From Rhizophagus irregularis (taxonomy: Eukaryota): a stretch of DNA of 64,000 nt. The translations under genes were made by a program, and so were the position numbers. The stretch is from positions 3,596,001 through 3,660,000 of the forward strand of contig NC_089433.1 of NCBI RefSeq assembly GCF_026210795.1. The letters are read 5' to 3'. The notes beneath the pieces are model-generated. The model was given only the letters and a program-made list of their open reading frames with translations. It searched no databases and was not told the origin of the DNA. Shown one piece after another: positions 1-64,000 of the stretch; positions within the stretch are counted from its first letter, which is position 1; each line of letters starts with the position of its first letter.

Positions 1-1358
1 TCATTGGCTTAATGACGACCTACTAAACCATTTAAATTTGCAGTCTTTCTTTATCCATAAATCTGAATGATCATCCAAATATTAATATCCGTTCAAACAA
101 CGGATCAAAACTATTCTTTCTCCGACAAATGAATATTCTTTACAGACTTTACACTGAATTAATTTTCTTGGTGGTAATTTCTTCTTCATTTCTTACATAT
201 TTCTTTATGTCGTTTAATACAAGATTTTCGCATTCTTTTATTACATATTTCTATATTAGTAACTTTCCATTATCGAATTTATACTGTACATACTTTGTAT
301 CAGTTGGTTACTAGTTTAAAAAATTTGTTCGTTACTTAAAATTTGTAAATTTATATATTATGAACAATATAAAAATGTTATCATCACTGAAGTGGCGAAT
401 AAAAAATATTATGTTATGAAAAGCGATATTATTAATATTCAGAATGATGTAACTCTTATGTTTTTCACGTGTAATTTATGATAAAATGATGGATTACATT
501 ATGCTTAGATTCATCTAGACTGACGCTTCTTATTGGTTTATACAGATTTTTATATTTTGCTTATACTGTAGATCTCTGTTGATCGCGATGTTTCTCAAAT
601 TCTTTTTTACATAACTTGTACAAAGATTTATAGGTTGTGTTAATTGTCCAAAATAATTTATAAAATATTTATTTGAATCCAATTTTAGATAAGAATGATC
701 ATTTAAAATTAAATATTTATGCAAATATTTATTAAACTTGTATTTTTATTTTATGAGCTTCTCACTATTTAATAATAACAATATATGGATATACCAGTAC
801 ACCCGTTCAATATGATCGCTCATATTCATGATAATTATAATGAAATATGCATAAGAACATAACAGATAACTGTTAATTAAAATAAAATTAACAAATAAAT
901 TATAATTACAATCAAATTAAAAAAAGGATGGATAGATAAGGAACAAAAAAATTTTAATAACTACATTTAATAGAGAGTCTATTGAAAGTAAATGTTTTAT
1001 TATGTAATATTCACACTTCTCTTGCATACCAAATTCGTTAAAGAACTAAAGATATCAGATATGATAACTTGTGATTTCAGAAATTTAATGGTGACAAGAT
1101 TTTTCTGAGCTAAAATTTTGAAGAAATTTAAGAATTAAACTAAATAGGAAGCGTAAATAATTGAATATATTTTTTCTTTTTATTTGCCCCTGCAGATTAA
1201 CTAATGAAAGTGACTATATATAGAGGGTTTTTTAACATTGTGATTATAGAGGAGAATTTTTGCATAGCCATATAAGTATATGGAAAAGTATGAGGGTTTA
1301 TATGGTGTGATGACGTGATTGTACGGTGAGAGACTGTTCCTATTTTGGATCATCATCT

Positions 1359-2381
1359 TTGATGACCACGTATCGGCCGCATCGCCAATCTTTTTCTTGT
1401 AAAACGAAACATAAGACAATGTCAGAGAATACAAATGAATATAAATCGTTTTTTAAAGTGTGCTGCCAAACAAAAGACAATATTAAGTTTTTAGGTGAAA
1501 ATAATGAAATAAAGACTTCGTGTAAAGATTGTAGAAAAATAACGAGTTTCTAAACGATAAAAAACGAGAATAAATCACAGCCGAAGCTCATAGAGAAACT
1601 ATTATAACCAAGAAATGCCATATTACTTGAGCGACTTTCTACATTTTTTTAATATTATTATTATTATTATTATTAAATATTATTTAGCATTTTTTTTTTA
1701 ATTTATAGTCATAAAAAGAAAAATCAGACGATGTAAACAGATAAAAAGTAATTTTTTTTTTTAGTTACAAATGTTGTTATTATTATTATTATTATTAGAG
1801 ACAACTGGTCTAGTAGTCTATTAGTCATTTTTCATCATATTAAACATTATTTAATGTATAGGTTCGAAGAAAGAGACTTATCCCTTACTCTCAAAATCTA
1901 TCATTACAATTTAGTTGACAAGAACTTGTAGAAGTATTGATTTGATTTTCACAGTTTTACTACACTCTTCACAATCCATTAAGACATTATTAGATGACTA
2001 AAAACTAATATATAAAATAAATAATTTCCCTATTTCTGACTCAAAGAAAAAATAGTTAGAAAATATTGTGGCTAATTTTATTGAGCCAAATAGAAGAATA
2101 TGAACGATTAACAATGCCGAGATCATGGAAAGATAAGAATAAAAATACATTTTATTGAGAATAATAAAAAAATGTGTACAACGAAATTTAAAAGTTTTTA
2201 ATAAAATTCAATTAATTTTTAAATATATTCTTTAATGAATAAAACAATAAAAGTTATATTAAAAAATTATGTATTCTTTGTAAAAATTCGAGTGCCAAAA
2301 TCTGGAAAATTAAACATCACATGATTTAAACACTATCATGTGATTTACGTGACGTCGTGACGTGACGAGGTTTCAATGGTT
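1359..2381. mobile_element. Probable degenerate DNA-transposon insertion (9-bp TSD, MULE-like) upstream of BTB gene 1
   Basis: TCATCATCT flanks both sides (1350-1358, 2382-2390). The paralogous upstream region of gene 2 (about 4738-4790) has gactgttcctattttgga...tcatcatctgcaagttggcg without the ~1 kb insert. Contains a Cys-rich ORF fragment (1326-1553). TIRs are weak. Confidence 0.45.
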
Positions 2382-2472
2382 TCATCATCTGCAGTTGGCG
2401 TATGCACTACCTACTATATATGTCATCTGAACGCCAAAAAAAAAAAAAAATTTTATTAAAAAAAAAAGAAAA

Positions 2473-3980
2473 ATGGTCACTCAATTTTTTTCGAAATTAA
2501 GTCAAAATTATATTGAATTATTAAAAGATGATGAATATTATGATATTACAATTGAAGTAGGTGAAGATCCCAACGTAAAAATATTTCGTGCTCATAAAAA
2601 TATTTTATGTTACCGTTCTTCATATTTACGACGAATATTAAAGTCTAACAAAAAGAACAATGATAACGTTTTAACCCATATTAAATTATCAAACACATCA
2701 CCGGAAATCTTTCAAATTATATTAGAGTAAGTTAAAAATTATGTTATACAATAACTTTGAATATTCAAATTATAACTTTTATTTTTATAATTAGGTATAT
2801 TTATGGAGGTATTCTTTCATCGGATGAAAAGGATACTTTAAACCTTCTTAAAGTTTTGGCTACTGCAGATAAGCTTAGTCTTCAAGAGCTAGTTGATTAT
2901 TTACAAGGATATTTAATTGAAAATAAGTCCGAACTGCTAGAACAATATTTTGAATTTGCTCAACAAATTAGCTCAAATTCTAATAATTTATTTAAACTCC
3001 AAGAATTTTGTACTAATTTAATGGTTCAGTCTCCCGAAAAAGTACTTAAATCATTAAATTTTACTTCACTTTCCGAAAAATCTTTAATTTCGATTATTAA
3101 AAATGATGATTTACAAATGAAAGAAATTGAAGTATGGGAACATGTATTAAAATGGGGACTTGCCCAAAATCCAACTCTCATTCTAGATCCTAAAACTTGG
3201 TCTGATGATGATTTTAAAACAATGAGTAATACTCTACAACATTGTTTACCCTTCGTTAGATTTTTTTGTTTATCATCAAAAGAATTTTCACAAAAAGTTC
3301 GTCCATATCAAAAACTCCTAAATCAACAACTTTATGAAGATTTATTAAACTTTTATTTAGAACCTGATAGTGTATCATCTCAAAACGTTCAAGTCCCTAG
3401 AAAAATAAAAATTAATGAAAAGATTGAAGAAGTTATTTGTTCACGAATCGTTAATTCTGGTATTGTTTCAACAATTTCAAGATGGATAGATAAAATAACT
3501 ATTGATGATAACAATTTTAATGAATCATATTTACCATATAAATTTGAATTATTGTTAAAAGGAAGCCGAGATGGATTTACCCCTAAAAAATTTCATGAAT
3601 TATGTGATAATAGACTTAAAACTGTTACGTTTATTAAAATAAAAGGAACAGAAGAAATTATTGGTGGATATAATCCTGTAATATGGGAATCTTCTGTTAT
3701 TTGGGGTGAAACCAAAGATAGTTTTATCTTTTCTTTTAAAAATAAGAATAACATTAAAGATGCAATTTTGAGTTATATAAAAATTTCTGGGCATGCAATA
3801 GCTAATCACCCTGAAGTTGGACCAAAGTTTGGCCATGATATCATTATAGGCGCTCAAAATGCATTTACAGATTATGATGTCGCTCAATGTAAGAAGCATT
3901 ATTATGAAAAAAAGATAAGAGATAGTGAAGGTGAATTTATTATAGAAGATTATGAAGTGTTTCAAATAATAAAGAAATAA
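2473..3980 (+). CDS. BTB/POZ-BACK-TLDc domain protein (intact; intron 2727-2794)
   Basis: Exon 1 has the BTB motif DITIEVGEDPNVKIFRAH. GT-AG intron restores frame. BACK motif EIEVWEHVLKWG; TLDc motifs LLLKGSRDGF and IIGGYNP; C-terminal DYEVFQI. Confidence 0.92.
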
Positions 3981-4126
3981 AATGTAGTATTTAAAGGATG
4001 AATTTTATTTGTGGCAAAATTAGAATAAATACTGTACAGTATTTATGGTACACATTGTATGTATCATTGTAACAAAGAAATCAATAAATTATTGCTATAT
4101 TTACGTAACTAACTCTCGTTATTAAA

Positions 4127-4527
4127 TAGAGATTCCGTTTGAAATTGGGTTATTCAAATGTTCATTTATAAATTAAGTAAATTAGGATATTCGAATTTTG
4201 AGATTCGAATCTGTTACGAAATTCGAAATATACTGAGATTCAAATGTTTCGATCGTAAAATACAATGCAAAATGCATTTTTTTAATTTTTTCATCCAATA
4301 AATAAAATTATAATAAAATCCATAATATGTAAAAGAAAAATAGTCTAAACACACACAATCACACATACTGTAATATTAAAATACTTTAAAACTATAAATT
4401 CGAATGTTCATTTGAGATTTGAATATCATGTGAGATTCGATAAACATTCACTGAGAATTTGAGATAGAATTTACATATTATATAATTTTCAGATATTCGA
4501 ATTTCGGACTTTAAAGTGGAAACTCTA
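4127..4527. mobile_element. Degenerate hAT-like MITE
   Basis: Termini TAGAGATTCC / GGAAACTCTA, many internal TTCGAA-type repeats, and imperfect 8-bp flanks ttattaaa/tcatgaaa. Confidence 0.5.
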
Positions 4528-4859
4528 TCATGAAAAATATATCTAAATTAAAATTTACATGTAAAGCGTAAGAGAATGAATTATATTCATCTAAACGAAA
4601 ATATCACAATTAATGTAATTTGTTATAATTAATATATTCCATTTTTTTGTCCTTTAATAAATTTCTGTAATAGTAGTACAAATGAAATAATTTTATCCTT
4701 TGTAATAAATTACAATTTATCTTAACTATAGAGAGGTAGACTGTTCCTATTTTGGAAGTAAAGACTGTCATCATCTGCAAGTTGGCGTACGTACTGCTTA
4801 ACCATATATGATATCTGAAACAAACTATAAATAATTTTTTTTTTAAAAAAAAAGAAAAA

Positions 4860-6366
4860 ATGGTTACTCGATTTTTTTCGAAATTAAGTCAAAATTATAT
4901 TGAATTATTAAAAGATGATGAATATTATGATATTACAATTGAAGTTGGTGAAGACCCTGACGTAAAAATATTTCGTGCTCATATGAATATTTTGTGTTAC
5001 CGTTCTCCGTATTTACGACGAATAATAAAGTCCAACAATAAGAACAATGATAACGCTTTAGCTCATATTAAATTATCAAACACATCACCGGAAATCTTTC
5101 AAATTGTATTAGAGTAAGTTAAATATTATGCTATGCATAACTTTTGAACATTCAAATTATAATTTTTATTTTTATAATTAGGTATATTTATGGAGGTATC
5201 CTTTCATTGGATGAAAAGGACACTTCAGACCTTCTTAAAGTTTTGGCTACTGCAGATAAGCTTAGTCTTCAAGAGCTAGTTGATTATTTACAAGGATATT
5301 TAATTGAAAATAAATTCGAACAGCTAGAACAATATTTTGAATTTTCTCAACAAATTAGCTCAAATTCTAATAATTTATTCAAACTTCAAGAATTTTGTAC
5401 AAATTTAATGGTTCAGTCTTCCGAAAAAGTACTTAAATCATTAAATTTTATTTCACTTCCTGAAAATCTTTAACTTTGATTATTAAAAATGATGATTTAC
5501 AAATGAAAGAAGTTGAAGTATGGGAACATGTATTAAAATGGGGACTTGCCCAAAATCCAACTCTCATTCTAGATCCTAAAACTTGGTCTGATGATGATTT
5601 TAAAACAATGAGTAATACTCTACAACATTGTTTACCTTTCGTTAGATTTTTTAGTTTATCACCAAAAGAATTTTCACAAAAAGTTCGTCCATATCAAAAA
5701 CTCCTAAATCAACAACTTTATGAAGATTTATTAAACTTTTATTTAGATCCTGATAGTGTAACATCTCATAACATTCAACTTCCTAGAAAAATTAAAATTA
5801 ATGAAAAGATTGAAGAAGTTATTTGTTCACTAATCATTAATTCTGGTATTGTTTCAACTATTTCAAGATGGATAGATAAAATAGTTATTAATGATGACAA
5901 TTTTAATGAATCATATTTACCATATAAATTTGAATTATTATTAAGAGGAAGTCGAGATGGATTTACTCCTAAAAAATTTCATGAATTATGTGATAATAAA
6001 CCTAATACTGTTACATTTATTAAAGTAAAAGGAACAGAAGAAATCATTGGTGGATATAATCCATTAGAATGGGAATCGTCTGTTATTTGGGGTGAAACAA
6101 AAGATAGTTTTATTTTTTCTTTTGAAAATAATAAGAATTTTAAAGATGCAATTTTGAACAAAGTAGTAAATTCTGATCGTGCATTATGGTTCAGCTATAC
6201 AACTGGTCCATATTTTGGTAACGATATTAATATAATTGCTTTAAATCATTATACAGATTATGTCACCATTAAGTATTGTAAAAGGTTTTATGAAAAAAAG
6301 ATAAGAGATAGTGAAGGTGAATTTGCTATAGAAGATTATGAAGTGTTTCAAATAATAAAGAAATAA
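4860..6366 (+). pseudogene. BTB-BACK-TLDc paralog with a 1-nt frameshift near 5463-5467 (pseudogene or homopolymer sequencing error)
   Basis: Close paralog of 2473-3980; GAAAAATCT becomes GAAAATCT, splitting the ORF. Confidence 0.75.
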
Positions 6367-6985
6367 ATGTTACAGTACTGTACGCGATAAAAGAAAAATT
6401 GAAGATATGTATCACGTAATACTACAGTAATAATTACATTAAAATACTATAATTAATTTTTTTTTAAACAAATTTAATTTAGCAAATGTCAGTAAACATA
6501 GTTTACTCATTTTCATTTTTGATGCTAAATACATTCGCAGTCAATAAATCTAAGCATTTGTCAAAATATACATATTATTTGTAACATCTGTACATATATC
6601 GTGTACAACATGTATCATCTTTTAAAACGCGTATCAATGTGTCAGACTGATAAAAGTTGAGTCATTTACTAAACAAAATTACTGAAATTAAAATGAATCT
6701 TTAATCTCTTAAGCTATATATGACTAATTTCTAATGATATGATTTTAAACAAAATTTTATCATACCATATTTGGCAAAATGATTAAGTTCTTGTTGGTCT
6801 TTGTCAATATGATAAAGAATAGATTTGATTATTATAAATGTAGTGTCAATTTTTTTTCACTTTGATGTTTCAATGTGTCAGTCTGAGTCATACTATCCAC
6901 AAAGATTTTTTTTATTTAAGACATTAAACTCTCATCACAATTTTTTTACCACAATTTTTTTAATTTTTAAAACCACAATTTTAAT

Positions 6986-9095
6986 ATGAGCACATCTGAA
7001 AACTACATTGGTCAAAATGGTAAATCTTGTAAATTGTATTTTAATTATAATATTAATAATTATTCAAATCTTTCAATCTTACTATTTTCAATCTTTCTAG
7101 CCATTATCTCTTATTTTAAAAATAGTAATAGTAATAAGACAACAAAGTCATATTTAGGGTTCTTGAAAAATCACCATGATATTATTATTACTTCAATTGC
7201 TACTACTACAACTCTTTTAGACAATTGGAACAAACTTGATAATTATTGGGCTGTCCATTTTTTGAGAGAAGGAAAGAGAGAAGGAAATGATTTTCTTGAT
7301 TTAAAAAATAAGGTGTGTTTTTTTTTTATTTTGCATAAGTTAGGGTAACCCCTAAGCAACTACGCTTACCTTAGGGAATTTACTGGGTTCGACAACCTTG
7401 GTAACCACTCCAAGTTTCTCAATTCAGGTGTCCTAACTTCTGTTGTTGATATAAGTCTGCTAATTCTGGAGGAGGAATTGGCTATGTACCTTCTTCTATC
7501 CTAAATAAAATTTAAACACACTACTAACAATGTCTTTCTTATAACAGGTGACTGCAGAACGATTACGTTATGCAAAAACATTAAAAATATTCTGGCAAAA
7601 AATTATTAAGAAATATGAAAAAAATTCAATATCTGCTCATTCTGCTGAAAAAGAAAATTTAGTACCTGCTAATTCTTCACATTCACAAAATATCATTGAG
7701 AATTCTGATAAAAATCATTTTATTCCTATTGAAAATCAATCCATTTTTAATTCATCTCATTCTTCTAATTCGTCTCATTCAAAAGAAAACATTGAAATTC
7801 CTATTAAGGATCATTCTATTTCTACTACTAAAGATCATTTCATTTTTACTAAAGATCATTCTATTTCTACTGAAAATCATTCTAAAAATTCTCAACTTAT
7901 CAATTTCTGTTATGATATTCTTCAGGAACTTGATATTAAATCTAATATTCATCCATTTTATGAATATAATGAAGAGAAAATTTCGAATAAATTTATAAAA
8001 AATCCTATGGATTTATTTACAATAATTTCAAAATTAAAAAATAATCAATATGCAAGTATTGAAGAATTTGAGAATGATATTCGTCTTATATTTCGTAATT
8101 GTTATATATATAATGATATAGGAAGTGAAATGCATATTTTAGGAGAAGAATTAGAATCAACTTTTAATAAGATCTGGACTGAAAAAATTGGTATTCAAGT
8201 TAAACAAAAAGAGAACTTAAAAAGAACACGAGATAATGATACTGATTTATCTTTTGGTAATTATAATAATAATATTTTTTTATTTTTATTATTCATTTAT
8301 TCATTAATTTTTTTGTAATTATTTATTTATTTACTAGAACTTGTAACAAAACAAATTAAAATTTTAGAACAAAACAGAGATAAGTTAGTATATGGACAAG
8401 TTGTGAATGATGCTCTTCTTATTATTTCAGCATATGAAAATCTTGTTGCTGATAATATTATACCTTTTATTGAACTTTTAAAAACATTCTTATTAACGAG
8501 ATCACAGATATCATTATCTTCTGCTGATGAATCTGTTCTTCAAGCAATTGTTGAAAACCTTTTACCATTAAAATATTGTATTCCTGAATTATCACTAGTA
8601 ATGGATGGTACAAAATTAAAAGGATTTGGTCGATTTGGATATTCAGATATTTTTATCTTAAAAGGAATAGGAAATAATAATATTAGTTTGGAATTAAAGT
8701 ATATTTCATTAATTGGATTAATTAAAAATCAAAAAAAAAAGTTTAATACAAATGATTTAGAAAATTTAGATAAAATTATCGAAAAAGAAGATGAAACAAT
8801 TCTACTAAAAAGATCATATGAATATTGGTCAAAAGAATATAATGAAACTAAAAAAATAACTATAGAAGAAGTATTAAATAATGGAATTAATCAATTAAAA
8901 TCATATATGAATATTATTTCAAAAGGAAAACCAATTGATTATTATAGTTCAGGAATATTTGATAAAAGAATTAAAATAACTAAATCAAATCCTAATAAAT
9001 TAAGAGGATTTGTTGTATTAGTAATTGGTTTTCGACGTATTTTATGGAGATCTGTAGAAGAAATAACATCTAATTATTCATATGAAAAAATTTAA
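6986..9095 (+). CDS. Four-exon protein: N-terminal helical domain + bromodomain + C-terminal PD-(D/E)xK-like nuclease (exons 6986-7019, 7101-7312, 7548-8256, 8338-9095)
   Basis: All three introns are GT-AG and the frame is continuous after splicing. Bromodomain signature KNPMDLFTIISKLKNNQYASIEEFENDIRLIFRNCYIYN. Nuclease-like motifs PEL...GYSDIFIL...SLELKY...QLKSY. Confidence 0.8.
7313..7547 (+). ncRNA. Structured intron RNA, copy A (intron 2 of the bromodomain-nuclease gene)
   Basis: GTGTG...TACTAAC...AACAG intron; several helices show compensatory changes relative to the copies at 61.5-62.6 kb. Confidence 0.75.
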
Positions 9096-10455
9096 AATAT
9101 ATTTTTTTTTTAATATATTATAATTTAGATTTATATAATATAAAATTAATAAATTTAATTATTAATAATTAAATTAATTTCCATTAATATTCATATTTTA
9201 TAATTTAAATTATATAAAATATAAATTTTTTAAATAATTAAATTTACATATTGTTATAAATAAATTATATAAATAAGAGTAATATAATTTTAAAAGATAA
9301 AGAATTAGCAAAGAAATCATATGATTTAATACTATTTTAATTGGTTAATATTTATATTGCATAAATTGACATAACTTAGACTAAGTATGAATTTTTGATG
9401 CATCATATAATGTGATGATAAACAAAAAGTTCTTTCCCCAAAAAAGAACCAGGAAAAGGATAATAAGTATAATACTGTGGAAAAATCCTTGGAAATATCA
9501 CATGTAATCGATCATATGCTTAATATATTAGCTAGTACACCTATTGATATACGATATCATTCTCAGCATTATGAAATGTGATAAAGCTATAATAAATGAT
9601 CCTTTTTGTCAAATCTATGTTGAAATTGGAACGAATATACTAATATTTCGAAGAGACTAAAAAAAGTATAAGTGATAAATTACTATGATAATCTCAAATC
9701 TTATTATTATACAAAATATTTAATCGTATTGATATTAAAAGTAAAATAAGTAAAATGTAAAATGTGAAAATATACAATTATATGGTTTACTTAGAGACCC
9801 ATAAAATCTCCAGAAGATCCTCATGCAAAAAGAACTATTTGATGTAAAATTCCTAGCAGATCCCAATGTAAAAGAATTACCTAATGTAAGATCTCTGGAT
9901 ATATTAGAACTACTTGATGTAAGACCACCTGATGTATTGGAACTACTGACGCAAAACCTCCAGAAGATCTCAGGCGTATAAGAGAAATACCGTAAGTATT
10001 TCCATCGTAGAACTTCTGCAAGTACTTTCTTGACGCAATACTTTCATAGAATCCTTCAGACTTGGGATTTCTGTAGTATCCACTTACATAGGATCTATTA
10101 AAGAACCTCGATCATTTCCACCGAAACTTCCTAATCTGAACCGGTATATCAGTGGTATATCCACCATATCCACCGCCGAAACTTTTAATGACTGTTGACT
10201 TCTATAAAAAAAGTCTTAATTATTGGAAATTTCAAAATTATTTATTTTTATTAAGAGTATCTTATATATTTGAAAATTTTGCAAATGATAACTTTTTTCG
10301 CATTACAAAATATTGTAAGTATTCATTAAAATACATTTTGCGATTAAAAATAAATTATATATTACCTGTTATCCTCTCTTTATATTGTAATACATTAAAT
10401 AAGAATCAGTACATCTGAATCGGGATAAACGAGAAATAATAGTCGGTACTGTCTA

Positions 10456-11873
10456 CACTGCATAAATACCCCTTTGGGCGTACCCACTTTAAAAAGGATC
10501 TGGTATCCTACTAGATAAAAAAATTTTATTCTTGATTAATACCTCCCTTATGCTTTTGTACTTTCAAATAGTCGTTGGCGTTGTAACCATCATGCCAAAC
10601 ATGTATTAAACGCAACTGTAGGCCTCCTACCTATTCGTCATTCCCAATACGATCAAACTCTATCGAAATTTGACCGCCCTAAAACAACCGTACAACTTCT
10701 ACAAAGATGCAAAAACTACAGATTTGACATAGTCAGATCACAAGCACAAATTTCCAGATGGAACCGTACTGTATTTCTCGATTCCACCTGGATGCGACAG
10801 ATGTCAAAAATATATCAAACGCCACCGGATCCTAATAGTTCTCTCACTCGTCCGATTCTGAGAAATCGATTATCGCTGGAGCAGAAATTGGCGAAAAAAC
10901 GAAAAAAAATCGACGCAGATGTAAATTGAAGCTTGCTCGTATTAAAGACGAGATGCGTTTGCAAAGCATACAACGGCAAAAAGAAGCAGAAGACCGGAAT
11001 AAAGATCCGGAATACATTAAACAAAGAAGGCCGCATACCGCGACGCCAATCAGAAACGAACCACCGGCCGATGACATCGATGACGTCATAATGGCCGAGC
11101 CCACACACTTTCTACATCAACATCACCCAATACATACCCTCTATATACAATCACACCATCTAATTCGTCATCACACAATGATTTTACGAATACTCTATCT
11201 TTTTCTAGCATTTCTAGCATCAATGTATTCACGCACTGTCTATTCCGCCATGCGATCTAGATACGAATACCATCTCAAGAGAAAAGACGCCATATTCCTT
11301 TCCCGCCAGGATGTTTTCATCACGCGCTCTCCGCCTACGAGTGACGAGGATTCTCCTGACAATAACCACAAACATTCGAAACTACAATTATTAGCGACGA
11401 GTGCTTACCACCTCCCTTCTCCCCTCCATGAATAGACCACCTTCAGTTTCACTAGAACAATACCATAGTCTTCAATTAAAATTATCATTTCGTCTATGAC
11501 AGTATTTACAGACGGCATTTGTTTAAAAAATGAAAGATCAATACGGGAGGGATTGTAATTATTGTGATACTCATAACAGGATTTTTGCTACTCTTTGTTA
11601 ATATTTCTAATAGAACTGGATAGTTCACGGCTTGTATTAGGCGGGCGGTCTCACGCGTGGGATTGGGTCCAACTTTGGAATGTTTGTTTTATTACTTTAT
11701 TTTAGAGTGATTATTGCATGTTGTTGTACCTTCATTTTTGTCGTTATGTTAATTCTGGTCAAATTTATACCGTACCCCTTATATAATACCCGGCCTCTCA
11801 TGAAATGCCCGTGTGTATTATTCAATTTTTAAATCAAGTATTTTGTAAAATACCCGGGATATTTTATGCAGTG
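10456..11873. mobile_element. CACTA/CMC-like non-autonomous DNA transposon
   Basis: TIR CACTGCATAAA / TTTATGCAGTG with a 3-bp TSD CTA on both sides; GC-richer interior with ORF fragments (10926-11435). Confidence 0.8.
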
Positions 11874-13134
11874 CTAAACGGTAAATGCAGCTCTTAATCG
11901 AGATAAATATAGCACACATATGATAGAGAAAACTGATTTTACCATTGTCAAGACAAAATGTTATTCCTCAGGAAGTTATGTGCAATGACGCAATGTAGTT
12001 AATCACCAGACAGTTATGCGACCGAATAATTACCCTTATAGTATAGTGTTTTATCTGTAAAATAGTTCTTTTCAAGTAACAGTAACATTTTTTTTCAGTA
12101 ATGCACATGTTTCACTGTTACGGTGTCTTACGTTAGCGGACGAAATTAAAAAATATGATATAGCAAAACTTATCGCGAAGTCAAGATCTAAGAGATGACT
12201 CGATCAGAATTTTAGAAAATAATTTTAATGACCGTACCTTCCTCAAGTTAACAAGTAGGATAAAAAATATGAAACCAATTGTAGAAACATACACTGGGAG
12301 TAAATTTCTACAATCTTGCACATGGCATTAAATCTTCTTGAGGGTTTGATGATCACATCACAATTGATGAAGAAAATATTTGTCATGTCGACTATGCGAT
12401 AAAAAGAAGGCTTAAATAATTCGTTCGAAGAAATAATTTCAAACAGATTCAGACAACAATGGAGATATGTGATTTAATATTTTCATTCGTTAGTTTATTT
12501 ACGCTTACAGTTGATTATGAGCACGAAATATCTTTATATAAGGATCCGCCTTTTTGACTTTTTCTAACTCATGGCGCATATCCAAATTATCAGTAAATAC
12601 ATTACCCGATGAATTAAAAGTGATAATGAGTGTTTGATAAAAATATATTTTGGTTACTAGCTTATTGTAGATTCGATCATTAGTGATCAAACAGACCGCA
12701 GCAAAATTTCACTTTGACGCGTCTTACAATCTTACATGTACTAATAATTTAAGTGAATTTATGTGTCCATTAATTGATATCCGGATAAGATTGGTAAATT
12801 ACGTTGTCTCAGTATACACTTATGTTTATGGTGAATAATAAAAATTAAGTGATACATGATAGTCCAGTCAACAGTCGTTTCACCAACAGTTTTAAAAAAT
12901 AATATTGTATTTAGCTGAGATAAATTATCCATTAACATTAATTTGTACTTATTATATTTTTAAAAAAGGAAGATATTCAATTATAAGAATAAGACTTTCC
13001 TTTTATATGTACTATACATTATCTCATATTATATATAATAATATGGATATGTTTCACGGATTTATTTTTGTATTTTATTTCGATACAAAATTAATAAAAT
13101 TGAAAACTGATCTAAGTTAAAAAAAGATTTGTCA

Positions 13135-14260
13135 AAAGAAATTTGAAGATATGTATCACTAGTAACAATTACATTAAATATAAATTTTTTTTTAAAAAAA
13201 AAAAATTCCATAGCCAATAAGCATAATTTATGGTTAAATTCTACGGCAGATCCATTTCTATCAAACGCGATGCATTTGTCAAAACATACATATTATTTAT
13301 AACATATCATGCATAATATGTTTCAATGTGTTTTATCATATTGAAATCACCTTTAATCTCTTAAGCTATATATGTCTAATTTCTAATTTCTAATGATATA
13401 ATTTTAATCAATATTATACCATACCTATTGACAAAATGATTAAGTTCAGTCAATATGATAAAGAATAGATTGGATTATTATAAAAGTAGTGTTAATTTTT
13501 TTTCATTTTGATATCTCAATGTGTCAGTTTGAGTCATACTATCCACAAATAATTTTTTTTATTTAAGACATTAAACTCTCATCAATTTCTCATCAATATT
13601 TTTTTTATAATATCAATTTTTAAACACAATAATCAATTTTTTTTGCCAATTTCAATATGAGCATATCTGAAAACCACATTGGTCAAAATGACTGTATTTA
13701 ATTTGTAACTTATTATAATATTAATAATTAATCAAATCTTTTAATTATCTCTTAAAATCATATCTAAAAGTCACTGTGATATTATTATTACTTCGAAAGA
13801 AATGATTTTCCTGATTAAAAAGATAAGGTGTGTTTTTTTTTATTTTGCATAAGTTAGGGTAACCCCTAAGCAAATCCGTTTACCTTAGGGAATTTACTGG
13901 GTTCGACAACCTTGGTAACCACTCCAAGTTTCTCAATTCAGGTGTCCTAACTTCTGTCGTTGATATAAGTCTGCTAATTCTGGAGGAGGAATTGGCTATG
14001 TACCTTCTTCTATCCTAAATAAAATTTAAACACACTACTAACAATGTCTTTTATATAACAGGTGACTGTAGAATGATTACATTATGCAAAAATATTGAAA
14101 TGTGAAGTAACTTCAGTATCTGCCGAAAAAGAAAATTTAGTACCTGCTAATTCTTCCCATTCACAAAATATCATTTTATCAATTTGAACTTGATATTAAG
14201 TTTAATATTTATCCATTTTATGAATATGATGAAGAAGAAATTTCAAATAAAATTATTAAG
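13135..14260 (+). pseudogene. Decayed duplicate of the upstream region and 5' part of the bromodomain-nuclease gene
   Basis: Matches about 6390-8000 (ATGAGCATATCTGAAAAC..., GAAAAAGAAAATTTAGTACCTGCT). Has large exonic deletions, loss of the first donor site, and stops. Confidence 0.85.
13828..14061 (+). ncRNA. Structured intron RNA, copy B
   Basis: Nearly identical to 7313-7547; the few substitutions fall mainly in a hairpin loop and outside the main helices. Confidence 0.75.
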
Positions 14261-17200
14261 AAAATCCAGGAAATTAGGCCGTATTAGTCTAGATCTAGAT
14301 TAACCTTTTATTTGTAATAATATACGTTAACTAATACAATAAACGAAAAGAAGAAAATTTATACAGACTTTATCCAAATTTTTTGTAAAACTCTAAGAGT
14401 ACTCCAAGAGTCTAAACATGATTAATTGCATAAGTAACAATTCAGTCGATACTTATTTCTTTATTTAGAAAATGCTACTATGATAGAGATTGAATAAGAA
14501 GCTTCTCATACTGCTTTATGATTGTTCGTAATCAGTTAAATCTCCTGAAATTTCAAATGATTTATGTGACCGAAATCCTTAACCGGGTGAGAACACTAAT
14601 CAAAAAGAAATTATAATAGAATATATCATATTTTTAAAATTATTAAGTATGACACACATTTAATTAAAATGTATTTTATTATCTAAAATCTTTTTCATGA
14701 TGCCGACTACTGATTGGTTTTAACAGAATCATATAATTAAAGCAAAAAGCCAACATCGTTGTTGAAATAGTTTTAACTTGTAAAATCAGCTTTTTTTATA
14801 TATTAACGAACATTACTAACTGTTGTTTTTTCTCTTTGTCTTCTCTTCTCTTTTCTTTTCCTTAGGTCTTCTTTTTTTTCGATTAAGTAATCTTAAACAT
14901 GGTTGACGATAAGTAACTCATAAGATGAAACTAATAAATCAAGAATATCTTCACCCGATAGGTCTTCTCTTTTCTTTAGGTCTTTTTTTCTTTAGTCTTC
15001 TTTTGCTTTTCGATTATGGTTGAATAATTGTAACTCATCAGCGAGTATATCTTCACCCGATAGATCTTTTACATCTTTTTTTAGGTATGTAGGTTGAGAG
15101 TGTGGATTATGTATGGGTGGTGGTGTCCTCACTCTTCTCTTATTTCCCCTCTTTCCCTTTCCCTTATTCCTTGCTCTTTCCTCTTCCCCTCTCTCCTTTC
15201 CCCCCCTGATCACACCTCAACGTTGGTGTCAGGTGACAAGAAGATTTTTAAAAGACTTGGCTAAGTCAGCAAAAAATATTAACGCTTTGCACTTTTATTA
15301 AATATATATATAACTATAAATTAAAAATAAAACTTTTATTTAATTTCTCATCTATAATTAATTAATTAGTAGATCTAAAATTTATCAAGATTTCCTTAAA
15401 TGAGACAAATGCATATTGTAACTAAAAAATTCCATACCTCGACTATATATACATATATATATACCTCAAATATTCGATGAAAAGGTTGCTTAAGGAAACG
15501 TGTTTATTTGTTTATTTTTTATACATATATATATATACCTGATTGCTGAAGGAAGCGTGTTTACTTTTTTCTTACGATGGGAAAGGTAAAGGACAAGAAA
15601 AGAAAGGGAGAAAGGACGTGGACGAGATAGAGAGAAAGGGCGAAGAGAAAGTGCGTACAAAAGTTAAAATTTTAACTTTAATTAAACATGATAGGTCATT
15701 TTATACTTTATTATAGCTTTTAACAATTGTTAACAACTAGCAAAACTAAAAAATAATAAATAGTTATTGGATGGAAGAGTAGCTATGTCGGTATATAGCC
15801 CCACATCCAATAATGGTGTTATTGTTCTGACGTTTTTGATCAAAATAACATCATAAATAAACTTTATTTAACTTTCTATAAATTTCATTTTTATGCTATT
15901 TTTAATCCACTTTATTAGCTTTATTTAAACTTTTCCTACAAAATATTCGTTCATTTACACCATATTTTTTACTCCATTTTATTATATCAATAATATATAT
16001 CAGTCTATGAAAATCTTGCATGATCCTATTGGCTGAACGATAATAAATGTTAAAAAAACAACTTTACCATTTTGGTCTCAGTTAAGTCGGTATCACTAAT
16101 AATAATTAAATGAAAAAACTTATAATGTATCAATGAAATCATAATAATAATTATATATACTGTATATGTATTTAATAGATCTAAATTTTTTTTATATAAT
16201 TTTCCTCATAATTAATTTCCGACGCTATACATACATATATTCTTAAATGACAAATTTAATATAATTTGCAAATATTACAATTAGTGTAATTTTTTATAAT
16301 TAATATATTCAATCGGAAGTCCGTGTTTTCATTTTTTTTTGTCCCTTAATAAATTTATCCGAATTTTCCGTAATAGTACAAATGAAATAAATTTATCCTT
16401 CGTTGTTATCAATAAGTTAGTTATTGTACGAATGTACCAATCAAGACATACTAAATAGCCATCAATCACATGAATTAATTATATCCAATCAAATGTGCCA
16501 CACGTGACTAATTAACGTGATCGAGTTTAGCAAGAAAAAAAATAACATTTAATTGATTTTGATCTCTTTAACGTTGCTGTTTCCGTAGGCCATTAAAATT
16601 TTCAATTTAAAATTCGTACACTTAAGATTTGAATGAAGCTATCATCCTATGTCACATGGACCTTATAAAGCAGCAGATTCACTGTAAAAATTTTTTACAT
16701 TTATATGATAACATTCCTAGATCACGAATTGTAAAGAAACTATTCTTAGAAGAAAGATACAAAAATAATAAAATCAGCCTAATTATTGCTATTTTCAAAA
16801 AGGCGTTACCAGTTGTATATGAGAATCAGAAGTTAATCATCAAGCTTTTATATAAAGATAAGAAAAATTTTTTTTTTTGCCCGTTAAATTTGATATAGCA
16901 GTTTTATTTTTCCCTGTAGAATTCGTACTTAATTTTATAATGTAATTCAAACAATTCCTTGTCAATATGATTCATTCTAAAAGGAATAAGGATGTTTTTT
17001 AGGGTCGGAATTACAATATTGTCAGCCAGTATCTAAAGAGACAATAAAACTCTGGCTGGTATTATCCTAAAGGGAAAGAACTAAATCTTAATACCTATTA
17101 ATAAATGGTGATGGGGATTATCGAAGACCCATACGGTAATACTGCGGTGACCAATAGGAATTAATATTACTAATACTGATTTCAATATTGGATGTCTCAT

Positions 17201-17401
17201 AAAAATATCTGTTCAGTAAAATCCCGCATATTCCTTCCTAATCGACCGAACAATAACATCGCATTTGATAAGTTGATCATTCCGATCAAATCTCAACAAA
17301 TCCTCTTATCGAATTACAATAATGAATATCGCAAATTTTTTACGAGTTGATAGTAAAAGAAATTTTATGCGTTAATTTATGTATGTCGTATTATGTATAT
17401 A

Positions 17402-17762
17402 TAGTCCACTCGCTTTACAACGAATTTCGATTTAACGAATTTCTTAATATAGCGAACCTTCGGTGTTATATCAATTTTATCATAAAAAATTCTTGTTATA
17501 CCGAAGATTACTAGTAAAATTCTGTATACCGTTTAACGAAGTAACGAATTTTTGTTCATAACGAATTTTTATCGAAGATATATTGTGCGACAACTGTGAT
17601 GCGTTATCGGCGGTTATCCATAATACAAGTATTATAAGTATTATACAACTTACCGCAATATATAAAATTTTCCGAGTTAACCGAATTTCATGTTAACGAA
17701 TTTTCTTATAACGAAGGCCTGATTTGCTAAACCATCACTTCCGTTATAAAGCGAGTAGACTG
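17402..17762. mobile_element. Tc1/mariner (pogo/Fot1-like) MITE
   Basis: TIR (T)AGTCCACTCGCTTTACAACG / CGTTATAAAGCGAGTAGACTG, flanked by TA, with internal AACGAA repeats. Confidence 0.8.
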
Positions 17763-18677
17763 TATACCTCCTAAAACATCGTCCGAATAGGACTTTAATT
17801 TGTATTAGTAAACGTGAAAACCATGTAGCACTATAACGGTATAACCAATAGAATTTTGGTATTTTTTCATGTGATAATTTTAACGCAAATATTCGTTATT
17901 AAGGCATAAAGTGTATCTTTCTTATCAGATTATGCCGAAATGTTTAAACAAAGAATTGAGTTTGTACGACTTTTTAATACAGGTCCCTCATGTAAAATCT
18001 TATCATTCCACGCGTGTAACAGTGTAATTCGCCGTATCATAAGTTGTGATCACCCAAGAGATTTTTGATTCATAGTTATTTTAGGACAAGTAATATTGAA
18101 GGAAACGTAATGTTTCGCTTATTCTCGTAATAAATTTATTAAATAATCGAATGATCGAATAAGCGAAATGTGACGTTACAGTCCTAAAAAGATATTTACT
18201 TTATATTTTTTTCTGAAAAGATCAAATACTTTGTTCCGAACATTGGTTTTTTTTTATAACAAGATTATAGGAATTTTTATTACATGATAAAAAAAAGGAA
18301 AAAAAAATCATGAAAATACAAAAAAAAACTATTGATCTTCTAAAATTTCTAATTAATTCATCAATCAACAATTAATTCCAATAATAATTATGTACAGATA
18401 TGTAAAGCATCGATAATTAATTTAAAAAATCAAAATTATTAACGAAAAAAAAAAAAGAAAAATATTTTTAGTAATCAATACTAAAAATATATTACATATA
18501 TATATATTACCCGTAATTAATACAATCTCAATTATTAACGCGATTAACGCGAACTCAAAAGTAGAAAGAAAAAAAAGGAAAAAAAAGAAAAAAAAATATT
18601 TTATTAGTAATCTTATACTAAAAAAATATATATTTATTTTTTTTTCTTTTCCCCCCAAAAAAAGGTTAAATCCAAAT

Positions 18678-20426
18678 TTAAAACCAGAATTCCGAATCCT
18701 TCAATAAAGGAGAACGAATTTCCAATATTCCTTCTTCAATATACTTTGTTAGAGAATTCATATCATCCCAATCATCATAATAATCACATGATTTACTAAC
18801 AAAATCAAGTTCGGAGTTTGAATCTTTAAACCTTTCATGATGATAAAAATCCAAATCATTGAAATTTCTTTGATAACCATATTGAGAATCCGAATAATCT
18901 GAACCTTCATAATCAGAATCAAAATTATCTACATCAAAAGAATCACAATCATCACTTCTTTTAAGACGACCTATAATACCAATATAGATAACTCTAAAAG
19001 GAGCGACAGATTGTCGTTGTTTCAAAAAGTTTTCCAAAGTACATTTTAATAATTCCCAATCACCTTCTATTATGAAATTAAATATATTACGTGGAGCATA
19101 TTCTCCAAGTATGTTGAGAACGTCATAAGTATCACACGCATCAAATTTTTCCTCAACGAAATTAAGACGAAGATTAACTAATTTTTTGCAACGTTTACAG
19201 AAATTCATTAATTGTGATTGATTTGCTGGATCGATAGAACTTTGGAATGAGATTATATTTGGACAATTATTTGCCACAGCTTCTAATATTAAACCAGATT
19301 GTTCATTATCAACATTATTTTCTATTTCTAATTTAATATCAGTTAATTTCCCACCATTGTGTCTAATAAATTTTGATATTTTACTTAAATCTAATGAAGT
19401 TGCTTTGATATATAATTTTGTAAGTTTTCTAAATTTATACATTGTTAACTTTTCTTCTATATCATGAGGCATATCATCAACGAAACATAAAGATAATTCT
19501 TCTAAATTTTCACAATTTCGAAAAGTGTCGAATGGAACGCCTTGAAAACCAAAAATCCTTAATTTAGTTAAAGATTTAACTTGTTTTTCTAACGCTTTAC
19601 CAATTTCTTTACATTCATATTGTAAATCATCATCATCTTTATCATTACAAATAAATTCTACACGACGTAAAGATTGTTGAGTTTTAATGAATTCTGATAA
19701 ACCATTACAACCATCAAAATATTCTGGTGCGGATTGAATTTTAAGGGTATCCAAATTTGTTATTAATTGAGAAAATACGAAAAAAAGTTGATCGGTCGTA
19801 AAACCTGCCGAACATTCAAATTCTCGAATATTTGAAAATAAATTATTAGGAGTAGTAAGTAAATAAGTGAAATTAAATACTGGTAATTGCTCAGAATCCA
19901 TATCCATTAAATCTTCAACGCAACGAATTTTTGTGATATGAGGACACTTATTAACGATAACTCTATACATTTCTTGTTCCATAAGATAACATTGAAATCT
20001 AGTTTTACCACTATGTTTTCCACTACGGAATAACCAAAATGATACAGCTAAACTAAATCTTACTATATCAAAAGTATTAATAAATTCTAAATAATTAAAC
20101 ATAGGTTTTTTGGTATTACTTTTTGGTAATTTTACTCCATTTCGAATTAATAAAGAACGTGATTCTTCAGGTAATTGGTTAATAAATGCACATAATAATC
20201 CTAATGCTTGTTCCCTTTCTTCTGTTTCGGTTTCAACATTATTATCATATAGACTTAATGCATCCGTCTTCTTTATTAGCATCGCCAAAGGATCTTTCCA
20301 TAGAATTTGCACGGCACTTTCACACCACATTCTATTAACCAACATACAATGATATAATGAGTTATTATCATCAGGAAAGCACTTAAAAATTTCTCCAAGA
20401 CAATCCGAGATTAGACCGATTGTCAT
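18678..20426 (-). CDS. F-box domain / LRR (RNI-like) protein
   Basis: 582-aa single ORF. N-terminal F-box LISDCLGEIFKCF...LYHCMLVNRMWCESAVQILW, then LxxLxL repeats and an acidic C-terminus. Confidence 0.88.
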   Translation of the reverse strand: MTIGLISDCLGEIFKCFPDDNNSLYHCMLVNRMWCESAVQILWKDPLAMLIKKTDALSLYDNNVETETEEREQALGLLCAFINQLPEESRSLLIRNGVKLPKSNTKKPMFNYLEFINTFDIVRFSLAVSFWLFRSGKHSGKTRFQCYLMEQEMYRVIVNKCPHITKIRCVEDLMDMDSEQLPVFNFTYLLTTPNNLFSNIREFECSAGFTTDQLFFVFSQLITNLDTLKIQSAPEYFDGCNGLSEFIKTQQSLRRVEFICNDKDDDDLQYECKEIGKALEKQVKSLTKLRIFGFQGVPFDTFRNCENLEELSLCFVDDMPHDIEEKLTMYKFRKLTKLYIKATSLDLSKISKFIRHNGGKLTDIKLEIENNVDNEQSGLILEAVANNCPNIISFQSSIDPANQSQLMNFCKRCKKLVNLRLNFVEEKFDACDTYDVLNILGEYAPRNIFNFIIEGDWELLKCTLENFLKQRQSVAPFRVIYIGIIGRLKRSDDCDSFDVDNFDSDYEGSDYSDSQYGYQRNFNDLDFYHHERFKDSNSELDFVSKSCDYYDDWDDMNSLTKYIEEGILEIRSPLLKDSEFWF

Positions 20427-22438
20427 TTTGATGTTATATTTAGTTTATAATATTTATTATTATTAAAAGAAAAACTTTTTTTTTTTTTGTTAAAAAAGAA
20501 AAAAAAAAATTATGTGCGGGGAAAAAAATGTGCGGTAGAAAAAAAAATTTTTTTTTTTTTTTTTTATTTTCACAAGAGACGCTTCAATCGGGATATGGAG
20601 TTAAGTTATTTTTTGTATTACATGTAAATTTTCACACATTACATTACTTGTTAAAAGTAGCACTAAACTGCAAATAAAATTATACATATATATTTTTTTT
20701 TTACTAAATTTATAATTATATCCCCTTTTTTCTTTTCCATTTTGATATTTTCTTTGTCTGTTTTAGGGAAGAAGGTCATATAAAAATTTTGAAAAAAACT
20801 GCAAGAATCAAGTTTCTATTGGGAGAACTTTACCGTATATAAGCGGTAAATATTGTAAACATTCACTTTATTAATATAATTGTGTTCATCAACTAAATTT
20901 ACATTTAACTTGTGTAACCTGGATAACTAATTTAAGATTAAATTAAATAATAAATATTGCAAAATGAGAGTAATAAAGATGCAAGATGCAACCCAAAAGT
21001 GTTACAAAGATGAAAAAACTTTATCTCATCAAAATTTTCACATGTTCGAATGTAGGTTCCATTGTTAAATAAAACATTTTTTATCGTATTACCGCAGCAT
21101 TTAAAACTTTGAAACCTTTTTTTTTTTTTTGGATTAATTAGAGAAAATTTCCAAGAATTTTTTTCAAAAATTTCAATAAATGATGTCAAAAAAAATAATT
21201 GAATATTGACATATGCAAATTGGCTGAATTACTTTCTATGAGCCCAAAATGTTATTCATTTTAAAATATGCACAATATACATTTCTTTTTTTTTCCCCTC
21301 ATCCCCCTCATCCCCCTCATCAAAAGATAAAAAAATGAAAAAAAGTATTGATAGATAAACCGGTAAATGTTTGATGTTTGTCTTCAAAGGGATAATGTTT
21401 TTGGTTAAATTGACTCATAGTAAAAAAAAGGAGTTTATCAAAATTTGTGTAATCAGTTCGTGTTGCAATATAAATACTACATCATAAATTGATGATCATG
21501 TACCGTGTGTGCATATTTTTAAAATTAACAAAAAAATAACAGGAATTTTAAGTTTAAATTTCAAATAATTTTGATAGCTATTACACGTGATTTAATAAAA
21601 AACTTGAAATTTGTAACACTCTAATATTTCAAGAAATTCCGGATTATCTGCAAACTTAAATCCAATAAAATTCTTCAACTCTAAAATTAGAAAATTCTAA
21701 ATTTGATACGAAAAACTTGATGAATAGTAACAATTATATTTGCAGTATTAAATAATTCAAAATTAACCGGTTAACTGGCTATACTTAATTCCGGCTTAGA
21801 ATTTGTCTATATTTCGTCGTCAATTCCAACTTTCGAACATTATTAACTTATTATAAGTTTATATATTTATTATAAGCAAGTTTTGAATGTCAAAAAGTAT
21901 CGTGGCGTGATTAACCACAGATGATTTACGTTAATTGAATTTTATTTATATAATTTTATTTTTGTTCGATCTAATAATGTAATAATTATTAAATATTATA
22001 TGAATTTTCTTTTAAAGTATAATTATTAAAAATATTTTCGATAAAAAAATTTCTTTTGAAAAATAATTTGCAGAGATTTAGGAACTTATTAAAAAAAAAA
22101 AATAATTATTATAACATATCCAGAATATTTGTATAACTAATAATAAAAGGAACGGAAGAAATTTTTTGTTGGACGTGTCACATACACTCATACAGTATCA
22201 AGTATATAAAGTATTTATTAATCACAATCAAAAAATTCAGTAGACTTTTTACTTATATGGAGCTGTTAGAATTGTTTATTGGGAACAGTTAAATTGGGAT
22301 TTCAGAATTAAACCTTATTCAAATTATATAATCATTTTTTGAATATCGTAATACTTGTAAAATTAAGCATTCACAACAATTCTGTTTTTTAATAATCAAT
22401 AAAATATTATTCAATATATAAATTAGACTTTCATACTA

Positions 22439-22610
22439 CAGTCAAACCTTTATATAACGATATGTCGGGACATATATGAAATATCGTTATATCAAAGTTA
22501 TACCGATATTTATATGTCCTCACATATAGTGGAAAATAAAATTTTATCGGTATATCAAGTTTTTAATAGTATATCGGTATATCGAATATCGGTATATCGA
22601 GGTTATACTG
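22439..22610. mobile_element. pogo/Tigger-like MITE
   Basis: TA|CAGTCAAACCT...AGGTTATACTG|TA with internal ATATCGGTAT repeats. Confidence 0.75.
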
Positions 22611-23557
22611 TATTGCCAATATGATATGTACTACTCGGTTTTTAAATCAGATATTTTACAATCCACATACTACACGCAGTGTTATTAGCGAATTTAATCG
22701 AGCTAACCGTATACAATCATTGATTGGTTCGAATCAATACTCGAGCATTGTATGTTGGACTCATAAAAAAAAATAGAGTAGCGAAAAATTATCAGAACAC
22801 GTGATATTTGGCCAATAAAATGCATTTCACGTGTTAATTTTTTTACGATGTCAAGTATTTTAGTTTTCTCCAAACATTATTTACAAAGTTACAAAGCCTT
22901 TTTTTTTACATTAACTAGTAAGTTATTTTGCAATTTGAACTTTAATAAGTAGTTTATCTATCTTGAGGTCTTGAGGTCTGATTTTTTTTTTTTTAGGAAT
23001 TTTATTATTAATGCAAGAAATGGCCTCGTAAGTCGTAACCTTGTTAATGAAATCGTATCCTTAATCTTTATATGCTTTTTTTCTCAAAATGCGGAAACGT
23101 TAAAGCTGCAAATCTAATTGAACATGAAATATAAAATATATATAATGGGTAATCAAAATCATGTCGTATTAATACTTTGCTAAATTAAAATCATTTACAT
23201 TATCATTATTACATTATAGAAATTAATTGATATTATCGTCATTATATTAATTTGTATATATTTGCATTATTGTAATATTAAAATTTTAACTTATATATAT
23301 TGTTGTCATATTTATAAAAAAAATCTCAATTAATAATTTTTTTTAAATAACTTAACATACTTTTTGTTGACCACGCACCCCAACGTGTTATCTGTTATGG
23401 TATTTTCAGTACGATCTATGATGTTTTTGCAGGCATTAGTTAAATCCTAGACTCATTCTCAGGTCAACATCTGAAAAAAAAAGATGTATTTGTAAAAAGA
23501 AAAAAAGAAAATTATAATTACGTGTAGCTATACAGTAGCACTTAAGGTACTCAAAAA

Positions 23558-24139
23558 TAGGGATGGCAACGGTCACGGTCATTAACTGGTTATGACCGGT
23601 CATGACCATGACCGATATCGGTCGGTCAAAGACCTCTGACCGACCGTTTGACCGACCGTTTAACCGATCCTGAAAATGTTTGCGAAACGCAAATTTCAAA
23701 ATATACGGGACACTTGAGAAATTTGATTGTCAGGTTGTCGGGTAGCCGGGTTACTCGGCAGTAGGTTATTATATAATCTGATATACTAGTATTCATTATA
23801 CTCGTCACGTGTTATTTATACTTTTCTAATAAACAACCTACTGCCGAGTAACCCGGCTACCCGACAACCCGACAATCAAATTTCTCAAGTGTCCCGTATA
23901 TTTTGAAATTTGCTGTAATAAAAAATGTTTCGCAAACGTTTTTTTAATTATTTTAATAGAAAACGTTGCGAAAATGTTTTTATTAAGTATTTCAAACGTT
24001 TTTTTATTAAATTACGTTTCGCAAATGTTTTCAGGATCGGTTAATAAACGGCCGGTCAAACGGTCGGTTGGTCAGTCAAAGGTTCTTGACCGGTTATGAC
24101 TGACCGATGACCGACCATGACCAACCGTTGCCATCCCTA
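23558..24139. mobile_element. hAT-family fold-back MITE
   Basis: TIR TAGGGATGGCAACGGT / ACCGTTGCCATCCCTA, perfect 8-bp TSD CTCAAAAA (23550-23557, 24140-24147), and GACCG/CGGTC subterminal repeats. Confidence 0.92.
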
Positions 24140-24591
24140 CTCAAAAACAGTGATGTGGCAGTTACAAGTCATTGGATGGGACAGTCCAGGACTTGGATAA
24201 GTTACTGTTGATGTCTGGAACAAAATCTCATTACAAGAGGATATATGATTTATATAACATTAATAAATTGGGACAATATCTTGGGACGGGACATCAAATT
24301 TTTGTGGGAGAAAGAAGTTGTTCGATCTGTGTATCCAAAAGAAAATTTCGTTTATCAAATTTAAACTCTAAAAAATATTAACTATGTAAAATACTAGGTA
24401 ACTTGATATACTTTTGATTTACATAGTTGACCGCGCACCCCCAATAACACGTAAACGATTATCGATTAGAAGTCGGTTAAAATTTTCTAAACCATAATTT
24501 TGGCCAAATTATCTAATGCGACCAAATTCTGATCACGTGTTCTTTGATCTCGAATTTTAAGAACAAAATTTTATACCATGATTTGACATGT

Positions 24592-25708
24592 AGGACCCCG
24601 GATAATTATAATAAAGGTCATATGCAAAAAAAGTATATAATTTTGCATTTTTAATGGAAAGGTCATATGAAAAAACGGGTATTTTAAAAAAAAGTTACAT
24701 GTCAAAATAGAGTACCGCCAAATTAGGTCACAGTAAAAAAAGTATATAATTTTAGACAAAATTTTAAGGTCACATGTGATTTTTCTAATAAAAGCGTATA
24801 TTTAGGAAATATCATATGCAATGTTACATCAATTTTCAATATAAATAGCAAATGAGAAAAATACATTTTATATTAGATAAATTTATCATAATTTATCAAA
24901 TTTACTTAGTTGCTTTGGCTCAAAATGATGGCACAAAAACTGGAAATTTAAAAACTAAAAGATGGCAAAATAGAACATGTTTAGAAGTATTGGAAAGATA
25001 TCAAAATGCCTCAGGTAAAATTCACTGGTTATTGTTTGCAAATTTATATTAATTTATAATTTATATTATAATTTATTTAGCTTTGCTAAGCATTAGCGTT
25101 GCAAATGTTACTTTGGAAAATTCCACCAATCGTGGTGGTTATGCATTTGCACTTTTGGGATTAAAAATTTGACTTGTTCAATTTTTGGCTATGTATCATA
25201 AATTAACAAATTATCATTCTTATGTTGATAGTACTAGCTGTATTGATTCACTTTCTTATATTTCAGTACATGTTTATATAAAACAGATTCCAAATATTTT
25301 TGGATGTTTTCCAATGGATGAACCAAAATATGTTTTGTTTTTACATATTCCTAGTTATTTGATCATTATTATTTAGGAAATTGCGAAAATATTACTGAAA
25401 ATATGGGATTTTTAATTGTAGGAAAAAAAGAAATGGCAATCTATAATTTTTTTAATTCAATTATAGATAAATTACAATTGATTATTGCTACAAAGTCGAT
25501 TAAATGATGATGCTGAATAAATTTAATATGAAATATAATATTGTAAAAAAAAATATTATTAAAGTCATATGATAAAAAAGGATATTTTTAATACGTATAA
25601 AGGTCATATGATAAAAATGTATATCAAAACGGCAAAAATTATGTATATTTCATTGAATTTTTAATTAGTACTGCGGATGTGACCTCTATTATAATTATCC
25701 GGGGTCCT
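24592..25708. mobile_element. Non-autonomous TIR element with AGGACCC termini
   Basis: TIR AGGACCCCGGATAATTATAATA / TATTATAATTATCCGGGGTCCT, 8-bp TSD TGACATGT, and AAGGTCATATG internal repeats. Confidence 0.88.
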
Positions 25709-28359
25709 TGACATGTCGTATTCGTCGTAATTGTCATAATCTTTATAGATGATAGTCTGGTCTAACCAGCGATTTTTTTTTTTATTATTTAATAGAATAA
25801 ATGAATAAATATATTTCGAAAAAGAGAATTGCTCGGAACATAAACGTGAAAATAATAAAATGAATTTTCAATTTTATTTTTTTTTGAAAAAATAAAGTAT
25901 TTCAAACTAATATTCTTACTAGTAACATATTCTTACTATTAACTTGTTAGTGCCAGTTCTTTTCAAATATCGCTGAAAGATATTCTTGAATATATTTCAA
26001 ATATGATTCTTTGGAATGTAAACTCTTTGTATAATTTAGGAGCATATTTTTTACGAAGGGATTAGATAAGAGAACAAGAGACTTTAAAAAATATCTTGTT
26101 AACTATAGATAGTTATACCAATTTGGGGAATCTATAACGTAACATTATAATTGCTACGTATTTTATAATAATATACTACCAGCTACGGTTGCTAAATTCT
26201 ATAATATGGACGCGAAAGATATATAAAAAAAAAAAAATTAATTTTTAATTATGGAATTTTGAGTATAATCTATTCAAATCAATCGAACCTTCTATGTTTC
26301 TGGTACTATTAAAACGACCTGTCTTGATAATTATACGCTTTTATATATAATTTCTTAATGTCAGTTCTTTGTCAACTTTCATAATATGTATCAGTAACGT
26401 TAGAAATTTTCACATTATTACGCAAAGAAATCATAACTGGTGAAGATTTATTCAATTATTGTTATTGTAAAATGATTGAAACAATCGAGTTCTAATAATG
26501 GATGAAATAAATTTTACCAATTTATGCCCATTTTAACATTAACATCATATCGAAATTAAATAGGATATAACCTCTCTTTTTTTGGATAATTTTAACTGGC
26601 ATTATACGACTAATTGTAAATTTCTTTGGCTGTTCTATCTGTCATTTCCTTATATATTGTAACTGAACTCCAATTAAATTAATCTTATGCGCGTTTGTGA
26701 ATATAAACGACACTTAATTACTTAAAGTCCTATGAGTAACAATTATCACGAATTCACGACAAACAATTTATGTTTATTATTACTATTGTTATTTAGTCTG
26801 AGCAATCTAACCTAGACGCAATTGTTACTATATTATCCACATATGAGTCTAAGTCATAAATACTTTGTATGTTAGACTATTCTCGTTACACTAGATCACT
26901 GAGGTCATAATTTTCTTTTAATAAAACAACATATTGGATGAGCGACTGACGCGTAACATTAAATTATCTTTTATCATTCGTCATATAAGTTATCGATTCT
27001 CGAATAATTCTTTTGGCGAACTAAATAACATTTACACAGGTTAATAAGACAAATTCCTCGAAAAGTTCAATCATTTTTATGTAATTATAACCCTTTTTAG
27101 AGCAGTACTAAAAGATAATTATCTTTGTGAAATCTCTTATATATATAAATATATTTGAAATACCGTAATACTATAAATATTATACAGTACATTATTGAAC
27201 TAATCCTCGCCCATTTTTGAATCAAAAATTAATAAAGCTTATTTTGATTGATTGATTTGACTATAGAGAAAAACTTCCCAATATTGATAATAATTTTAAT
27301 TACTTTAAACAATAAATGATAAAAAATATTTCGCATAGTTATGTTGAATAATTGATACATAGATATTTTTATTATTAATCGATAATACTGTAAATATAAT
27401 TTTCAGTATTTATTAGTTATATCGCCTATATCGCCAATATAATGTTCATAAAAAAATCATATTAAACTCGAAACTAATTAACTAATTTTGATTTTTTTAA
27501 TTTGTATTAAGATAAGCTTGTACGTGTTTGAAAAGTTTATTCGTAGTTTTTTTTTGTTTAAAAAAGTTAATAAAAGCCAAACTGACCCACAGCAAATATA
27601 ATGAAAAATATCTTTGTTTGTAATCAGGAATACTCAGCGTTTAATTTCTGTTAATATTTTTATTAACGAAATAATATTGAATAACTGATTAATATTAACT
27701 GAAATTCTTAATTTGGTTAAATATGAAAATGGTTCGAAATAAATATTTTTGACTTAGTGAAAGTTTTAATTATAAATTCAAATATATTAAATTTTTATTT
27801 TTTTATAAAGTACGTCCAATAATTAACAAACCTTATAGTGGTTCAGATGTTAGTGTTAGTATACGTGGCCGCTTAGAAACGAACCATTCCTAATTTCGTG
27901 CTTATTCTCTCTGACCAATCGCCTTAGCTCATAATTTTAAACGCCATTAGTATATAATTTCTTATGTTCTTATGGTAAATGCTGCTGTAGAATAAATTGT
28001 ACCTTTTTAATGTAATTCATGATACCCAGTTCGGTTCAGCTTTTTACTTTTCTACCCATCTTTCCGTTTATTTGCCGCCTTCAAAATGGTTAAATTGTTG
28101 AGTAATATGATGGAGGGAAAAAAATGTGTACATTCCAGTACACCATAAAAGTTCAATCATTTCATGGCTCACAAATTTTGTCGGTTAGTATGACCCGAAC
28201 CTTTATAAAACCATTAGGTCATTAGTCGATCTATGATTTTGGCGTAGATGTACAACCATCAATATTTAATTTAACTATTTTTGAAATGATTTAAATATTA
28301 CAAAATGGCCAGTATTTAATTTTGATCGTCTTTTTTTTTTTATTTTAAAATTATAAATT

Positions 28360-29885
28360 ATGTCCGCCGAATTTTTCTCAAAATTAAGTCAAAATTATAT
28401 TGAATTATTAAAAGATGATGAATATTATGATATTACAATTGAAGTTGGTGAAGATCCTAATGTAAAAATATTTCGTGCTCATATGAATATTTTATGTTAT
28501 CGTTCTCCATATTTACGACGAGTTTTGGCTTCTAACAAAAAAGAAGATAACATTTTATCTCACATTAGATTACCAAATATATCACCGGAAATTTTTCAAA
28601 TTATTTTAGAGTAAGTTCTAATTTTATATTATCCATACAATAACCTTGAAGAATCAAATTATTAACTTTAAATTTTTCGTAATACAGATATATATATGGT
28701 GGTATTATTTCTTTAAGTGGACAGGATACTTCAGACATTCTAGATGTTTTGTTGGCTGCAAATGAGCTTTGTTTTCAGGAACTAGTTGATTATTTACAAA
28801 AATATTTAATTGAAAATAAATCTGAGTGGATGAAAGAAAATTTCGAATTTACTCAACGAATCAGTTCACAATCTAATAATTTAGTGGACCTTCAACATTT
28901 TTGTACAGATTTTGTTGCTAAATTTCCTGAAAGAATACTTAAGTCGCTTTATTTTACTTCACTTTCCGAGAAATTGTTGATTTCACTCATTAAGAGGGAT
29001 AATTTACAAATGAAAGAAGTTGAAATTTGGGAACATGTATTAAAATGGGGTCTTGCACAAAATCCTACTCTCGTTTCAGATCCTAATGATTGGTCAGATA
29101 ATGATTTTAAAACAATGGAGAATACTTTGCAATATTGCCTACCATTTGTTAGACTTTTTAGTTTATCATCCAAAGAATTTTCAGATAAAGTTAGACCATA
29201 TCAAAAGCTTTTTAAACGTCAATCTTATGAAGATCTATTAAATTCTTATTTGGATCCTTATTATGAACCAAGTGACAGTATCTCACTTCCTAGAAATATT
29301 GAAATAGATGGAATTATTGATTCAAAAATTGTTAATTTAAATATTGTTTCAATTATTTCAAGATGGATTGATAAAGTAGATGTTAATTGTAAATTTTCTC
29401 ATTTAAGAGAATTATATTTACCATACGAATTTCAATTATTGATAAGAGGAAGCCGAGATGGATTTACTCCTAGAAAGTTTCATACTTTATGTGATAATAA
29501 GCATAATACAGTTACATTTATTAAAGTAAAGGATTCAGAAGAAATTCTTGGTGGATACAATCCAATAACATGGATGAATGTTAATTCTTGGGGTGAAGCT
29601 CAAAATTGTTTTATTTTTTCTTTTAAAAATAGAAGTAATTTTAAAGATGCAATTTTGAGTATTGTAAAATATACAGACAACGCGTTGAATTATCATCCTG
29701 ATCATGGCCCATTCTTTGGCAATGACCTTATAATATATACATCTGAAGAATCTAAAGATTCAGCTGATATAGATTTTGATACGACAAAAGTTTGTAATGA
29801 AACATCTTGTTACGAAAAAAGTATAAGGGAAGGAGGGGAATTTCTAATGGAAGATTATGAAATCTTTCAAATTATAAAAAGATAA
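28360..29885 (+). CDS. BTB/POZ-BACK-TLDc protein (intact; intron 28611-28687)
   Basis: Same motifs as gene 1; frame is continuous after splicing. Confidence 0.92.
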
Positions 29886-30238
29886 ATAGTATTTTTTTTA
29901 TTTTGTTTCTTCGTATCTATACAATATGTAATTTTTATTAACTTTTCCTGGAATAAGCAGTAAAAATGAAACGTGGTATATTGTAAATAAAATTATATAC
30001 CTTATTTATTTTTCGTTTTTTTTTTCATTCTCGGTATAATTTATATTTACTATTCAACTGAAATTATTCAAATTTATCATTTGAACATTAGCTACAGTAT
30101 ATGTAAGTGCTTATGGCGACTATGCGTTAGTTAAATGCACATCAATATTTTAATTTAGCCATTTTTGAAATAATTATATTACAAATGGAGTAATTTATCG
30201 CCAATATTTTTGATCGATTTTTTTTTTACTTTTAAATT

Positions 30239-31756
30239 ATGTCTGCCGAATTTTTTTCGAAATTAATTCAAAATTATGTTGAATTATTGGAAGATGATGA
30301 ATATTATGATATTACAATTGAAGTTGGCGAGGATCCTAATGTAAAAATATTTCGTGCTCATATGAATATTTTATGTTATCGTTTTTCATATTTTCGGCGG
30401 GTTATAGCTTCTAATAAAAAGGACAACGTTTTAGCTCATATTAAATTTATAAAAATATCACCGGAAATCTTTCAAATGATTTTGAGGTATTTTATAATTT
30501 TTATATAAAATACATTTAAAACATTTTTTTTAAAATATTTATATTTTATTAACTGGATTTGTGATATAGGTATATTTATGGTGGTATTCTTTCGTTAAAT
30601 GAACAAGAAAATTCAGATTTTCTTAAAGTATTGGCTGCTGCGGATGAACTTCGTCTCCAAGAACTAGTTGATTATTTACAAAAATATTTAATTGAAAATA
30701 AGTCCGAATGGATGGAAGAAAATTTTGAATTTACTCAACGAATCAGCTTACAATCTAATAATCTGGTGGAGCTTCAACAATTTTGTGTAGATTTTATTGC
30801 TAAATCACCTGAAAAAAATATTTAAACCACTTTATTTCACTTCGATTTCTGAAAATTTTTTAATTTCACTTATTAAGAGAGATGATTTACAAATGAAAGA
30901 AATTGAAATATGGGAGCATGTATTAAAATGGGGACTTGCACAAAATCCCACTCTCGTTACAGATCCTAATGTTTGGTCAGATGATGATTTTAAAACAATG
31001 GAAAATACCTTGCAACATTGTCTACCTTACGTTAGACTTTTTTGTCTATCATCAAAAGAATTCTCACAAAAAGTTAGTCCATATAAAAAACTCTTAAATA
31101 AACAACTATATGAGGATTTATTAAATTCTTACTTGGATTCTGGTCGTGAACCGATTGAAGACATTTCATTGCCTAGAAACATTGGAAATATTGAAATTAT
31201 TGATTCAAAAATTGTTAATTTAAATATTGTTTCAATTATTTCAAGATGGATTGATAAAGTTGATGTTAATTATAACTTTTCTCATTTAAGAGAGTTATAT
31301 TTACCATATAAATTTCAATTATTGATAAGAGGAAGCCGAGATGGATTTACTCCTAAAAAGTTTCATACTTCATGTGATAATAAACATAATACTGTTACTT
31401 TTATAAAAGTAAAGGATTCAGAAGAAATTCTTGGTGGATATAACCCTCTAAAATGGGAATCTTCTGATACTTGGGGTAAAACTAATGTTAGTTTTATTTT
31501 TTCTTTTAAAAATAAGAATAATTTTAAAGATGCAATATTGAGTATTATAAAAGATACAAACAACGCGTTGAATTATCATTCCATATTTGGTCCATGTTTT
31601 GGCAAAGATCTTTTAATGTATACATATATAGGTGCAGCTGATATAGATTTTGATATGACGGAAGTTTGTAGTGAATATTACGAAAAAAGAATAAGAGAGG
31701 AAGGCGAATTTCTGATGGAAGATTATGAAATCTTTCAAATTATTAAAAATAAATAG
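30239..31756 (+). pseudogene. BTB-BACK-TLDc paralog with a +1 frameshift in an A-run near 30812-30818
   Basis: GAAAAAAATA versus GAAAAAATA in paralogs; could be a sequencing error. Confidence 0.75.
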
Positions 31757-32068
31757 TATTTTTTTTTTTCTTATTTTGTTTTCTTCGTATCTATGCAATA
31801 TGTAATTTCTTTTGGAATAGTCAGTAAAATGTAACATGACATATTGTGAAATAAAATTATAAACCTTATTTTTCATACAGATTATTACATAATAATTTTA
31901 TATTCAAAATATTCAAATTTTATCATTATTTATAAATGTGAACCAGCTACATATCATGACATCAATATTTAATTTAACCATCTTTGAAATAATTATATAT
32001 TAGTTTAACGACCGATATTTAATTTGATCGTCTTTTCATGGTATCTTGTTTTTTAAAAATTATGAATT

Positions 32069-33583
32069 ATGTCTGCCGAATTTTTTTCAAAATTAAGTCA
32101 AAATTATATTGAATTATTGAAAGATGATAAATATTATGATATTACAATTGAAGTTGGTGAAGATCTTAATGTAAAAATCTTTCGTGCTCATATGAATATT
32201 TTGTGTTATCGTTCTCCATATTTACGACGAGTTTTGGCTTCTAACAAAAAAGAAGATAACATTTTATCTCACATTAGATTACCAAATATATCATCGGAAA
32301 TTTTTCAAATTATTTTAGAGTAAGTTCTAATTTTATATTATCCATACGATAACTTTGAAGATCAAATTATTAACTTTAAATTTTTTGTAATTCAGATATA
32401 TATATGGTGGTATTATTTCTTTAAATGAACAGAATACTTCAGACATCCTAAATGCTTTGTTGGCTGCAGATGAGCTTTGTCTTCAGGAACTAGTTGATTA
32501 TTTACAAATATATTTAATTGAAAATAAATCCGAGTGGATGAAAGAAAATTTTGAATTTACTCAACGAATCAGCTCACAATCTAATAATTTAGTAGAGCTT
32601 CAAAAATTTTGTGCAGATTTTGTTGCTAAGTCTCCTGAAAGGATATTTAAGTCGCCTCATTTTACTTCACTTTCTGAAGAATTTTTGGTTTCACTCATTA
32701 AGAGGGATGATATACAAATGAAAGAAGTTGAAATTTGGGAACATGTATTAAAATGGGGTCTTGCACAAAATCCTTCTTTCGTTGCAGATCCTAATGTTTG
32801 GTTAGATAATGATTTTAAAATAATGGAGAACACTCTGCAACATTGCCTACCGTTTGTTAGACTTTTTAGTTTATCATCCAAAGAATTTTCAGATAAAGTT
32901 AGACCATATCAAAAGCTTTTTAAACGTCAATCTTATGAAGATCTATTAAGTTCTTATTTGGATCCTTATTATGAACCAGGTGACAGTATCTCACTCCCTA
33001 GAAATATTGAAATAGATGGAATTATTGATTCAAAAATTGTTAATTTAAATATCGTTTCAATTATTTCAAGATGGATTGATAAAGTAGATGCTAATTGTAA
33101 CTTTTCTTATTTAAGAGAATTATATTTACCATACAAATTTCAATTATTGATAAGAGGAAGTCGGGATGGATTTACTCCTAGAAACTTTCATACTTTATGT
33201 GATAATAAACATAATACAGTTACATTTATTAAATTAAAGGATTCAGAAGAAATTCTTGGTGGATACAATCCAATAATATGGATGAAATTTGATTCATGGG
33301 GTAAAACTCAAAATAGTTTTATTTTTTCTTTTAAAAATAAAATAATTTAAAGGATGCAATTTTGAGTATTGTGAAAGATACAAATGGCGCGTTGAATTAT
33401 CATAACGAACATGGTCCATGCTTTGGCAAAGACCTTTTAATATATACATATGAAGATTCTGCTGATATAGATTTTGATCTTACAGAAGTTTTTACTGATG
33501 AATATTACGAAAAAAGTATAAGAGAAGAAGGCGAATTTCTGATGGAAGATTACGAAATCTTTCAAATTATAAAAAATAAATAG
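32069..33583 (+). pseudogene. BTB-BACK-TLDc paralog with a frameshift near 33340
   Basis: ORF stops at 33350 and the TLDc tail continues in another frame (33362-33583). Confidence 0.78.
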
Positions 33584-33913
33584 TATTTTTTTTTCTTATT
33601 TTGTTTTTTCGTATCTATGTAATATGTAATTTTTATTAACTTTTCCTGGAATAAGCAATAAAAATGAAACGTGGCATATTGTAAAATAAAATTATAAACC
33701 ATATTTATTTTTTTTTTTTTCATTCTTATATTTACTATTCAAATTATTCAAATTTATCATTTGAACATTAGCAAGTACTTATGACGATTATGACGTATAA
33801 ATGCACATCAATATTTAATTTAGCTATTTTTGAAATAATTATATTACAAATGGAGCAATTTATCGCCAATATTTTGATCGATTTTTTTTTTACTTTTAAA
33901 ATAATTATAAATT

Positions 33914-35419
33914 ATGTCTGCCGAATTTTTTTCGAAATTAATTCAAAATTATGTTGAATTATTGGAAGATGATGAATATTATGATATTACAATTGAAGTT
34001 GGTGAAGATCCTAATGTAAAAATATTTCGTGCTCATATGAATATTTTATGTTATCGTTCTTCATATTTTCGACGGGTTATAGCTTCTAATAAAAAGAAGG
34101 ACAACGTTTTAGCTCATATTAAATTTCCAAATATGTCACCGGAAATCTTTCAAATTATCTTGAGGTAATTAATTTATAATGTACATTAATTTATCATTAT
34201 TTATATTTTATTAACTGGATTTGTGATATAGGTATATTTATGGTGGTATTCTTTCGTTAGATGAGCAAGAAACTTCAGATTTTCTTAAAGTATTGGCTGC
34301 TGCGGATGAGCTTCAACTCCAAGAACTAGTTGATTATTTACAAAAATATTTAATTGAAAATAAGTCCGAATGGATGGAAGAAAATTTTGAATTTACTCAA
34401 CGAATCAGCTTACAATCTAATAATTTTGTGGAGCTTCAACAATTTTGTGCAAATTTTATTGCTAAATCACCTGAAAAAATATTTAAATCACATTACTTCA
34501 CTTCGATTTCTGAAAAATTTTTAGTTTCACTCATTAAGAGAGATGATTTACAAATGAAAGAAATTGAAGTATGGGAACATGTATTAAAATGGGGTCTCGC
34601 ACAAAATTCAACTCTCATTTCAGATCCAGATACTTGGTCAAATGATGATATTAAAACGTTGAAAAATACTCTACAACATTTTTTACCTTTGATGAGACTT
34701 TATAGTTTATCATCAAAAGAATTCTCACAAAAAGTTCGTCCATATAAAAAACTCTTAAATAAACAACTATATGAGGATTTATTAAATTTTTACTTAGATT
34801 CTGATCGTGAACCAACTGAAAACATTTCATTGCCTAGAAGTATTGGAATTGATGGAATTTTTGATTCGGAAATTGTTAATTTAAATATTGTTTCAATTAT
34901 TTCAAGATGGATTGATAAAGTTGATGTTAATTATAAATTTTCTCATTTAAGAGAATTATATTTACCGTATAAATTTCAATTATTGATAAGAGGAAGGATG
35001 AGTTTACTCCTAAAAAGTTTCATACTTTATGTGATAATAAATGCCATACTGTTACCTTTATAAAAGTAAAGGATTCAGAAGAAATTCTAGGTGGATATAA
35101 CCCTTTAAAATGGGAATCTTCTAGAACTTGGGGTAAAACCAATGCTAGTTTTATATTTTCTTTTAAAAATAAGAATAATTTTAAGGATGCAATATTGAGT
35201 ATTATAAAAGATACAAACAACGCATTGAATTATCATTCCATATTTGGTCCATGTTTTGGCAAAGATCTTTTAATGTATACGTCTACAGGTTCAGCTGATA
35301 TGGATATTGATGTGACAAAAATTTATAATGAACAAAATTATTACGAAAAAAGTATAAGAGAAGGAGGAAATTTTCCAATGGAAGATTATGAAATCTTTCA
35401 AATTATAAAAGATAAATAG
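33914..35419 (+). pseudogene. BTB-BACK-TLDc pseudogene with a small deletion in the GSRDGF motif (about 34995)
   Basis: AGAGGAAGGATGAGTTTACT versus AGAGGAAGCCGAGATGGATTTACT in paralogs; a non-homopolymer lesion. Confidence 0.85.
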
Positions 35420-35766
35420 TATTTTTTTTTTCTTTCTTATTTGTTTCTTCGTATCTATGCAATATGTAATTTTTTTTAATAAACACTTTCCTGAAATAGT
35501 CAATAAAATGAAACATGACATATTATGAAATAAAATTATAAACCTTTTTCACTTTTTCATTTTTCAATACCATATCATTGCTTATATTTAATATTCAAAT
35601 TATTCAAATTTATCATTATTTATAAATGAGAACCAGCTACAGTCAAGTTATGACGTAGTAAATGCACATCAATATTTAATTTAACCATTTTTGAAATAAT
35701 TATATATTAGTTCAACACCCAATATTTAATTTGATCGTCTTTTTCTTATTTTTAAAATTATAAAAT

Positions 35767-37490
35767 ATGTCCGCCGAATTTTTTTCAAAATTAAGTCAAA
35801 ATTATGTTGAATTATTGGAAGATAATGAATATTATGATATTACAATTGAAGTTGGTGAGGACCCTAATGTAAAAATATTTCGTGCTCATATGAATATTTT
35901 ATGTTATCGTTCTCCATATTTTCGGCGGGTTATGGCTTCTAATAAAAAGAAGGACAACGGTTTAGCTCATATTAAATTTCCAAATATATCACCGGAAATC
36001 TTTCAAATTATTTTGAGGTATTTTATAATCTTTTATAACATACATTTAAATATTTATATTTTATTAACCGGATTTTTGATATAGATATATTTATGGCGGT
36101 ACTCTTTCGTTAAATGAGCAAGAAACTTCAGATTTTCTTAAAGTATTGGCTGTTGCGGATGAACTTCGTCTCCAAGAACTAGTTGATTATTTACAAAAAT
36201 ATTTAATTGAAAATAAGTCCGAATGGATGGAAGAAAATTTTGAATTTACTCAACGAATCAGCTTACAATCTAATAATCTGGTGGAGCTTCAACAATTTTG
36301 TGTAGATTTTATTGCTAAATCACCTGAAAAAATATTTAAAACACTTTATTTCACTTCGATTTCTGAAAATTTTTTAATTTCACTTATTAAGAGAGATGAT
36401 TTACAAATGAAAGAAATTGAAATATGGGAGCATGTATTAAAATGGGGACTTGCACAAAATCCCACTCTCGTTACAGATCCTAATGTTTGGTCAGATGATG
36501 ATATTAAGACGTTGAAAAATACTCTACTACATTGTTTACCTTTGGTGAGATTTTTTAGTTTATCATCAAAAGAATATTCACAAAAAGTTCGTCCATATAA
36601 AAAACTCTTAAATAAACAATTATATGAGGATTTATTAAATTCTTACTTAGATTCTGATCGTGAACCAACTGAAAACATTTCATTGCCTAGAAATATTGGA
36701 AATATTGGAAATATTGGAATTATTGATTCAAAAATTGTTAATTTAAATGTTGTTTCAATTATTTCAAGATGGATTAATAAAATTGATGTTAATCATAAAT
36801 TTTCTTATTTAAGAGAATTATATTTACCATATAAATTTCAATTATTGATAAGAGGAAGCCGAGATGGGTTTACTCCTAAAAAGTTTCATACTTTATGTGA
36901 TAATAAACATAATACTGTAACCCTATAAAAAATTTTTATCCGAATATTTCCATTATTTCTCCGTGTCTTCCGTAAAAATTCCGTGAAAATGATACATTCA
37001 CGGATATCCGTGTTAGCGAGATGAAAATTTCCATGATTTAAGGCTATTAATTCCATGAAAATGATACATTCACGGAAAAAACATGGAAAGATAAAACACG
37101 GATCAGATTTTTTACAGGGTAACTTTTATAAAAGTAAAGGATTCAGAAGAAATTCTTGGTGGATATAATCCAATAATATGGTCGAATTCTAATTCTTGGG
37201 GTAAAACTAAAACTAGTTTTATTTTTTCCTTTAAAAATAAGAATAATTTCAAAGCTGCAATTTTGAGTATTGTAAAAAGTACAAATAACGCGTTGAATTA
37301 TCATCCTGGTCATGGCCCATGCTTTGGCAACGACCTTTTAATATATACATCTGACGAATCTGAAGATTCGGCTGATATGGATTTTGATGGGGCGGAGGTT
37401 TATGATGGAGCAGAATGTTATGAAAATAGTATAAGAGAAAAAGGTAAATTTCCAATGGAAGATTATGAAGTATTTCAAATTATAGAGTAA
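35767..37490 (+). pseudogene. BTB-BACK-TLDc gene interrupted by a MITE in the TLDc domain
   Basis: Removing 36921-37119 plus one TAA restores N-T-V-T-F-I-K-V-K. Confidence 0.9.
36921..37119. mobile_element. MITE with CCCT...AGGG termini and a 3-bp TSD (TAA)
   Basis: CCCTATAAAAAAT / ATTTTTTACAGGG; TAA on both sides; TCCGTG/CACGGA internal repeats; the empty site is defined by paralogs. Confidence 0.92.
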
Positions 37491-38156
37491 TTGGTATATT
37501 TATTTTGCAATAGCAAATTTGTAAAATAATAACCAGGATGATATTATATATGCTTACTTAGTCAATGAACCAAACATTAGTCATTATTAATAAATTTTTT
37601 ATGATTTTATTAATGATGAATATTGTAAAAATTCTCGTGAATATTCCCAATAAAATGTGTTATAACAGAGGAAGATTTTACTGTTTCAGCATAAATCCAA
37701 ATCAGTTATTATTTGAGAATTTTTTATGATTAGGCCATTCCAACTAGATTGTTTGTTTAATGTACCCTTATATTTTTTTAAATTTTGATAATGTATAACA
37801 TGTACATGCATGTTTAAAATATCCATTTAAATTATAAATTTTCTGAAGTTTCCAAAATTTATTTCATTTAGTTTGTTTAATGAAAACCCCCTCCCCCTCA
37901 AACTTTCAGAAATCTGGACGTTGAACAAACAGAACAGTCCTATTAATAAAAATTTACGGGTGTTTCAACACGTATCACGTGACCATATAAAAAAAAAATT
38001 AATACAGAATATTAATTTAGGTGACTTGTAAAGTTGTTGTAATACATCCGTGACTTCAGGTAATTCTTTGTTATTATATTCACCGTTACATAAATATAAA
38101 TTACATAAATATAATAATGAGAATTCGGTTTGAGTTTTTCATTTGCGCAGTCGTCG

Positions 38157-38698
38157 AGGACCCAGAAATATATATACAGGGGTAGGGTACACAGATGCGT
38201 CGCCATCATAGTGGAATTAGACGGAGTAAAGTTTTGATTAGCGTACAATTTAAGAATTTTTCATCCATAGTTAGGCCATCAAGATTGCGTATTTTTATCA
38301 AAATTTTTATATGTAAAAAATTAGTTTGCGTATTTTTGGCCTAAATTTGGCTAATCTTATATATATAATATATTCACTGTACGTTAGTAATATTTAGTAT
38401 TAAATGAAAGAAATTTCTAAGGGTTAAAAAGTGAAATTTTAGAAAATTATTATTGAAAAAATGGTAAATTAGAATAAATTCTATCTTTTCACATTAGTAT
38501 TTGGTTTATAAATAATATAGAAGTCATAATAAAATAATTAATAACTTAATACCTGAAATTTTATTTGCATGATTTTCAATATCAGGTGTATCAGGTGTCA
38601 ATTATGCGTACTAGTACTCATATAAAAAGTCTCTGCGTACAGCTCATAGTAAAAAAAATTTTCGCCACCTGACCCTTATATATATATTTCTGGGTCCT
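38157..38698. mobile_element. Non-autonomous TIR element with AGGACCC termini
   Basis: TIR AGGACCCAGAAATATATATA / TATATATATTTCTGGGTCCT with a perfect 8-bp TSD AGTCGTCG. Confidence 0.92.
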
Positions 38699-39198
38699 AG
38701 TCGTCGTGTTGGAATTTTCCTATGAAATAAGGAGCGTTAATGACTGTCAAACGTAGCCGCAAATATATTGTATTTAATTTTATTTTTAATATATAGACAA
38801 AACCGGAACCTTAGCTATCTACTGTAAGCAGTACGAATTACAAAAACGAAACACGCTAAAATAAAACTAAGTTGTTTAACCCCAAGGAACTGGATAGGAG
38901 CCGCTCTGCCAAATTATTCTAGGAACCCTAGGCGTAGCCGGATTAACCACCAAAACCAGACTGATATTGTATTTAAGACGTTTATTGTTTAGCGAAAGTA
39001 AATCAATTTTATCACGTGACAATTTTTGTTCCACGCTGCTTATAGACTTGTGCTAATTTGCTAATTTGCATAAATACACATCAATATTTAATTTAACTAT
39101 TTTTGAAGTAATTATATATCACAAAATGGCAAAATGGCTAGTATTTAATTTTGATCGCCTTTTCCTCATTTTTTTTTTTATTTTTAAAATTATAAATT

Positions 39199-40709
39199 AT
39201 GTCTGCCGAATTTTTCTCAAAATTAAGTCAAAATTATATTGAATTATTGAAAGATGATGAATATTATGATATTACAATTGAAGTTGGTGAAGATCCTAAT
39301 GTAAAAATATTTCGTGCTCATATGAATATTTTATGTTATCGTTCTTCATATTTTCGGCGAGCTTTAGCTTCTAATAAAAAGAAGGACAACGTTTTAGCTC
39401 ATATTAAATTTCCAAATATATCACCGGAAATCTTTCAAATTATTTTGAGGTATTTTATAATTTTTATATAAAATGCATTTAAAGCATTTTTTTTTTAATA
39501 TTTATATTTTATTAACTGGATTTGTGATATAGGTATATTTATGGTGGTATTCTTTCGTTAAATGAACAAAAAACTTCAGATTTTCTTAAAGTTTTGGCTG
39601 CTGCGGATGAGCTTCGACTCCAAGAACTAGTTGATCATTTACAAAAATATTTAATTGAAAATAAGTCTGAATGGATGGAAGAAAATTTTGAATTTACTCA
39701 ACGAATCAGCTTACAATCTAATAATTTTGTGGAGCTTCAACAATTTTGTGCAAATTTTATTGCTAAATCACCTGAACAAATATTTAAATCACTTACTTCG
39801 ATTTCTGAAAAATTTTTAATTTCACTTATTAAGAGAGATGATTTACAAATGAAAGAAATTGAAGTATGGGAGCATGTATTAAAATGGGGACTTGCACAAA
39901 ATCCTACTCTCGTTTCAGATCCTAATGTTTGGTCAGATGATGATTTTAAAACAATGGAAAATACCTTGCAACATTGTCTACCTCACGTTAGACTTTTTAG
40001 TTTATCATCAAAAGAATTCTCACAAAAAGTTCGTCCATATAAAAAACTCTTAAATAAACAATTATATGAGGATTTATTAAATTCTTACTTAGATTCTGAT
40101 CGTGAACCAACTGAAAACATTTCATTGCCTAGAAGTATTGAAATTGATGGAATTATTGATTCAAAAATTGTTAATTTAAATATTGTTTCGATAATTTCAA
40201 GATGGATTGATAAAATAGATGTTAATTATAAAATTTCTCATTTAAGAGAATTATATTTACCATACAAATTTCGATTATTAATAAGAGGAAGTCGGGATGG
40301 ATTTACTCCTAGAAAATTTCATACTTTATGTGATAATAAGCATAATACAGTTACATTTATTAAAGTAAGGGAATCAGAAGAAATTCTTGGCGGATACAAT
40401 CCAATAATATGGATGAATTCTAATTCTTGGGGTAAAACTCAAAATAGTTTTATTTTTTCTTTTAAAAATAGAAATAATTTTAAAGATGCAATTTTGAGTA
40501 TTGTAAAAGATACAAACAACGCGTTGAATTATCATACCGAACATGGTCCATGCTTTGGCAAAGAACTTTTGATATATACATCTGAAGATTCTGCTGATAT
40601 AGATTTTGATAAGACAATCTGTCATGAACAAAAATTCTATGAAAAAAGCATAAGAAAAAAAGGTGAATTTCCATTGGAGGATTATGAGGTATTTCAAATT
40701 ATAAAATAA
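39199..40709 (+). CDS. BTB/POZ-BACK-TLDc protein (intact; intron 39450-39532)
   Basis: Same motifs as the other paralogs; frame is continuous after splicing. Confidence 0.92.
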
Positions 40710-41529
40710 TTTGGGATTTGTATTCGTGTTTTCTCTTTAATATTGTAAATATTTCATATTTATAATTATTAGTACTTGATTTCTAAAAAATTTTTGATTT
40801 GGTAGCAAAACATTAAATTGCAATAATAAGTTTATAAAATAATAATCAGGTTATTGTACAGTATATACTTTGAAATCCAATAAATTAAAGGATAAACTTC
40901 TATAATTTTAGCTAACCATTAAAATTATAAAAATATTGTGTATTTAAAGCCATAGTTTAGATTCAAACTAGTTATAATATTCGAGAATTTTTTTCGTTAA
41001 TATTTAATGATAAAACAATACATGCAACATTATTATAATTCAGTCTTGAATTGAGCTAAAATTATAAGCAAACGTCTAACGCTAACGGGGAGCTCCTGAC
41101 TAATGATTAATATATATATTTATCGCAAATTACATAATAAATTGTTCATTTTTTTGGGAAAACTTGATTTGTTACTATGAGGTTAAGCAATATCACATTA
41201 TCCAACACGTGACAAGATATAATGCTGACCTCAGATCTGCAAAGAATGATTTTTTCGTTTAAATAAAAAAAAATGATTTTTTTTCATTTATTTAATAAAA
41301 AAAATTACTTGTTTTTAGTTTTCATTTTTAATAAAAAAAAAGAATGATTTTTTATGAAAAATCAGTTGTGTTTCATTTTTAATAAAAAAAATGATTTTTT
41401 TTCGTTTTTAATAAAAAGAACAACTTCTTATTAATTAATAAAAAAATTTGTTTGTTCCTTTTTAATAAAAAAAGGACGATTTTTTATGAAAAATTCAGGT
41501 GTTTCACTTTTTAATGAAAAAAAGACATT

Positions 41530-42400
41530 TTTATTAATTAATGACTGTGTCACCACCAGATACGATTTTTATACATATTTTAAAAGTACAACAATTTATG
41601 CAGGGCATAGTGAAAAAGAAATTGTTTGTTTGATTGATGATGATGATTTAGCGAGTGTAATCTGGACTCAAGGGTTCAAGGCGCTCCCAATCGTCGTGGA
41701 CGCATGTAAGTCTTGTTCTATTTTTTGAGAATAACGCGTAAAATGTCTAACAAAGATTGTTTTTGGTGTTTATAGTACAACAGCCATTCTCATCATTACA
41801 TTGATCTGCCCAGGTTCGATGGAGGGTCCGCTGATGTTGCCAATTACGAAAAGGTATTAGAGCAAATTTAGCGATAAAGCATAAGACCTGTATTCATATC
41901 ACTAGCGCAAACGAAGCAACACGACATGAGTTTATTTCATCCGTTTTCATTGCGTTTCTTGTTATGATGGTGAAGTGGGTATGCCAAGAATATAAGTCTT
42001 CTGGAAGTCATGGGAAAGGGCCAGTGGATTGGGTTATCAAGATTGGTGATACAATTGTTGTTATCGAGGCTAAAAGGGAGGATATTAACCAGAGGTTAGT
42101 CAGAATGCAATCCAGTTACACCAACGTGATAAAAGAAATGTACATATAATGAGCTTTGCATGAGATGGTATCGTTTCAACAGGGTTGACTGGGTCATAAT
42201 TAGTTAGTCACTACTGTACTGGCGATTGCAATGATATCGAAATGTCAAGGTATTATTGAGTTCACAAACACCATTTACTTTTCCCATTAATGAGAGTGTG
42301 TTTGACAGAAGTCTCACGCTTGAGAAACTCAAGAACTTGGTCGTTGATGTATCCGGCTTCATAATAGACCAACAAAATACCATCATGCTAATGGAACTAA
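41530..42400 (+). pseudogene. Crinkler-like PD-(D/E)xK restriction-endonuclease-fold gene relic
   Basis: Fragments ANEATRHEFIS and GSHGKGPVDWVIKIGDTIVVIEAKREDINQ (D...EAK motif), with many frameshifts. Confidence 0.65.
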
Positions 42401-42429
42401 GATAAGGAAATAAATGATTTAATTCCAAA

Positions 42430-43850
42430 AGAACCTGCCAACGTACCAGACTCAGTTATAGCTCAACTCAAACAGTGTAAGCCTGATTGCAAAATAAATA
42501 ATACTAGCTCCAAGTTGTTAGAGGACAGAGATTTGGACGCTTTTTTGGATGAAGTACAGAAGAAAAAGGTTATTACTGATGAAATGAGGCAAATGAAGCA
42601 GAGTAAAAAGCTTAGAGAAGATGATTCCCAGAAGAATTTGGATTCAGGGTGCTCATAGCTGGTAGCTTTTTCTACCTCTTCTCAGGAATTTGTTATTCCT
42701 TTGAATGAAGAAAATGAAAAGAGACCAATTTCTGTTGAATCAGAGTAAACAGATGAGGAGCAACTGAAGGCTTGAGGTAGGAATTATCCGCTTGCACTAA
42801 AGTCAGTGATAGCAAGATTGATAAGATGTTTGATATTCAGATTTTCGAACTCTCTTTAGAAGCAATTCTTACGGGATCTAGTGAAGTTACGGCAAATATA
42901 GTTCGTCTGTTTAGGTAGCAATCAAGGCCAAACAAAAGGAAATCTTATGCTAGTATTGTTATTATAAGATGTACGAGGATCGAATTGGAGATGTCAAATT
43001 TGTAAACAACATCGATGACCAATCAGCAAGGACATTGGTGTACAATGAGATCAAAGCCACATTACTGATGTAAAACTTGCGCAAGAAAGCGTCCAGAAAA
43101 AAAAATCTACACACTATTCATGGGAATAAGAATAGATAAGATCTAAGCAATTATAATGCAAGCGCGATTTCAAGCTTGACTGAGGCTCGGATTCAATTGC
43201 TTCAAGTTTTCTACGGACAACATAGATGAATGCCAAAAAGTGATCGACGTGACAAATTGTCACGCGCACATGACCGAATCTTCTGAGGTAAGCGTCTCAA
43301 CCACATCTATTCCTTTAACCATATCCCCAATTCTTCAGGTAATTCCTCTGTAATCAGTCCAATTAATTCGTCACGAATAAACGATCAAAACCTCAAATAC
43401 CTAGTAGTGTTCATGTTTTCGTCAAGAAATCAAGAGCTCCTCCTAAGTTCTCCTCTCTGCAAGAATCTATCAAAAAAGATGCGTAAAGAGGTTATTAATT
43501 TGGTGATAATCGACTTAATGTGCCCTACTTAGAACTAAACTTTTTGCATAGACAAGGATGGCGAGCATCAAATGGATTACTACACGATCTTTGGTTTACC
43601 CTTACGTTGCTTCGCAAAAATCTGTACTATGATTTGCACCAAAAAATATTTGTATTTGGACGGAAAATGGTGGATCGATGGTCAAGGCAGTAAAAGATAT
43701 TACAGTATTTGAAAATACGATAATATCAAAGATCCCGGAATTCCACTTGATAAGGTATTAGAAGCGTATTCTGAGAACTTTGATCTAAATCGGCCTATTC
43801 CTTGGAGTCATGCTCTTATGTTCCAATAACAGTAGAGGCGTGAAATTCTT
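42430..43850 (+). pseudogene. Decayed coding relic of unknown family
   Basis: Coding-like composition; fragments such as LEDRDLDAFLDEVQKKK and DDQSARTLVYNEIK, broken by stops. Confidence 0.4.
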
Positions 43851-45308
43851 GACTAAGTGTAACATAGGAGATATGTGACGTAATATTTGTATAAATTACA
43901 TGCGCATAACCTTTCGGCTAATATTTTTTTCTGCTATTCCAGTACTTTTTGACTTTACAAAGATAAGTTGAGTTATAGGAATGTGTATGCTAATTGCCGA
44001 AATTTGTAAGAAGCATTAACGCAATGAAGAAATGCAGTCATTAAATGGAGATCGCGGTAATTATTTGCACATAAAAACAGCAAAGACGTTCAAAATTTAC
44101 TGAACACAACTTTAATCCAATTTACTGAAGCAAACCTCCCATTATTTTTCTCTTCAACATTAGGAATCTCGCGACAATATCGATACAGAATTTACTACTG
44201 AACTTCGCAACGTGATAAAGACATCATTTCCGTTAACATTGAGGCATTCACTGCGGACACGTACAGTATATTACAAGGAATGTATCGAAAAAAATTTTCT
44301 ACTTACACAACAAAACAAACTGTCCCATCGCTATGTGCTGCAACCGTTAAGCCCGTGGTCTCCGAACGAACATTTTCTATATCTCCTCAATCAAGTACTT
44401 CATCGATAGTTGGAAGAATGAGGCAATCAATTTCAGATGAATTCACCAATCCAAATAATCAGTCAGTGGAAGCTTTCTCCAAAAGTCAAAGGAAAGGCTT
44501 AGGATGCCACTGCCCCCCGAACCTGTGGCAACGACCATACAATGACCCGTCATACCAGTCTACCAATGAATCACATCTAATCGGGCATCTTTTCCAATAA
44601 TCTATTCAGCCTATCGCTATAATAATCCTCCTATATAAAGTATTTGACGTATTGATGTGCATATTTGGCGTGCATATTTGCATTGCGTCAATAAGATTTA
44701 TGATTTGTTCAGTGAGTTGAGAGATAGGATCAAGCGAATTCAGCATTTTGACAAGTTGATATTTACTGCGCCACAAATCATATGACGTTGTGATATGATA
44801 GCACAACATGATGTTAGAAATTCTCTGTTATGATGTAGTTTTTTTCTTTTATACTCTAGAATATAAATATCAATAAAGTTTCGCCCACAAATTGTGCTTT
44901 ATTTTAACATGTTTGCGCGAGTATGTGCGTGTTATACATCAATAAAAATTAAATATTTATCAAAACGAATAAACAATTAAATTGCATAATTTTTTACTAG
45001 TTTTTATTTATTTATTTTTTAATTTGTCTTTAAAACTTCTTGATTAAACGAGAAAAGCCAAATTTAATCATTAAATTTGTTCAATTTGTTCGTGATGCGA
45101 CACGTATATAAATAATAAATAAAGTCGTGTTTATGTGGCGTTTTTTTGTGGCACAGCAGGTTCCAACTACAAATGATTAGGATCCGCGTACTCTTTGGTG
45201 GCATCACTTATTTCACTTGCAATCTCTAAGCACCATATAATGACAGCTGATTTAAAAAATAGAGATTGCCTCTACAAAAAAATTAAAAAAAAAAAATTAA
45301 AATATGAA

Positions 45309-45494
45309 ATGAAATTCAATCTATTTTTTGTTCTCTTGGCTACCTTTATTACCATTGCTTTAATTCATCCATCAGCCGGAAGTGAATGTAAATTCCCTTG
45401 TTGCAAGAATGATGCTGATTGCGGTTCCGGTCGTTTCTGTAGTATTCGAACATTTTGTTCTCCTGGTTGTGGTAGATGCATAGGCGGAAAGTAA
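45309..45494 (+). CDS. Small secreted cysteine-rich peptide (61 aa, 8 Cys), copy 1
   Basis: Signal-peptide-like MKFNLFFVLLATFITIALIHPSAG, then C-x3-CC-x5-C-x5-C-x5-C-x3-C-x2-C; conserved paralog at 46881. Confidence 0.88.
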   Translation: MKFNLFFVLLATFITIALIHPSAGSECKFPCCKNDADCGSGRFCSIRTFCSPGCGRCIGGK

Positions 45495-46880
45495 AGGTTG
45501 GTGATTTTTGTAATGTTTATACATATTAATAGTTATTTACTGTCTTGTATTTTTTAACTCAGTGTATTTGGCGAATAAAGAAATGATAGTGAGACGACTT
45601 TTTATGTGTAATATTGTAAAGCATGACGCATATTAATTAATAAAGTTTTTACCAGCAAATCCTATATATCGGAATTATGCTGGTGGTATGACGTATATAT
45701 ATATATTGTGTTAAATGATCACTTGCTAATACATTGTACTACGTTGCTTCGTAATTATACTGTACTCTAGAATTTCTAGCATTCAGACTGTGCATCGTGG
45801 TTACGGAAACGCACTCATAAATTCGCAACACATCAATACAATTTTTTTCTCGCTCAACTGCACATAATCTACCTACGGCCCATTGACAGCTCATAAATTT
45901 GAATCCTATAGTATAACTTGATAAAGAATCGCTATAATCGTATAAAAATTTTTTATGGATGTGCTCCGATTTTTACCTAGTTTCTGTCTTCCGAGAATGT
46001 TCCGAGGATGTTAGCAAGAAAACGGCCTAAGATTTGATGCTTTGCTATTTCCATTTCGGGAAGGTATTAAAGGATTGTTACGATTTCTACCGAGGATCTC
46101 ATCTGGTTATTAATGACGAGGTTAGAAAACAGATTCCCGAACCAGTCAGTGAAAGCTTGCTCCGAAAGACAAAGGAAAGGGCCTAGAAGATTTATGATTT
46201 ATTCAGTAAGTTGTGAATTGATAGATAGGATCAAACGAATTCAGACCTTTATAGCAATAACATTAATAGTAGTATTTCTTAGATTACGTTTTGGCAAAGA
46301 TATTTACCGCGCAACAAGTCATATGACGTTGTGATATGATAGAGTAGCTATGATGTACTGTAGTTTTCTGTACTCTCGAATATAAAATATCAATAAAGTT
46401 TCGCCCACAGGTTGGGCTTTATTTTTAACATGTTTACGTGAGTGTGTACGTGTTATACATCAATAAAAATTTCGCCACCTTAAATATTTATCAAAACGAA
46501 CAAACAATTAATTACATTTACTTTTTAATTTATCTTTAAAACTTCTTGAATGAACGAGAAAAACCAAATTTAATGATTAAATTTGTTCGTGATGCGACAC
46601 GTATATAAATAATAAATAAAGTCGTGTTTTATGTGGCTTTCTTTGTGGCACAGCAAGCTCCAACTCTCGTCAAGAACAAATGATTAGGATCCGCGTACTC
46701 CTTTACTCTTTGATGGCATCACTTATTTCACTTGCAATCTCTAAGCACCATATAATGACAGTTGTGGTTAGCCAAGCATAAAGCCTCTAACCGATTTATA
46801 CTGTATAAATATGCTCTTGAGCCACACGATTTGAAAAATAGAGATTGCCTCTACAAAAAAAATAAAAAAAGTAAAATAAA

Positions 46881-47066
46881 ATGAAATTTAATCTATTTTT
46901 TGTTATCTTGACCACCTTTATTACCATTGCTTTAATTCATCCATCAGCGGGAAATAAATGTAAATTCCCTTGTTGCAAGAATAAAGCTGATTGCGGTCTC
47001 GGTTATTTCTGTAGTATTCGAACATTTTGTACTCCTGATTGTGGTAGATGCATACACATACGTTAA
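46881..47066 (+). CDS. Small secreted cysteine-rich peptide (61 aa, 8 Cys), copy 2
   Basis: Same signal peptide type and Cys spacing; mature-region substitutions lie outside the cysteines. Confidence 0.88.
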   Translation: MKFNLFFVILTTFITIALIHPSAGNKCKFPCCKNKADCGLGYFCSIRTFCTPDCGRCIHIR

Positions 47067-47854
47067 AGGTTGGAGATTTTTGTAATTTTAATACGTACTA
47101 TTAGCTTTTTAATGATTAATTAGCTATTTACTGTCTTATATTTTTCAATTCAGTATATTTGGCGAATAAATAAATGATAGGGAGGCGATTTTTATATGTG
47201 GTATTGTAAAGCATGACGCATATTAATTAATAAAGTTTTTGCTAGTAAACCTATATATCGGACTAACTAATGTACATTATACTATATTCTGGTGGTATGA
47301 CGTGAAATGATTACTTGCTAAATAAACACATTATCGGTCCAGTAACAACCCATATAAATTTGAATCCTAGTATAAACTTGATAAAGAATCTCTATAATTC
47401 GTTAAATGTATTCCGATTTTTATCTTCTGATTTTCATTATTCCTTTTTGATCCGAAAATCGATAATTTTCCGGAATAGTACTTGTAGATATTACCCAGTA
47501 AATATTATGAATGAAACCGGAATAATTAAAAAAAATAAAATAAAATAAAAATGATCGTAAACATGATTTCACTAAAATCACGCCAAACAATTTTGGAAAC
47601 TAAATTATACTAACTTGAAATCGCAAGATCTGGTAGTAGGGCTGTATCAAATTGGTTAAGTAGATTTTTTTTTTTCAGATTATTTAATTTAAATACGTTA
47701 AAAAAATCAATTTATCCCCAAAAAATACTTCCGGAAGATTAGAATTTTCGGGATTTATTCTAGCCAATTAAATTCAAGATAATCGATCATAACTCCAATT
47801 AGCTGAGTATGAATTATTTTTTGCCTTAGGTTTAGTCTTATTGTTTTAAACAGA

Positions 47855-49351
47855 CCCTATAAAAAAATTGGATACGTTTTTTATAAAGTTTTTATACGAT
47901 TTTTTTTCCTTAGAAATAACGTATCATAATAGGATACGGAAAAATGCACAATTCCGTATCACTAAAAATATGGTTTGGATACAGAATTTGCACGGGATTT
48001 ATATGGAATTTACATGATTTGATCATTGATTTTATCACGAAATTTATACGATTTGGTCACTGAATTTACTATTTGTATTACAGTTTACTATAATTGTATT
48101 TACATAAATCTAATTTTACTTTATTAAATTAAATAAAAAATAAAAAATAAACAAAGTACAAATACATTATGAAAATTCCCTCCTTATTAAAACCACCTAT
48201 TGCAACCAAAATTATCTATAAGTTCACGTTCATTTGGAGTCAAACAACCATGAAAGAACAATAAAAAAAGATTGGAAACAAAACCCCCCTCATATAGTAT
48301 CTGCAATCGTCCAAGTCACCAAAGGTCAGCATTCCTACAAAAAAAGAAAGAGAACTCCAGAATGTCTGACCTACATAAAAGAAAAGAATTATGAGGCGTC
48401 TAATGAAAAAGAAACCAAAACAACAAAATAAATCCAAAACTGACCTATAAAAAAAGAAGACTCTGAAGCAACAAAACTGAAACAACCTACAAAAAGAAAA
48501 GAATCTAAACCCAACTTACAAAAAAACAAGAAAATTGAACTGACCTAAAAAAAGAAAAAAATCCTGAATCATCCTACAAAAAGAAAAGGACTCCAAAATG
48601 ATCTACAAAAAAGAAAAAAGAAACTGAATATTCTCACAAAAAAAAATCAGCTGGCCTATGAAATAAAAAAAGGGATAAATATGAAAGGGGAATAAAGAAT
48701 AAATCAAAAAAAATATTTTTTTAAAAAGAGAGGGAAAGTTAAAAAAAATTTTTTTTTTAAAGGGAGGACGTCAAAGTTAGAAAAATAAAAAATTTTTTAT
48801 AAAGAGGAAATAGAAATAGAAAGAAGAAAATTTTTTTATAAAAAAAGAAGAGTGGGAATAAAAGAAAAAATTTTTTTTTAAGGGAGTGACGAAAAAAATT
48901 TTTTTTTCAAAGGAAGAGTGACGAAAAAAAAAATTATTTTTAAAAGGGGGTGACGAAGAAAGAAGAAAAATTTAGAAAAAATAACAAAAATAAGACAAGA
49001 GAAAGAGAAAGGAAAGGAAAGACAGAAAGGAAAAATCGGAAGATCAAACTCATCAAAAGTAAGGGTTTATATAAAAAACAAAAAACGTATCATAACAATA
49101 AACAATCATGTGATTTCGTGTTATGATACGGATTTTTGTAAATTATCTTCTAAAAATATTAAGTTTAAAAATTCCGTATACATTCCGCATGATTAATTTT
49201 TTCCGTATACATTTCTTATACATTAGTTTTTTTAAAAATGTTCAAAAATGAATTGCTTATTAAATATACGGAATTTGTATACGGAATCTATAGAAACGTA
49301 CAAAAAATGTATACAAAACGTATCCTTTCCGTATACATATTTCTTATAGGG
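47855..49351. mobile_element. Non-autonomous element with CCCTATAA...TTATAGGG termini and a 3-bp TSD (AGA), CMC-like
   Basis: AGA flanks at 47852-47854 and 49352-49354; subterminal ATACG/CGTAT repeats at both ends; A-rich interior. Confidence 0.82.
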
Positions 49352-51233
49352 AGAGGGAACCGGTTGATTATTACTAATCAATCGAAATTTATCGAGCTCG
49401 TCCAAAATTTATTTTTATTATTTCATGTTTTTATTATTTTTATTTATTAATAACAAATTATTAATAAATTATAAATGAAACACTAAAATTTTTTATTCAT
49501 TAATAAATAGAATCTTTACAAATTGATATTTCAGTTCTCAATTGAATGTTAATTAAAATGTAGACTTTTTTAATCAATACGATTAACGTGATTAATTTTG
49601 TTTTCTTTTTTATCCGTGACATTTATTTGTTTTTATTAGGTTCAAATAACGAATTTAATAGTTCATAAAATGGGTTGACAAAAGTCAAATTCTCCAATAT
49701 TATCATTGTTATGTATTTATTTATAGCATAATACTTTGAAAACTTTTATTTTTCAGTATTGAACTAAAAAACTGAAGATAGAAAAAGTAATTAAAAAATT
49801 TTTTTTTGGTTTAAAAAAAAAATAATGAAAAAAAAATAATTATAAATAAAAAATCAGAAAAAGTGTTCACTGTAGCATTGATCCAAATTGGTATCAAAGA
49901 AAAATACGATTTAAAAAAAACTGGAAGAATAAAAATCAAAAATTCAACAATAAATTAAGAAAACCAGTTTAAAAAAGATGGAAAAAAGAGAAAGAACCAA
50001 AAAAAATTTTTAAATAATTTTGAAAACCGGAAAAATGGGTTTAAAAAACAAAAAAATTTGAAGGGAATGGCCAAAAAAAGAAATATGATTAATAACTTTT
50101 TGTAAAAAAAAAAAAATTATTCGATCAAAACTTTAATGGCTGTTGTAACGTGATAGCCAATCAAATGTTTCCAGCCATTATATTTACTTGATTATTTTAT
50201 AATAAATTTTGTTATATCTTGTAAAGGTAAAAAAATTTTATTTAAAGTAATATAAACAATGTGATTTTGAATTTCTTAATTAAATGAGTTTATAAAAATC
50301 ATTTTATCTCGGATTTGTATAAAATCATAAATATCAAGCGATATGCATAAAACGGAAATCTTTTAAATAAAGGGTCGAAGAAAGAGGAAATATTATTGTA
50401 AATTTATGCTCACGCTATACGATTTAATAAAATTTGTGAATAAAAAACGTGTCAACTTAACTTAATTTTTTAGTGGTTTATGCATTTTTTATTTTATTTT
50501 TGTTTTTTAACCAATTTCATTTTTATTATTGTTTCATTAATAAATAATAACTCAACCAAATAACTCAACCAAAGATTTTTTCAACTTTAAACCAAAATTT
50601 GTTTTCTTATTTTTATTTATTAATACCAAATTATTATTACTTTAGATTGACTTCGGCTTTGAAACAGATCAATATGGAGTGCTGCGCAGAATGCAGTAAG
50701 TCTTTTCTACCAGATTTTCCTATTTTTTTCTTCCTTATTTTCTGATTGAGCAAATTGTGAAGGTAGATAGATCTTAGCATAACGTCGGTCAGTCATTAAA
50801 ATCATGTATCACGGGCAATACCCTGAACCATTATTTTCGCATGTAACATGGGAAGCGTCTCAAACCTTTGTATTTATTTTTTATCCTTCGGTCTGTATTA
50901 ATAAAATCGCGCGCACGCGCTCACGTTTAATAAAGCATTAGACTATGCAGTGACGCCAGAGATGGCGAGATGCACTGTTTCAGAATACCGGAGGTAACGG
51001 TTAAAACAATGGCCTGATTGGGCAATCTTTATTATATTATATGTTTTACAATATGGTATATAAAAAAAGTGCTAACTTTGAGATCGTGCCGAATTTGAAA
51101 CTTTGCTACCACATGATCAACATGACCAGGCGCAGCTTACACATGAATTCTTTTACTTTCATAATTAATTTTGCGATAGATGACGTTGAAAAGGTTTATT
51201 TGGATGTCAACCACCCGCTCTAATTTATCGTTG

Positions 51234-51600
51234 CTAATAAAAAAACAGATTATAGAGCTTCCCGCCACCTTCAGTTTTCTTTCGAATCGCACTCTTAATA
51301 ACTTCTTTCGGGAGCTGACCTCGGATCTCGTCATTGACCTTCTTCTGAACCTCATGCTCCTCCCGTTGCGAGGCAATTATCGGCAGGGCAGTTGTTTTGC
51401 CGTGAAAGAAGAAATACTTTTTTATACAGCCCTTATGATACACATGTCCACAAAATAACACGGTAAATGCTTCGAACATTTATCGAGTTCAGTAAAATTC
51501 CGTGTCCTTTATAACGATATCGTCACCTAGTTTCTTTAGGATGCTGTAAGCGAGGTTTCGAATGCTGGGTAGAGACACCCTGTAATACCTGGTCTTTGGG
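51234..51600 (-). pseudogene. RING-finger-like fragment
   Basis: FCGHVYHKGCIKKY motif in a broken frame. Confidence 0.45.
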
Positions 51601-51959
51601 AAGCTATAAACAAAAAAAAGACTGTTAATATAGCGCTTTGAATTTCCACAGGAACAAGCGATCACTGGATGGATCTTCATTAGCAATTACGTACTGCATT
51701 TCGAATCTCGATGATTAGCTTACACATTCCCCAAATAACTTAGATTTTTTAAAAATGCATATAGGTATGCAATTTGTACTGTATATCGAAAATAAAAATA
51801 TGTAGTCACTTTGTAAATACTAACTGTGCATTGGAAAATGTAAAAAAATAAATTAGGAGAACAAACTAATGCTTTATTATACGACTTTATTAAGCCTTAC
51901 AGCTGTTTAAGTATTAATATTACATGTCAATAATTAGAATAAATTTCATGTTATATTAA

Positions 51960-53900
51960 TTACCATTTGTCAACCAAAGACTTCTCCTGTTCAAAGACAA
52001 GAGGTAAAAATGATTTGATCGCATTCTCCCTTTTTAAATCTGTCTTTTCGTCAAACAAAGTACTCCTTTGAGTATGAAGTGACCAAGGACGAGCGAAAAG
52101 TATTTTAGATAGTCTTTTACCAATTTCATCATCACAACATTTGAAAGACCTGGCGCCTCGAATATAGATAATATGCTTTTTACCTTTTTGAGCAGTATTA
52201 CTTCGTAATTCCATAGTATCTTTACTCTTCATTTCCGCAGTTCATCATCTAAACCAAAGATCAATATATATACCTAGAACCTTATAGCCGCTCATTTTCT
52301 TACCAAAAGCAGTTTGCGGACCTGCTAAAGAAGTAATATCTGTAGTATCATTATAGTTTTTTAACATTCTTATTTTGAATTGAAATGATATCATAACCAG
52401 CGGAATATTTGAAAGGAATAATATGATCAATATCATAAAATCCATTGAATGCAGTGTGACGGTGATAGGCTTCCACGACAAGTTCTTTGATAGGAACTTA
52501 TTCTCCCCGATTCCACATAATCTTATTGATAGCTAACAAAGATGTCCAATGGTTAAAGCTGATTTCTGCATCATGTATTTGCATATCTTTGAGAAACTTG
52601 TCAAGACTCTCTATTTCATTACGTAACAAAGACTACAAAAATAATTTCAAAGGAACTTTTTGTAAATATACAGTATAAGAGGTTCTTCAGAAAAATGTTC
52701 ATTTACAGCATCAGCGTATGCTTTCAAAATATGACGCGATTGGCAAGTTCTCCCCTTTCTCCCGCTTTTACTACCCCACGACTAAACAGTTCCAACAGTG
52801 TGTCCAAGCTGTTTTCCCAACCAACCTCAATAATTCCTTTCAGTGCTTCCGATGCAAGAATGGGATCAGATGGATATGTGCAAAGGATACTTGTGCGATC
52901 AAGTGAAACTCCTATAGCAGTTGCCATATGAGATGCTATCAGGATATCTACTTCTGCAATTCGAGGGGAAACTTCAAGAGCCAGGGTGCAGGCTGTACAT
53001 GCAAGGTTGGCAAGATAATCTTTATCGTTTTTGCTAAAATTGCGGATCTTTTGTGAAGCAAGATGAATAAGGTTTATAAGACTAACACCCGATTGAGCAA
53101 AAGAACCCCAAAGGGGAATTCCTAGATATGCGGTTCTGTCGGGATTATAGTTCTTATTAGAATTTCCAGCAAGTGATACCAATGCATCCATGGCATTAAC
53201 ATCAAATATGCAGGAAATACTTCAAAATCATGCGATCTGGCAGATACAGTATCTTTTGTTACTGGAGGGAGAAAATTGCCAATCTTCCCGTTTGTGCTGA
53301 TGAGAATATTAAAGGATCTACTCCACGATATTTTCCGAATTTGTCAGCTCCAATGAACAAAATAGGTCGTATGTTCCCCAAGCAACGTGTGTGCTTCATC
53401 AATGCAACAAACTACAGAGATTTCCCTACCAGGGAATAAGTTTATTACGAAATTTTTGTTACTGCAATCTGACGAAAGTTCAACTTGCTCTAACGATTTA
53501 AAGATACTATTCCAAAAATCTCTACATTCATTTTATGTTCAGCCTTTGTTTGAATACTCCAAAACTCTTTCTCGTTCCAATTTTTGGCTTTAATTTGTTT
53601 GATTGCCAGAGATAAAAGAGTACCAAATTTATTATTATGAATTGCTTCAAAAATTTATTGAATGCAAGGTGTTGAGAGGTATCCGGTACTAGTCTCATTA
53701 CATTTACAGATATACAGGACGAAGATTTTCTTGGTTCTCAGTCCCCCACGAGCCGTGATTTACTGGAACCGGAACTTTGAACGATTGTTAAATAATGGGC
53801 ATACGGTTTGTCTGTTTGAGCCATTCACTATGAAATTGTTTTAGCCGTGAGTAGAATTATGTCCAGAGTTGTTCCTTGGTATTTGATTCGAGATGCTTTT
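51960..53900 (-). pseudogene. Crinkler-like P-loop NTPase + nuclease gene relic
   Basis: Fragments VQSSGSSKSRL (degenerate Walker A, about 53720-53745), GIPLWGS, YPSDPILASEAL, GVVKAGERGELANR, with multiple frameshifts. Confidence 0.65.
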
Positions 53901-55289
53901 TCAACTTGAACTAGTTCAATATTACTCACATCTGTAAAAAATTATGAACACTGATTAATTAGTTGTTTAATAATGCATCAAAAAGGTTTCTACTATTACT
54001 TTCTTCTTCTTCCTCATCACTTGGAGAGCCTTCATCATCTAAATTAACAAGTGAGTACATTTTAGAAATTAATGTGTAGGGATTAAAATTTTGAAACAAC
54101 TATTTTATGCATACCATTTCCTTTGACTGTAACCTCTAATGCATTATTATCTTTCGTATTGCATAATCCAGTGACAAGTTCACTGTCCTCCAAGTTATCA
54201 CTCCCACTGTGAATATTGACATTTTCTGATATATCAAACCGAGCTTTGATCACCCTTTTCAATCACGTCAGTTAATTTCATTTTTTCCAGAATAGTTTTT
54301 GAGAAAGTGTCACGTTCCTCATTATAATGAACTCATATTTCCATATCTATTTTTACAGTTAGATAGAATGTGAGTAAGGAGTATTCAACATTTCGTGATA
54401 ATACTCGTGTATGGACCACAACAATTAATTACCTTGAAGTTTGATTCCAGCGATACCAGCTATCATACTTCCTATTCCTAATAGGATGATGAAATTAGTA
54501 TAGATTTGTGAAATCAAAAGATCAAGCCAAGACACGTTATCTCGTGTTGAATAAATATATTATGACCTACTTGCCAGCAACGGGTTGTGCTACGATAACG
54601 TGAATGTGTTTTTTGGGCGGGTTTGACGATAAGAAGATGGAAAGAAAAGCACAAGATTATGTAAGTATTCGGTATTATTTGCAAATATGACAGAGAAGGC
54701 GAAAAAAAGAACGAATTCCTTCAATTGTATGAAAACGTACCGGTTAATAAACTTCTCAGATATATATCTTTAACGTTATCATTTCCGCATTTGAGGGATT
54801 CTTCCAATCAAGTATTTTATCAGGATTATTGGAAATATAAGCTAGCAATTCACCAAAGTCTTTTTCTGTAATTACATAATCCAAGAAAAGGGGTGGAGGT
54901 GGACATGTTTTTGTGAAAATAATAGTGTTCAAATAAAGAAAGATTTTTTTTGCACTTTTTTTTGCAGATTGATATATAAGAAATCGATTGTCACACAGAC
55001 TGATCTGATGATTAGTTAATCAGTTACGGAGGAATCCCAATCAACAAGTCTTCCATGATATGTATTTTCGTCAGCGAAATTTTGGCAAGAGGAAATTAAT
55101 TTTTTAAAAAAAACGATTTTTTTAAATTAACCCCGGCTGAAAATTTTTAGCTACTACTCGAAAATGGACTACTCCTGTCATTAATTACAGCGTTCAATGT
55201 TGTCAGTCCTAAACGAACTAAGAGCTTTAAGTGAACTGTACTAAAATATCGAACATGCGACTTTCGAAGGACTAAAAAGTTCCATTTCC

Positions 55290-55540
55290 ATAGTGGAATG
55301 TCACTAACACCTGCACTCGAGATGGAACATTATAAATGATAGTGGAAAATACTTCCCTCAAAACGATCAAGATTTTTGTGAAATGCTTCAGCTGTTCGCA
55401 ACTACAAGTTTACCGTGATCGTAGAAACTCCATCAAATGCTTCTCAGAGTGGTTGTTCCACAAAAGTGTGTCAGCTTTATGGTATTAGCAGTAATCTGAA
55501 CTCGACATTGATGTTTTTCCTGTTTTTTCGTATGGTTCTC
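55290..55540 (+). pseudogene. Short Crinkler-like gene relic
   Basis: Fragments YFPQNDQDFCEMLQLF, KFTVIVETPS and KVCQLYGI across broken frames. Confidence 0.4.
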
Positions 55541-55645
55541 CAAAATGGAAATTCACATGTAGAATGAATATTATTACTCCCTATTTCAATTGTAATCGCA
55601 AAAAAAAGATAATAATCAGAATAATTAGTTCAGAGCGTAGCGAAG

Positions 55646-55750
55646 GCCGCAACAGCGCCATTATCACCAATATCGGTCGCAACAGCAAATATCAGTCGCA
55701 ACAGCGCCATAATTACCAATACCGGTCGTAATAGTGCCATCACCAATATG
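55646..55750. repeat. Degenerate ~30-bp tandem repeat
   Basis: Units resembling CGCAACAGCGCCATTATCACCAATATCGGT repeated about 4 times, one truncated. Confidence 0.7.
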
Positions 55751-56749
55751 CTTATCGTAGGATCTAGATCTGTAAAAATACCAGTACTGCTAATTCCCAT
55801 TCGTGATTTATACAACCCCTTTGCGAATGAGTAATTAGTAATTGTGGAGTATTATTTATTTCAGCTAGTATCATAGTTATTTTGGAATTTTTTTTAATAT
55901 TTTTTTATTTCAAATAAATTTCTTAAATATTTTTTTTATTTTTAAATTATAATTATGATCAAGATCAAGATTTATGGTGACCTGATGGCCGACACAGAGA
56001 AATTGGACTTATATAATAGCTAGTTATTTTGCAATTTTTTTTCAAAAGAAAAAATAGAAATAAAAGAAGGGAATTTTTTTTTATTTTTTAATATTTTATA
56101 TCATATCAATTATAAAGTTCACGATCATAATTAAACTCTGTTTAATAATGCCAGCCTCTAACGTAGTCTAACGTAGGGGTAGATGATGATAACTATACGT
56201 AAGGGGTTTTTGACAACACTAACACTTTCCATATGGTAAAAATCCTCAGGTCATAAAATTCAAAGCATAACATGATTGCAACATATAATTTTAATACAGA
56301 TAATAATACTCATATGACGGTAATTATTATAATCACCTAGCTGAGTTCATATGATTTAGAAAAAATACTCTTTTTAAAAATAATTGAAATAATTGAAAAA
56401 AATTTTTTACAAATTTTCTTTATAAAAAAAAATTTTAAATAAATTGTAAATCCGGAGCGAAAAACTAAAATTTGCGATTTCATTGGTTGCGATCACGTGG
56501 CGGACAGAGAAATTTACGTGATCATTTTTTTTTTCCATAGGTATGATCGGAATGTCGGGTATTTTAGTGCTATACAAACTTCGAAATAATATAAACTTAC
56601 AAAGAAAATAGTATTCAAATTACAAGTTTTTAAACTTTTTTAAACGTTTATTTTTTCAAACAATTTTATTGCCGTTAATCATATTACTTTGTAAACCAGT
56701 TACAACTTACAACCCGATTAAAAAGAATTTAATTCATTTTCCTTTCTGT

Positions 56750-57702
56750 TAAGATAAGATACTAATGTGAAATTTTTTCGTGCACATATGAATATTTTGT
56801 GTTGGCGTCCTCCATATTTACGAAGGGTTTTGGCTTCAAATAAAAAGAATAGCTGATGTTCTAGCTCATTTTAAATTATCGAATATATCACCTGATATCT
56901 TTTAAATTATTTTTAAGATAAAAAAAATTATAAAACATCTTAATGAATATTTACCATAATCTTAAACTGTTTTAAATTTTTAAAAATAATCGGTATATTT
57001 ATGGCAGTATCCTTTCATTGAATAAACTAGACGCTTCAAGAACTAATCGATTATTTACAAAATTATTTAATTGAAAATGAATCTCAATGGATGGAACAAC
57101 ATTTTGAACTTGTTCACAGACAAGCTTTCAATTTACTTCTCTAACAGTAATTCAACAATTCTGTACGAACTTGATGGCAAAATTTCCATATAAAATATTT
57201 AACTCACTTGATTTCACGTCAATTCCTAAAAAATCTTTAGTTCAACTTATTAAAAGTGATTTACAAATGAAAGTTTGGGAACATGTATTAAAATGGGGTA
57301 TCCTACGGAGAATACTATACAACATTTCTTACCATTTATCAGATTTTTTTGTTTATCATCTATTGAATTCTCACAAAAAGTTCGCCCATATCAAAAATTA
57401 TTTAAACGTCAATTTATGAAGATTTATTAAGTTCTTATTTGGAACCTAATAATGTATCAACCGAAAACATTTTACTTCCTAGAAATATTAAAGTTAACGA
57501 TACAAAAATTGTTAATTTAAATATTGTTTCAATTATTTCAAGATGGATCGATAAAGTGGATGTTAATCATATAGTTTCTCATTTAAGAGAATTTTATTTA
57601 CCATATAAACTTGAATTGTTACTAAGAGGAAGTCGAGATGGATTTACACCTAAAAAATTTCATACTTTATGTGATGATAAATTAAATACTGTCACCTTTA
57701 TT
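56750..57702 (+). pseudogene. Heavily decayed BTB-BACK-TLDc relic truncated in TLDc
   Basis: DTNVKFFRAHMNILC, VWEHVLKWG and LLLRGSRDGFTPKKFHTLCD with stops and deletions; homology ends after NTVTFI. Confidence 0.88.
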
Positions 57703-59269
57703 CAAGATTTTTTTTCTTAGAATAGTTAACACGCAAATTTCGATCTCACAGTGTACACTTGTGAAAAATTTTATAAGTATTTTTTATGTTCTTTGCGGAA
57801 ATAATAATAGTACGTGCAGGTCGTGCAGCCCTAGATATTATTGATCTGCGAGTTGTTGGTCGAACTTCTAGTATATTATGATAAAAAAAATGAAAAAAAG
57901 ACAAACAATAAAAAATAAAATAAATATAAATATAAAATGAAAATAAAATAAAAAAATACGAAAACTATGATAACAGAGAAAATTCGATTATCTATGTTAA
58001 AGTAGCTTTTTAAAAGGAAACGTGAAATATTTTTTTTTTTTTCTAACATAGTTTTTTATGAAACCTGAAAACTCAAAGGAAGGTCAATGTAAATGTTACT
58101 TTTTTTTGTAACACAAACTAATACAATTACGCGTATTCCCTTAGTACTGTACTTTAGAGATTAAAACCACTGTTCTGAGCATACCCTATTTGTATTATAT
58201 TTTTTTGTAAGTTTCAAGCATCAATAATTTTTTTATATTGAAAACTCATTTTTGTTACGTAAAAATAAAATAATTTGAAATGATTAATCACTTACCCTTC
58301 ACTAGTAAAAATAGTGTTATATTATTTTTCATTGGATAACTTTTATATCTGATGAAAAAAAAATAATAATAAATTATTGTCTTTGCTACAATGATAGGAT
58401 AATTTGCAGAAAGAAATTATCATTATTGTATAAAAGATAATATTTACTAATTGCACTTTTAATATATAATACATTCACCAATAAAAAAGTAAAAAAAAAA
58501 TGTTACCAAGTCAAAAATGTCATTCGAAACCTCCTTTGGCTCCCTAAGGAAATTTGCATCTCCTTTAATAAAGCCTGCAGAATTATTTATACTGCGAAAA
58601 TTTCAATGAAAAAATAATTGTGTAATTAATTCCTATATCTGTTCTGAGACAAATTCGGTCATCAGTAATAATAAGTGATGTATTGGTAATATATTTTCAG
58701 TAGCTTACCATAGTATATTTGCCCGTTAAATCATTAAATCAGTATTATCAGCATTACTATTAACAACACATCCATAATTTACAATGTCTTATTACATTTC
58801 CAATAGTGTATATCCGAATGTCAGTTATAAAATAATATAAATAACCTGAACTTGTTATAAATTATCAATAGTATTAATAGTATTCATAAAAATATAAGTC
58901 AATAAAAGTTTCAGTCAATAATATCATGCATATGACCGATCTGAAATTATATAAATAAACAAAAAATTTATTTTCAAAAAAAAAAAAAATTTCAAATATA
59001 ATAAATATAATTATTGTATACTTTGAAAATGTCTTGTAAATCGTCTAAAGTTATTAGTTAAGTGTTCGGCAAATGAAGATTTGAAAGAAAATTAAGGGCA
59101 AATAATATAAATAATAATGGACCAATCCAATTGAATGCAATCACAAACACCACCTAAAGCAATAATATTTTTAATCTTAGCAGTAAATGATTCAGTTTAT
59201 TAATAATTAGTATCTCTAGTATAACCATTAACTAGAAAAAAGAAAAAAGATAAATGCGTGATATGTATT

Positions 59270-59358
59270 AGTTATTTACTGATCTAGTAGTATATAAATG
59301 GGTTATCATCCGAAGGATGATGACCCATTTATATACTAAACTAGGTCAGTAAATAACT
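59270..59358. repeat. Long near-perfect palindrome (~42-bp arms, GAA loop)
   Basis: AGTTATTTACTGATCTAG-TAGTATATAAATGGGTTATCATCC GAA GGATGATGACCCATTTATATACTA-AA-CTAGGTCAGTAAATAACT. Confidence 0.93.
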
Positions 59359-61431
59359 TTTTTATCATCCTGGACACGGGCATCTAGTTGATCAGTGATC
59401 ACTGATCATAAACTATTTTAGACTTTTGTGTATTTGTGTATTTGTCAGCTTGACGAAACTTTTTTTTCTTCTTTCCTTTAGTTTTACACGATTTTCCTCA
59501 AAAATGACAAGCAAAACTACATCAAAAGTAAGCAGTAAGCATAACAGGGCTCCCTACGAAAGACCTACACAAGAGGAAATTAAAAAATACCAAAATGCAG
59601 CAACACCAGCTGCAACTCAACGTAATACAGAGATGTGGATAAAGAGACTAAAGGAATTTCAAAATGATATTGGATATGTAGAAAATATTGAAGATATTCA
59701 ATCAAAATCACAACTTTGTAATATACTCATTGAATTTATTATAAAAATGAGACCTGTTAATAAACAATACTATTCTTCAGAATCCATTTATAATTGTGTG
59801 TCAGCATTAAATCGATATTTTCAAAATCACTCAGCTATTGCACCATTAGATTTATTCAGTGAACCAGTTTTCAAACCTCTGTTAAACGTTGTGCACTCCA
59901 AAATGCGTGAGAATGAACAACTTAACAGTTTGGATATCAAGAAAGGTGCAGATCCACTTACCGAAGATGAACAAAAGCAAATATTATGTCATTCAAGTAT
60001 GCGTGGTGATAATCCAGAAGGACTGCTACGTAGGGGTTTTTTCTGGATAGCCAATCTTACAGCTGCCCGTGGTGGGAGTCATATTAATATTATGGCTTCT
60101 GATTTTCAAAGACGACCTGATGGAGGTTATAATTTTATAATAATACATGAAAAAAATAATCAAGGTAGACAAATCTCCATGTAGAATCTACTAACAGTAA
60201 ACTGTTCTATAATAATTACTTATTTTTATTTTATGAATAAATAAGGTGGCCTAAATTCGCGTCGTAAAAAAGGCAAAACAAACCAGCCACGAATTTCTAT
60301 CATACCACCTGATGAATTTGGAACAACTAATGGACCTTGCCATGATATATCAAAATATTTGCGTTTACGACCTGAAAATGCAGAACCCAACTTTTATTTA
60401 CGGCCCATTAGTGATATTAAAAGTAATCTTCTTTACTGTATATTACTTTTTTTAGTTTATGTTATTTTATAATTAATTACTCATTTAATTCTAGAAATTA
60501 ATGAAGACCTATGGTATTATCCCCTTCATCTTGGTCGGGATAAGCTAAATCAAATGCTTAAAACAATTGCTACTGAAACTGGAATTGATACTGTTAATAA
60601 AAAAATTTCAAATCATTCTACAAGAAAATCCGCTATTCAGAATTTAAATAATCAAGATGTTGATGCACAGCAAATTATGGCATTTTCTGGACATCATTCT
60701 TTAGCGGGAGTCAATGCATACAGAATGCCTAATGAAAAGCAGATGATGGAAGTAACAAAAAAAGCTTTTCCAGCACAATCAAATCCTTCTATCGTTGGCA
60801 AAAGCAGTACATTGGTAAATATATAAAAAGACATTTTATTTGATAATAGTACAATATTTAATTTTTATTTTTATTATAGAATACAACAAGAAGCTCTGAG
60901 TTTACAAGAAATTCTCCTATTTCAATTGAAGTGGTTTCTAAAGGTACGTAAATAATTATTATCTTTTCTATAAATAATTATAAATTGACATTTTACTCAT
61001 TTGAAAATTTTGATATAGAAGAGCACTGTAAATCGATCATTGGTTTGAAAAGCACTAGTACTAAAGAAATTGAGAGTACAAAAGTAACTAAACGTGATAA
61101 ATTTAAAACACCTTTTAAAGGGAAATTCAGGTCGCCTCTTATAGATTTAAATAAGAAAGTACCAAGTGATGACTCTCAATCTTCTCAAAATATGACTCTT
61201 GATTTGGAGGGAATGAAAGTTCATATCACTAATTGTAATGTAACTATAAATATTAGTAAAAATTGAACGTGAATGTATTAATATGTATTATAATAACAGC
61301 AAACCAATAAAAATTAATAAATTGTAACTATTCAATTAAACTATAATTACTATAGCTTATTATACTGGTTAAATAGTTTATAAACGGCGAAAAAAATACT
61401 AGATGCCCATTAGTGGCCAGGTGATAAATAA
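59350..61431 (+). mobile_element. Crypton-type tyrosine-recombinase DNA transposon
   Basis: Encloses an intact YR gene. Inverted end repeats TTATCATCCTGGACACGGGCATCTAGT (59362-59388) and ACTAGATGCCCATTAGTGGCCAGGTGATAA (61398-61427); short direct repeat TAAATAA at the edges. Exact ends are inferred. Confidence 0.72.
59504..61266 (+). CDS. Tyrosine recombinase (DUF3504/Crypton-like); exons 59504-60164, 60246-60422, 60495-60814, 60880-60942, 61019-61266
   Basis: GT-AG introns keep the frame. Catalytic set present: AARGG (R), EKNNQGG (K), NHSTRK (HxxR), FSGHHS (H), VNAY (Y). Confidence 0.88.
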
Positions 61432-61516
61432 TATTCTTAATTTTCAAATTAATTATTTACCAAATATTATTCCTTTTAAAATTGAAATACCAGTGATTGT
61501 AAATCTCTGCATTTAC

Positions 61517-61918
61517 CTATTATGAAAAAGAAAAATTATTAATAGTGTGCTAAATTTTTATTTAATCATAAAGAAGACATAGCCAATTCCTCCTTTAGAA
61601 TTAGCAGACTTTACTAATAACAAAGTAGGATGTTATCTGCTTGAGTTGGTTATCAAGTGAACAAGAGAAATAAAAAAAAAATAAAAAAAAGAAAAAAAAA
61701 GAAAAAAAGGGAATAAAAAATATAAAAATAAAAATAAAATAAAAAAGAAAAAGCAGGTAATTTCATAGGAATTACCCACTTTGCTCACCCTTACCCAACC
61801 CAAACAAATAAATCCAGTACCCTCCTAAGTAAAATTTGTGAACTCCCCGACTCATTGAGTTATCCGTTCTAATTTTGACTTAGGAAGTTACCCACTTTGC
61901 AAATAAAAAAATACACAC
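61517..61918 (-). ncRNA. Structured intron RNA, copy C (long form)
   Basis: GTGTG...ATAG on the minus strand. Shares the helices and a 33/35-nt block with copy A; the flanking exons are decayed. Confidence 0.72.
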
Positions 61919-62196
61919 CTCTTTAAAGTCTCTTAATAAGCCATTTACACTTATCTAAAAATCAGTAATGCTTTATTCAGAGAATTTTCATCTGTTGTCC
62001 AGTATTTCAATACAAAATAATGCTGTGATTGATGAATAATTAAATATAATTCAATAATAAGAAATCAGATAACAAATATGAAGTATAAACATAAAAAAAA
62101 TTTTTCACATTTTTAACACTTGATATGCACTCTTTTTCAAGAATTCCTCTAGGAAATTTCTTCATTTTACCGGTGATTGTAAATCTCTGCATTTAC

Positions 62197-62586
62197 CTAT
62201 TATAAGAAAGAAAAATTATTAATAGTGTGCTAAATTTTTATTTAATGGTAAAGAAGACATAGCCAATTCCTCCTTTAGAATTAGCAGACTTTACTAATAA
62301 CAAAGTAGGATGTTATTTGCTTGAGTTGGTTATCAAGTGAACAAGAAAAATAAAAAAAAAAATAAAAAAAGAAAAAGGGAATAAAAAAAATAAAAATAAA
62401 AATAAAATAAAAAAGAAAAAGCAGGTAATTTCATAGGAATTACCCACTTTGCTCACCCTTACCCAACCCAAACAAATAAATCCAGTACCCTCCTAAGTAA
62501 AATTTGTGAACTCCCCGACTCATTGAGTTATCCGTTCTAATTTTGACTTAAGAAGTTACCCACTTTGCAAATAAAAAAATACACAC
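62197..62586 (-). ncRNA. Structured intron RNA, copy D (tandem duplicate of C)
   Basis: Nearly identical to C apart from poly-T length and a few substitutions. Confidence 0.72.
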
Positions 62587-62699
62587 CTCTTTTAAAGTCT
62601 TCTAAGCCATTTTACACACATTTAGAAAACTGGCAATACTCCATTCAGAGAGCTTTCGTCTGTTGTCTAGTGTTTCAATACAAAATAGTGCTGTAACTG

Positions 62700-63493
62700 G
62701 TAAATAATTGCCCATAAATTTTGATCAGATTTAAGTCAGGGCTGTTGGATGACCACTCTAACACTACTGGAACATTTTCCTTAAGAAAGGCTTTTGCAAG
62801 ACGGCTGGTATGCTTAGGATCGTTGTCTTGTTAGAAGTGCCAACAATCACCAAGCATCTGGAAGATCTCAGGAATATGTGTACGAAGAATTTTCACATAA
62901 AATTTGGCGTTCATAATTTGTTTAAAACAAAATAATTTTGTTTTTCCTTTCACGCAGAAACTACCCACGCCATAATCTTTTTACGATCTTTAGGCATATG
63001 CTGAACCGGTCTTTCTCCTTTATACCATCATTCAACGGTGTTTCTAAAGAGTTGAAGAGCAGTTTTATCAGTAAAAATAGTTTTATCCATCAGTTATTAA
63101 TATGTTTTTTTGCCCACTCCACATGCTTTACCTTGTGTGTTTCAGTTAGCATAGGGTTGCTTTAGGCAGTCTTTTTATATAACCAATACTTGAAAGATGC
63201 CTTCCAACGGTTCTATACGATACTTCTACGCCTATATTTTCTAATTTTCTTGCCAAAATTCTTGTGGAAAGAGACGTATCATGCCCTACACATTGACCAA
63301 GTGCACGGGTAATCTTTTTGGGTCTGTCATTCCCCCAGCATGCTTTATAGTCCCATTTTCTTTTAATTTTTTTATATTATCGTAAATAGTGGACTTTGGG
63401 ATGTTTGTTAACCTATGTAATTCTTTTACATTATGAATACCGTTATTCCATAAATGTAACAAGACTTCACGAGACGTTTTTCAAAGAAGACAT
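62700..63493 (-). mobile_element. Degenerate Tc1/mariner transposase
   Basis: Minus-strand fragments ELHRLTNIPKSTIYDNIKK (HTH), QDNDPKHTS and EWSSNSPDLN, with stops and frameshifts. Confidence 0.85.
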
Positions 63494-64000
63494 TATGATG
63501 GGAATTTTCTTGCGGAAGGAAAGGTGTAGGTAAACACAAAGGTCATATTATTTATTATTTGTTATTATGGTACAAATTTGACTTATATGTATGGCGTTCT
63601 GAAAAAGGGGTGTATTTTTTTTTTAGAGAAAACTGATGTATATATACACGTAAAAAAATCGTGACTCGCGACTCGTGAGTAAAAAATGATTGTATGATGA
63701 TGTGCGGAGCTTGTTAATCGCGCCTATCGATATAGTTTAATTTATATTAGCTGTTAGTGACTTAGTGTATTAATATGTAAATATATTAAGTGGCTTTGTG
63801 ATTAAAATAGTATAATTTTATGTCCGACATGATTATTTTGGGAATACAGTGATGAAAAAAAGATGATGTCAAAATCATTGTACTACATCACTTGAAATAA
63901 TAAAGATCTAAATTTTTTGATTTACGATTTTTTATATATATTTTGTTTTATTTTATTTAGAGTAGCGTCCCTTAGTTTGTAATTTGAATAATTTCATTGC

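What the first reader, a model, noticed from the sequence alone, without database searches (positions are those of the whole stretch)
7313..7528. 5' splice site is base-paired to the sequence immediately before the branch point
Seen: the intron begins GTGTGTTT...TTTTATTT, and AAATAAAATTTAAACACAC (ending 7521) lies directly before the branch consensus TACTAAC (7522-7528). C and D keep this arrangement (GTGTGTA...TTTTATTT / AAATAAAAATTTAGCACAC followed by TATTAAT). The other introns resolved here start GTA; this one starts GTGTG, which also matches the group II 5' consensus GUGYG. Inference: the closing stem could occlude U1 binding (a switch) or bring donor and branch A together. If the intron is retained, the frame stops at 7348, giving a truncated product without the bromodomain and nuclease, which would be a way to restrain a toxic nuclease.
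Basis: partly seen in the sequence, partly recalled or inferred. Interest (0 to 1): 0.78.

Follow-up and report, generated by a model that had tools for sequence, protein, structure and literature searches.

The report
Folded intron guarding a nuclease family
A large family of likely DNA-cutting genes in a root-symbiotic fungus carries, at the same spot, an intron that is better conserved than the coding sequence around it and is predicted to fold back so that it hides its own start signal, which likely lets it control whether the full protein is made.

Summary
The 235-nt intron (7313-7547) starts GTGTGT and is predicted to pair with ACACAC directly before the branch box, in 4 of 4 copies in the window. 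One contig of an RNA-guess run skips it exactly. The stem is only the outer helix of a six-helix RNA. The helices show compensatory and strand-specific changes, and Rfam has no match. The intron sits at one fixed K|V junction in the N-terminal domain of a Rhizophagus gene family (at least 120 proteins; bromodomain plus likely PD-(D/E)XK nuclease). Its core also appears in one Gigaspora protein record. It differs by 2.6% between copies whose exons differ by 10-18%, even in broken copies. The most conserved part is an inner hairpin (7453-7487), not CACAC, which varies. It fails the tests for a group II intron, zipper stem, snoRNA and introner. Best reading (0.4): a splicing lock; retention gives a 93-aa product. 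Main rival (0.3): the excised lariat is itself a functional RNA. Regulation was not shown.

The parts
7313..7547 (+). Structured spliceosomal intron, copy A (235 nt, phase 0, at the K82|V83 junction)
   Evidence: (exact GT..AG joint in one contig)
7313..7320 (+). P1 5' strand = the donor GUGUGU(UU); predicted to pair with 7514-7521
   Evidence: pair probabilities 0.94-1.0
7514..7521 (+). P1 3' strand, ending directly at the branch box
7324..7331 (+). P2 5' strand (UUUUAUUU); pairs with 7503-7510 (AAAUAAAA)
   Evidence: identical in 4 of 4 copies
7333..7443 (+). Inner domain: P3 (7333-7345/7431-7443), P4 hairpin (7350-7356/7370-7376, variable loop), P5 with hairpin P5b (7397-7414, loop UAACCA)
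   Evidence: C-G to U-A in P4 and G-C to A-U in P5b between A/B and C/D; P3 pairs only 0.53-0.65
7453..7487 (+). Most conserved block: hairpin P6 (7459-7467/7474-7482) with invariant flanks
   Evidence: 33 of 35 nt identical A vs D; forced 7463G-7478C in 3 of 8 peptides, 1 break
7346..7348 (+). In-frame stop reached on retention (93-aa product)
7486..7491 (+). Internal donor-like site GTACCT at the base of P6; use would leave 173 nt (out of frame, stop included)
   Evidence: gene predictors use it in several paralogs; no RNA joint
7522..7528 (+). Branch box TACTAAC, branch A inferred at 7527; predicted unpaired from 7523
6986..9095 (+). Host gene, 570 aa: helical N-terminal domain, bromodomain, likely PD-(D/E)XK nuclease
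   Evidence: nuclease inferred from E391 52/52, D422 51/52, E437-x-K439 49/52 and an Atlas lead
13828..14061 (+). Copy B, in a broken paralog (stops and deletions)
   Evidence: 6 of 234 differences from A
61517..61918 (-). Copy C (402 nt), in a broken gene fragment
62197..62586 (-). Copy D (390 nt), in a broken, distant family member
   Evidence: exon-3 flank ranks 3 of 271 AG|GT sites; missed

Best explanation
This is a spliced intron, conserved at one junction across a large fungal gene family of likely nucleases, whose RNA is predicted to fold into six helices and likely works as a timed lock on its own splicing. Shown: the intron, its fixed position, its conservation above the exons, and the stop on retention. 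Predicted: the donor stays mostly open while the intron is transcribed and is sealed once the CACAC strand emerges about 200 nt later, so U1 must load first or the stem must be opened. Inferred: a protein binding the invariant inner hairpin P6, most simply the family's own product, would tip the balance to retention (or to the internal donor at 7486), giving a 93-aa header-only product or nonsense-mediated decay, and so limiting nuclease output from many paralogs at once.
For: P1 covers donor positions -1 to +8 while branch box and 3' site stay open. Closing duplex -12.0 to -13.2 kcal/mol against -6.2 to -8.2 for a U1 5'-end duplex (U1 motif recalled). Mean unpaired probability of +1..+6 is 0.38-0.80 for transcripts ending at 7342-7507 and 0.0 from 7522. 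Of 24 intronic substitutions shown, 14 are unpaired, 7 keep a pair, 3 break one; all 7 transitions in stems keep pairing on the sense strand (expected share 0.55, p 0.015), only 3 of 10 on the other strand. Compensatory changes in P4, P5b and P6. The intron lies upstream of bromodomain and nuclease, and both retention and the internal donor are non-productive. Unspliced contigs across a splice site in X18 and X20. Precedents: RPL7B autoregulation (PMC12311795 abstract), fungal TPP riboswitch (PMC3597705 abstract).
Against: No regulation, ligand or binding protein was shown. The four runs are only guessed to be RNA, X13 looks like DNA, and X19 also holds an unspliced piece of intron 1, so unspliced contigs may be DNA or pre-mRNA. 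The intron stays nearly unchanged in broken copies, where a cis lock has no use: C-D 10 of 390 against 18 of 101 in exon 2 (p 2.5e-7); A-B 6 of 234 against 20 of 207 (p 0.002). P1 has a C.A mismatch at +4 in 2 of 2 full read-through peptides, costs only 1.9 kcal/mol to open in D, and loose ends suggest P6 also occurs in introns without P1 (flanks not linked with certainty). One of 8 peptides breaks a P6 pair.
Confidence: 0.4

Rival explanations
1. The intron is a non-coding RNA gene housed in the family. After splicing, G+1 is joined to A7527, and P1 would close the lariat into a sealed rod that escapes debranching and acts in trans, for example as partner, inhibitor or guide of the nuclease.
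For: P1 ends exactly at the branch box in 4 of 4 copies, a geometry that cannot persist in the spliceosome but suits the excised lariat (inference). Conservation in broken hosts with splice signals intact. Invariant loop and flank sequences exceed what a plain occluding stem needs. P3-P5 sequence in a Gigaspora rosea record. Stable intronic RNAs exist in yeast (PMC4937481 abstract).
Against: No back-joint or lariat junction (contigs only, low cover). Human Dbr1 prefers canonical A branch sites and donors with G at two positions (PMC10312976 passages), so sequence alone does not predict stability. The 11 nt before the branch A are not C-rich. High depth on P6 is summed over paralogs and is no measure of expression.
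Confidence: 0.3
2. The intron is a mobile or homing element (introner-like, or copied among paralogs by gene conversion); paired ends serve its spread, and likeness among copies reflects recent copying.
For: Paired ends and stable folds typify fungal introner-like elements and sister stwintrons (PMC3609843, PMC8469720 passages). The C-D identity block runs 28 nt into exon 3 (1 of 28 different), like a conversion tract. Many contigs match P6 with unlike flanks, some in tandem. The host of the Gigaspora record is unclear.
Against: All copies whose host could be read sit at the same junction: 19 of 154 stored proteins read into the intron right after it (found through the host, so biased), and D's flank scores as family exon 3. 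The residue after the junction varies (V, I, L, A, F), so no fixed AGGT duplication. The 3' repeat stops 26 nt short of the intron end. An introner survey lists 0 families in 20 Rhizophagus and 4 Gigaspora assemblies (the companion pipeline filters out paralogous introns).
Confidence: 0.15
3. A degenerate group II intron domesticated to spliceosomal removal, with P6 as a relic of domain V.
For: Donors read from peptides are V-R 11, V-C 4, V-H 3, I-R 1 of 19, compatible with GUGYG (+3 is not determined). Multi-helix core.
Against: No Rfam match at E up to 10; no AGC/CGC triad at the P6 base, AG end and a TACTAAC box 20-22 nt from the end. The three donor classes are also what CG to TG/CA decay of GTNCGT would give (inference).
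Confidence: 0.04
4. Neutral: an AT-rich intron folds by chance and is shared through recent duplication.
For: Whole-intron z-score is only -2.1, 7 of 200 shuffles fold as well. Only two independent sequence types are fully read (A/B, C/D).
Against: Intron far better kept than exons (A-D local score 114 against 14 and 22), compensatory changes, strand-specific pair keeping.
Confidence: 0.06

Closest known systems
Yeast autoregulated ribosomal-protein introns (RPL7B; RPL30 and RPS14B as cited in PMC4937481)
   Same: Conserved intron structure that decides splicing; retention is non-productive (PMC12311795 abstract).
   Different: Here the donor itself is the stem strand, the host is a multigene family of likely nucleases, and no binding protein is known.
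Yeast zipper stems (RPS17B type)
   Same: A stem links the 5' region and the region before the branch point.
   Different: Zipper stems leave at least 10 nt after the donor and 20 nt before the branch point and are poorly conserved in sequence (PMC12350175 passages); this stem starts at +1, abuts the branch box, and the sequence is conserved.
Fungal TPP riboswitch introns (Neurospora NCU01977)
   Same: Structured intron, long-range pairing near a 5' site, alternative donors (PMC3597705 abstract).
   Different: No TPP aptamer; there the pairing is beside the donor and promotes its use.
Lariat-derived stable circular introns (ciRNA/sisRNA)
   Same: GU-rich 5' end; 0.1-0.5 kb size (PMC8758631 passages).
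   Different: Canonical A branch, no C-rich element, stability untested.
Fungal introner-like elements and Hypoxylaceae sister (stw)introns
   Same: Multi-copy, longer than usual introns, stable fold, paired ends.
   Different: Those lie in unrelated genes at new positions, and the donor G is often unpaired (PMC8469720 passages); this one is at one homologous junction with G+1 paired.
CR/Crinkler-like proteins (helical header plus REase domain)
   Same: Helical N-terminal domain, likely REase-fold C-terminus, family expansion in Rhizophagus (PMC5289972 passages).
   Different: Bromodomain between the two; membership not tested; no such intron found in the passages read.

Membership tests
U2-type spliceosomal intron | GT..AG ends, branch box, exact removal | tested here: met
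   one contig with the exact joint
Group II intron | 5' GUGYG | tested here: met
   GTGTG in 4 of 4
Group II intron | Domain V with AGC/CGC triad; Rfam group II models | tested here: not met
   no triad at P6 base; no Rfam hit; feature recalled
Group II intron | AY 3' end with bulged A 7-8 nt before it | tested here: not met
   AG end, branch A 20-22 nt upstream; feature recalled
Zipper stem | [quoted passage not shown] | tested here: not met
   P1 starts at +1 and abuts the branch box
Introner / introner-like element | Near-identical copies in unrelated genes | tested here: inconclusive
   all readable hosts share one junction, but no whole genome was held and sampling was host-biased
Introner / introner-like element | Target-site duplication or inverted repeats at the very ends | tested here: not met
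   3' repeat ends 26 nt inside; first exon-3 residue varies
Box C/D snoRNA | RUGAUGA and CUGA boxes | tested here: not met
   0 of 4 copies
Box H/ACA snoRNA | ANANNA in the hinge between two hairpins | tested here: not met
   present in A, B; absent in C, D; no Rfam hit
TPP riboswitch | TPP aptamer | tested here: not met
Stable lariat / ciRNA | GU-rich 5' element and C-rich element near the branch point | tested here: inconclusive
   GU-rich yes; 4 of 11 C in A
Stable lariat / ciRNA | Lariat persists in cells | not testable with these tools
   only contigs were available
Autoregulated intron | Host protein binds the intron and blocks splicing | not testable with these tools
   no protein-RNA tool; Atlas search of the N-terminal domain did not complete
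PD-(D/E)XK nuclease (host) | Conserved E...D...ExK on a helix-strand-strand core | tested here: inconclusive
   residues conserved and secondary structure fits; Atlas rows SduA_C/NucS_C 0.83/0.81 are leads; fold searches were filled by the bromodomain

The most novel reading that the evidence does not exclude
Each nuclease gene co-produces its own RNA partner: the excised intron folds into a sealed lariat that binds and inhibits, or guides, the PD-(D/E)XK nuclease. That would be a eukaryotic toxin with an intron-encoded RNA antitoxin (type III-like), with broken gene copies kept as orphan antitoxin loci.
Probability: 0.12. Interest if true: 0.92.

Novelty: new variant of a known kind. Interest (0 to 1): 0.68.

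Why it matters
Arbuscular mycorrhizal fungi carry large families of likely nucleases whose control is unknown. A shared, conserved RNA placed just upstream of the active domains is a concrete candidate for family-wide control and can be tested with a splicing reporter. It would also be a new structured RNA family: Rfam has no match and my paper searches listed no description of it. A donor paired right up to the branch box is an unusual design that tests how early spliceosome assembly competes with RNA folding.

Tried and rejected
No whole genome was held. Pattern scans for P6 found 0 in metagenome contigs and 0 in viral contigs; a protein scan found 1 locus, L001, which does not reach the intron. 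No RNA holder was listed on record. nhmmer found only the four copies in window plus L001. Plain profile and hhalign (probability 0.15%) did not detect homology of the C/D flanks; a position-anchored score with one X break did for D (3 of 271) but not C (13 of 271). The junction counts were mis-offset and are not used. A coding role for P6 (KSANSGGGIGY in some annotations) was rejected: changes are at first and second codon positions and mostly keep pairs. The single-sequence model of the C-terminal domain was unusable (pLDDT 36); fold and PDB searches returned bromodomains, so the nuclease fold was not tested by structure. No covariance model was built. The Atlas search for the N-terminal domain did not complete. 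Zhang et al. 2016 on CR proteins was not held, so its text and supplements may bear on the host family. Six look-ups of earlier findings gave nothing that bears on this. Two of 14 supplements of PMC12130899 were not searched.

Full report
Observation. The intron is 7313-7547, and the spliced four-exon frame equals database protein P0001, named by its sources as Rhizophagus irregularis. Four copies lie in the window: A, B (13828-14061, +), C (61517-61918, -), D (62197-62586, -). The donor pairs with the strand before the branch box at probability above 0.9 in all four; shuffles do this in 12 of 300 and 1 of 100 cases. One contig of run X19 skips exactly these 235 nt with GT..AG ends, with no differences on the 111-nt exon-2 side (depth 2, RNA status guessed). 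Retention ends the frame at 7346-7348 after 93 aa.

Anatomy. The closing stem (P1, P2) encloses a domain (P3 with hairpins P4 and P5) and a hairpin P6. A/B against C/D show C-G to U-A in P4 and G-C to A-U in P5b with the loop UAACCA kept (under the minimum-energy fold C and D pair the P5b strand elsewhere). P6 and its flanks are 33 of 35 nt identical between A and D, whose adjoining exons share 12 and 16 of 36 nt. Of the 24 intronic substitutions shown (40 rows shown, 46 hidden; mixed paralogs), 14 are unpaired, 7 keep a pair and 3 break one; all 7 transitions in stems keep pairing on the sense strand (p 0.015). Database proteins that read through unspliced introns give a degenerate view of other copies: among 8 covering P6, 3 force the double change 7463G-7478C (two of them share one peptide, so probably two events), 1 forces a mismatch, 1 has changes that can pair, 3 are unchanged. 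Rfam gave nothing at gathering score or of note at E up to 10.

Host and position. The C-terminal search returned 120 proteins, all named Rhizophagus, most with a bromodomain. In the alignment of 123 proteins the junction is mostly K followed by V, I, L, A or F, and annotation breaks gather there (read by eye). Nineteen of 154 stored proteins read into the intron at this junction, as V-R 11, V-C 4, V-H 3, I-R 1. D's downstream flank, read with X at one break, ranks 3 of 271 AG|GT sites, level with B; C ranks 13, and two other methods missed both. A Gigaspora rosea record carries the P3-P5 sequence as peptide (76% identity over 43% of the query); it is a single record and contamination is not excluded. 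The C-terminal domain keeps E391, D422, E437 and K439 in 49-52 of 52 sequences on a helix-strand-strand core; a nuclease is likely but not confirmed by fold search.

What is not constant. CACAC varies: loose ends show TGCAC and CAAAC before the branch box, and both full read-through peptides have C at +4 opposite A. CG decay of an ancestral GTNCGT donor would explain the donor classes (inference). P6 seems the core module, since contigs match it with many unlike flanks (depth there is no copy number or expression value).

Conservation in broken copies. B, C and D have stops or deletions, yet their introns differ by 2.6% within each pair against 10% (A-B exons) and 18% (C-D exon 2). For A-B the drop in divergence follows the intron boundaries; for C-D the block runs 28 nt into exon 3, as a conversion tract would. 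This counts against a purely cis role and for either a free-standing RNA or copying among paralogs.

Mechanism. Opening the donor costs 8-10 kcal/mol in A-C and 1.9 in D; the donor is mostly open until the 3' strand is made. A stem from +1 to the branch box does not meet the zipper definition and could not persist in the A complex (PMC12350175 passages). So P1 either inhibits before splicing or folds after it. I commit to the first at 0.4: a timed lock, with a factor on P6 deciding between full protein and a truncated or decayed product, as in RPL7B autoregulation (abstract) or TPP-controlled donor choice (abstract). The factor, the regulation and the decay are inferred. The second, a functional sealed lariat, gets 0.3; the Dbr1 preferences read do not favour stability by sequence. 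A mobile intron gets 0.15; an introner survey lists none in 20 Rhizophagus and 4 Gigaspora assemblies (supplement), though such pipelines drop paralogous introns. About 0.05 is left for readings not listed.

Papers. Passages were read in PMC3609843, PMC12350175, PMC9860276, PMC12130899, PMC8758631, PMC5289972, bioRxiv 2022.10.19.511543, PMC8469720 and PMC10312976; abstracts in PMC12311795, PMC3597705 and PMC4937481 (with the start of its introduction); supplement rows in PMC12130899 and PMC9860276. Ten searches listed no description of this RNA; the library lacks most subscription papers. Group II, snoRNA and U1 features are recalled.

Verdict. A real, apparently undescribed, conserved structured intron; a new variant of the structured regulatory intron. 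Interest 0.68. Function is untested, and full DNA sequence was available for only four copies of two types.

Noticed in passing
window 2736-6366 and 28683-40709: Cluster of BTB/BACK-TLDc genes: 8 of 15 scanned reading frames hit TLD or BACK.
   Followed up: no
window 59399-60184 (+): 261-aa frame with a weak QRICH1 hit (E 0.0012, below cut-off); QRICH1 is recalled as Crypton-derived.
   Followed up: no
window about 62700-63200 (-): Degenerate stretch upstream of copy D that looks by eye like a Tc1/mariner transposase remnant; not tested.
   Followed up: no
window 61517-62586 (-), inside copies C and D: An internal repeat of the P3/P4 entry motif and a long U-rich tract extend P5; several strong donor-like sites lie inside.
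   Followed up: partly
X18 loose end at 7453: Two P6-like hairpins in tandem, and P6 in what look like short introns with an ordinary GTA donor.
   Followed up: partly
L001 64-1116: A relative (70% identity) matches residues 220-570 over 1053 nt, so it lacks intron 3: cDNA or intron loss.
   Followed up: no
proteins P0147, P0141: The same N-terminal domain occurs on a 528-aa Rhizophagus protein with a different downstream sequence and in Diversispora eburnea.
   Followed up: partly
window 18678-20444 (-): 588-aa frame with no Pfam hit.
   Followed up: no
database annotations of the family: The non-consensus donor misleads gene predictors: 20 of 154 stored proteins carry intron-derived peptides.
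   Followed up: yes

What the first reader, a model, noticed from the sequence alone, without database searches (positions are those of the whole stretch)
13657..14260. Intron outlives its gene: copy B is nearly intact inside a wrecked duplicate
Seen: exon 2 of the duplicate lost over 100 nt, the first donor is gone and exon 3 has deletions and stops. Intron 13828-14061 nevertheless differs from A by only a handful of changes, mostly in the helix-2 loop (CAACTACGCTTAC vs CAAATCCGTTTAC). Inference: selection acts on the intron RNA independently of the protein, as for snoRNA host genes, or the intron was homogenised by gene conversion.
Basis: partly seen in the sequence, partly recalled or inferred. 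Interest (0 to 1): 0.75.

Follow-up and report, generated by a model that had tools for sequence, protein, structure and literature searches.

The report
Folded intron outlives its dead gene
In a mycorrhizal fungus, a 234-base intron predicted to fold into a multi-stem RNA stays almost unchanged inside a gene copy whose protein-coding parts are wrecked, likely because the intron RNA itself has a job, and related introns turn up in three orders of these fungi.

Summary
The window is Rhizophagus irregularis-like DNA. Gene A (6986-9095: unnamed N-terminal domain, bromodomain, PD-(D/E)XK-like tail) has a dead duplicate B with two stops and eight gaps of 9-199 nt. B's 234-nt intron differs from A's by 6 substitutions and 1 indel (2.6%) against 63/649 (9.7%) in the flanks (p=2e-4). 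Changes by class: predicted stems 0/126, shared motifs 0/27, free positions 6/82, the flank rate. That is the signature of selection on an RNA fold, not of overwriting from A. A second wrecked pair, C/D (61.5-62.6 kb), repeats the pattern; 0 of 16 changes break a helix (P=0.0025). The intron belongs to a multi-copy family (order of 100 copies, rough) seen also in Gigaspora, Acaulospora, Dentiscutata and Entrophospora gene models. It has no Rfam match and lacks snoRNA boxes. Best reading (0.55): a released, likely stable intron RNA that acts in trans, with B as non-coding host. Main rival (0.3): a cis-acting splicing element refreshed by conversion from an intact paralogue. Expression of B is not shown.

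The parts
13828..14061 (+). Structured intron, copy B (234 nt): GTGTGT donor, TACTAAC branch site (branch A 14041), ACAG acceptor, all intact
   Evidence: folding z=-2.7 on this strand, -1.0 on the other
13828..14035 (+). Predicted helix P1: 13828-13835 pairs with 14028-14035 and 13838-13845 with 14017-14024, clamping the donor to the bases just before the branch site
   Evidence: pair probability 0.90-0.99 in all four copies
13851..13953 (+). Predicted P2 domain: P2 (13851-13859/13945-13953), P3 (13864-13870/13884-13890, variable loop 13871-13883), P4 (13897-13903/13935-13941 and 13911-13915/13924-13928)
   Evidence: same topology with longer P3 and P4 arms in copies C and D
13963..14015 (+). 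Predicted P5 arm; upper stem 13973-13981/13988-13996. Most conserved stretch of the family
   Evidence: 33 of 35 nt identical between A and C
13657..14267 (+). Dead duplicate gene B: ATG kept, intron 1 splice sites lost, two in-register stops, eight gaps of 9 nt or more, 3' two-thirds of the gene missing
13134..13656 (+). Upstream DNA of B, homologous to A's; the near part (13345-13656) is 91% identical at aligned sites, so a promoter is likely kept
   Evidence: promoter function inferred
6986..9095 (+). Intact gene A, exons 6986-7019, 7101-7312, 7548-8256, 8338-9095; 570 aa: unnamed N-terminal domain, bromodomain, PD-(D/E)XK-like C-terminal domain
   Evidence: matches the annotated protein P0001; Pfam PF00439 E=6e-17; nuclease fold is a lead from predicted models, TM 0.62 to a PDDEXK_9 cluster
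7313..7547 (+). Structured intron, copy A (235 nt), removed in the annotated protein P0001
62197..62586 (-). Structured intron, copy C (390 nt), in a host with no open frame; a transposase remnant lies directly upstream
   Evidence: folding z=-7.2
61517..61918 (-). Structured intron, copy D (402 nt), tandem duplicate of C; 10 substitutions in 390 nt against 22 in 152 in the flanks
   Evidence: folding z=-6.3

Best explanation
B is a dead duplicate whose intron is almost unchanged, likely because B now serves as a non-coding host for a folded intron RNA that is predicted to be spliced out, to persist as a stable lariat and to act in trans. Shown: intact splice signals, conserved upstream DNA, and changes confined to unpaired, non-motif positions in two separate wrecked pairs. 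Inferred: transcription and splicing of B; resistance to debranching, because helix P1 joins the first intron base to the bases five nt before the branch A; and a protein-binding scaffold role. The partner I think most likely is the family's own protein, with the RNA damping its nuclease-like domain, so an extra intron copy beside A is useful while its exons are not. That last step is a guess, about one in three within this explanation.
For: A/B substitutions: stems 0/126, shared motifs 0/27, free 6/82 against flanks 63/649 (stems vs flank p=2e-5, free vs flank p=0.69). B has been dead long enough to matter: 11 B-derived replacement changes in 101 codons (4.8% per site; A-derived 1.3%), including two stops; at that rate 5.4 changes are expected in 112 paired sites, 0 seen, P=0.004. 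Second pair C/D: 10/390 vs 22/152, p=9e-7; its stem changes keep pairing (U-G to C-G, U-A to U-G). With helices taken from A and C only, 0 of 16 substitutions break a pair, joint P=0.0025. The sense strand folds better than the antisense strand. The fold is shared by A and C despite a 155-nt length difference. Translated traces of the intron occur in gene models from three orders. B-specific junctions sit at single-copy depth in a DNA run (11.9 and 17.9 against 14-23), so B is not an amplified mobile copy. Weak: contigs of two runs guessed to be RNA hold the P5 stretch with C-identical continuation (X19) and B-type loop letters (X20).
Against: No raw RNA reads were available, so expression, splicing and lariat stability are untested. 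With about 100 or more family members, selection on one extra copy needs copy-specific function, which is not shown. For A/B alone the helix-avoidance test is not significant (P=0.11); giving all 6 intron changes to B, the whole-intron deficit is P=0.07; the absence of large gaps alone is P=0.09. In C/D even free positions are low (7/151 vs 22/152, p=0.006), as homogenisation would give. One contig of run X20 joins B-type loop letters to an undeleted exon 2, so an intact paralogue able to donate a B-like intron may exist (assembled contigs can be chimeric). The structure is a thermodynamic prediction on two independent sequence types; 2 of the 7 listed paralogue variants that fall in stems break a pair, both at helix edges. 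Homology of the C/D host exon to the N-terminal domain was not confirmed.
Confidence: 0.55

Rival explanations
1. The fold is a cis-acting splicing switch or zipper that matters only in intact genes. B's copy looks selected because it was recently overwritten by ectopic gene conversion from an intact paralogue other than A; the intron is the longest near-identical stretch left and so the best recombination substrate.
For: A donor that is itself constrained gives the same stem/loop pattern. X20 contig 28 (342 nt) carries B-type loop letters with an undeleted exon 2, and an exon letter of that type is also seen in runs that hold B. C/D free positions are below the flank rate. A cis role is plausible: P1 hides the donor, and an AG in the 3' strand of P3 is conserved in all four copies and is used as acceptor in some public gene models, giving a short protein (P0012, P0045, P0048).
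Against: The tract would have to stop at both intron borders in two separate pairs: nearest flank mismatches are 6 nt before and 8 nt after intron B, and within 10 nt before C/D. C and D both lack an open host, yet their stem changes keep pairing (P=0.022). The gene models are predictions.
Confidence: 0.3
2. The intron is a selfish RNA that rewrites its own copies: a stable lariat reverse-splices or templates repair at matching sites, which keeps intron-bounded tracts fresh whatever the state of the host.
For: The conserved tract matches the intron borders; the donor reads GUGYG as group II introns do (recalled); many copies; the C/D host could not be tied to A's family by profile, which leaves insertion into another gene open.
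Against: All 5 proteins found with the intron-only query have family-type host sequence by eye, pointing to vertical descent at one exon junction. A and C types stay very different. No group I or II match in Rfam and no encoded reverse transcriptase.
Confidence: 0.1
3. B died recently by a burst of deletions and the intron was missed by chance; earlier divergence built up while both genes worked and the intron was constrained in cis.
For: Gaps alone are not significant (P=0.09); some B-derived changes could predate death in a fast-evolving family (10 further changes could not be polarised).
Against: Eight separate large gaps, two stop codons and a replacement rate 3.7 times A's; the same outcome in C and D.
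Confidence: 0.05

Closest known systems
Non-coding snoRNA host genes (GAS5, with 10 intron-encoded box C/D snoRNAs; PMC10743478, passages)
   Same: Intron RNA is the conserved product and the exons do not code.
   Different: No C/D or H/ACA boxes and no Rfam match; the host is a recently killed member of a large protein family; the whole intron from donor to branch site is one fold.
Circular intronic RNAs (ciRNAs) and stable lariats (PMC5814467, passages)
   Same: [quoted passage not shown]
   Different: Stability is only predicted here; this is a multi-copy family with a conserved multi-helix core in fungi.
Structured fungal introns that regulate splicing: TPP riboswitches, RPL32/RPL30-type autoregulation, motifs of Li and Breaker 2017 (PMC5640933) and Gao et al. 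2021 (PMC8216456), passages
   Same: Conserved fold inside a spliceosomal intron with splice sites buried in helices.
   Different: Those are mostly single-copy and act in cis, so they should decay in a pseudogene. Gao et al. screened Ascomycota only; neither main text names Rhizophagus.
Introner-like elements (recalled)
   Same: Multi-copy, long, stably folding spliceosomal introns.
   Different: Those are young, near-identical copies in unrelated genes; this family is old, diverged, and tied mainly to one exon junction.
Crinkler/CR proteins with header plus restriction-endonuclease-like domain (PMC5289972, passages)
   Same: A shared N-terminal domain joined to varied C-termini, some nuclease-like.
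   Different: No Crinkler Pfam match; no structured intron is mentioned in the passages read.
Type III toxin-antitoxin RNAs and orphan antidote genes of fungal drive systems (recalled)
   Same: RNA or antidote kept while the toxic partner gene decays.
   Different: Purely an analogy; no binding or toxicity shown.

Membership tests
Box C/D snoRNA | C box (RUGAUGA) and D box (CUGA) near the ends | tested here: not met
   Neither box in intron A or B by reading; no Rfam match
Box H/ACA snoRNA | Two hairpins, ANANNA hinge, ACA tail 3 nt from the end | tested here: not met
   An ANANNA occurs before P5 in A/B but not in C/D; no ACA directly after P5; no Rfam match
snoRNA (either class) | Antisense element to rRNA or snRNA | not tested
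   No rRNA or snRNA of this organism was in hand
Non-coding intron-RNA host gene | Intron product conserved, exons non-coding | tested here: met
Non-coding intron-RNA host gene | Host transcribed and spliced, intron RNA accumulates | tested here: inconclusive
   Only assembled contigs of runs guessed to be RNA
U2-type spliceosomal intron | GT donor, CTRAY branch site, YAG acceptor, removal restores the frame | tested here: met
   Removal in A gives the annotated protein; signals intact in B; C/D have TTAAT at the branch position
Group II intron | Domain V with catalytic triad, domain VI bulged A, AY end | tested here: not met
   No Rfam match; ends in YAG after a spliceosomal branch site; only the GUGYG-like start is shared
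Small self-cleaving ribozymes and group I introns | Core motifs scored by Rfam models | tested here: not met
   Best E-values 2.5-9.5, to unrelated families
ciRNA / stable lariat | Debranching-resistant circle detected in cells | not testable with these tools
   Needs RNase R or branch-spanning reads
Introner-like element | Near-identical copies inserted in unrelated genes | tested here: inconclusive
   5 of 5 intron-query hits look family-hosted; C/D host unassigned; genome not available
tRNA or tRNA-derived SINE | Cloverleaf | tested here: not met
   ARAGORN 0 genes in the window
Crinkler/CR protein (host) | Recognised header domain plus REase | tested here: inconclusive
   No Pfam Crinkler hit; PD-(D/E)XK-like fold is a lead; the defining paper was not held

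The most novel reading that the evidence does not exclude
A phylum-wide family of lariat RNAs in arbuscular mycorrhizal fungi is cut from the very pre-mRNAs that encode PD-(D/E)XK nucleases and serves as their RNA antidote or guide scaffold. Dead paralogues are kept as orphan RNA donors: a eukaryotic toxin-antitoxin or RNA-directed nuclease system packed into one spliced gene, in a fungus whose nuclei share one cytoplasm.
Probability: 0.17. Interest if true: 0.92.

Novelty: new variant of a known kind. Interest (0 to 1): 0.72.

Why it matters
It points to an undescribed, old, multi-copy structured RNA in the main fungal symbionts of land plants. The test case is unusually clean: dead duplicates separate selection on RNA from selection on protein. 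If trans action holds, many apparent pseudogenes of these repeat-rich genomes are RNA genes, and a large nuclease-like family gains an RNA regulator. If conversion holds, the intron is a recombination hot spot right behind a shuffled N-terminal domain.

Tried and rejected
No whole genome is held, so copy number and tree tests were not possible. DNA pattern scans: viral contigs 0 (16 pattern matches, 0 confirmed), prokaryote genomes 0, metagenomes 13 loci, all 13 lacking the other intron features and judged chance. Sequencing runs: no RNA holder listed. Run X19 covers 7 of 30 bins and none of A's exons; a hole in contigs proves nothing. Copy B itself was not used as reference for reads. Rfam at gathering and E-value thresholds: nothing. 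Resemblances to HDV-like, twister and pistol ribozymes, telomerase template, tRNA T-arm and group II domain V were considered from memory and dropped because the needed pairings are absent or not shared by C/D. A conserved hidden reading frame was dropped: the copies have stops and frame-changing indels. CpG hypermutation of flanks does not explain the contrast (7 CpG-context transitions among 83 flank changes; the introns keep 2-3 CpG). Single-sequence AlphaFold model of the C-terminal domain was unusable (pLDDT 37). Profile tests did not link the C/D exon to the N-terminal domain; their weak hit in A's bromodomain exon probably comes from fragments in my alignment. A formal codon-level count of compensatory changes in the read-through proteins was not made, so that evidence is by eye only. 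The control on ordinary introns of BTB-TLDc paralogues was looked at but not counted; by eye those introns are no better conserved than their exons in two of three pairs and about equal in the third. Four look-ups of earlier findings returned nothing.

Full report
Setting. The window is AT-rich eukaryotic DNA. Homologues of gene A are all from Rhizophagus, and the spliced product of A matches the annotated 570-aa protein P0001. A has four exons. Its second intron (7313-7547) follows an unnamed N-terminal domain; then come a bromodomain (E=6e-17) and a C-terminal domain whose predicted model resembles PD-(D/E)XK nucleases (TM 0.62 to a PDDEXK_9 cluster; feature hits of 0.80-0.83 to Shedu/NucS clusters; a lead only).

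The observation. B (13134-14267) is a same-strand duplicate of A's 5' part, 6.7 kb downstream. The intron differs at 6 of 234 sites with one indel; flanks differ at 63 of 649 with 23 indels (p=1.9e-4 and 0.009). The ordinary intron 1 differs at 6 of 52 sites and lost its splice sites. B carries two in-register stops and eight gaps of 9-199 nt, 415 gap nt in 790 nt, none of the large ones inside the intron. Polarised with eight intact paralogues, 101 comparable codons give 11 B-derived, 3 A-derived, 6 synonymous and 10 unclear changes. So B has decayed at about 4.8% per replacement site.

A family, not a pair. Motif and profile searches of the window found exactly two more copies, C (62197-62586) and D (61517-61918), on the minus strand. 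They are tandem duplicates without an open host frame; a transposase remnant lies just upstream of C (HTH_Tnp_Tc3_2, E=5e-5, below the curated cut-off). Their introns differ at 10 of 390 sites, their flanks at 22 of 152 (p=9e-7). By eye the exon before C resembles A's N-terminal domain, but two profile tests did not confirm this. In a DNA run, summed contig depth over the P5 stretch was 4147 against 14-23 for single contigs, and 409 against about 3 in another. The tool warns that this is no copy number; I take it only as an order of 100 copies.

Range. Gene callers that read into the intron leave its translation in protein databases. An intron-only query returned 5 proteins among 20 candidates (one is the query, one has E=2.5). 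A profile returned 21 among 1919; of the 14 new ones, 11 show clear intron-derived peptide by eye, 2 a three-residue trace and 1 none. Named sources include Gigaspora rosea, Dentiscutata erythropus, Acaulospora morrowiae and Entrophospora sp. SA101, besides R. irregularis: orders Diversisporales, Entrophosporales and Glomerales (the placement of Dentiscutata is recalled). By eye, P0013 shows an A-U to G-C change in P5 (isoleucine to valine with leucine to proline), and P0054 a U-A to C-G change in P1. A formal count was not made.

The fold. All four copies fold better than shuffles (z -2.7 for B, -3.0 for A, -7.2 for C, -6.3 for D); B's opposite strand gives -1.0. The shared plan: P1 pairs the donor with the bases just before the branch site; inside lie a P2/P3/P4 junction whose P3 and P4 arms vary in length, and the P5 arm, of which 33 of 35 nt are identical between A and C. 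With helices read from A and C alone, none of the 16 substitutions in B and D breaks a pair (P=0.11 and 0.022, joint 0.0025). By class, A/B has 0/126 in stems, 0/27 in motifs shared with C, 6/82 free; C/D has 3/209, 0/30, 7/151 (the lower P5 stem was added after viewing the sequences). Of the 18 paralogue or isolate variants listed inside the intron (80 further rows were not shown), 13 are unpaired, 3 keep a pair and 2 break one.

Selection or conversion. Free positions of A/B diverge at the flank rate, so B was not simply overwritten from A. Stems should have taken about 5 hits since B died and took none (P=0.004). B's own junctions are at single-copy depth, so success as a mobile copy does not explain it. 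What remains open is conversion from an intact third paralogue. One contig of run X20 links B-type loop letters to an undeleted exon 2; it may be such a paralogue, an undeleted allele of B, or an assembly chimera. The low free-site divergence of C/D also fits some homogenisation. Against conversion: the conserved tract ends at the intron borders in both pairs, and C and D, both dead, changed their stems only in pair-keeping ways.

Mechanism. Shown: intact splice signals, kept upstream DNA, structure-respecting change. Inferred: B is transcribed and spliced; P1 closes the lariat at its branch and slows debranching, as motifs at these two places do for ciRNAs (PMC5814467, passages); the RNA binds a protein through the invariant P5 arm and junctions while P3 and P4 vary. 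Since it is released from nuclease-like genes, I favour the family's own protein as partner, but this is a guess. A cis role in intact genes can coexist: P1 hides the donor, and a conserved AG in P3 is the acceptor in three public gene models that end early. Expression evidence is weak: contigs only, from runs guessed to be RNA.

Known systems. Rfam gives no match, ARAGORN none. Ten literature searches (listings and abstract openings) showed no description of this family. I read passages, not whole texts, of PMC10234402, PMC5289972, PMC8216456, PMC5640933, PMC12957317, PMC5814467, PMC10639083, PMC9757828 and PMC10743478. Supplements were not opened; the species and motif tables of PMC5640933 and the small-RNA tables behind PMC9757828 could bear on novelty. 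Subscription journals are largely outside the library. It works like a snoRNA host arrangement but is not a snoRNA.

Verdict. Real, repeated within the window, part of an old and apparently undescribed structured-intron family. Trans-acting RNA 0.55, cis element plus conversion 0.30, selfish RNA 0.10, chance 0.05. Interest 0.72.

Noticed in passing
window 7374 (A), 13888 (B), nt 94 of C and D: A conserved AG in the 3' strand of P3, 26 nt after a TAAC in A and B, could be an alternative acceptor giving a 62-nt intron and an early stop; three public gene models use it.
   Followed up: partly
window 6658-6664, 6884-6890, 13530-13536: TGAGTCA, an AP-1/Gcn4-type site (recalled), twice upstream of A; the near one is kept in B within one of the best-conserved upstream blocks.
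   Followed up: no
window 61517-62586, minus strand: C and D lie 278 nt apart in the same direction, so one non-coding transcript could release both introns, as in multi-snoRNA hosts.
   Followed up: no
window about 62435-62455 and 61770-61790, minus strand: The P4 extension of C/D holds a second copy of the 5' P2/junction segment and a long U-rich loop; the hairpin A forms as P4b is present in C/D but predicted to pair differently.
   Followed up: no
window 62675-63480, minus strand: Broken Tc1/mariner-type transposase directly upstream of copy C.
   Followed up: partly
window 2382-6367, 28235-40724, 56756-57712: About ten BTB-BACK-TLDc paralogues in tandem arrays, several with frameshifts or truncations.
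   Followed up: partly
window 13209-13218: A 10-nt exact complement of the 3' arm of P5 lies upstream of B but not of A; found after the fact and probably chance.
   Followed up: no
window 7020-7100: Intron 1 of A is 81 nt, in frame and stop-free, so retention would add 27 residues; metagenome ORFs of relatives also read through it.
   Followed up: no
window 59399-60184: 261-aa open frame with a weak QRICH1-domain match (E=0.001), resembling a Crypton-type recombinase remnant (recalled).
   Followed up: no
window 9090-9329, 23689-23913, 44746-47262: AT-rich inverted repeats (MITE-like) and a 1-kb direct repeat at 76% identity.
   Followed up: no
protein P0036: The same N-terminal domain is joined to an unrelated, nuclease-like C-terminus (by eye), so the intron sits close to a domain-shuffling point.
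   Followed up: partly

What the first reader, a model, noticed from the sequence alone, without database searches (positions are those of the whole stretch)
61491..62700. Tandem pair of long-form structured introns with dead, diverged flanks but a similar exon junction
Seen: C and D are nearly identical inside the intron; one stem change (TCCTAAG to TCTTAAG) keeps a G-U pair. Their upstream exon remnants differ at many positions and contain stops. Junctions are AAAGAG|intron|GTAAATGCAGAG (V-N-A-E) versus AATAAG|intron|GTGACTGCAGAA (V-T-A-E) in A. The long form also has an internal repeat of GCAAAGTGGGTAA and a long U-rich insert between helices 2 and 3. Inference: either a distant host-gene family with an ancient intron, or a mobile intron preferring AG|GTnAnTGCAGA. 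The conserved exon nucleotides could be part of the RNA element.
Basis: partly seen in the sequence, partly recalled or inferred. Interest (0 to 1): 0.72.

Follow-up and report, generated by a model that had tools for sequence, protein, structure and literature searches.

The report
Structured intron that outlives its gene
In a root-symbiotic fungus, a family of genes with likely DNA-cutting domains carries, at one fixed spot, an intron predicted to fold into an undescribed RNA shape; the intron stays intact and appears to multiply after the genes around it have decayed, so the intron RNA likely has a job of its own.

Summary
C (61517-61918) and D (62197-62586) are 402- and 390-nt GT-AG intron-like elements, 97% alike, with decayed flanks. 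Short-form relatives A and B lie at 7313 and 13828. The window encodes a Rhizophagus irregularis protein.

A interrupts an intact gene: helical header, bromodomain, PD-(D/E)XK-like tail. Ten read-through proteins show the same intron start after the same header lysine. That favours an ancient host-family intron over mobility, though the search was biased towards that host, and homology of the C/D flanks to the header is weak.

The junction motif is protein-level (K|V-x-x-E); TGCAGA is not conserved in the family.

New: the introns are more conserved than their dead flanks (p 4e-4 and 1.5e-8), and their changes spare base pairs. The donor is predicted to pair beside the branch point. A 3' hairpin recurs in an unrelated soil contig. 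Contigs suggest about 100 copies, some in tandem. No Rfam or literature match was found.

Likely a protein-binding intron RNA that gates splicing and also acts in trans. Splicing and function are unproven.

The parts
62197..62586 (-). Intron D, long form, 390 nt, GTGTGT...ATAG, structured
61517..61918 (-). Intron C, long form, 402 nt
62250..62292 (-). D: most conserved 3' module (lower stem, asymmetric internal loop, 9-bp upper stem, RRAGGA loop)
61570..61612 (-). C: the same 3' module
62218..62230 (-). D: GCACAC (predicted partner of the donor) followed by branch-point-like TATTAAT
61538..61550 (-). C: GCACAC plus branch-point-like TATTAAT
62440..62568 (-). D: two copies of GCAAAGTGGGTAA (62556-62568 and 62440-62452); helices 1-2; inner acceptor-like CTTAG ending at 62493
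61772..61900 (-). C: two copies of GCAAAGTGGGTAA; inner acceptor-like CTTAG ending at 61825
62337..62422 (-). D: U-rich tract, predicted unpaired
61657..61754 (-). C: U-rich tract, predicted unpaired
62587..62709 (-). Decayed upstream exon remnant of D; weak in-frame likeness to the header domain
61919..62041 (-). Decayed upstream exon remnant of C, 3 in-frame stops
62042..62196 (-). Downstream exon remnant of D and spacer; the tandem period is about 668-680 nt
61488..61516 (-). Downstream exon remnant of C (V-N-A-E), 28 of 29 bases identical to D's
7313..7547 (+). Intron A, short form, 235 nt, in an intact gene; branch point TACTAAC; inner acceptor-like CTTAG at intron nt 62
6986..9095 (+). 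Intact host gene: header, bromodomain, PD-(D/E)XK-like tail; its exon 2 matches P0001 (570 aa) at 100%
13828..14061 (+). Intron B, short form, 228 of 234 bases identical to A, in a deleted and stop-bearing paralogue

Best explanation
C and D are decayed tandem copies of a likely ancient spliceosomal intron that sits at one position in a mycorrhizal-fungus family of header-plus-likely-nuclease genes, and whose predicted RNA fold is kept by selection after the host reading frame has died, so the intron RNA likely works as a protein-binding module. Shown: the four copies, the fixed position in the short-form family, stronger conservation than the flanks, and changes that keep base pairs. Predicted: one closed fold in which the donor GUGUGU pairs with (A/G)CACAC just before the branch point, an inner acceptor is held in helix 2, and a 3' hairpin displays invariant unpaired bases. 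Inferred: in live genes a factor bound to that hairpin decides between full splicing (570-aa protein) and retention or use of the inner acceptor (91-93-aa header only). Dead copies would be kept and multiplied because their transcripts supply the same RNA in trans as a decoy or sink for that factor.
For: Position: 10 distinct read-through proteins start V-x-F/L/I/Y... right after the junction lysine, in paralogues with different cargo. Conservation: A/B intron 6 of 234 substitutions against 56 of 594 in flanks (p 3.6e-4); C/D 10 of 390 against 22 of 117 (p 1.5e-8); an ordinary intron of a duplicated BTB gene 5 of 68 against 117 of 1430 in its exons (p 1.0). Only 1 of 15 intron substitutions breaks a predicted pair, against 5.3 expected (p 0.006). 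Upper stem: 45 of 45 cells paired, 5 one-sided changes. The amino acids of read-through protein P0005 force one two-sided A-U to G-C change in that stem, and a second in the lower stem as I read it. Donor pairing probability is 0.98-1.0 in the four introns and 0.18-0.65 in 8 ordinary introns of the window. Three gene models use the inner acceptor (P0004, P0053, P0043). The module recurs in L002 with no header exon. Contig depth over the element is 1,112-5,242 (X2) and 1,426-6,344 (X16) against mostly 38-62 nearby, with go-back joints of 455, 572 and 667 nt. PolyA reads are deeper on the intron (about 220 in bin 62387-62533) than on flanks (about 18-37).
Against: No exon-exon or lariat joint appears among the joints listed for two RNA runs (12 further joints were not shown). 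The library is unstranded, most reads come from other copies, and the peak lies beside the U/A tract, so capture of antisense RNA or DNA could explain it. Only five full DNA copies of the module were in hand, and none has a two-sided change in the upper stem. With 30-nt flanks the donor pairing of D falls to 0.63. The C/D flank homology is weak, and a protein search with the C flank found nothing. The inner-acceptor gene models may be ab initio. The nuclease assignment is a lead only (TM 0.59, under the tool's bar for naming a family). No binding factor was identified. Gene conversion could add to the intron's homogeneity. The tool warns that summed contig depth is not a copy number.
Confidence: 0.5

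Rival explanations
1. The fold acts only in cis, as a splicing regulator or aid of live genes. Dead copies look conserved through gene conversion with the many live or recent copies, and the tandem arrays are neutral by-products.
For: The donor and inner acceptor are both in predicted helices. Many near-identical donors for conversion exist. Stems that link donor and branch point are common in yeast introns (PMC12350175, passages).
Against: Conversion alone does not explain why differences between copies spare pairs (1 of 15 against 5.3), why identity drops near the splice sites, or why shortened tandem units keep the whole intron with only tens of exon bases. The module stands without a header exon in L002.
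Confidence: 0.2
2. A mobile, introner-like intron that spreads by reverse splicing or similar into AG|GT sites, with the fold needed for mobility.
For: It is long, multi-copy and stably folded, as introner-like elements are (PMC3609843, parts 1-2 of 3 read). C/D flank homology is weak. L002 has the module in another context. Homologues were sampled through the host exon.
Against: All 10 read-through proteins have it at one codon position. Flanks are as multi-copy as the intron. A search with the read-through region found only itself, 1 of 21 candidates. Introner-like elements degenerate quickly, whereas this one outlasts its host.
Confidence: 0.12
3. The intron RNA is an antitoxin that binds the nuclease made by the same gene family, like a bacterial type III toxin-antitoxin RNA (analogy recalled). 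Dead arrays would give immunity among nuclei sharing one hypha.
For: It explains the fixed linkage to nuclease-like cargo, survival after host death, tandem amplification and the free module in L002.
Against: There is no binding or toxicity evidence. The cargo domains differ between paralogues. The nuclease call is a lead only.
Confidence: 0.1
4. An intron-hosted housekeeping RNA (snoRNA-like guide) or a self-cleaving ribozyme.
For: Dead hosts with intact introns and tandem arrays are typical of snoRNA hosts (recalled). Many read ends fall at 62516/62517.
Against: No Rfam hit at gathering score; only unrelated weak hits at E up to 10. No CTGA, TGATGA or CTGANGA in any of the four introns. No H/ACA spacing shared by all copies (by inspection). 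The 62516 site lies in a loop absent from A and B, and all pile-up sites begin GC-rich hexamers, as priming bias would give.
Confidence: 0.08

Closest known systems
Introner-like elements of Dothideomycete fungi (PMC3609843; parts 1-2 of 3 read)
   Same: Long, multi-copy spliceosomal-type introns with stable predicted structure and pair-keeping changes.
   Different: Those lie in unrelated genes and degenerate quickly. This one is at one position of one family wherever the host could be read, is amplified with its flanks, and outlasts the host.
Yeast intron zipper stems (PMC12350175; passages)
   Same: A long-range helix brings the 5' end of the intron and the branch point together.
   Different: Zipper stems leave 42-85 nt of linker. 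Here the donor itself is predicted to be paired, and unpaired loop bases are invariant.
Lariat-derived circular or stable intronic RNAs (PMC7565381; passages)
   Same: A GU-rich 5' end and a C-containing element next to the branch point, reported for lariats that escape debranching.
   Different: That signature is from human introns. No lariat joint was seen here, and coverage of the first 70 nt is low.
Fungal intronic regulatory RNAs: TPP riboswitch, rpl motifs (PMC5640933; outline and passages)
   Same: A conserved intron fold that may control splice-site choice.
   Different: No Rfam match. That survey does not mention Rhizophagus, Glomus, Mucor or Rhizopus in its main text; its supplements were not read. 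Persistence in dead hosts is not expected of a cis element.
Crinkler-type header plus REase genes (PMC5289972; passages)
   Same: Modular alpha-helical header joined to varied cargo, including nuclease-like domains. One paralogue has a weak Crinkler Pfam hit (E 0.005, below cutoff).
   Different: No structured intron is mentioned in the passages read. Membership of the host was not established.

Membership tests
U2-type spliceosomal intron | GT...AG ends, branch-point motif, pyrimidine tract | tested here: met
   TACTAAC in A and B, TATTAAT in C and D
U2-type spliceosomal intron | Removal restores the reading frame | tested here: met
   for A only: the spliced frame reads on as in P0001; the B, C and D hosts are dead
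U2-type spliceosomal intron | Spliced reads | tested here: inconclusive
   none among the listed joints for C/D; no read data for A
Introner-like element | Longer than ordinary introns, stable fold | tested here: met
   234-402 nt against 65-81 nt for 8 ordinary introns; z-scores
Introner-like element | Copies in unrelated genes or positions | tested here: not met
   10 of 10 read-through proteins at one position, but the sample was gathered through the host exon; L002 holds only the 3' module
Introner-like element | Intron-less empty sites in relatives | not testable with these tools
   no genome held
Box C/D snoRNA | C box RUGAUGA and D box CUGA | tested here: not met
   absent from all four introns
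Box H/ACA snoRNA | Hairpin-H-hairpin-ACA with 14-16 nt spacing | tested here: not met
   by inspection: an ACA at 14 nt only in L002, where it is predicted paired
snoRNA (either class) | Complementarity to rRNA or snRNA | not testable with these tools
   no fungal rRNA or snRNA sequence in hand
Known small self-cleaving ribozymes | Match to the Rfam models; hammerhead core CUGANGA | tested here: not met
Group II intron | GUGYG start, domain V/VI, AY end | tested here: not met
   the GUGUG start is present, but the ends are AG and there is no Rfam group II hit
Circular or stable intronic RNA | Lariat-junction reads, RNase R resistance | tested here: inconclusive
   polyA reads only; no such joint listed
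RNA antitoxin (type III-like) | RNA binds and neutralises the toxin | not testable with these tools
   no RNA-protein tool or assay
PD-(D/E)XK nuclease (host cargo) | Fold and catalytic motif | tested here: inconclusive
   Atlas TM 0.59 and 0.58 to PDDEXK_9 clusters, feature score 0.83 to SduA_C, both below the naming bar; no Pfam hit; own model never finished

The most novel reading that the evidence does not exclude
A eukaryotic RNA antitoxin: the intron cut from each header-nuclease transcript neutralises the nuclease family. Mycorrhizal nuclei have stockpiled about 100 protein-dead, partly tandem copies of the intron as immunity arrays in conflicts among nuclei that share one cytoplasm.
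Probability: 0.1. Interest if true: 0.93.

Novelty: new variant of a known kind. Interest (0 to 1): 0.64.

Why it matters
This is a structured RNA family with no Rfam match and no description found, in the main plant-symbiotic fungal lineage. It is tied to a modular gene family with nuclease-like cargo. An intron that is conserved and multiplied after its gene dies points to a function of the intron RNA itself. If that function is to restrain the nuclease, by gating splicing or by binding it, it gives a testable handle on how multinucleate mycorrhizal fungi control their expanded toxin-like genes.

Tried and rejected
Rfam: no hit at gathering score over the window; only weak unrelated hits at E up to 10 on C/D, A and L002.

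No whole genome is held, and the record behind L002 is not held.

DNA pattern scans: viral contigs gave 0, 3 and 3 hits, judged chance on reading. Prokaryote genomes gave 0 and 0. The metagenome scan gave 6 hits, of which I kept 1 (L002) and dropped 5: L001 and L006 are unrelated, and L003-L005 lie in what looks like coding sequence, score 27 bits and lack the loop.

P0007 and P0025 among the 26 hits were dropped as unrelated.

No RNA holder was listed by the run search.

An 'internal U1-like guide' idea (the loop strand pairing with the intron's own donor) was not among the top four duplexes for A-D and was only -6.6 kcal/mol in L002; it is kept as a curiosity only.

Read-end pile-ups were not accepted as RNA ends or self-cleavage.

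and model R1 used a structure I had mis-registered by one column; they were discarded and redone.

A six-frame search with the header profile missed the C/D flanks. Protein searches with the C flank and with the read-through region found nothing new.

The structure prediction of the host protein did not finish.

Literature: nine full-text searches showed no description of this element in their listings; subscription journals and supplements were not seen. Look-ups of earlier findings returned nothing.

Full report
Setting. The window is AT-rich and intron-bearing. Exon 7100-7312 matches at 100% a 570-aa protein that NCBI names as Rhizophagus irregularis. No whole genome is held, so genome-wide counts could not be made directly.

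Observation. A self-comparison gives a tandem pair (61488-62041 and 62168-62709, 90.8%) and two distant relatives near 7431-7558 and 13967-14072. The four elements are A 7313-7547 (+, 235 nt), B 13828-14061 (+, 234 nt), C 61517-61918 (-, 402 nt) and D 62197-62586 (-, 390 nt) (the C and D labels are mine). Eight ordinary introns that I picked by eye from genes in the window are 65-81 nt and 7-22% GC. A-D are 28-36% GC.

Host family. A lies in an intact gene: helical header, bromodomain (Pfam E 5e-17) and a tail whose nearest predicted structures include PD-(D/E)XK clusters (TM 0.59, a lead below the naming bar). A search with the header exon gave 26 hits; I dropped 2 as unrelated. Nine of the remaining 24 are gene calls that read through into the intron, and cluster look-ups added a tenth distinct one (P0031). 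All ten begin V (once I) and a Phe-rich run, mostly followed by the C-K-G-R-V-T-P type motif, directly after the same lysine. Named homologues come from R. irregularis, R. clarus and Diversispora eburnea and carry different C-terminal cargo. Spliced models read V-x-x-E after the junction with varied middle residues, so TGCAGA is not a family constant. One A-type model reads V-N-A-E, as C and D do (P0045). The sample was collected through the host exon, so it cannot reveal copies in other genes. The two searches that could have done so gave only the query itself (1 of 21 candidates) and one partial homologue (1 of 6 hits).

C/D flanks. A six-frame scan missed them. In the frame of the junction, D's remnant aligns to the header's last helices and ends at the junction, but weakly: 2.9 bits, 22 of 1000 shuffles as good, and 27 of 500 by a second measure. 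C's remnant is not above chance (716 of 1000). Homology is likely but not shown.

Conservation after host death. B has lost most of its exons by deletion, yet its intron differs from A at 6 of 234 sites, against 56 of 594 in alignable flanks (p 3.6e-4; short spurious matches left out). For C/D the figures are 10 of 390 against 22 of 117 (p 1.5e-8). A control intron in a duplicated BTB gene is no more conserved than its exons (5 of 68 against 117 of 1430). Of 15 intron substitutions one breaks a predicted pair, against 5.3 expected (p 0.006). A common variant among other copies (62295, 4470 of 5340 depth in X16) would extend the lower stem of the 3' module, as I read. Of the ten variant positions I checked, six are predicted unpaired and four paired.

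Fold. Short and long forms share one predicted plan. The donor is paired with (A/G)CACAC just before the branch point, followed by a U-rich/A-rich helix, a three-helix domain and a 3' hairpin with an asymmetric internal loop and an RRAGGA loop. Donor pairing is 0.98-1.0 for the bare introns and 0.63 for D with flanks. In five DNA copies the upper stem is fully paired, with five one-sided and no two-sided changes. P0005's residues force one two-sided change there and, as I read, one in the lower stem. L002, an AT-rich soil contig of likely fungal origin, has the module at the tip of a long hairpin without a header exon; its whole stretch is only z -1.46.

Copies and RNA. In two contig sets, depth over 61505-62680 is 1,112-5,242 and 1,426-6,344, against mostly 38-62 in the neighbouring recombinase gene, and flanks are as deep as the intron. 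This suggests on the order of 100 copies, though the tool warns that such depth is not a copy number. Joints that go back 455, 572 and 667 nt indicate tandem units elsewhere, some with only about 65 nt of exon. In two polyA runs of one study (about a quarter of each read), depth is about 220 in the bin beside the U tract, 18-37 on D's flanks and 2 past C. The reads are unstranded and mostly 95-99% alike, so they come largely from other copies or strains. No spliced or lariat joint is listed. End pile-ups at 62516/7, 61582 and 61604 all start GC-rich hexamers and may be priming bias. I have no read data for gene A, so splicing rests on gene models.

Mechanism. Retention or use of the inner CTTAG would give a 93- or 91-residue header-only protein, and three gene models use that acceptor. 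A fold that hides both the donor and the inner acceptor suits a splicing gate. A gate alone does not explain conservation and amplification in dead hosts or the free module in L002, so I infer that the RNA also acts in trans through the invariant loops. What binds it is unknown. The boldest reading is that it binds the family's own nuclease.

Comparison. No Rfam family matches. It resembles introner-like elements in length and fold but fails their unrelated-host criterion so far (PMC3609843, parts 1-2 of 3). It differs from zipper stems in pairing the donor itself (PMC12350175, passages). It shares the GU-rich/C-rich layout reported for stable lariats (PMC7565381, passages). The host resembles header-REase genes (PMC5289972, passages). 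PMC10234402 (passages) shows that RNA-guided gene models exist for this species, but I did not link them to these records. The type III antitoxin and snoRNA-array analogies are recalled, not looked up. Nine literature searches showed no description in their listings; supplements were not read.

Verdict. The feature is real: an undescribed structured intron family, likely ancient in its host and selected as RNA. Mechanism confidence 0.5; interest 0.64.

Noticed in passing
window 59270-61430 (+): Intron-bearing tyrosine-recombinase gene (Pfam Phage_integrase E 2.8e-9), Crypton-like (name recalled), with a long palindrome at 59270-59358. Contigs join about 59456 to about 61220 and the ends are far deeper than the middle, suggesting many internally deleted non-autonomous copies.
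   Followed up: partly
window 62720-63640 (-): Broken Tc1/mariner-like transposase (recognised by eye) directly upstream of D; a contig joint to 63682 may mark the empty site. A 23-nt stretch at 63602-63624 is 87% complementary to the intron's 5' junction, probably by low complexity.
   Followed up: partly
window 62250-62292, 7455-7490; L002 760-805: In all five copies the hairpin loop reads like a bacterial ribosome-binding site (AGGAGG) 8 nt before an invariant AUG. The frames that follow have no conserved length, so this is probably coincidence.
   Followed up: no
window 7478-7487 and L002: The unpaired loop strand UAUGUACCUU is the exact complement of a donor-like AAG|GUACAUA. Pairing with the intron's own donor is weak; action in trans on other donors was not tested.
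   Followed up: partly
window 62441-62467 and 61773-61799 (-): The long form holds four GGG runs that could form a G-quadruplex; absent from A and B.
   Followed up: no
L002 about 815-825 (-): AUUGCAC, the U1A-binding heptamer (recalled), lies in the internal loop below the module in L002 only.
   Followed up: no
window 2382-6367 and 28257-40709: Tandem arrays of BTB/BACK/TLDc-type genes (recognised by eye), several broken.
   Followed up: no
window 23689-23913: Self-complementary stretch of about 225 nt.
   Followed up: no
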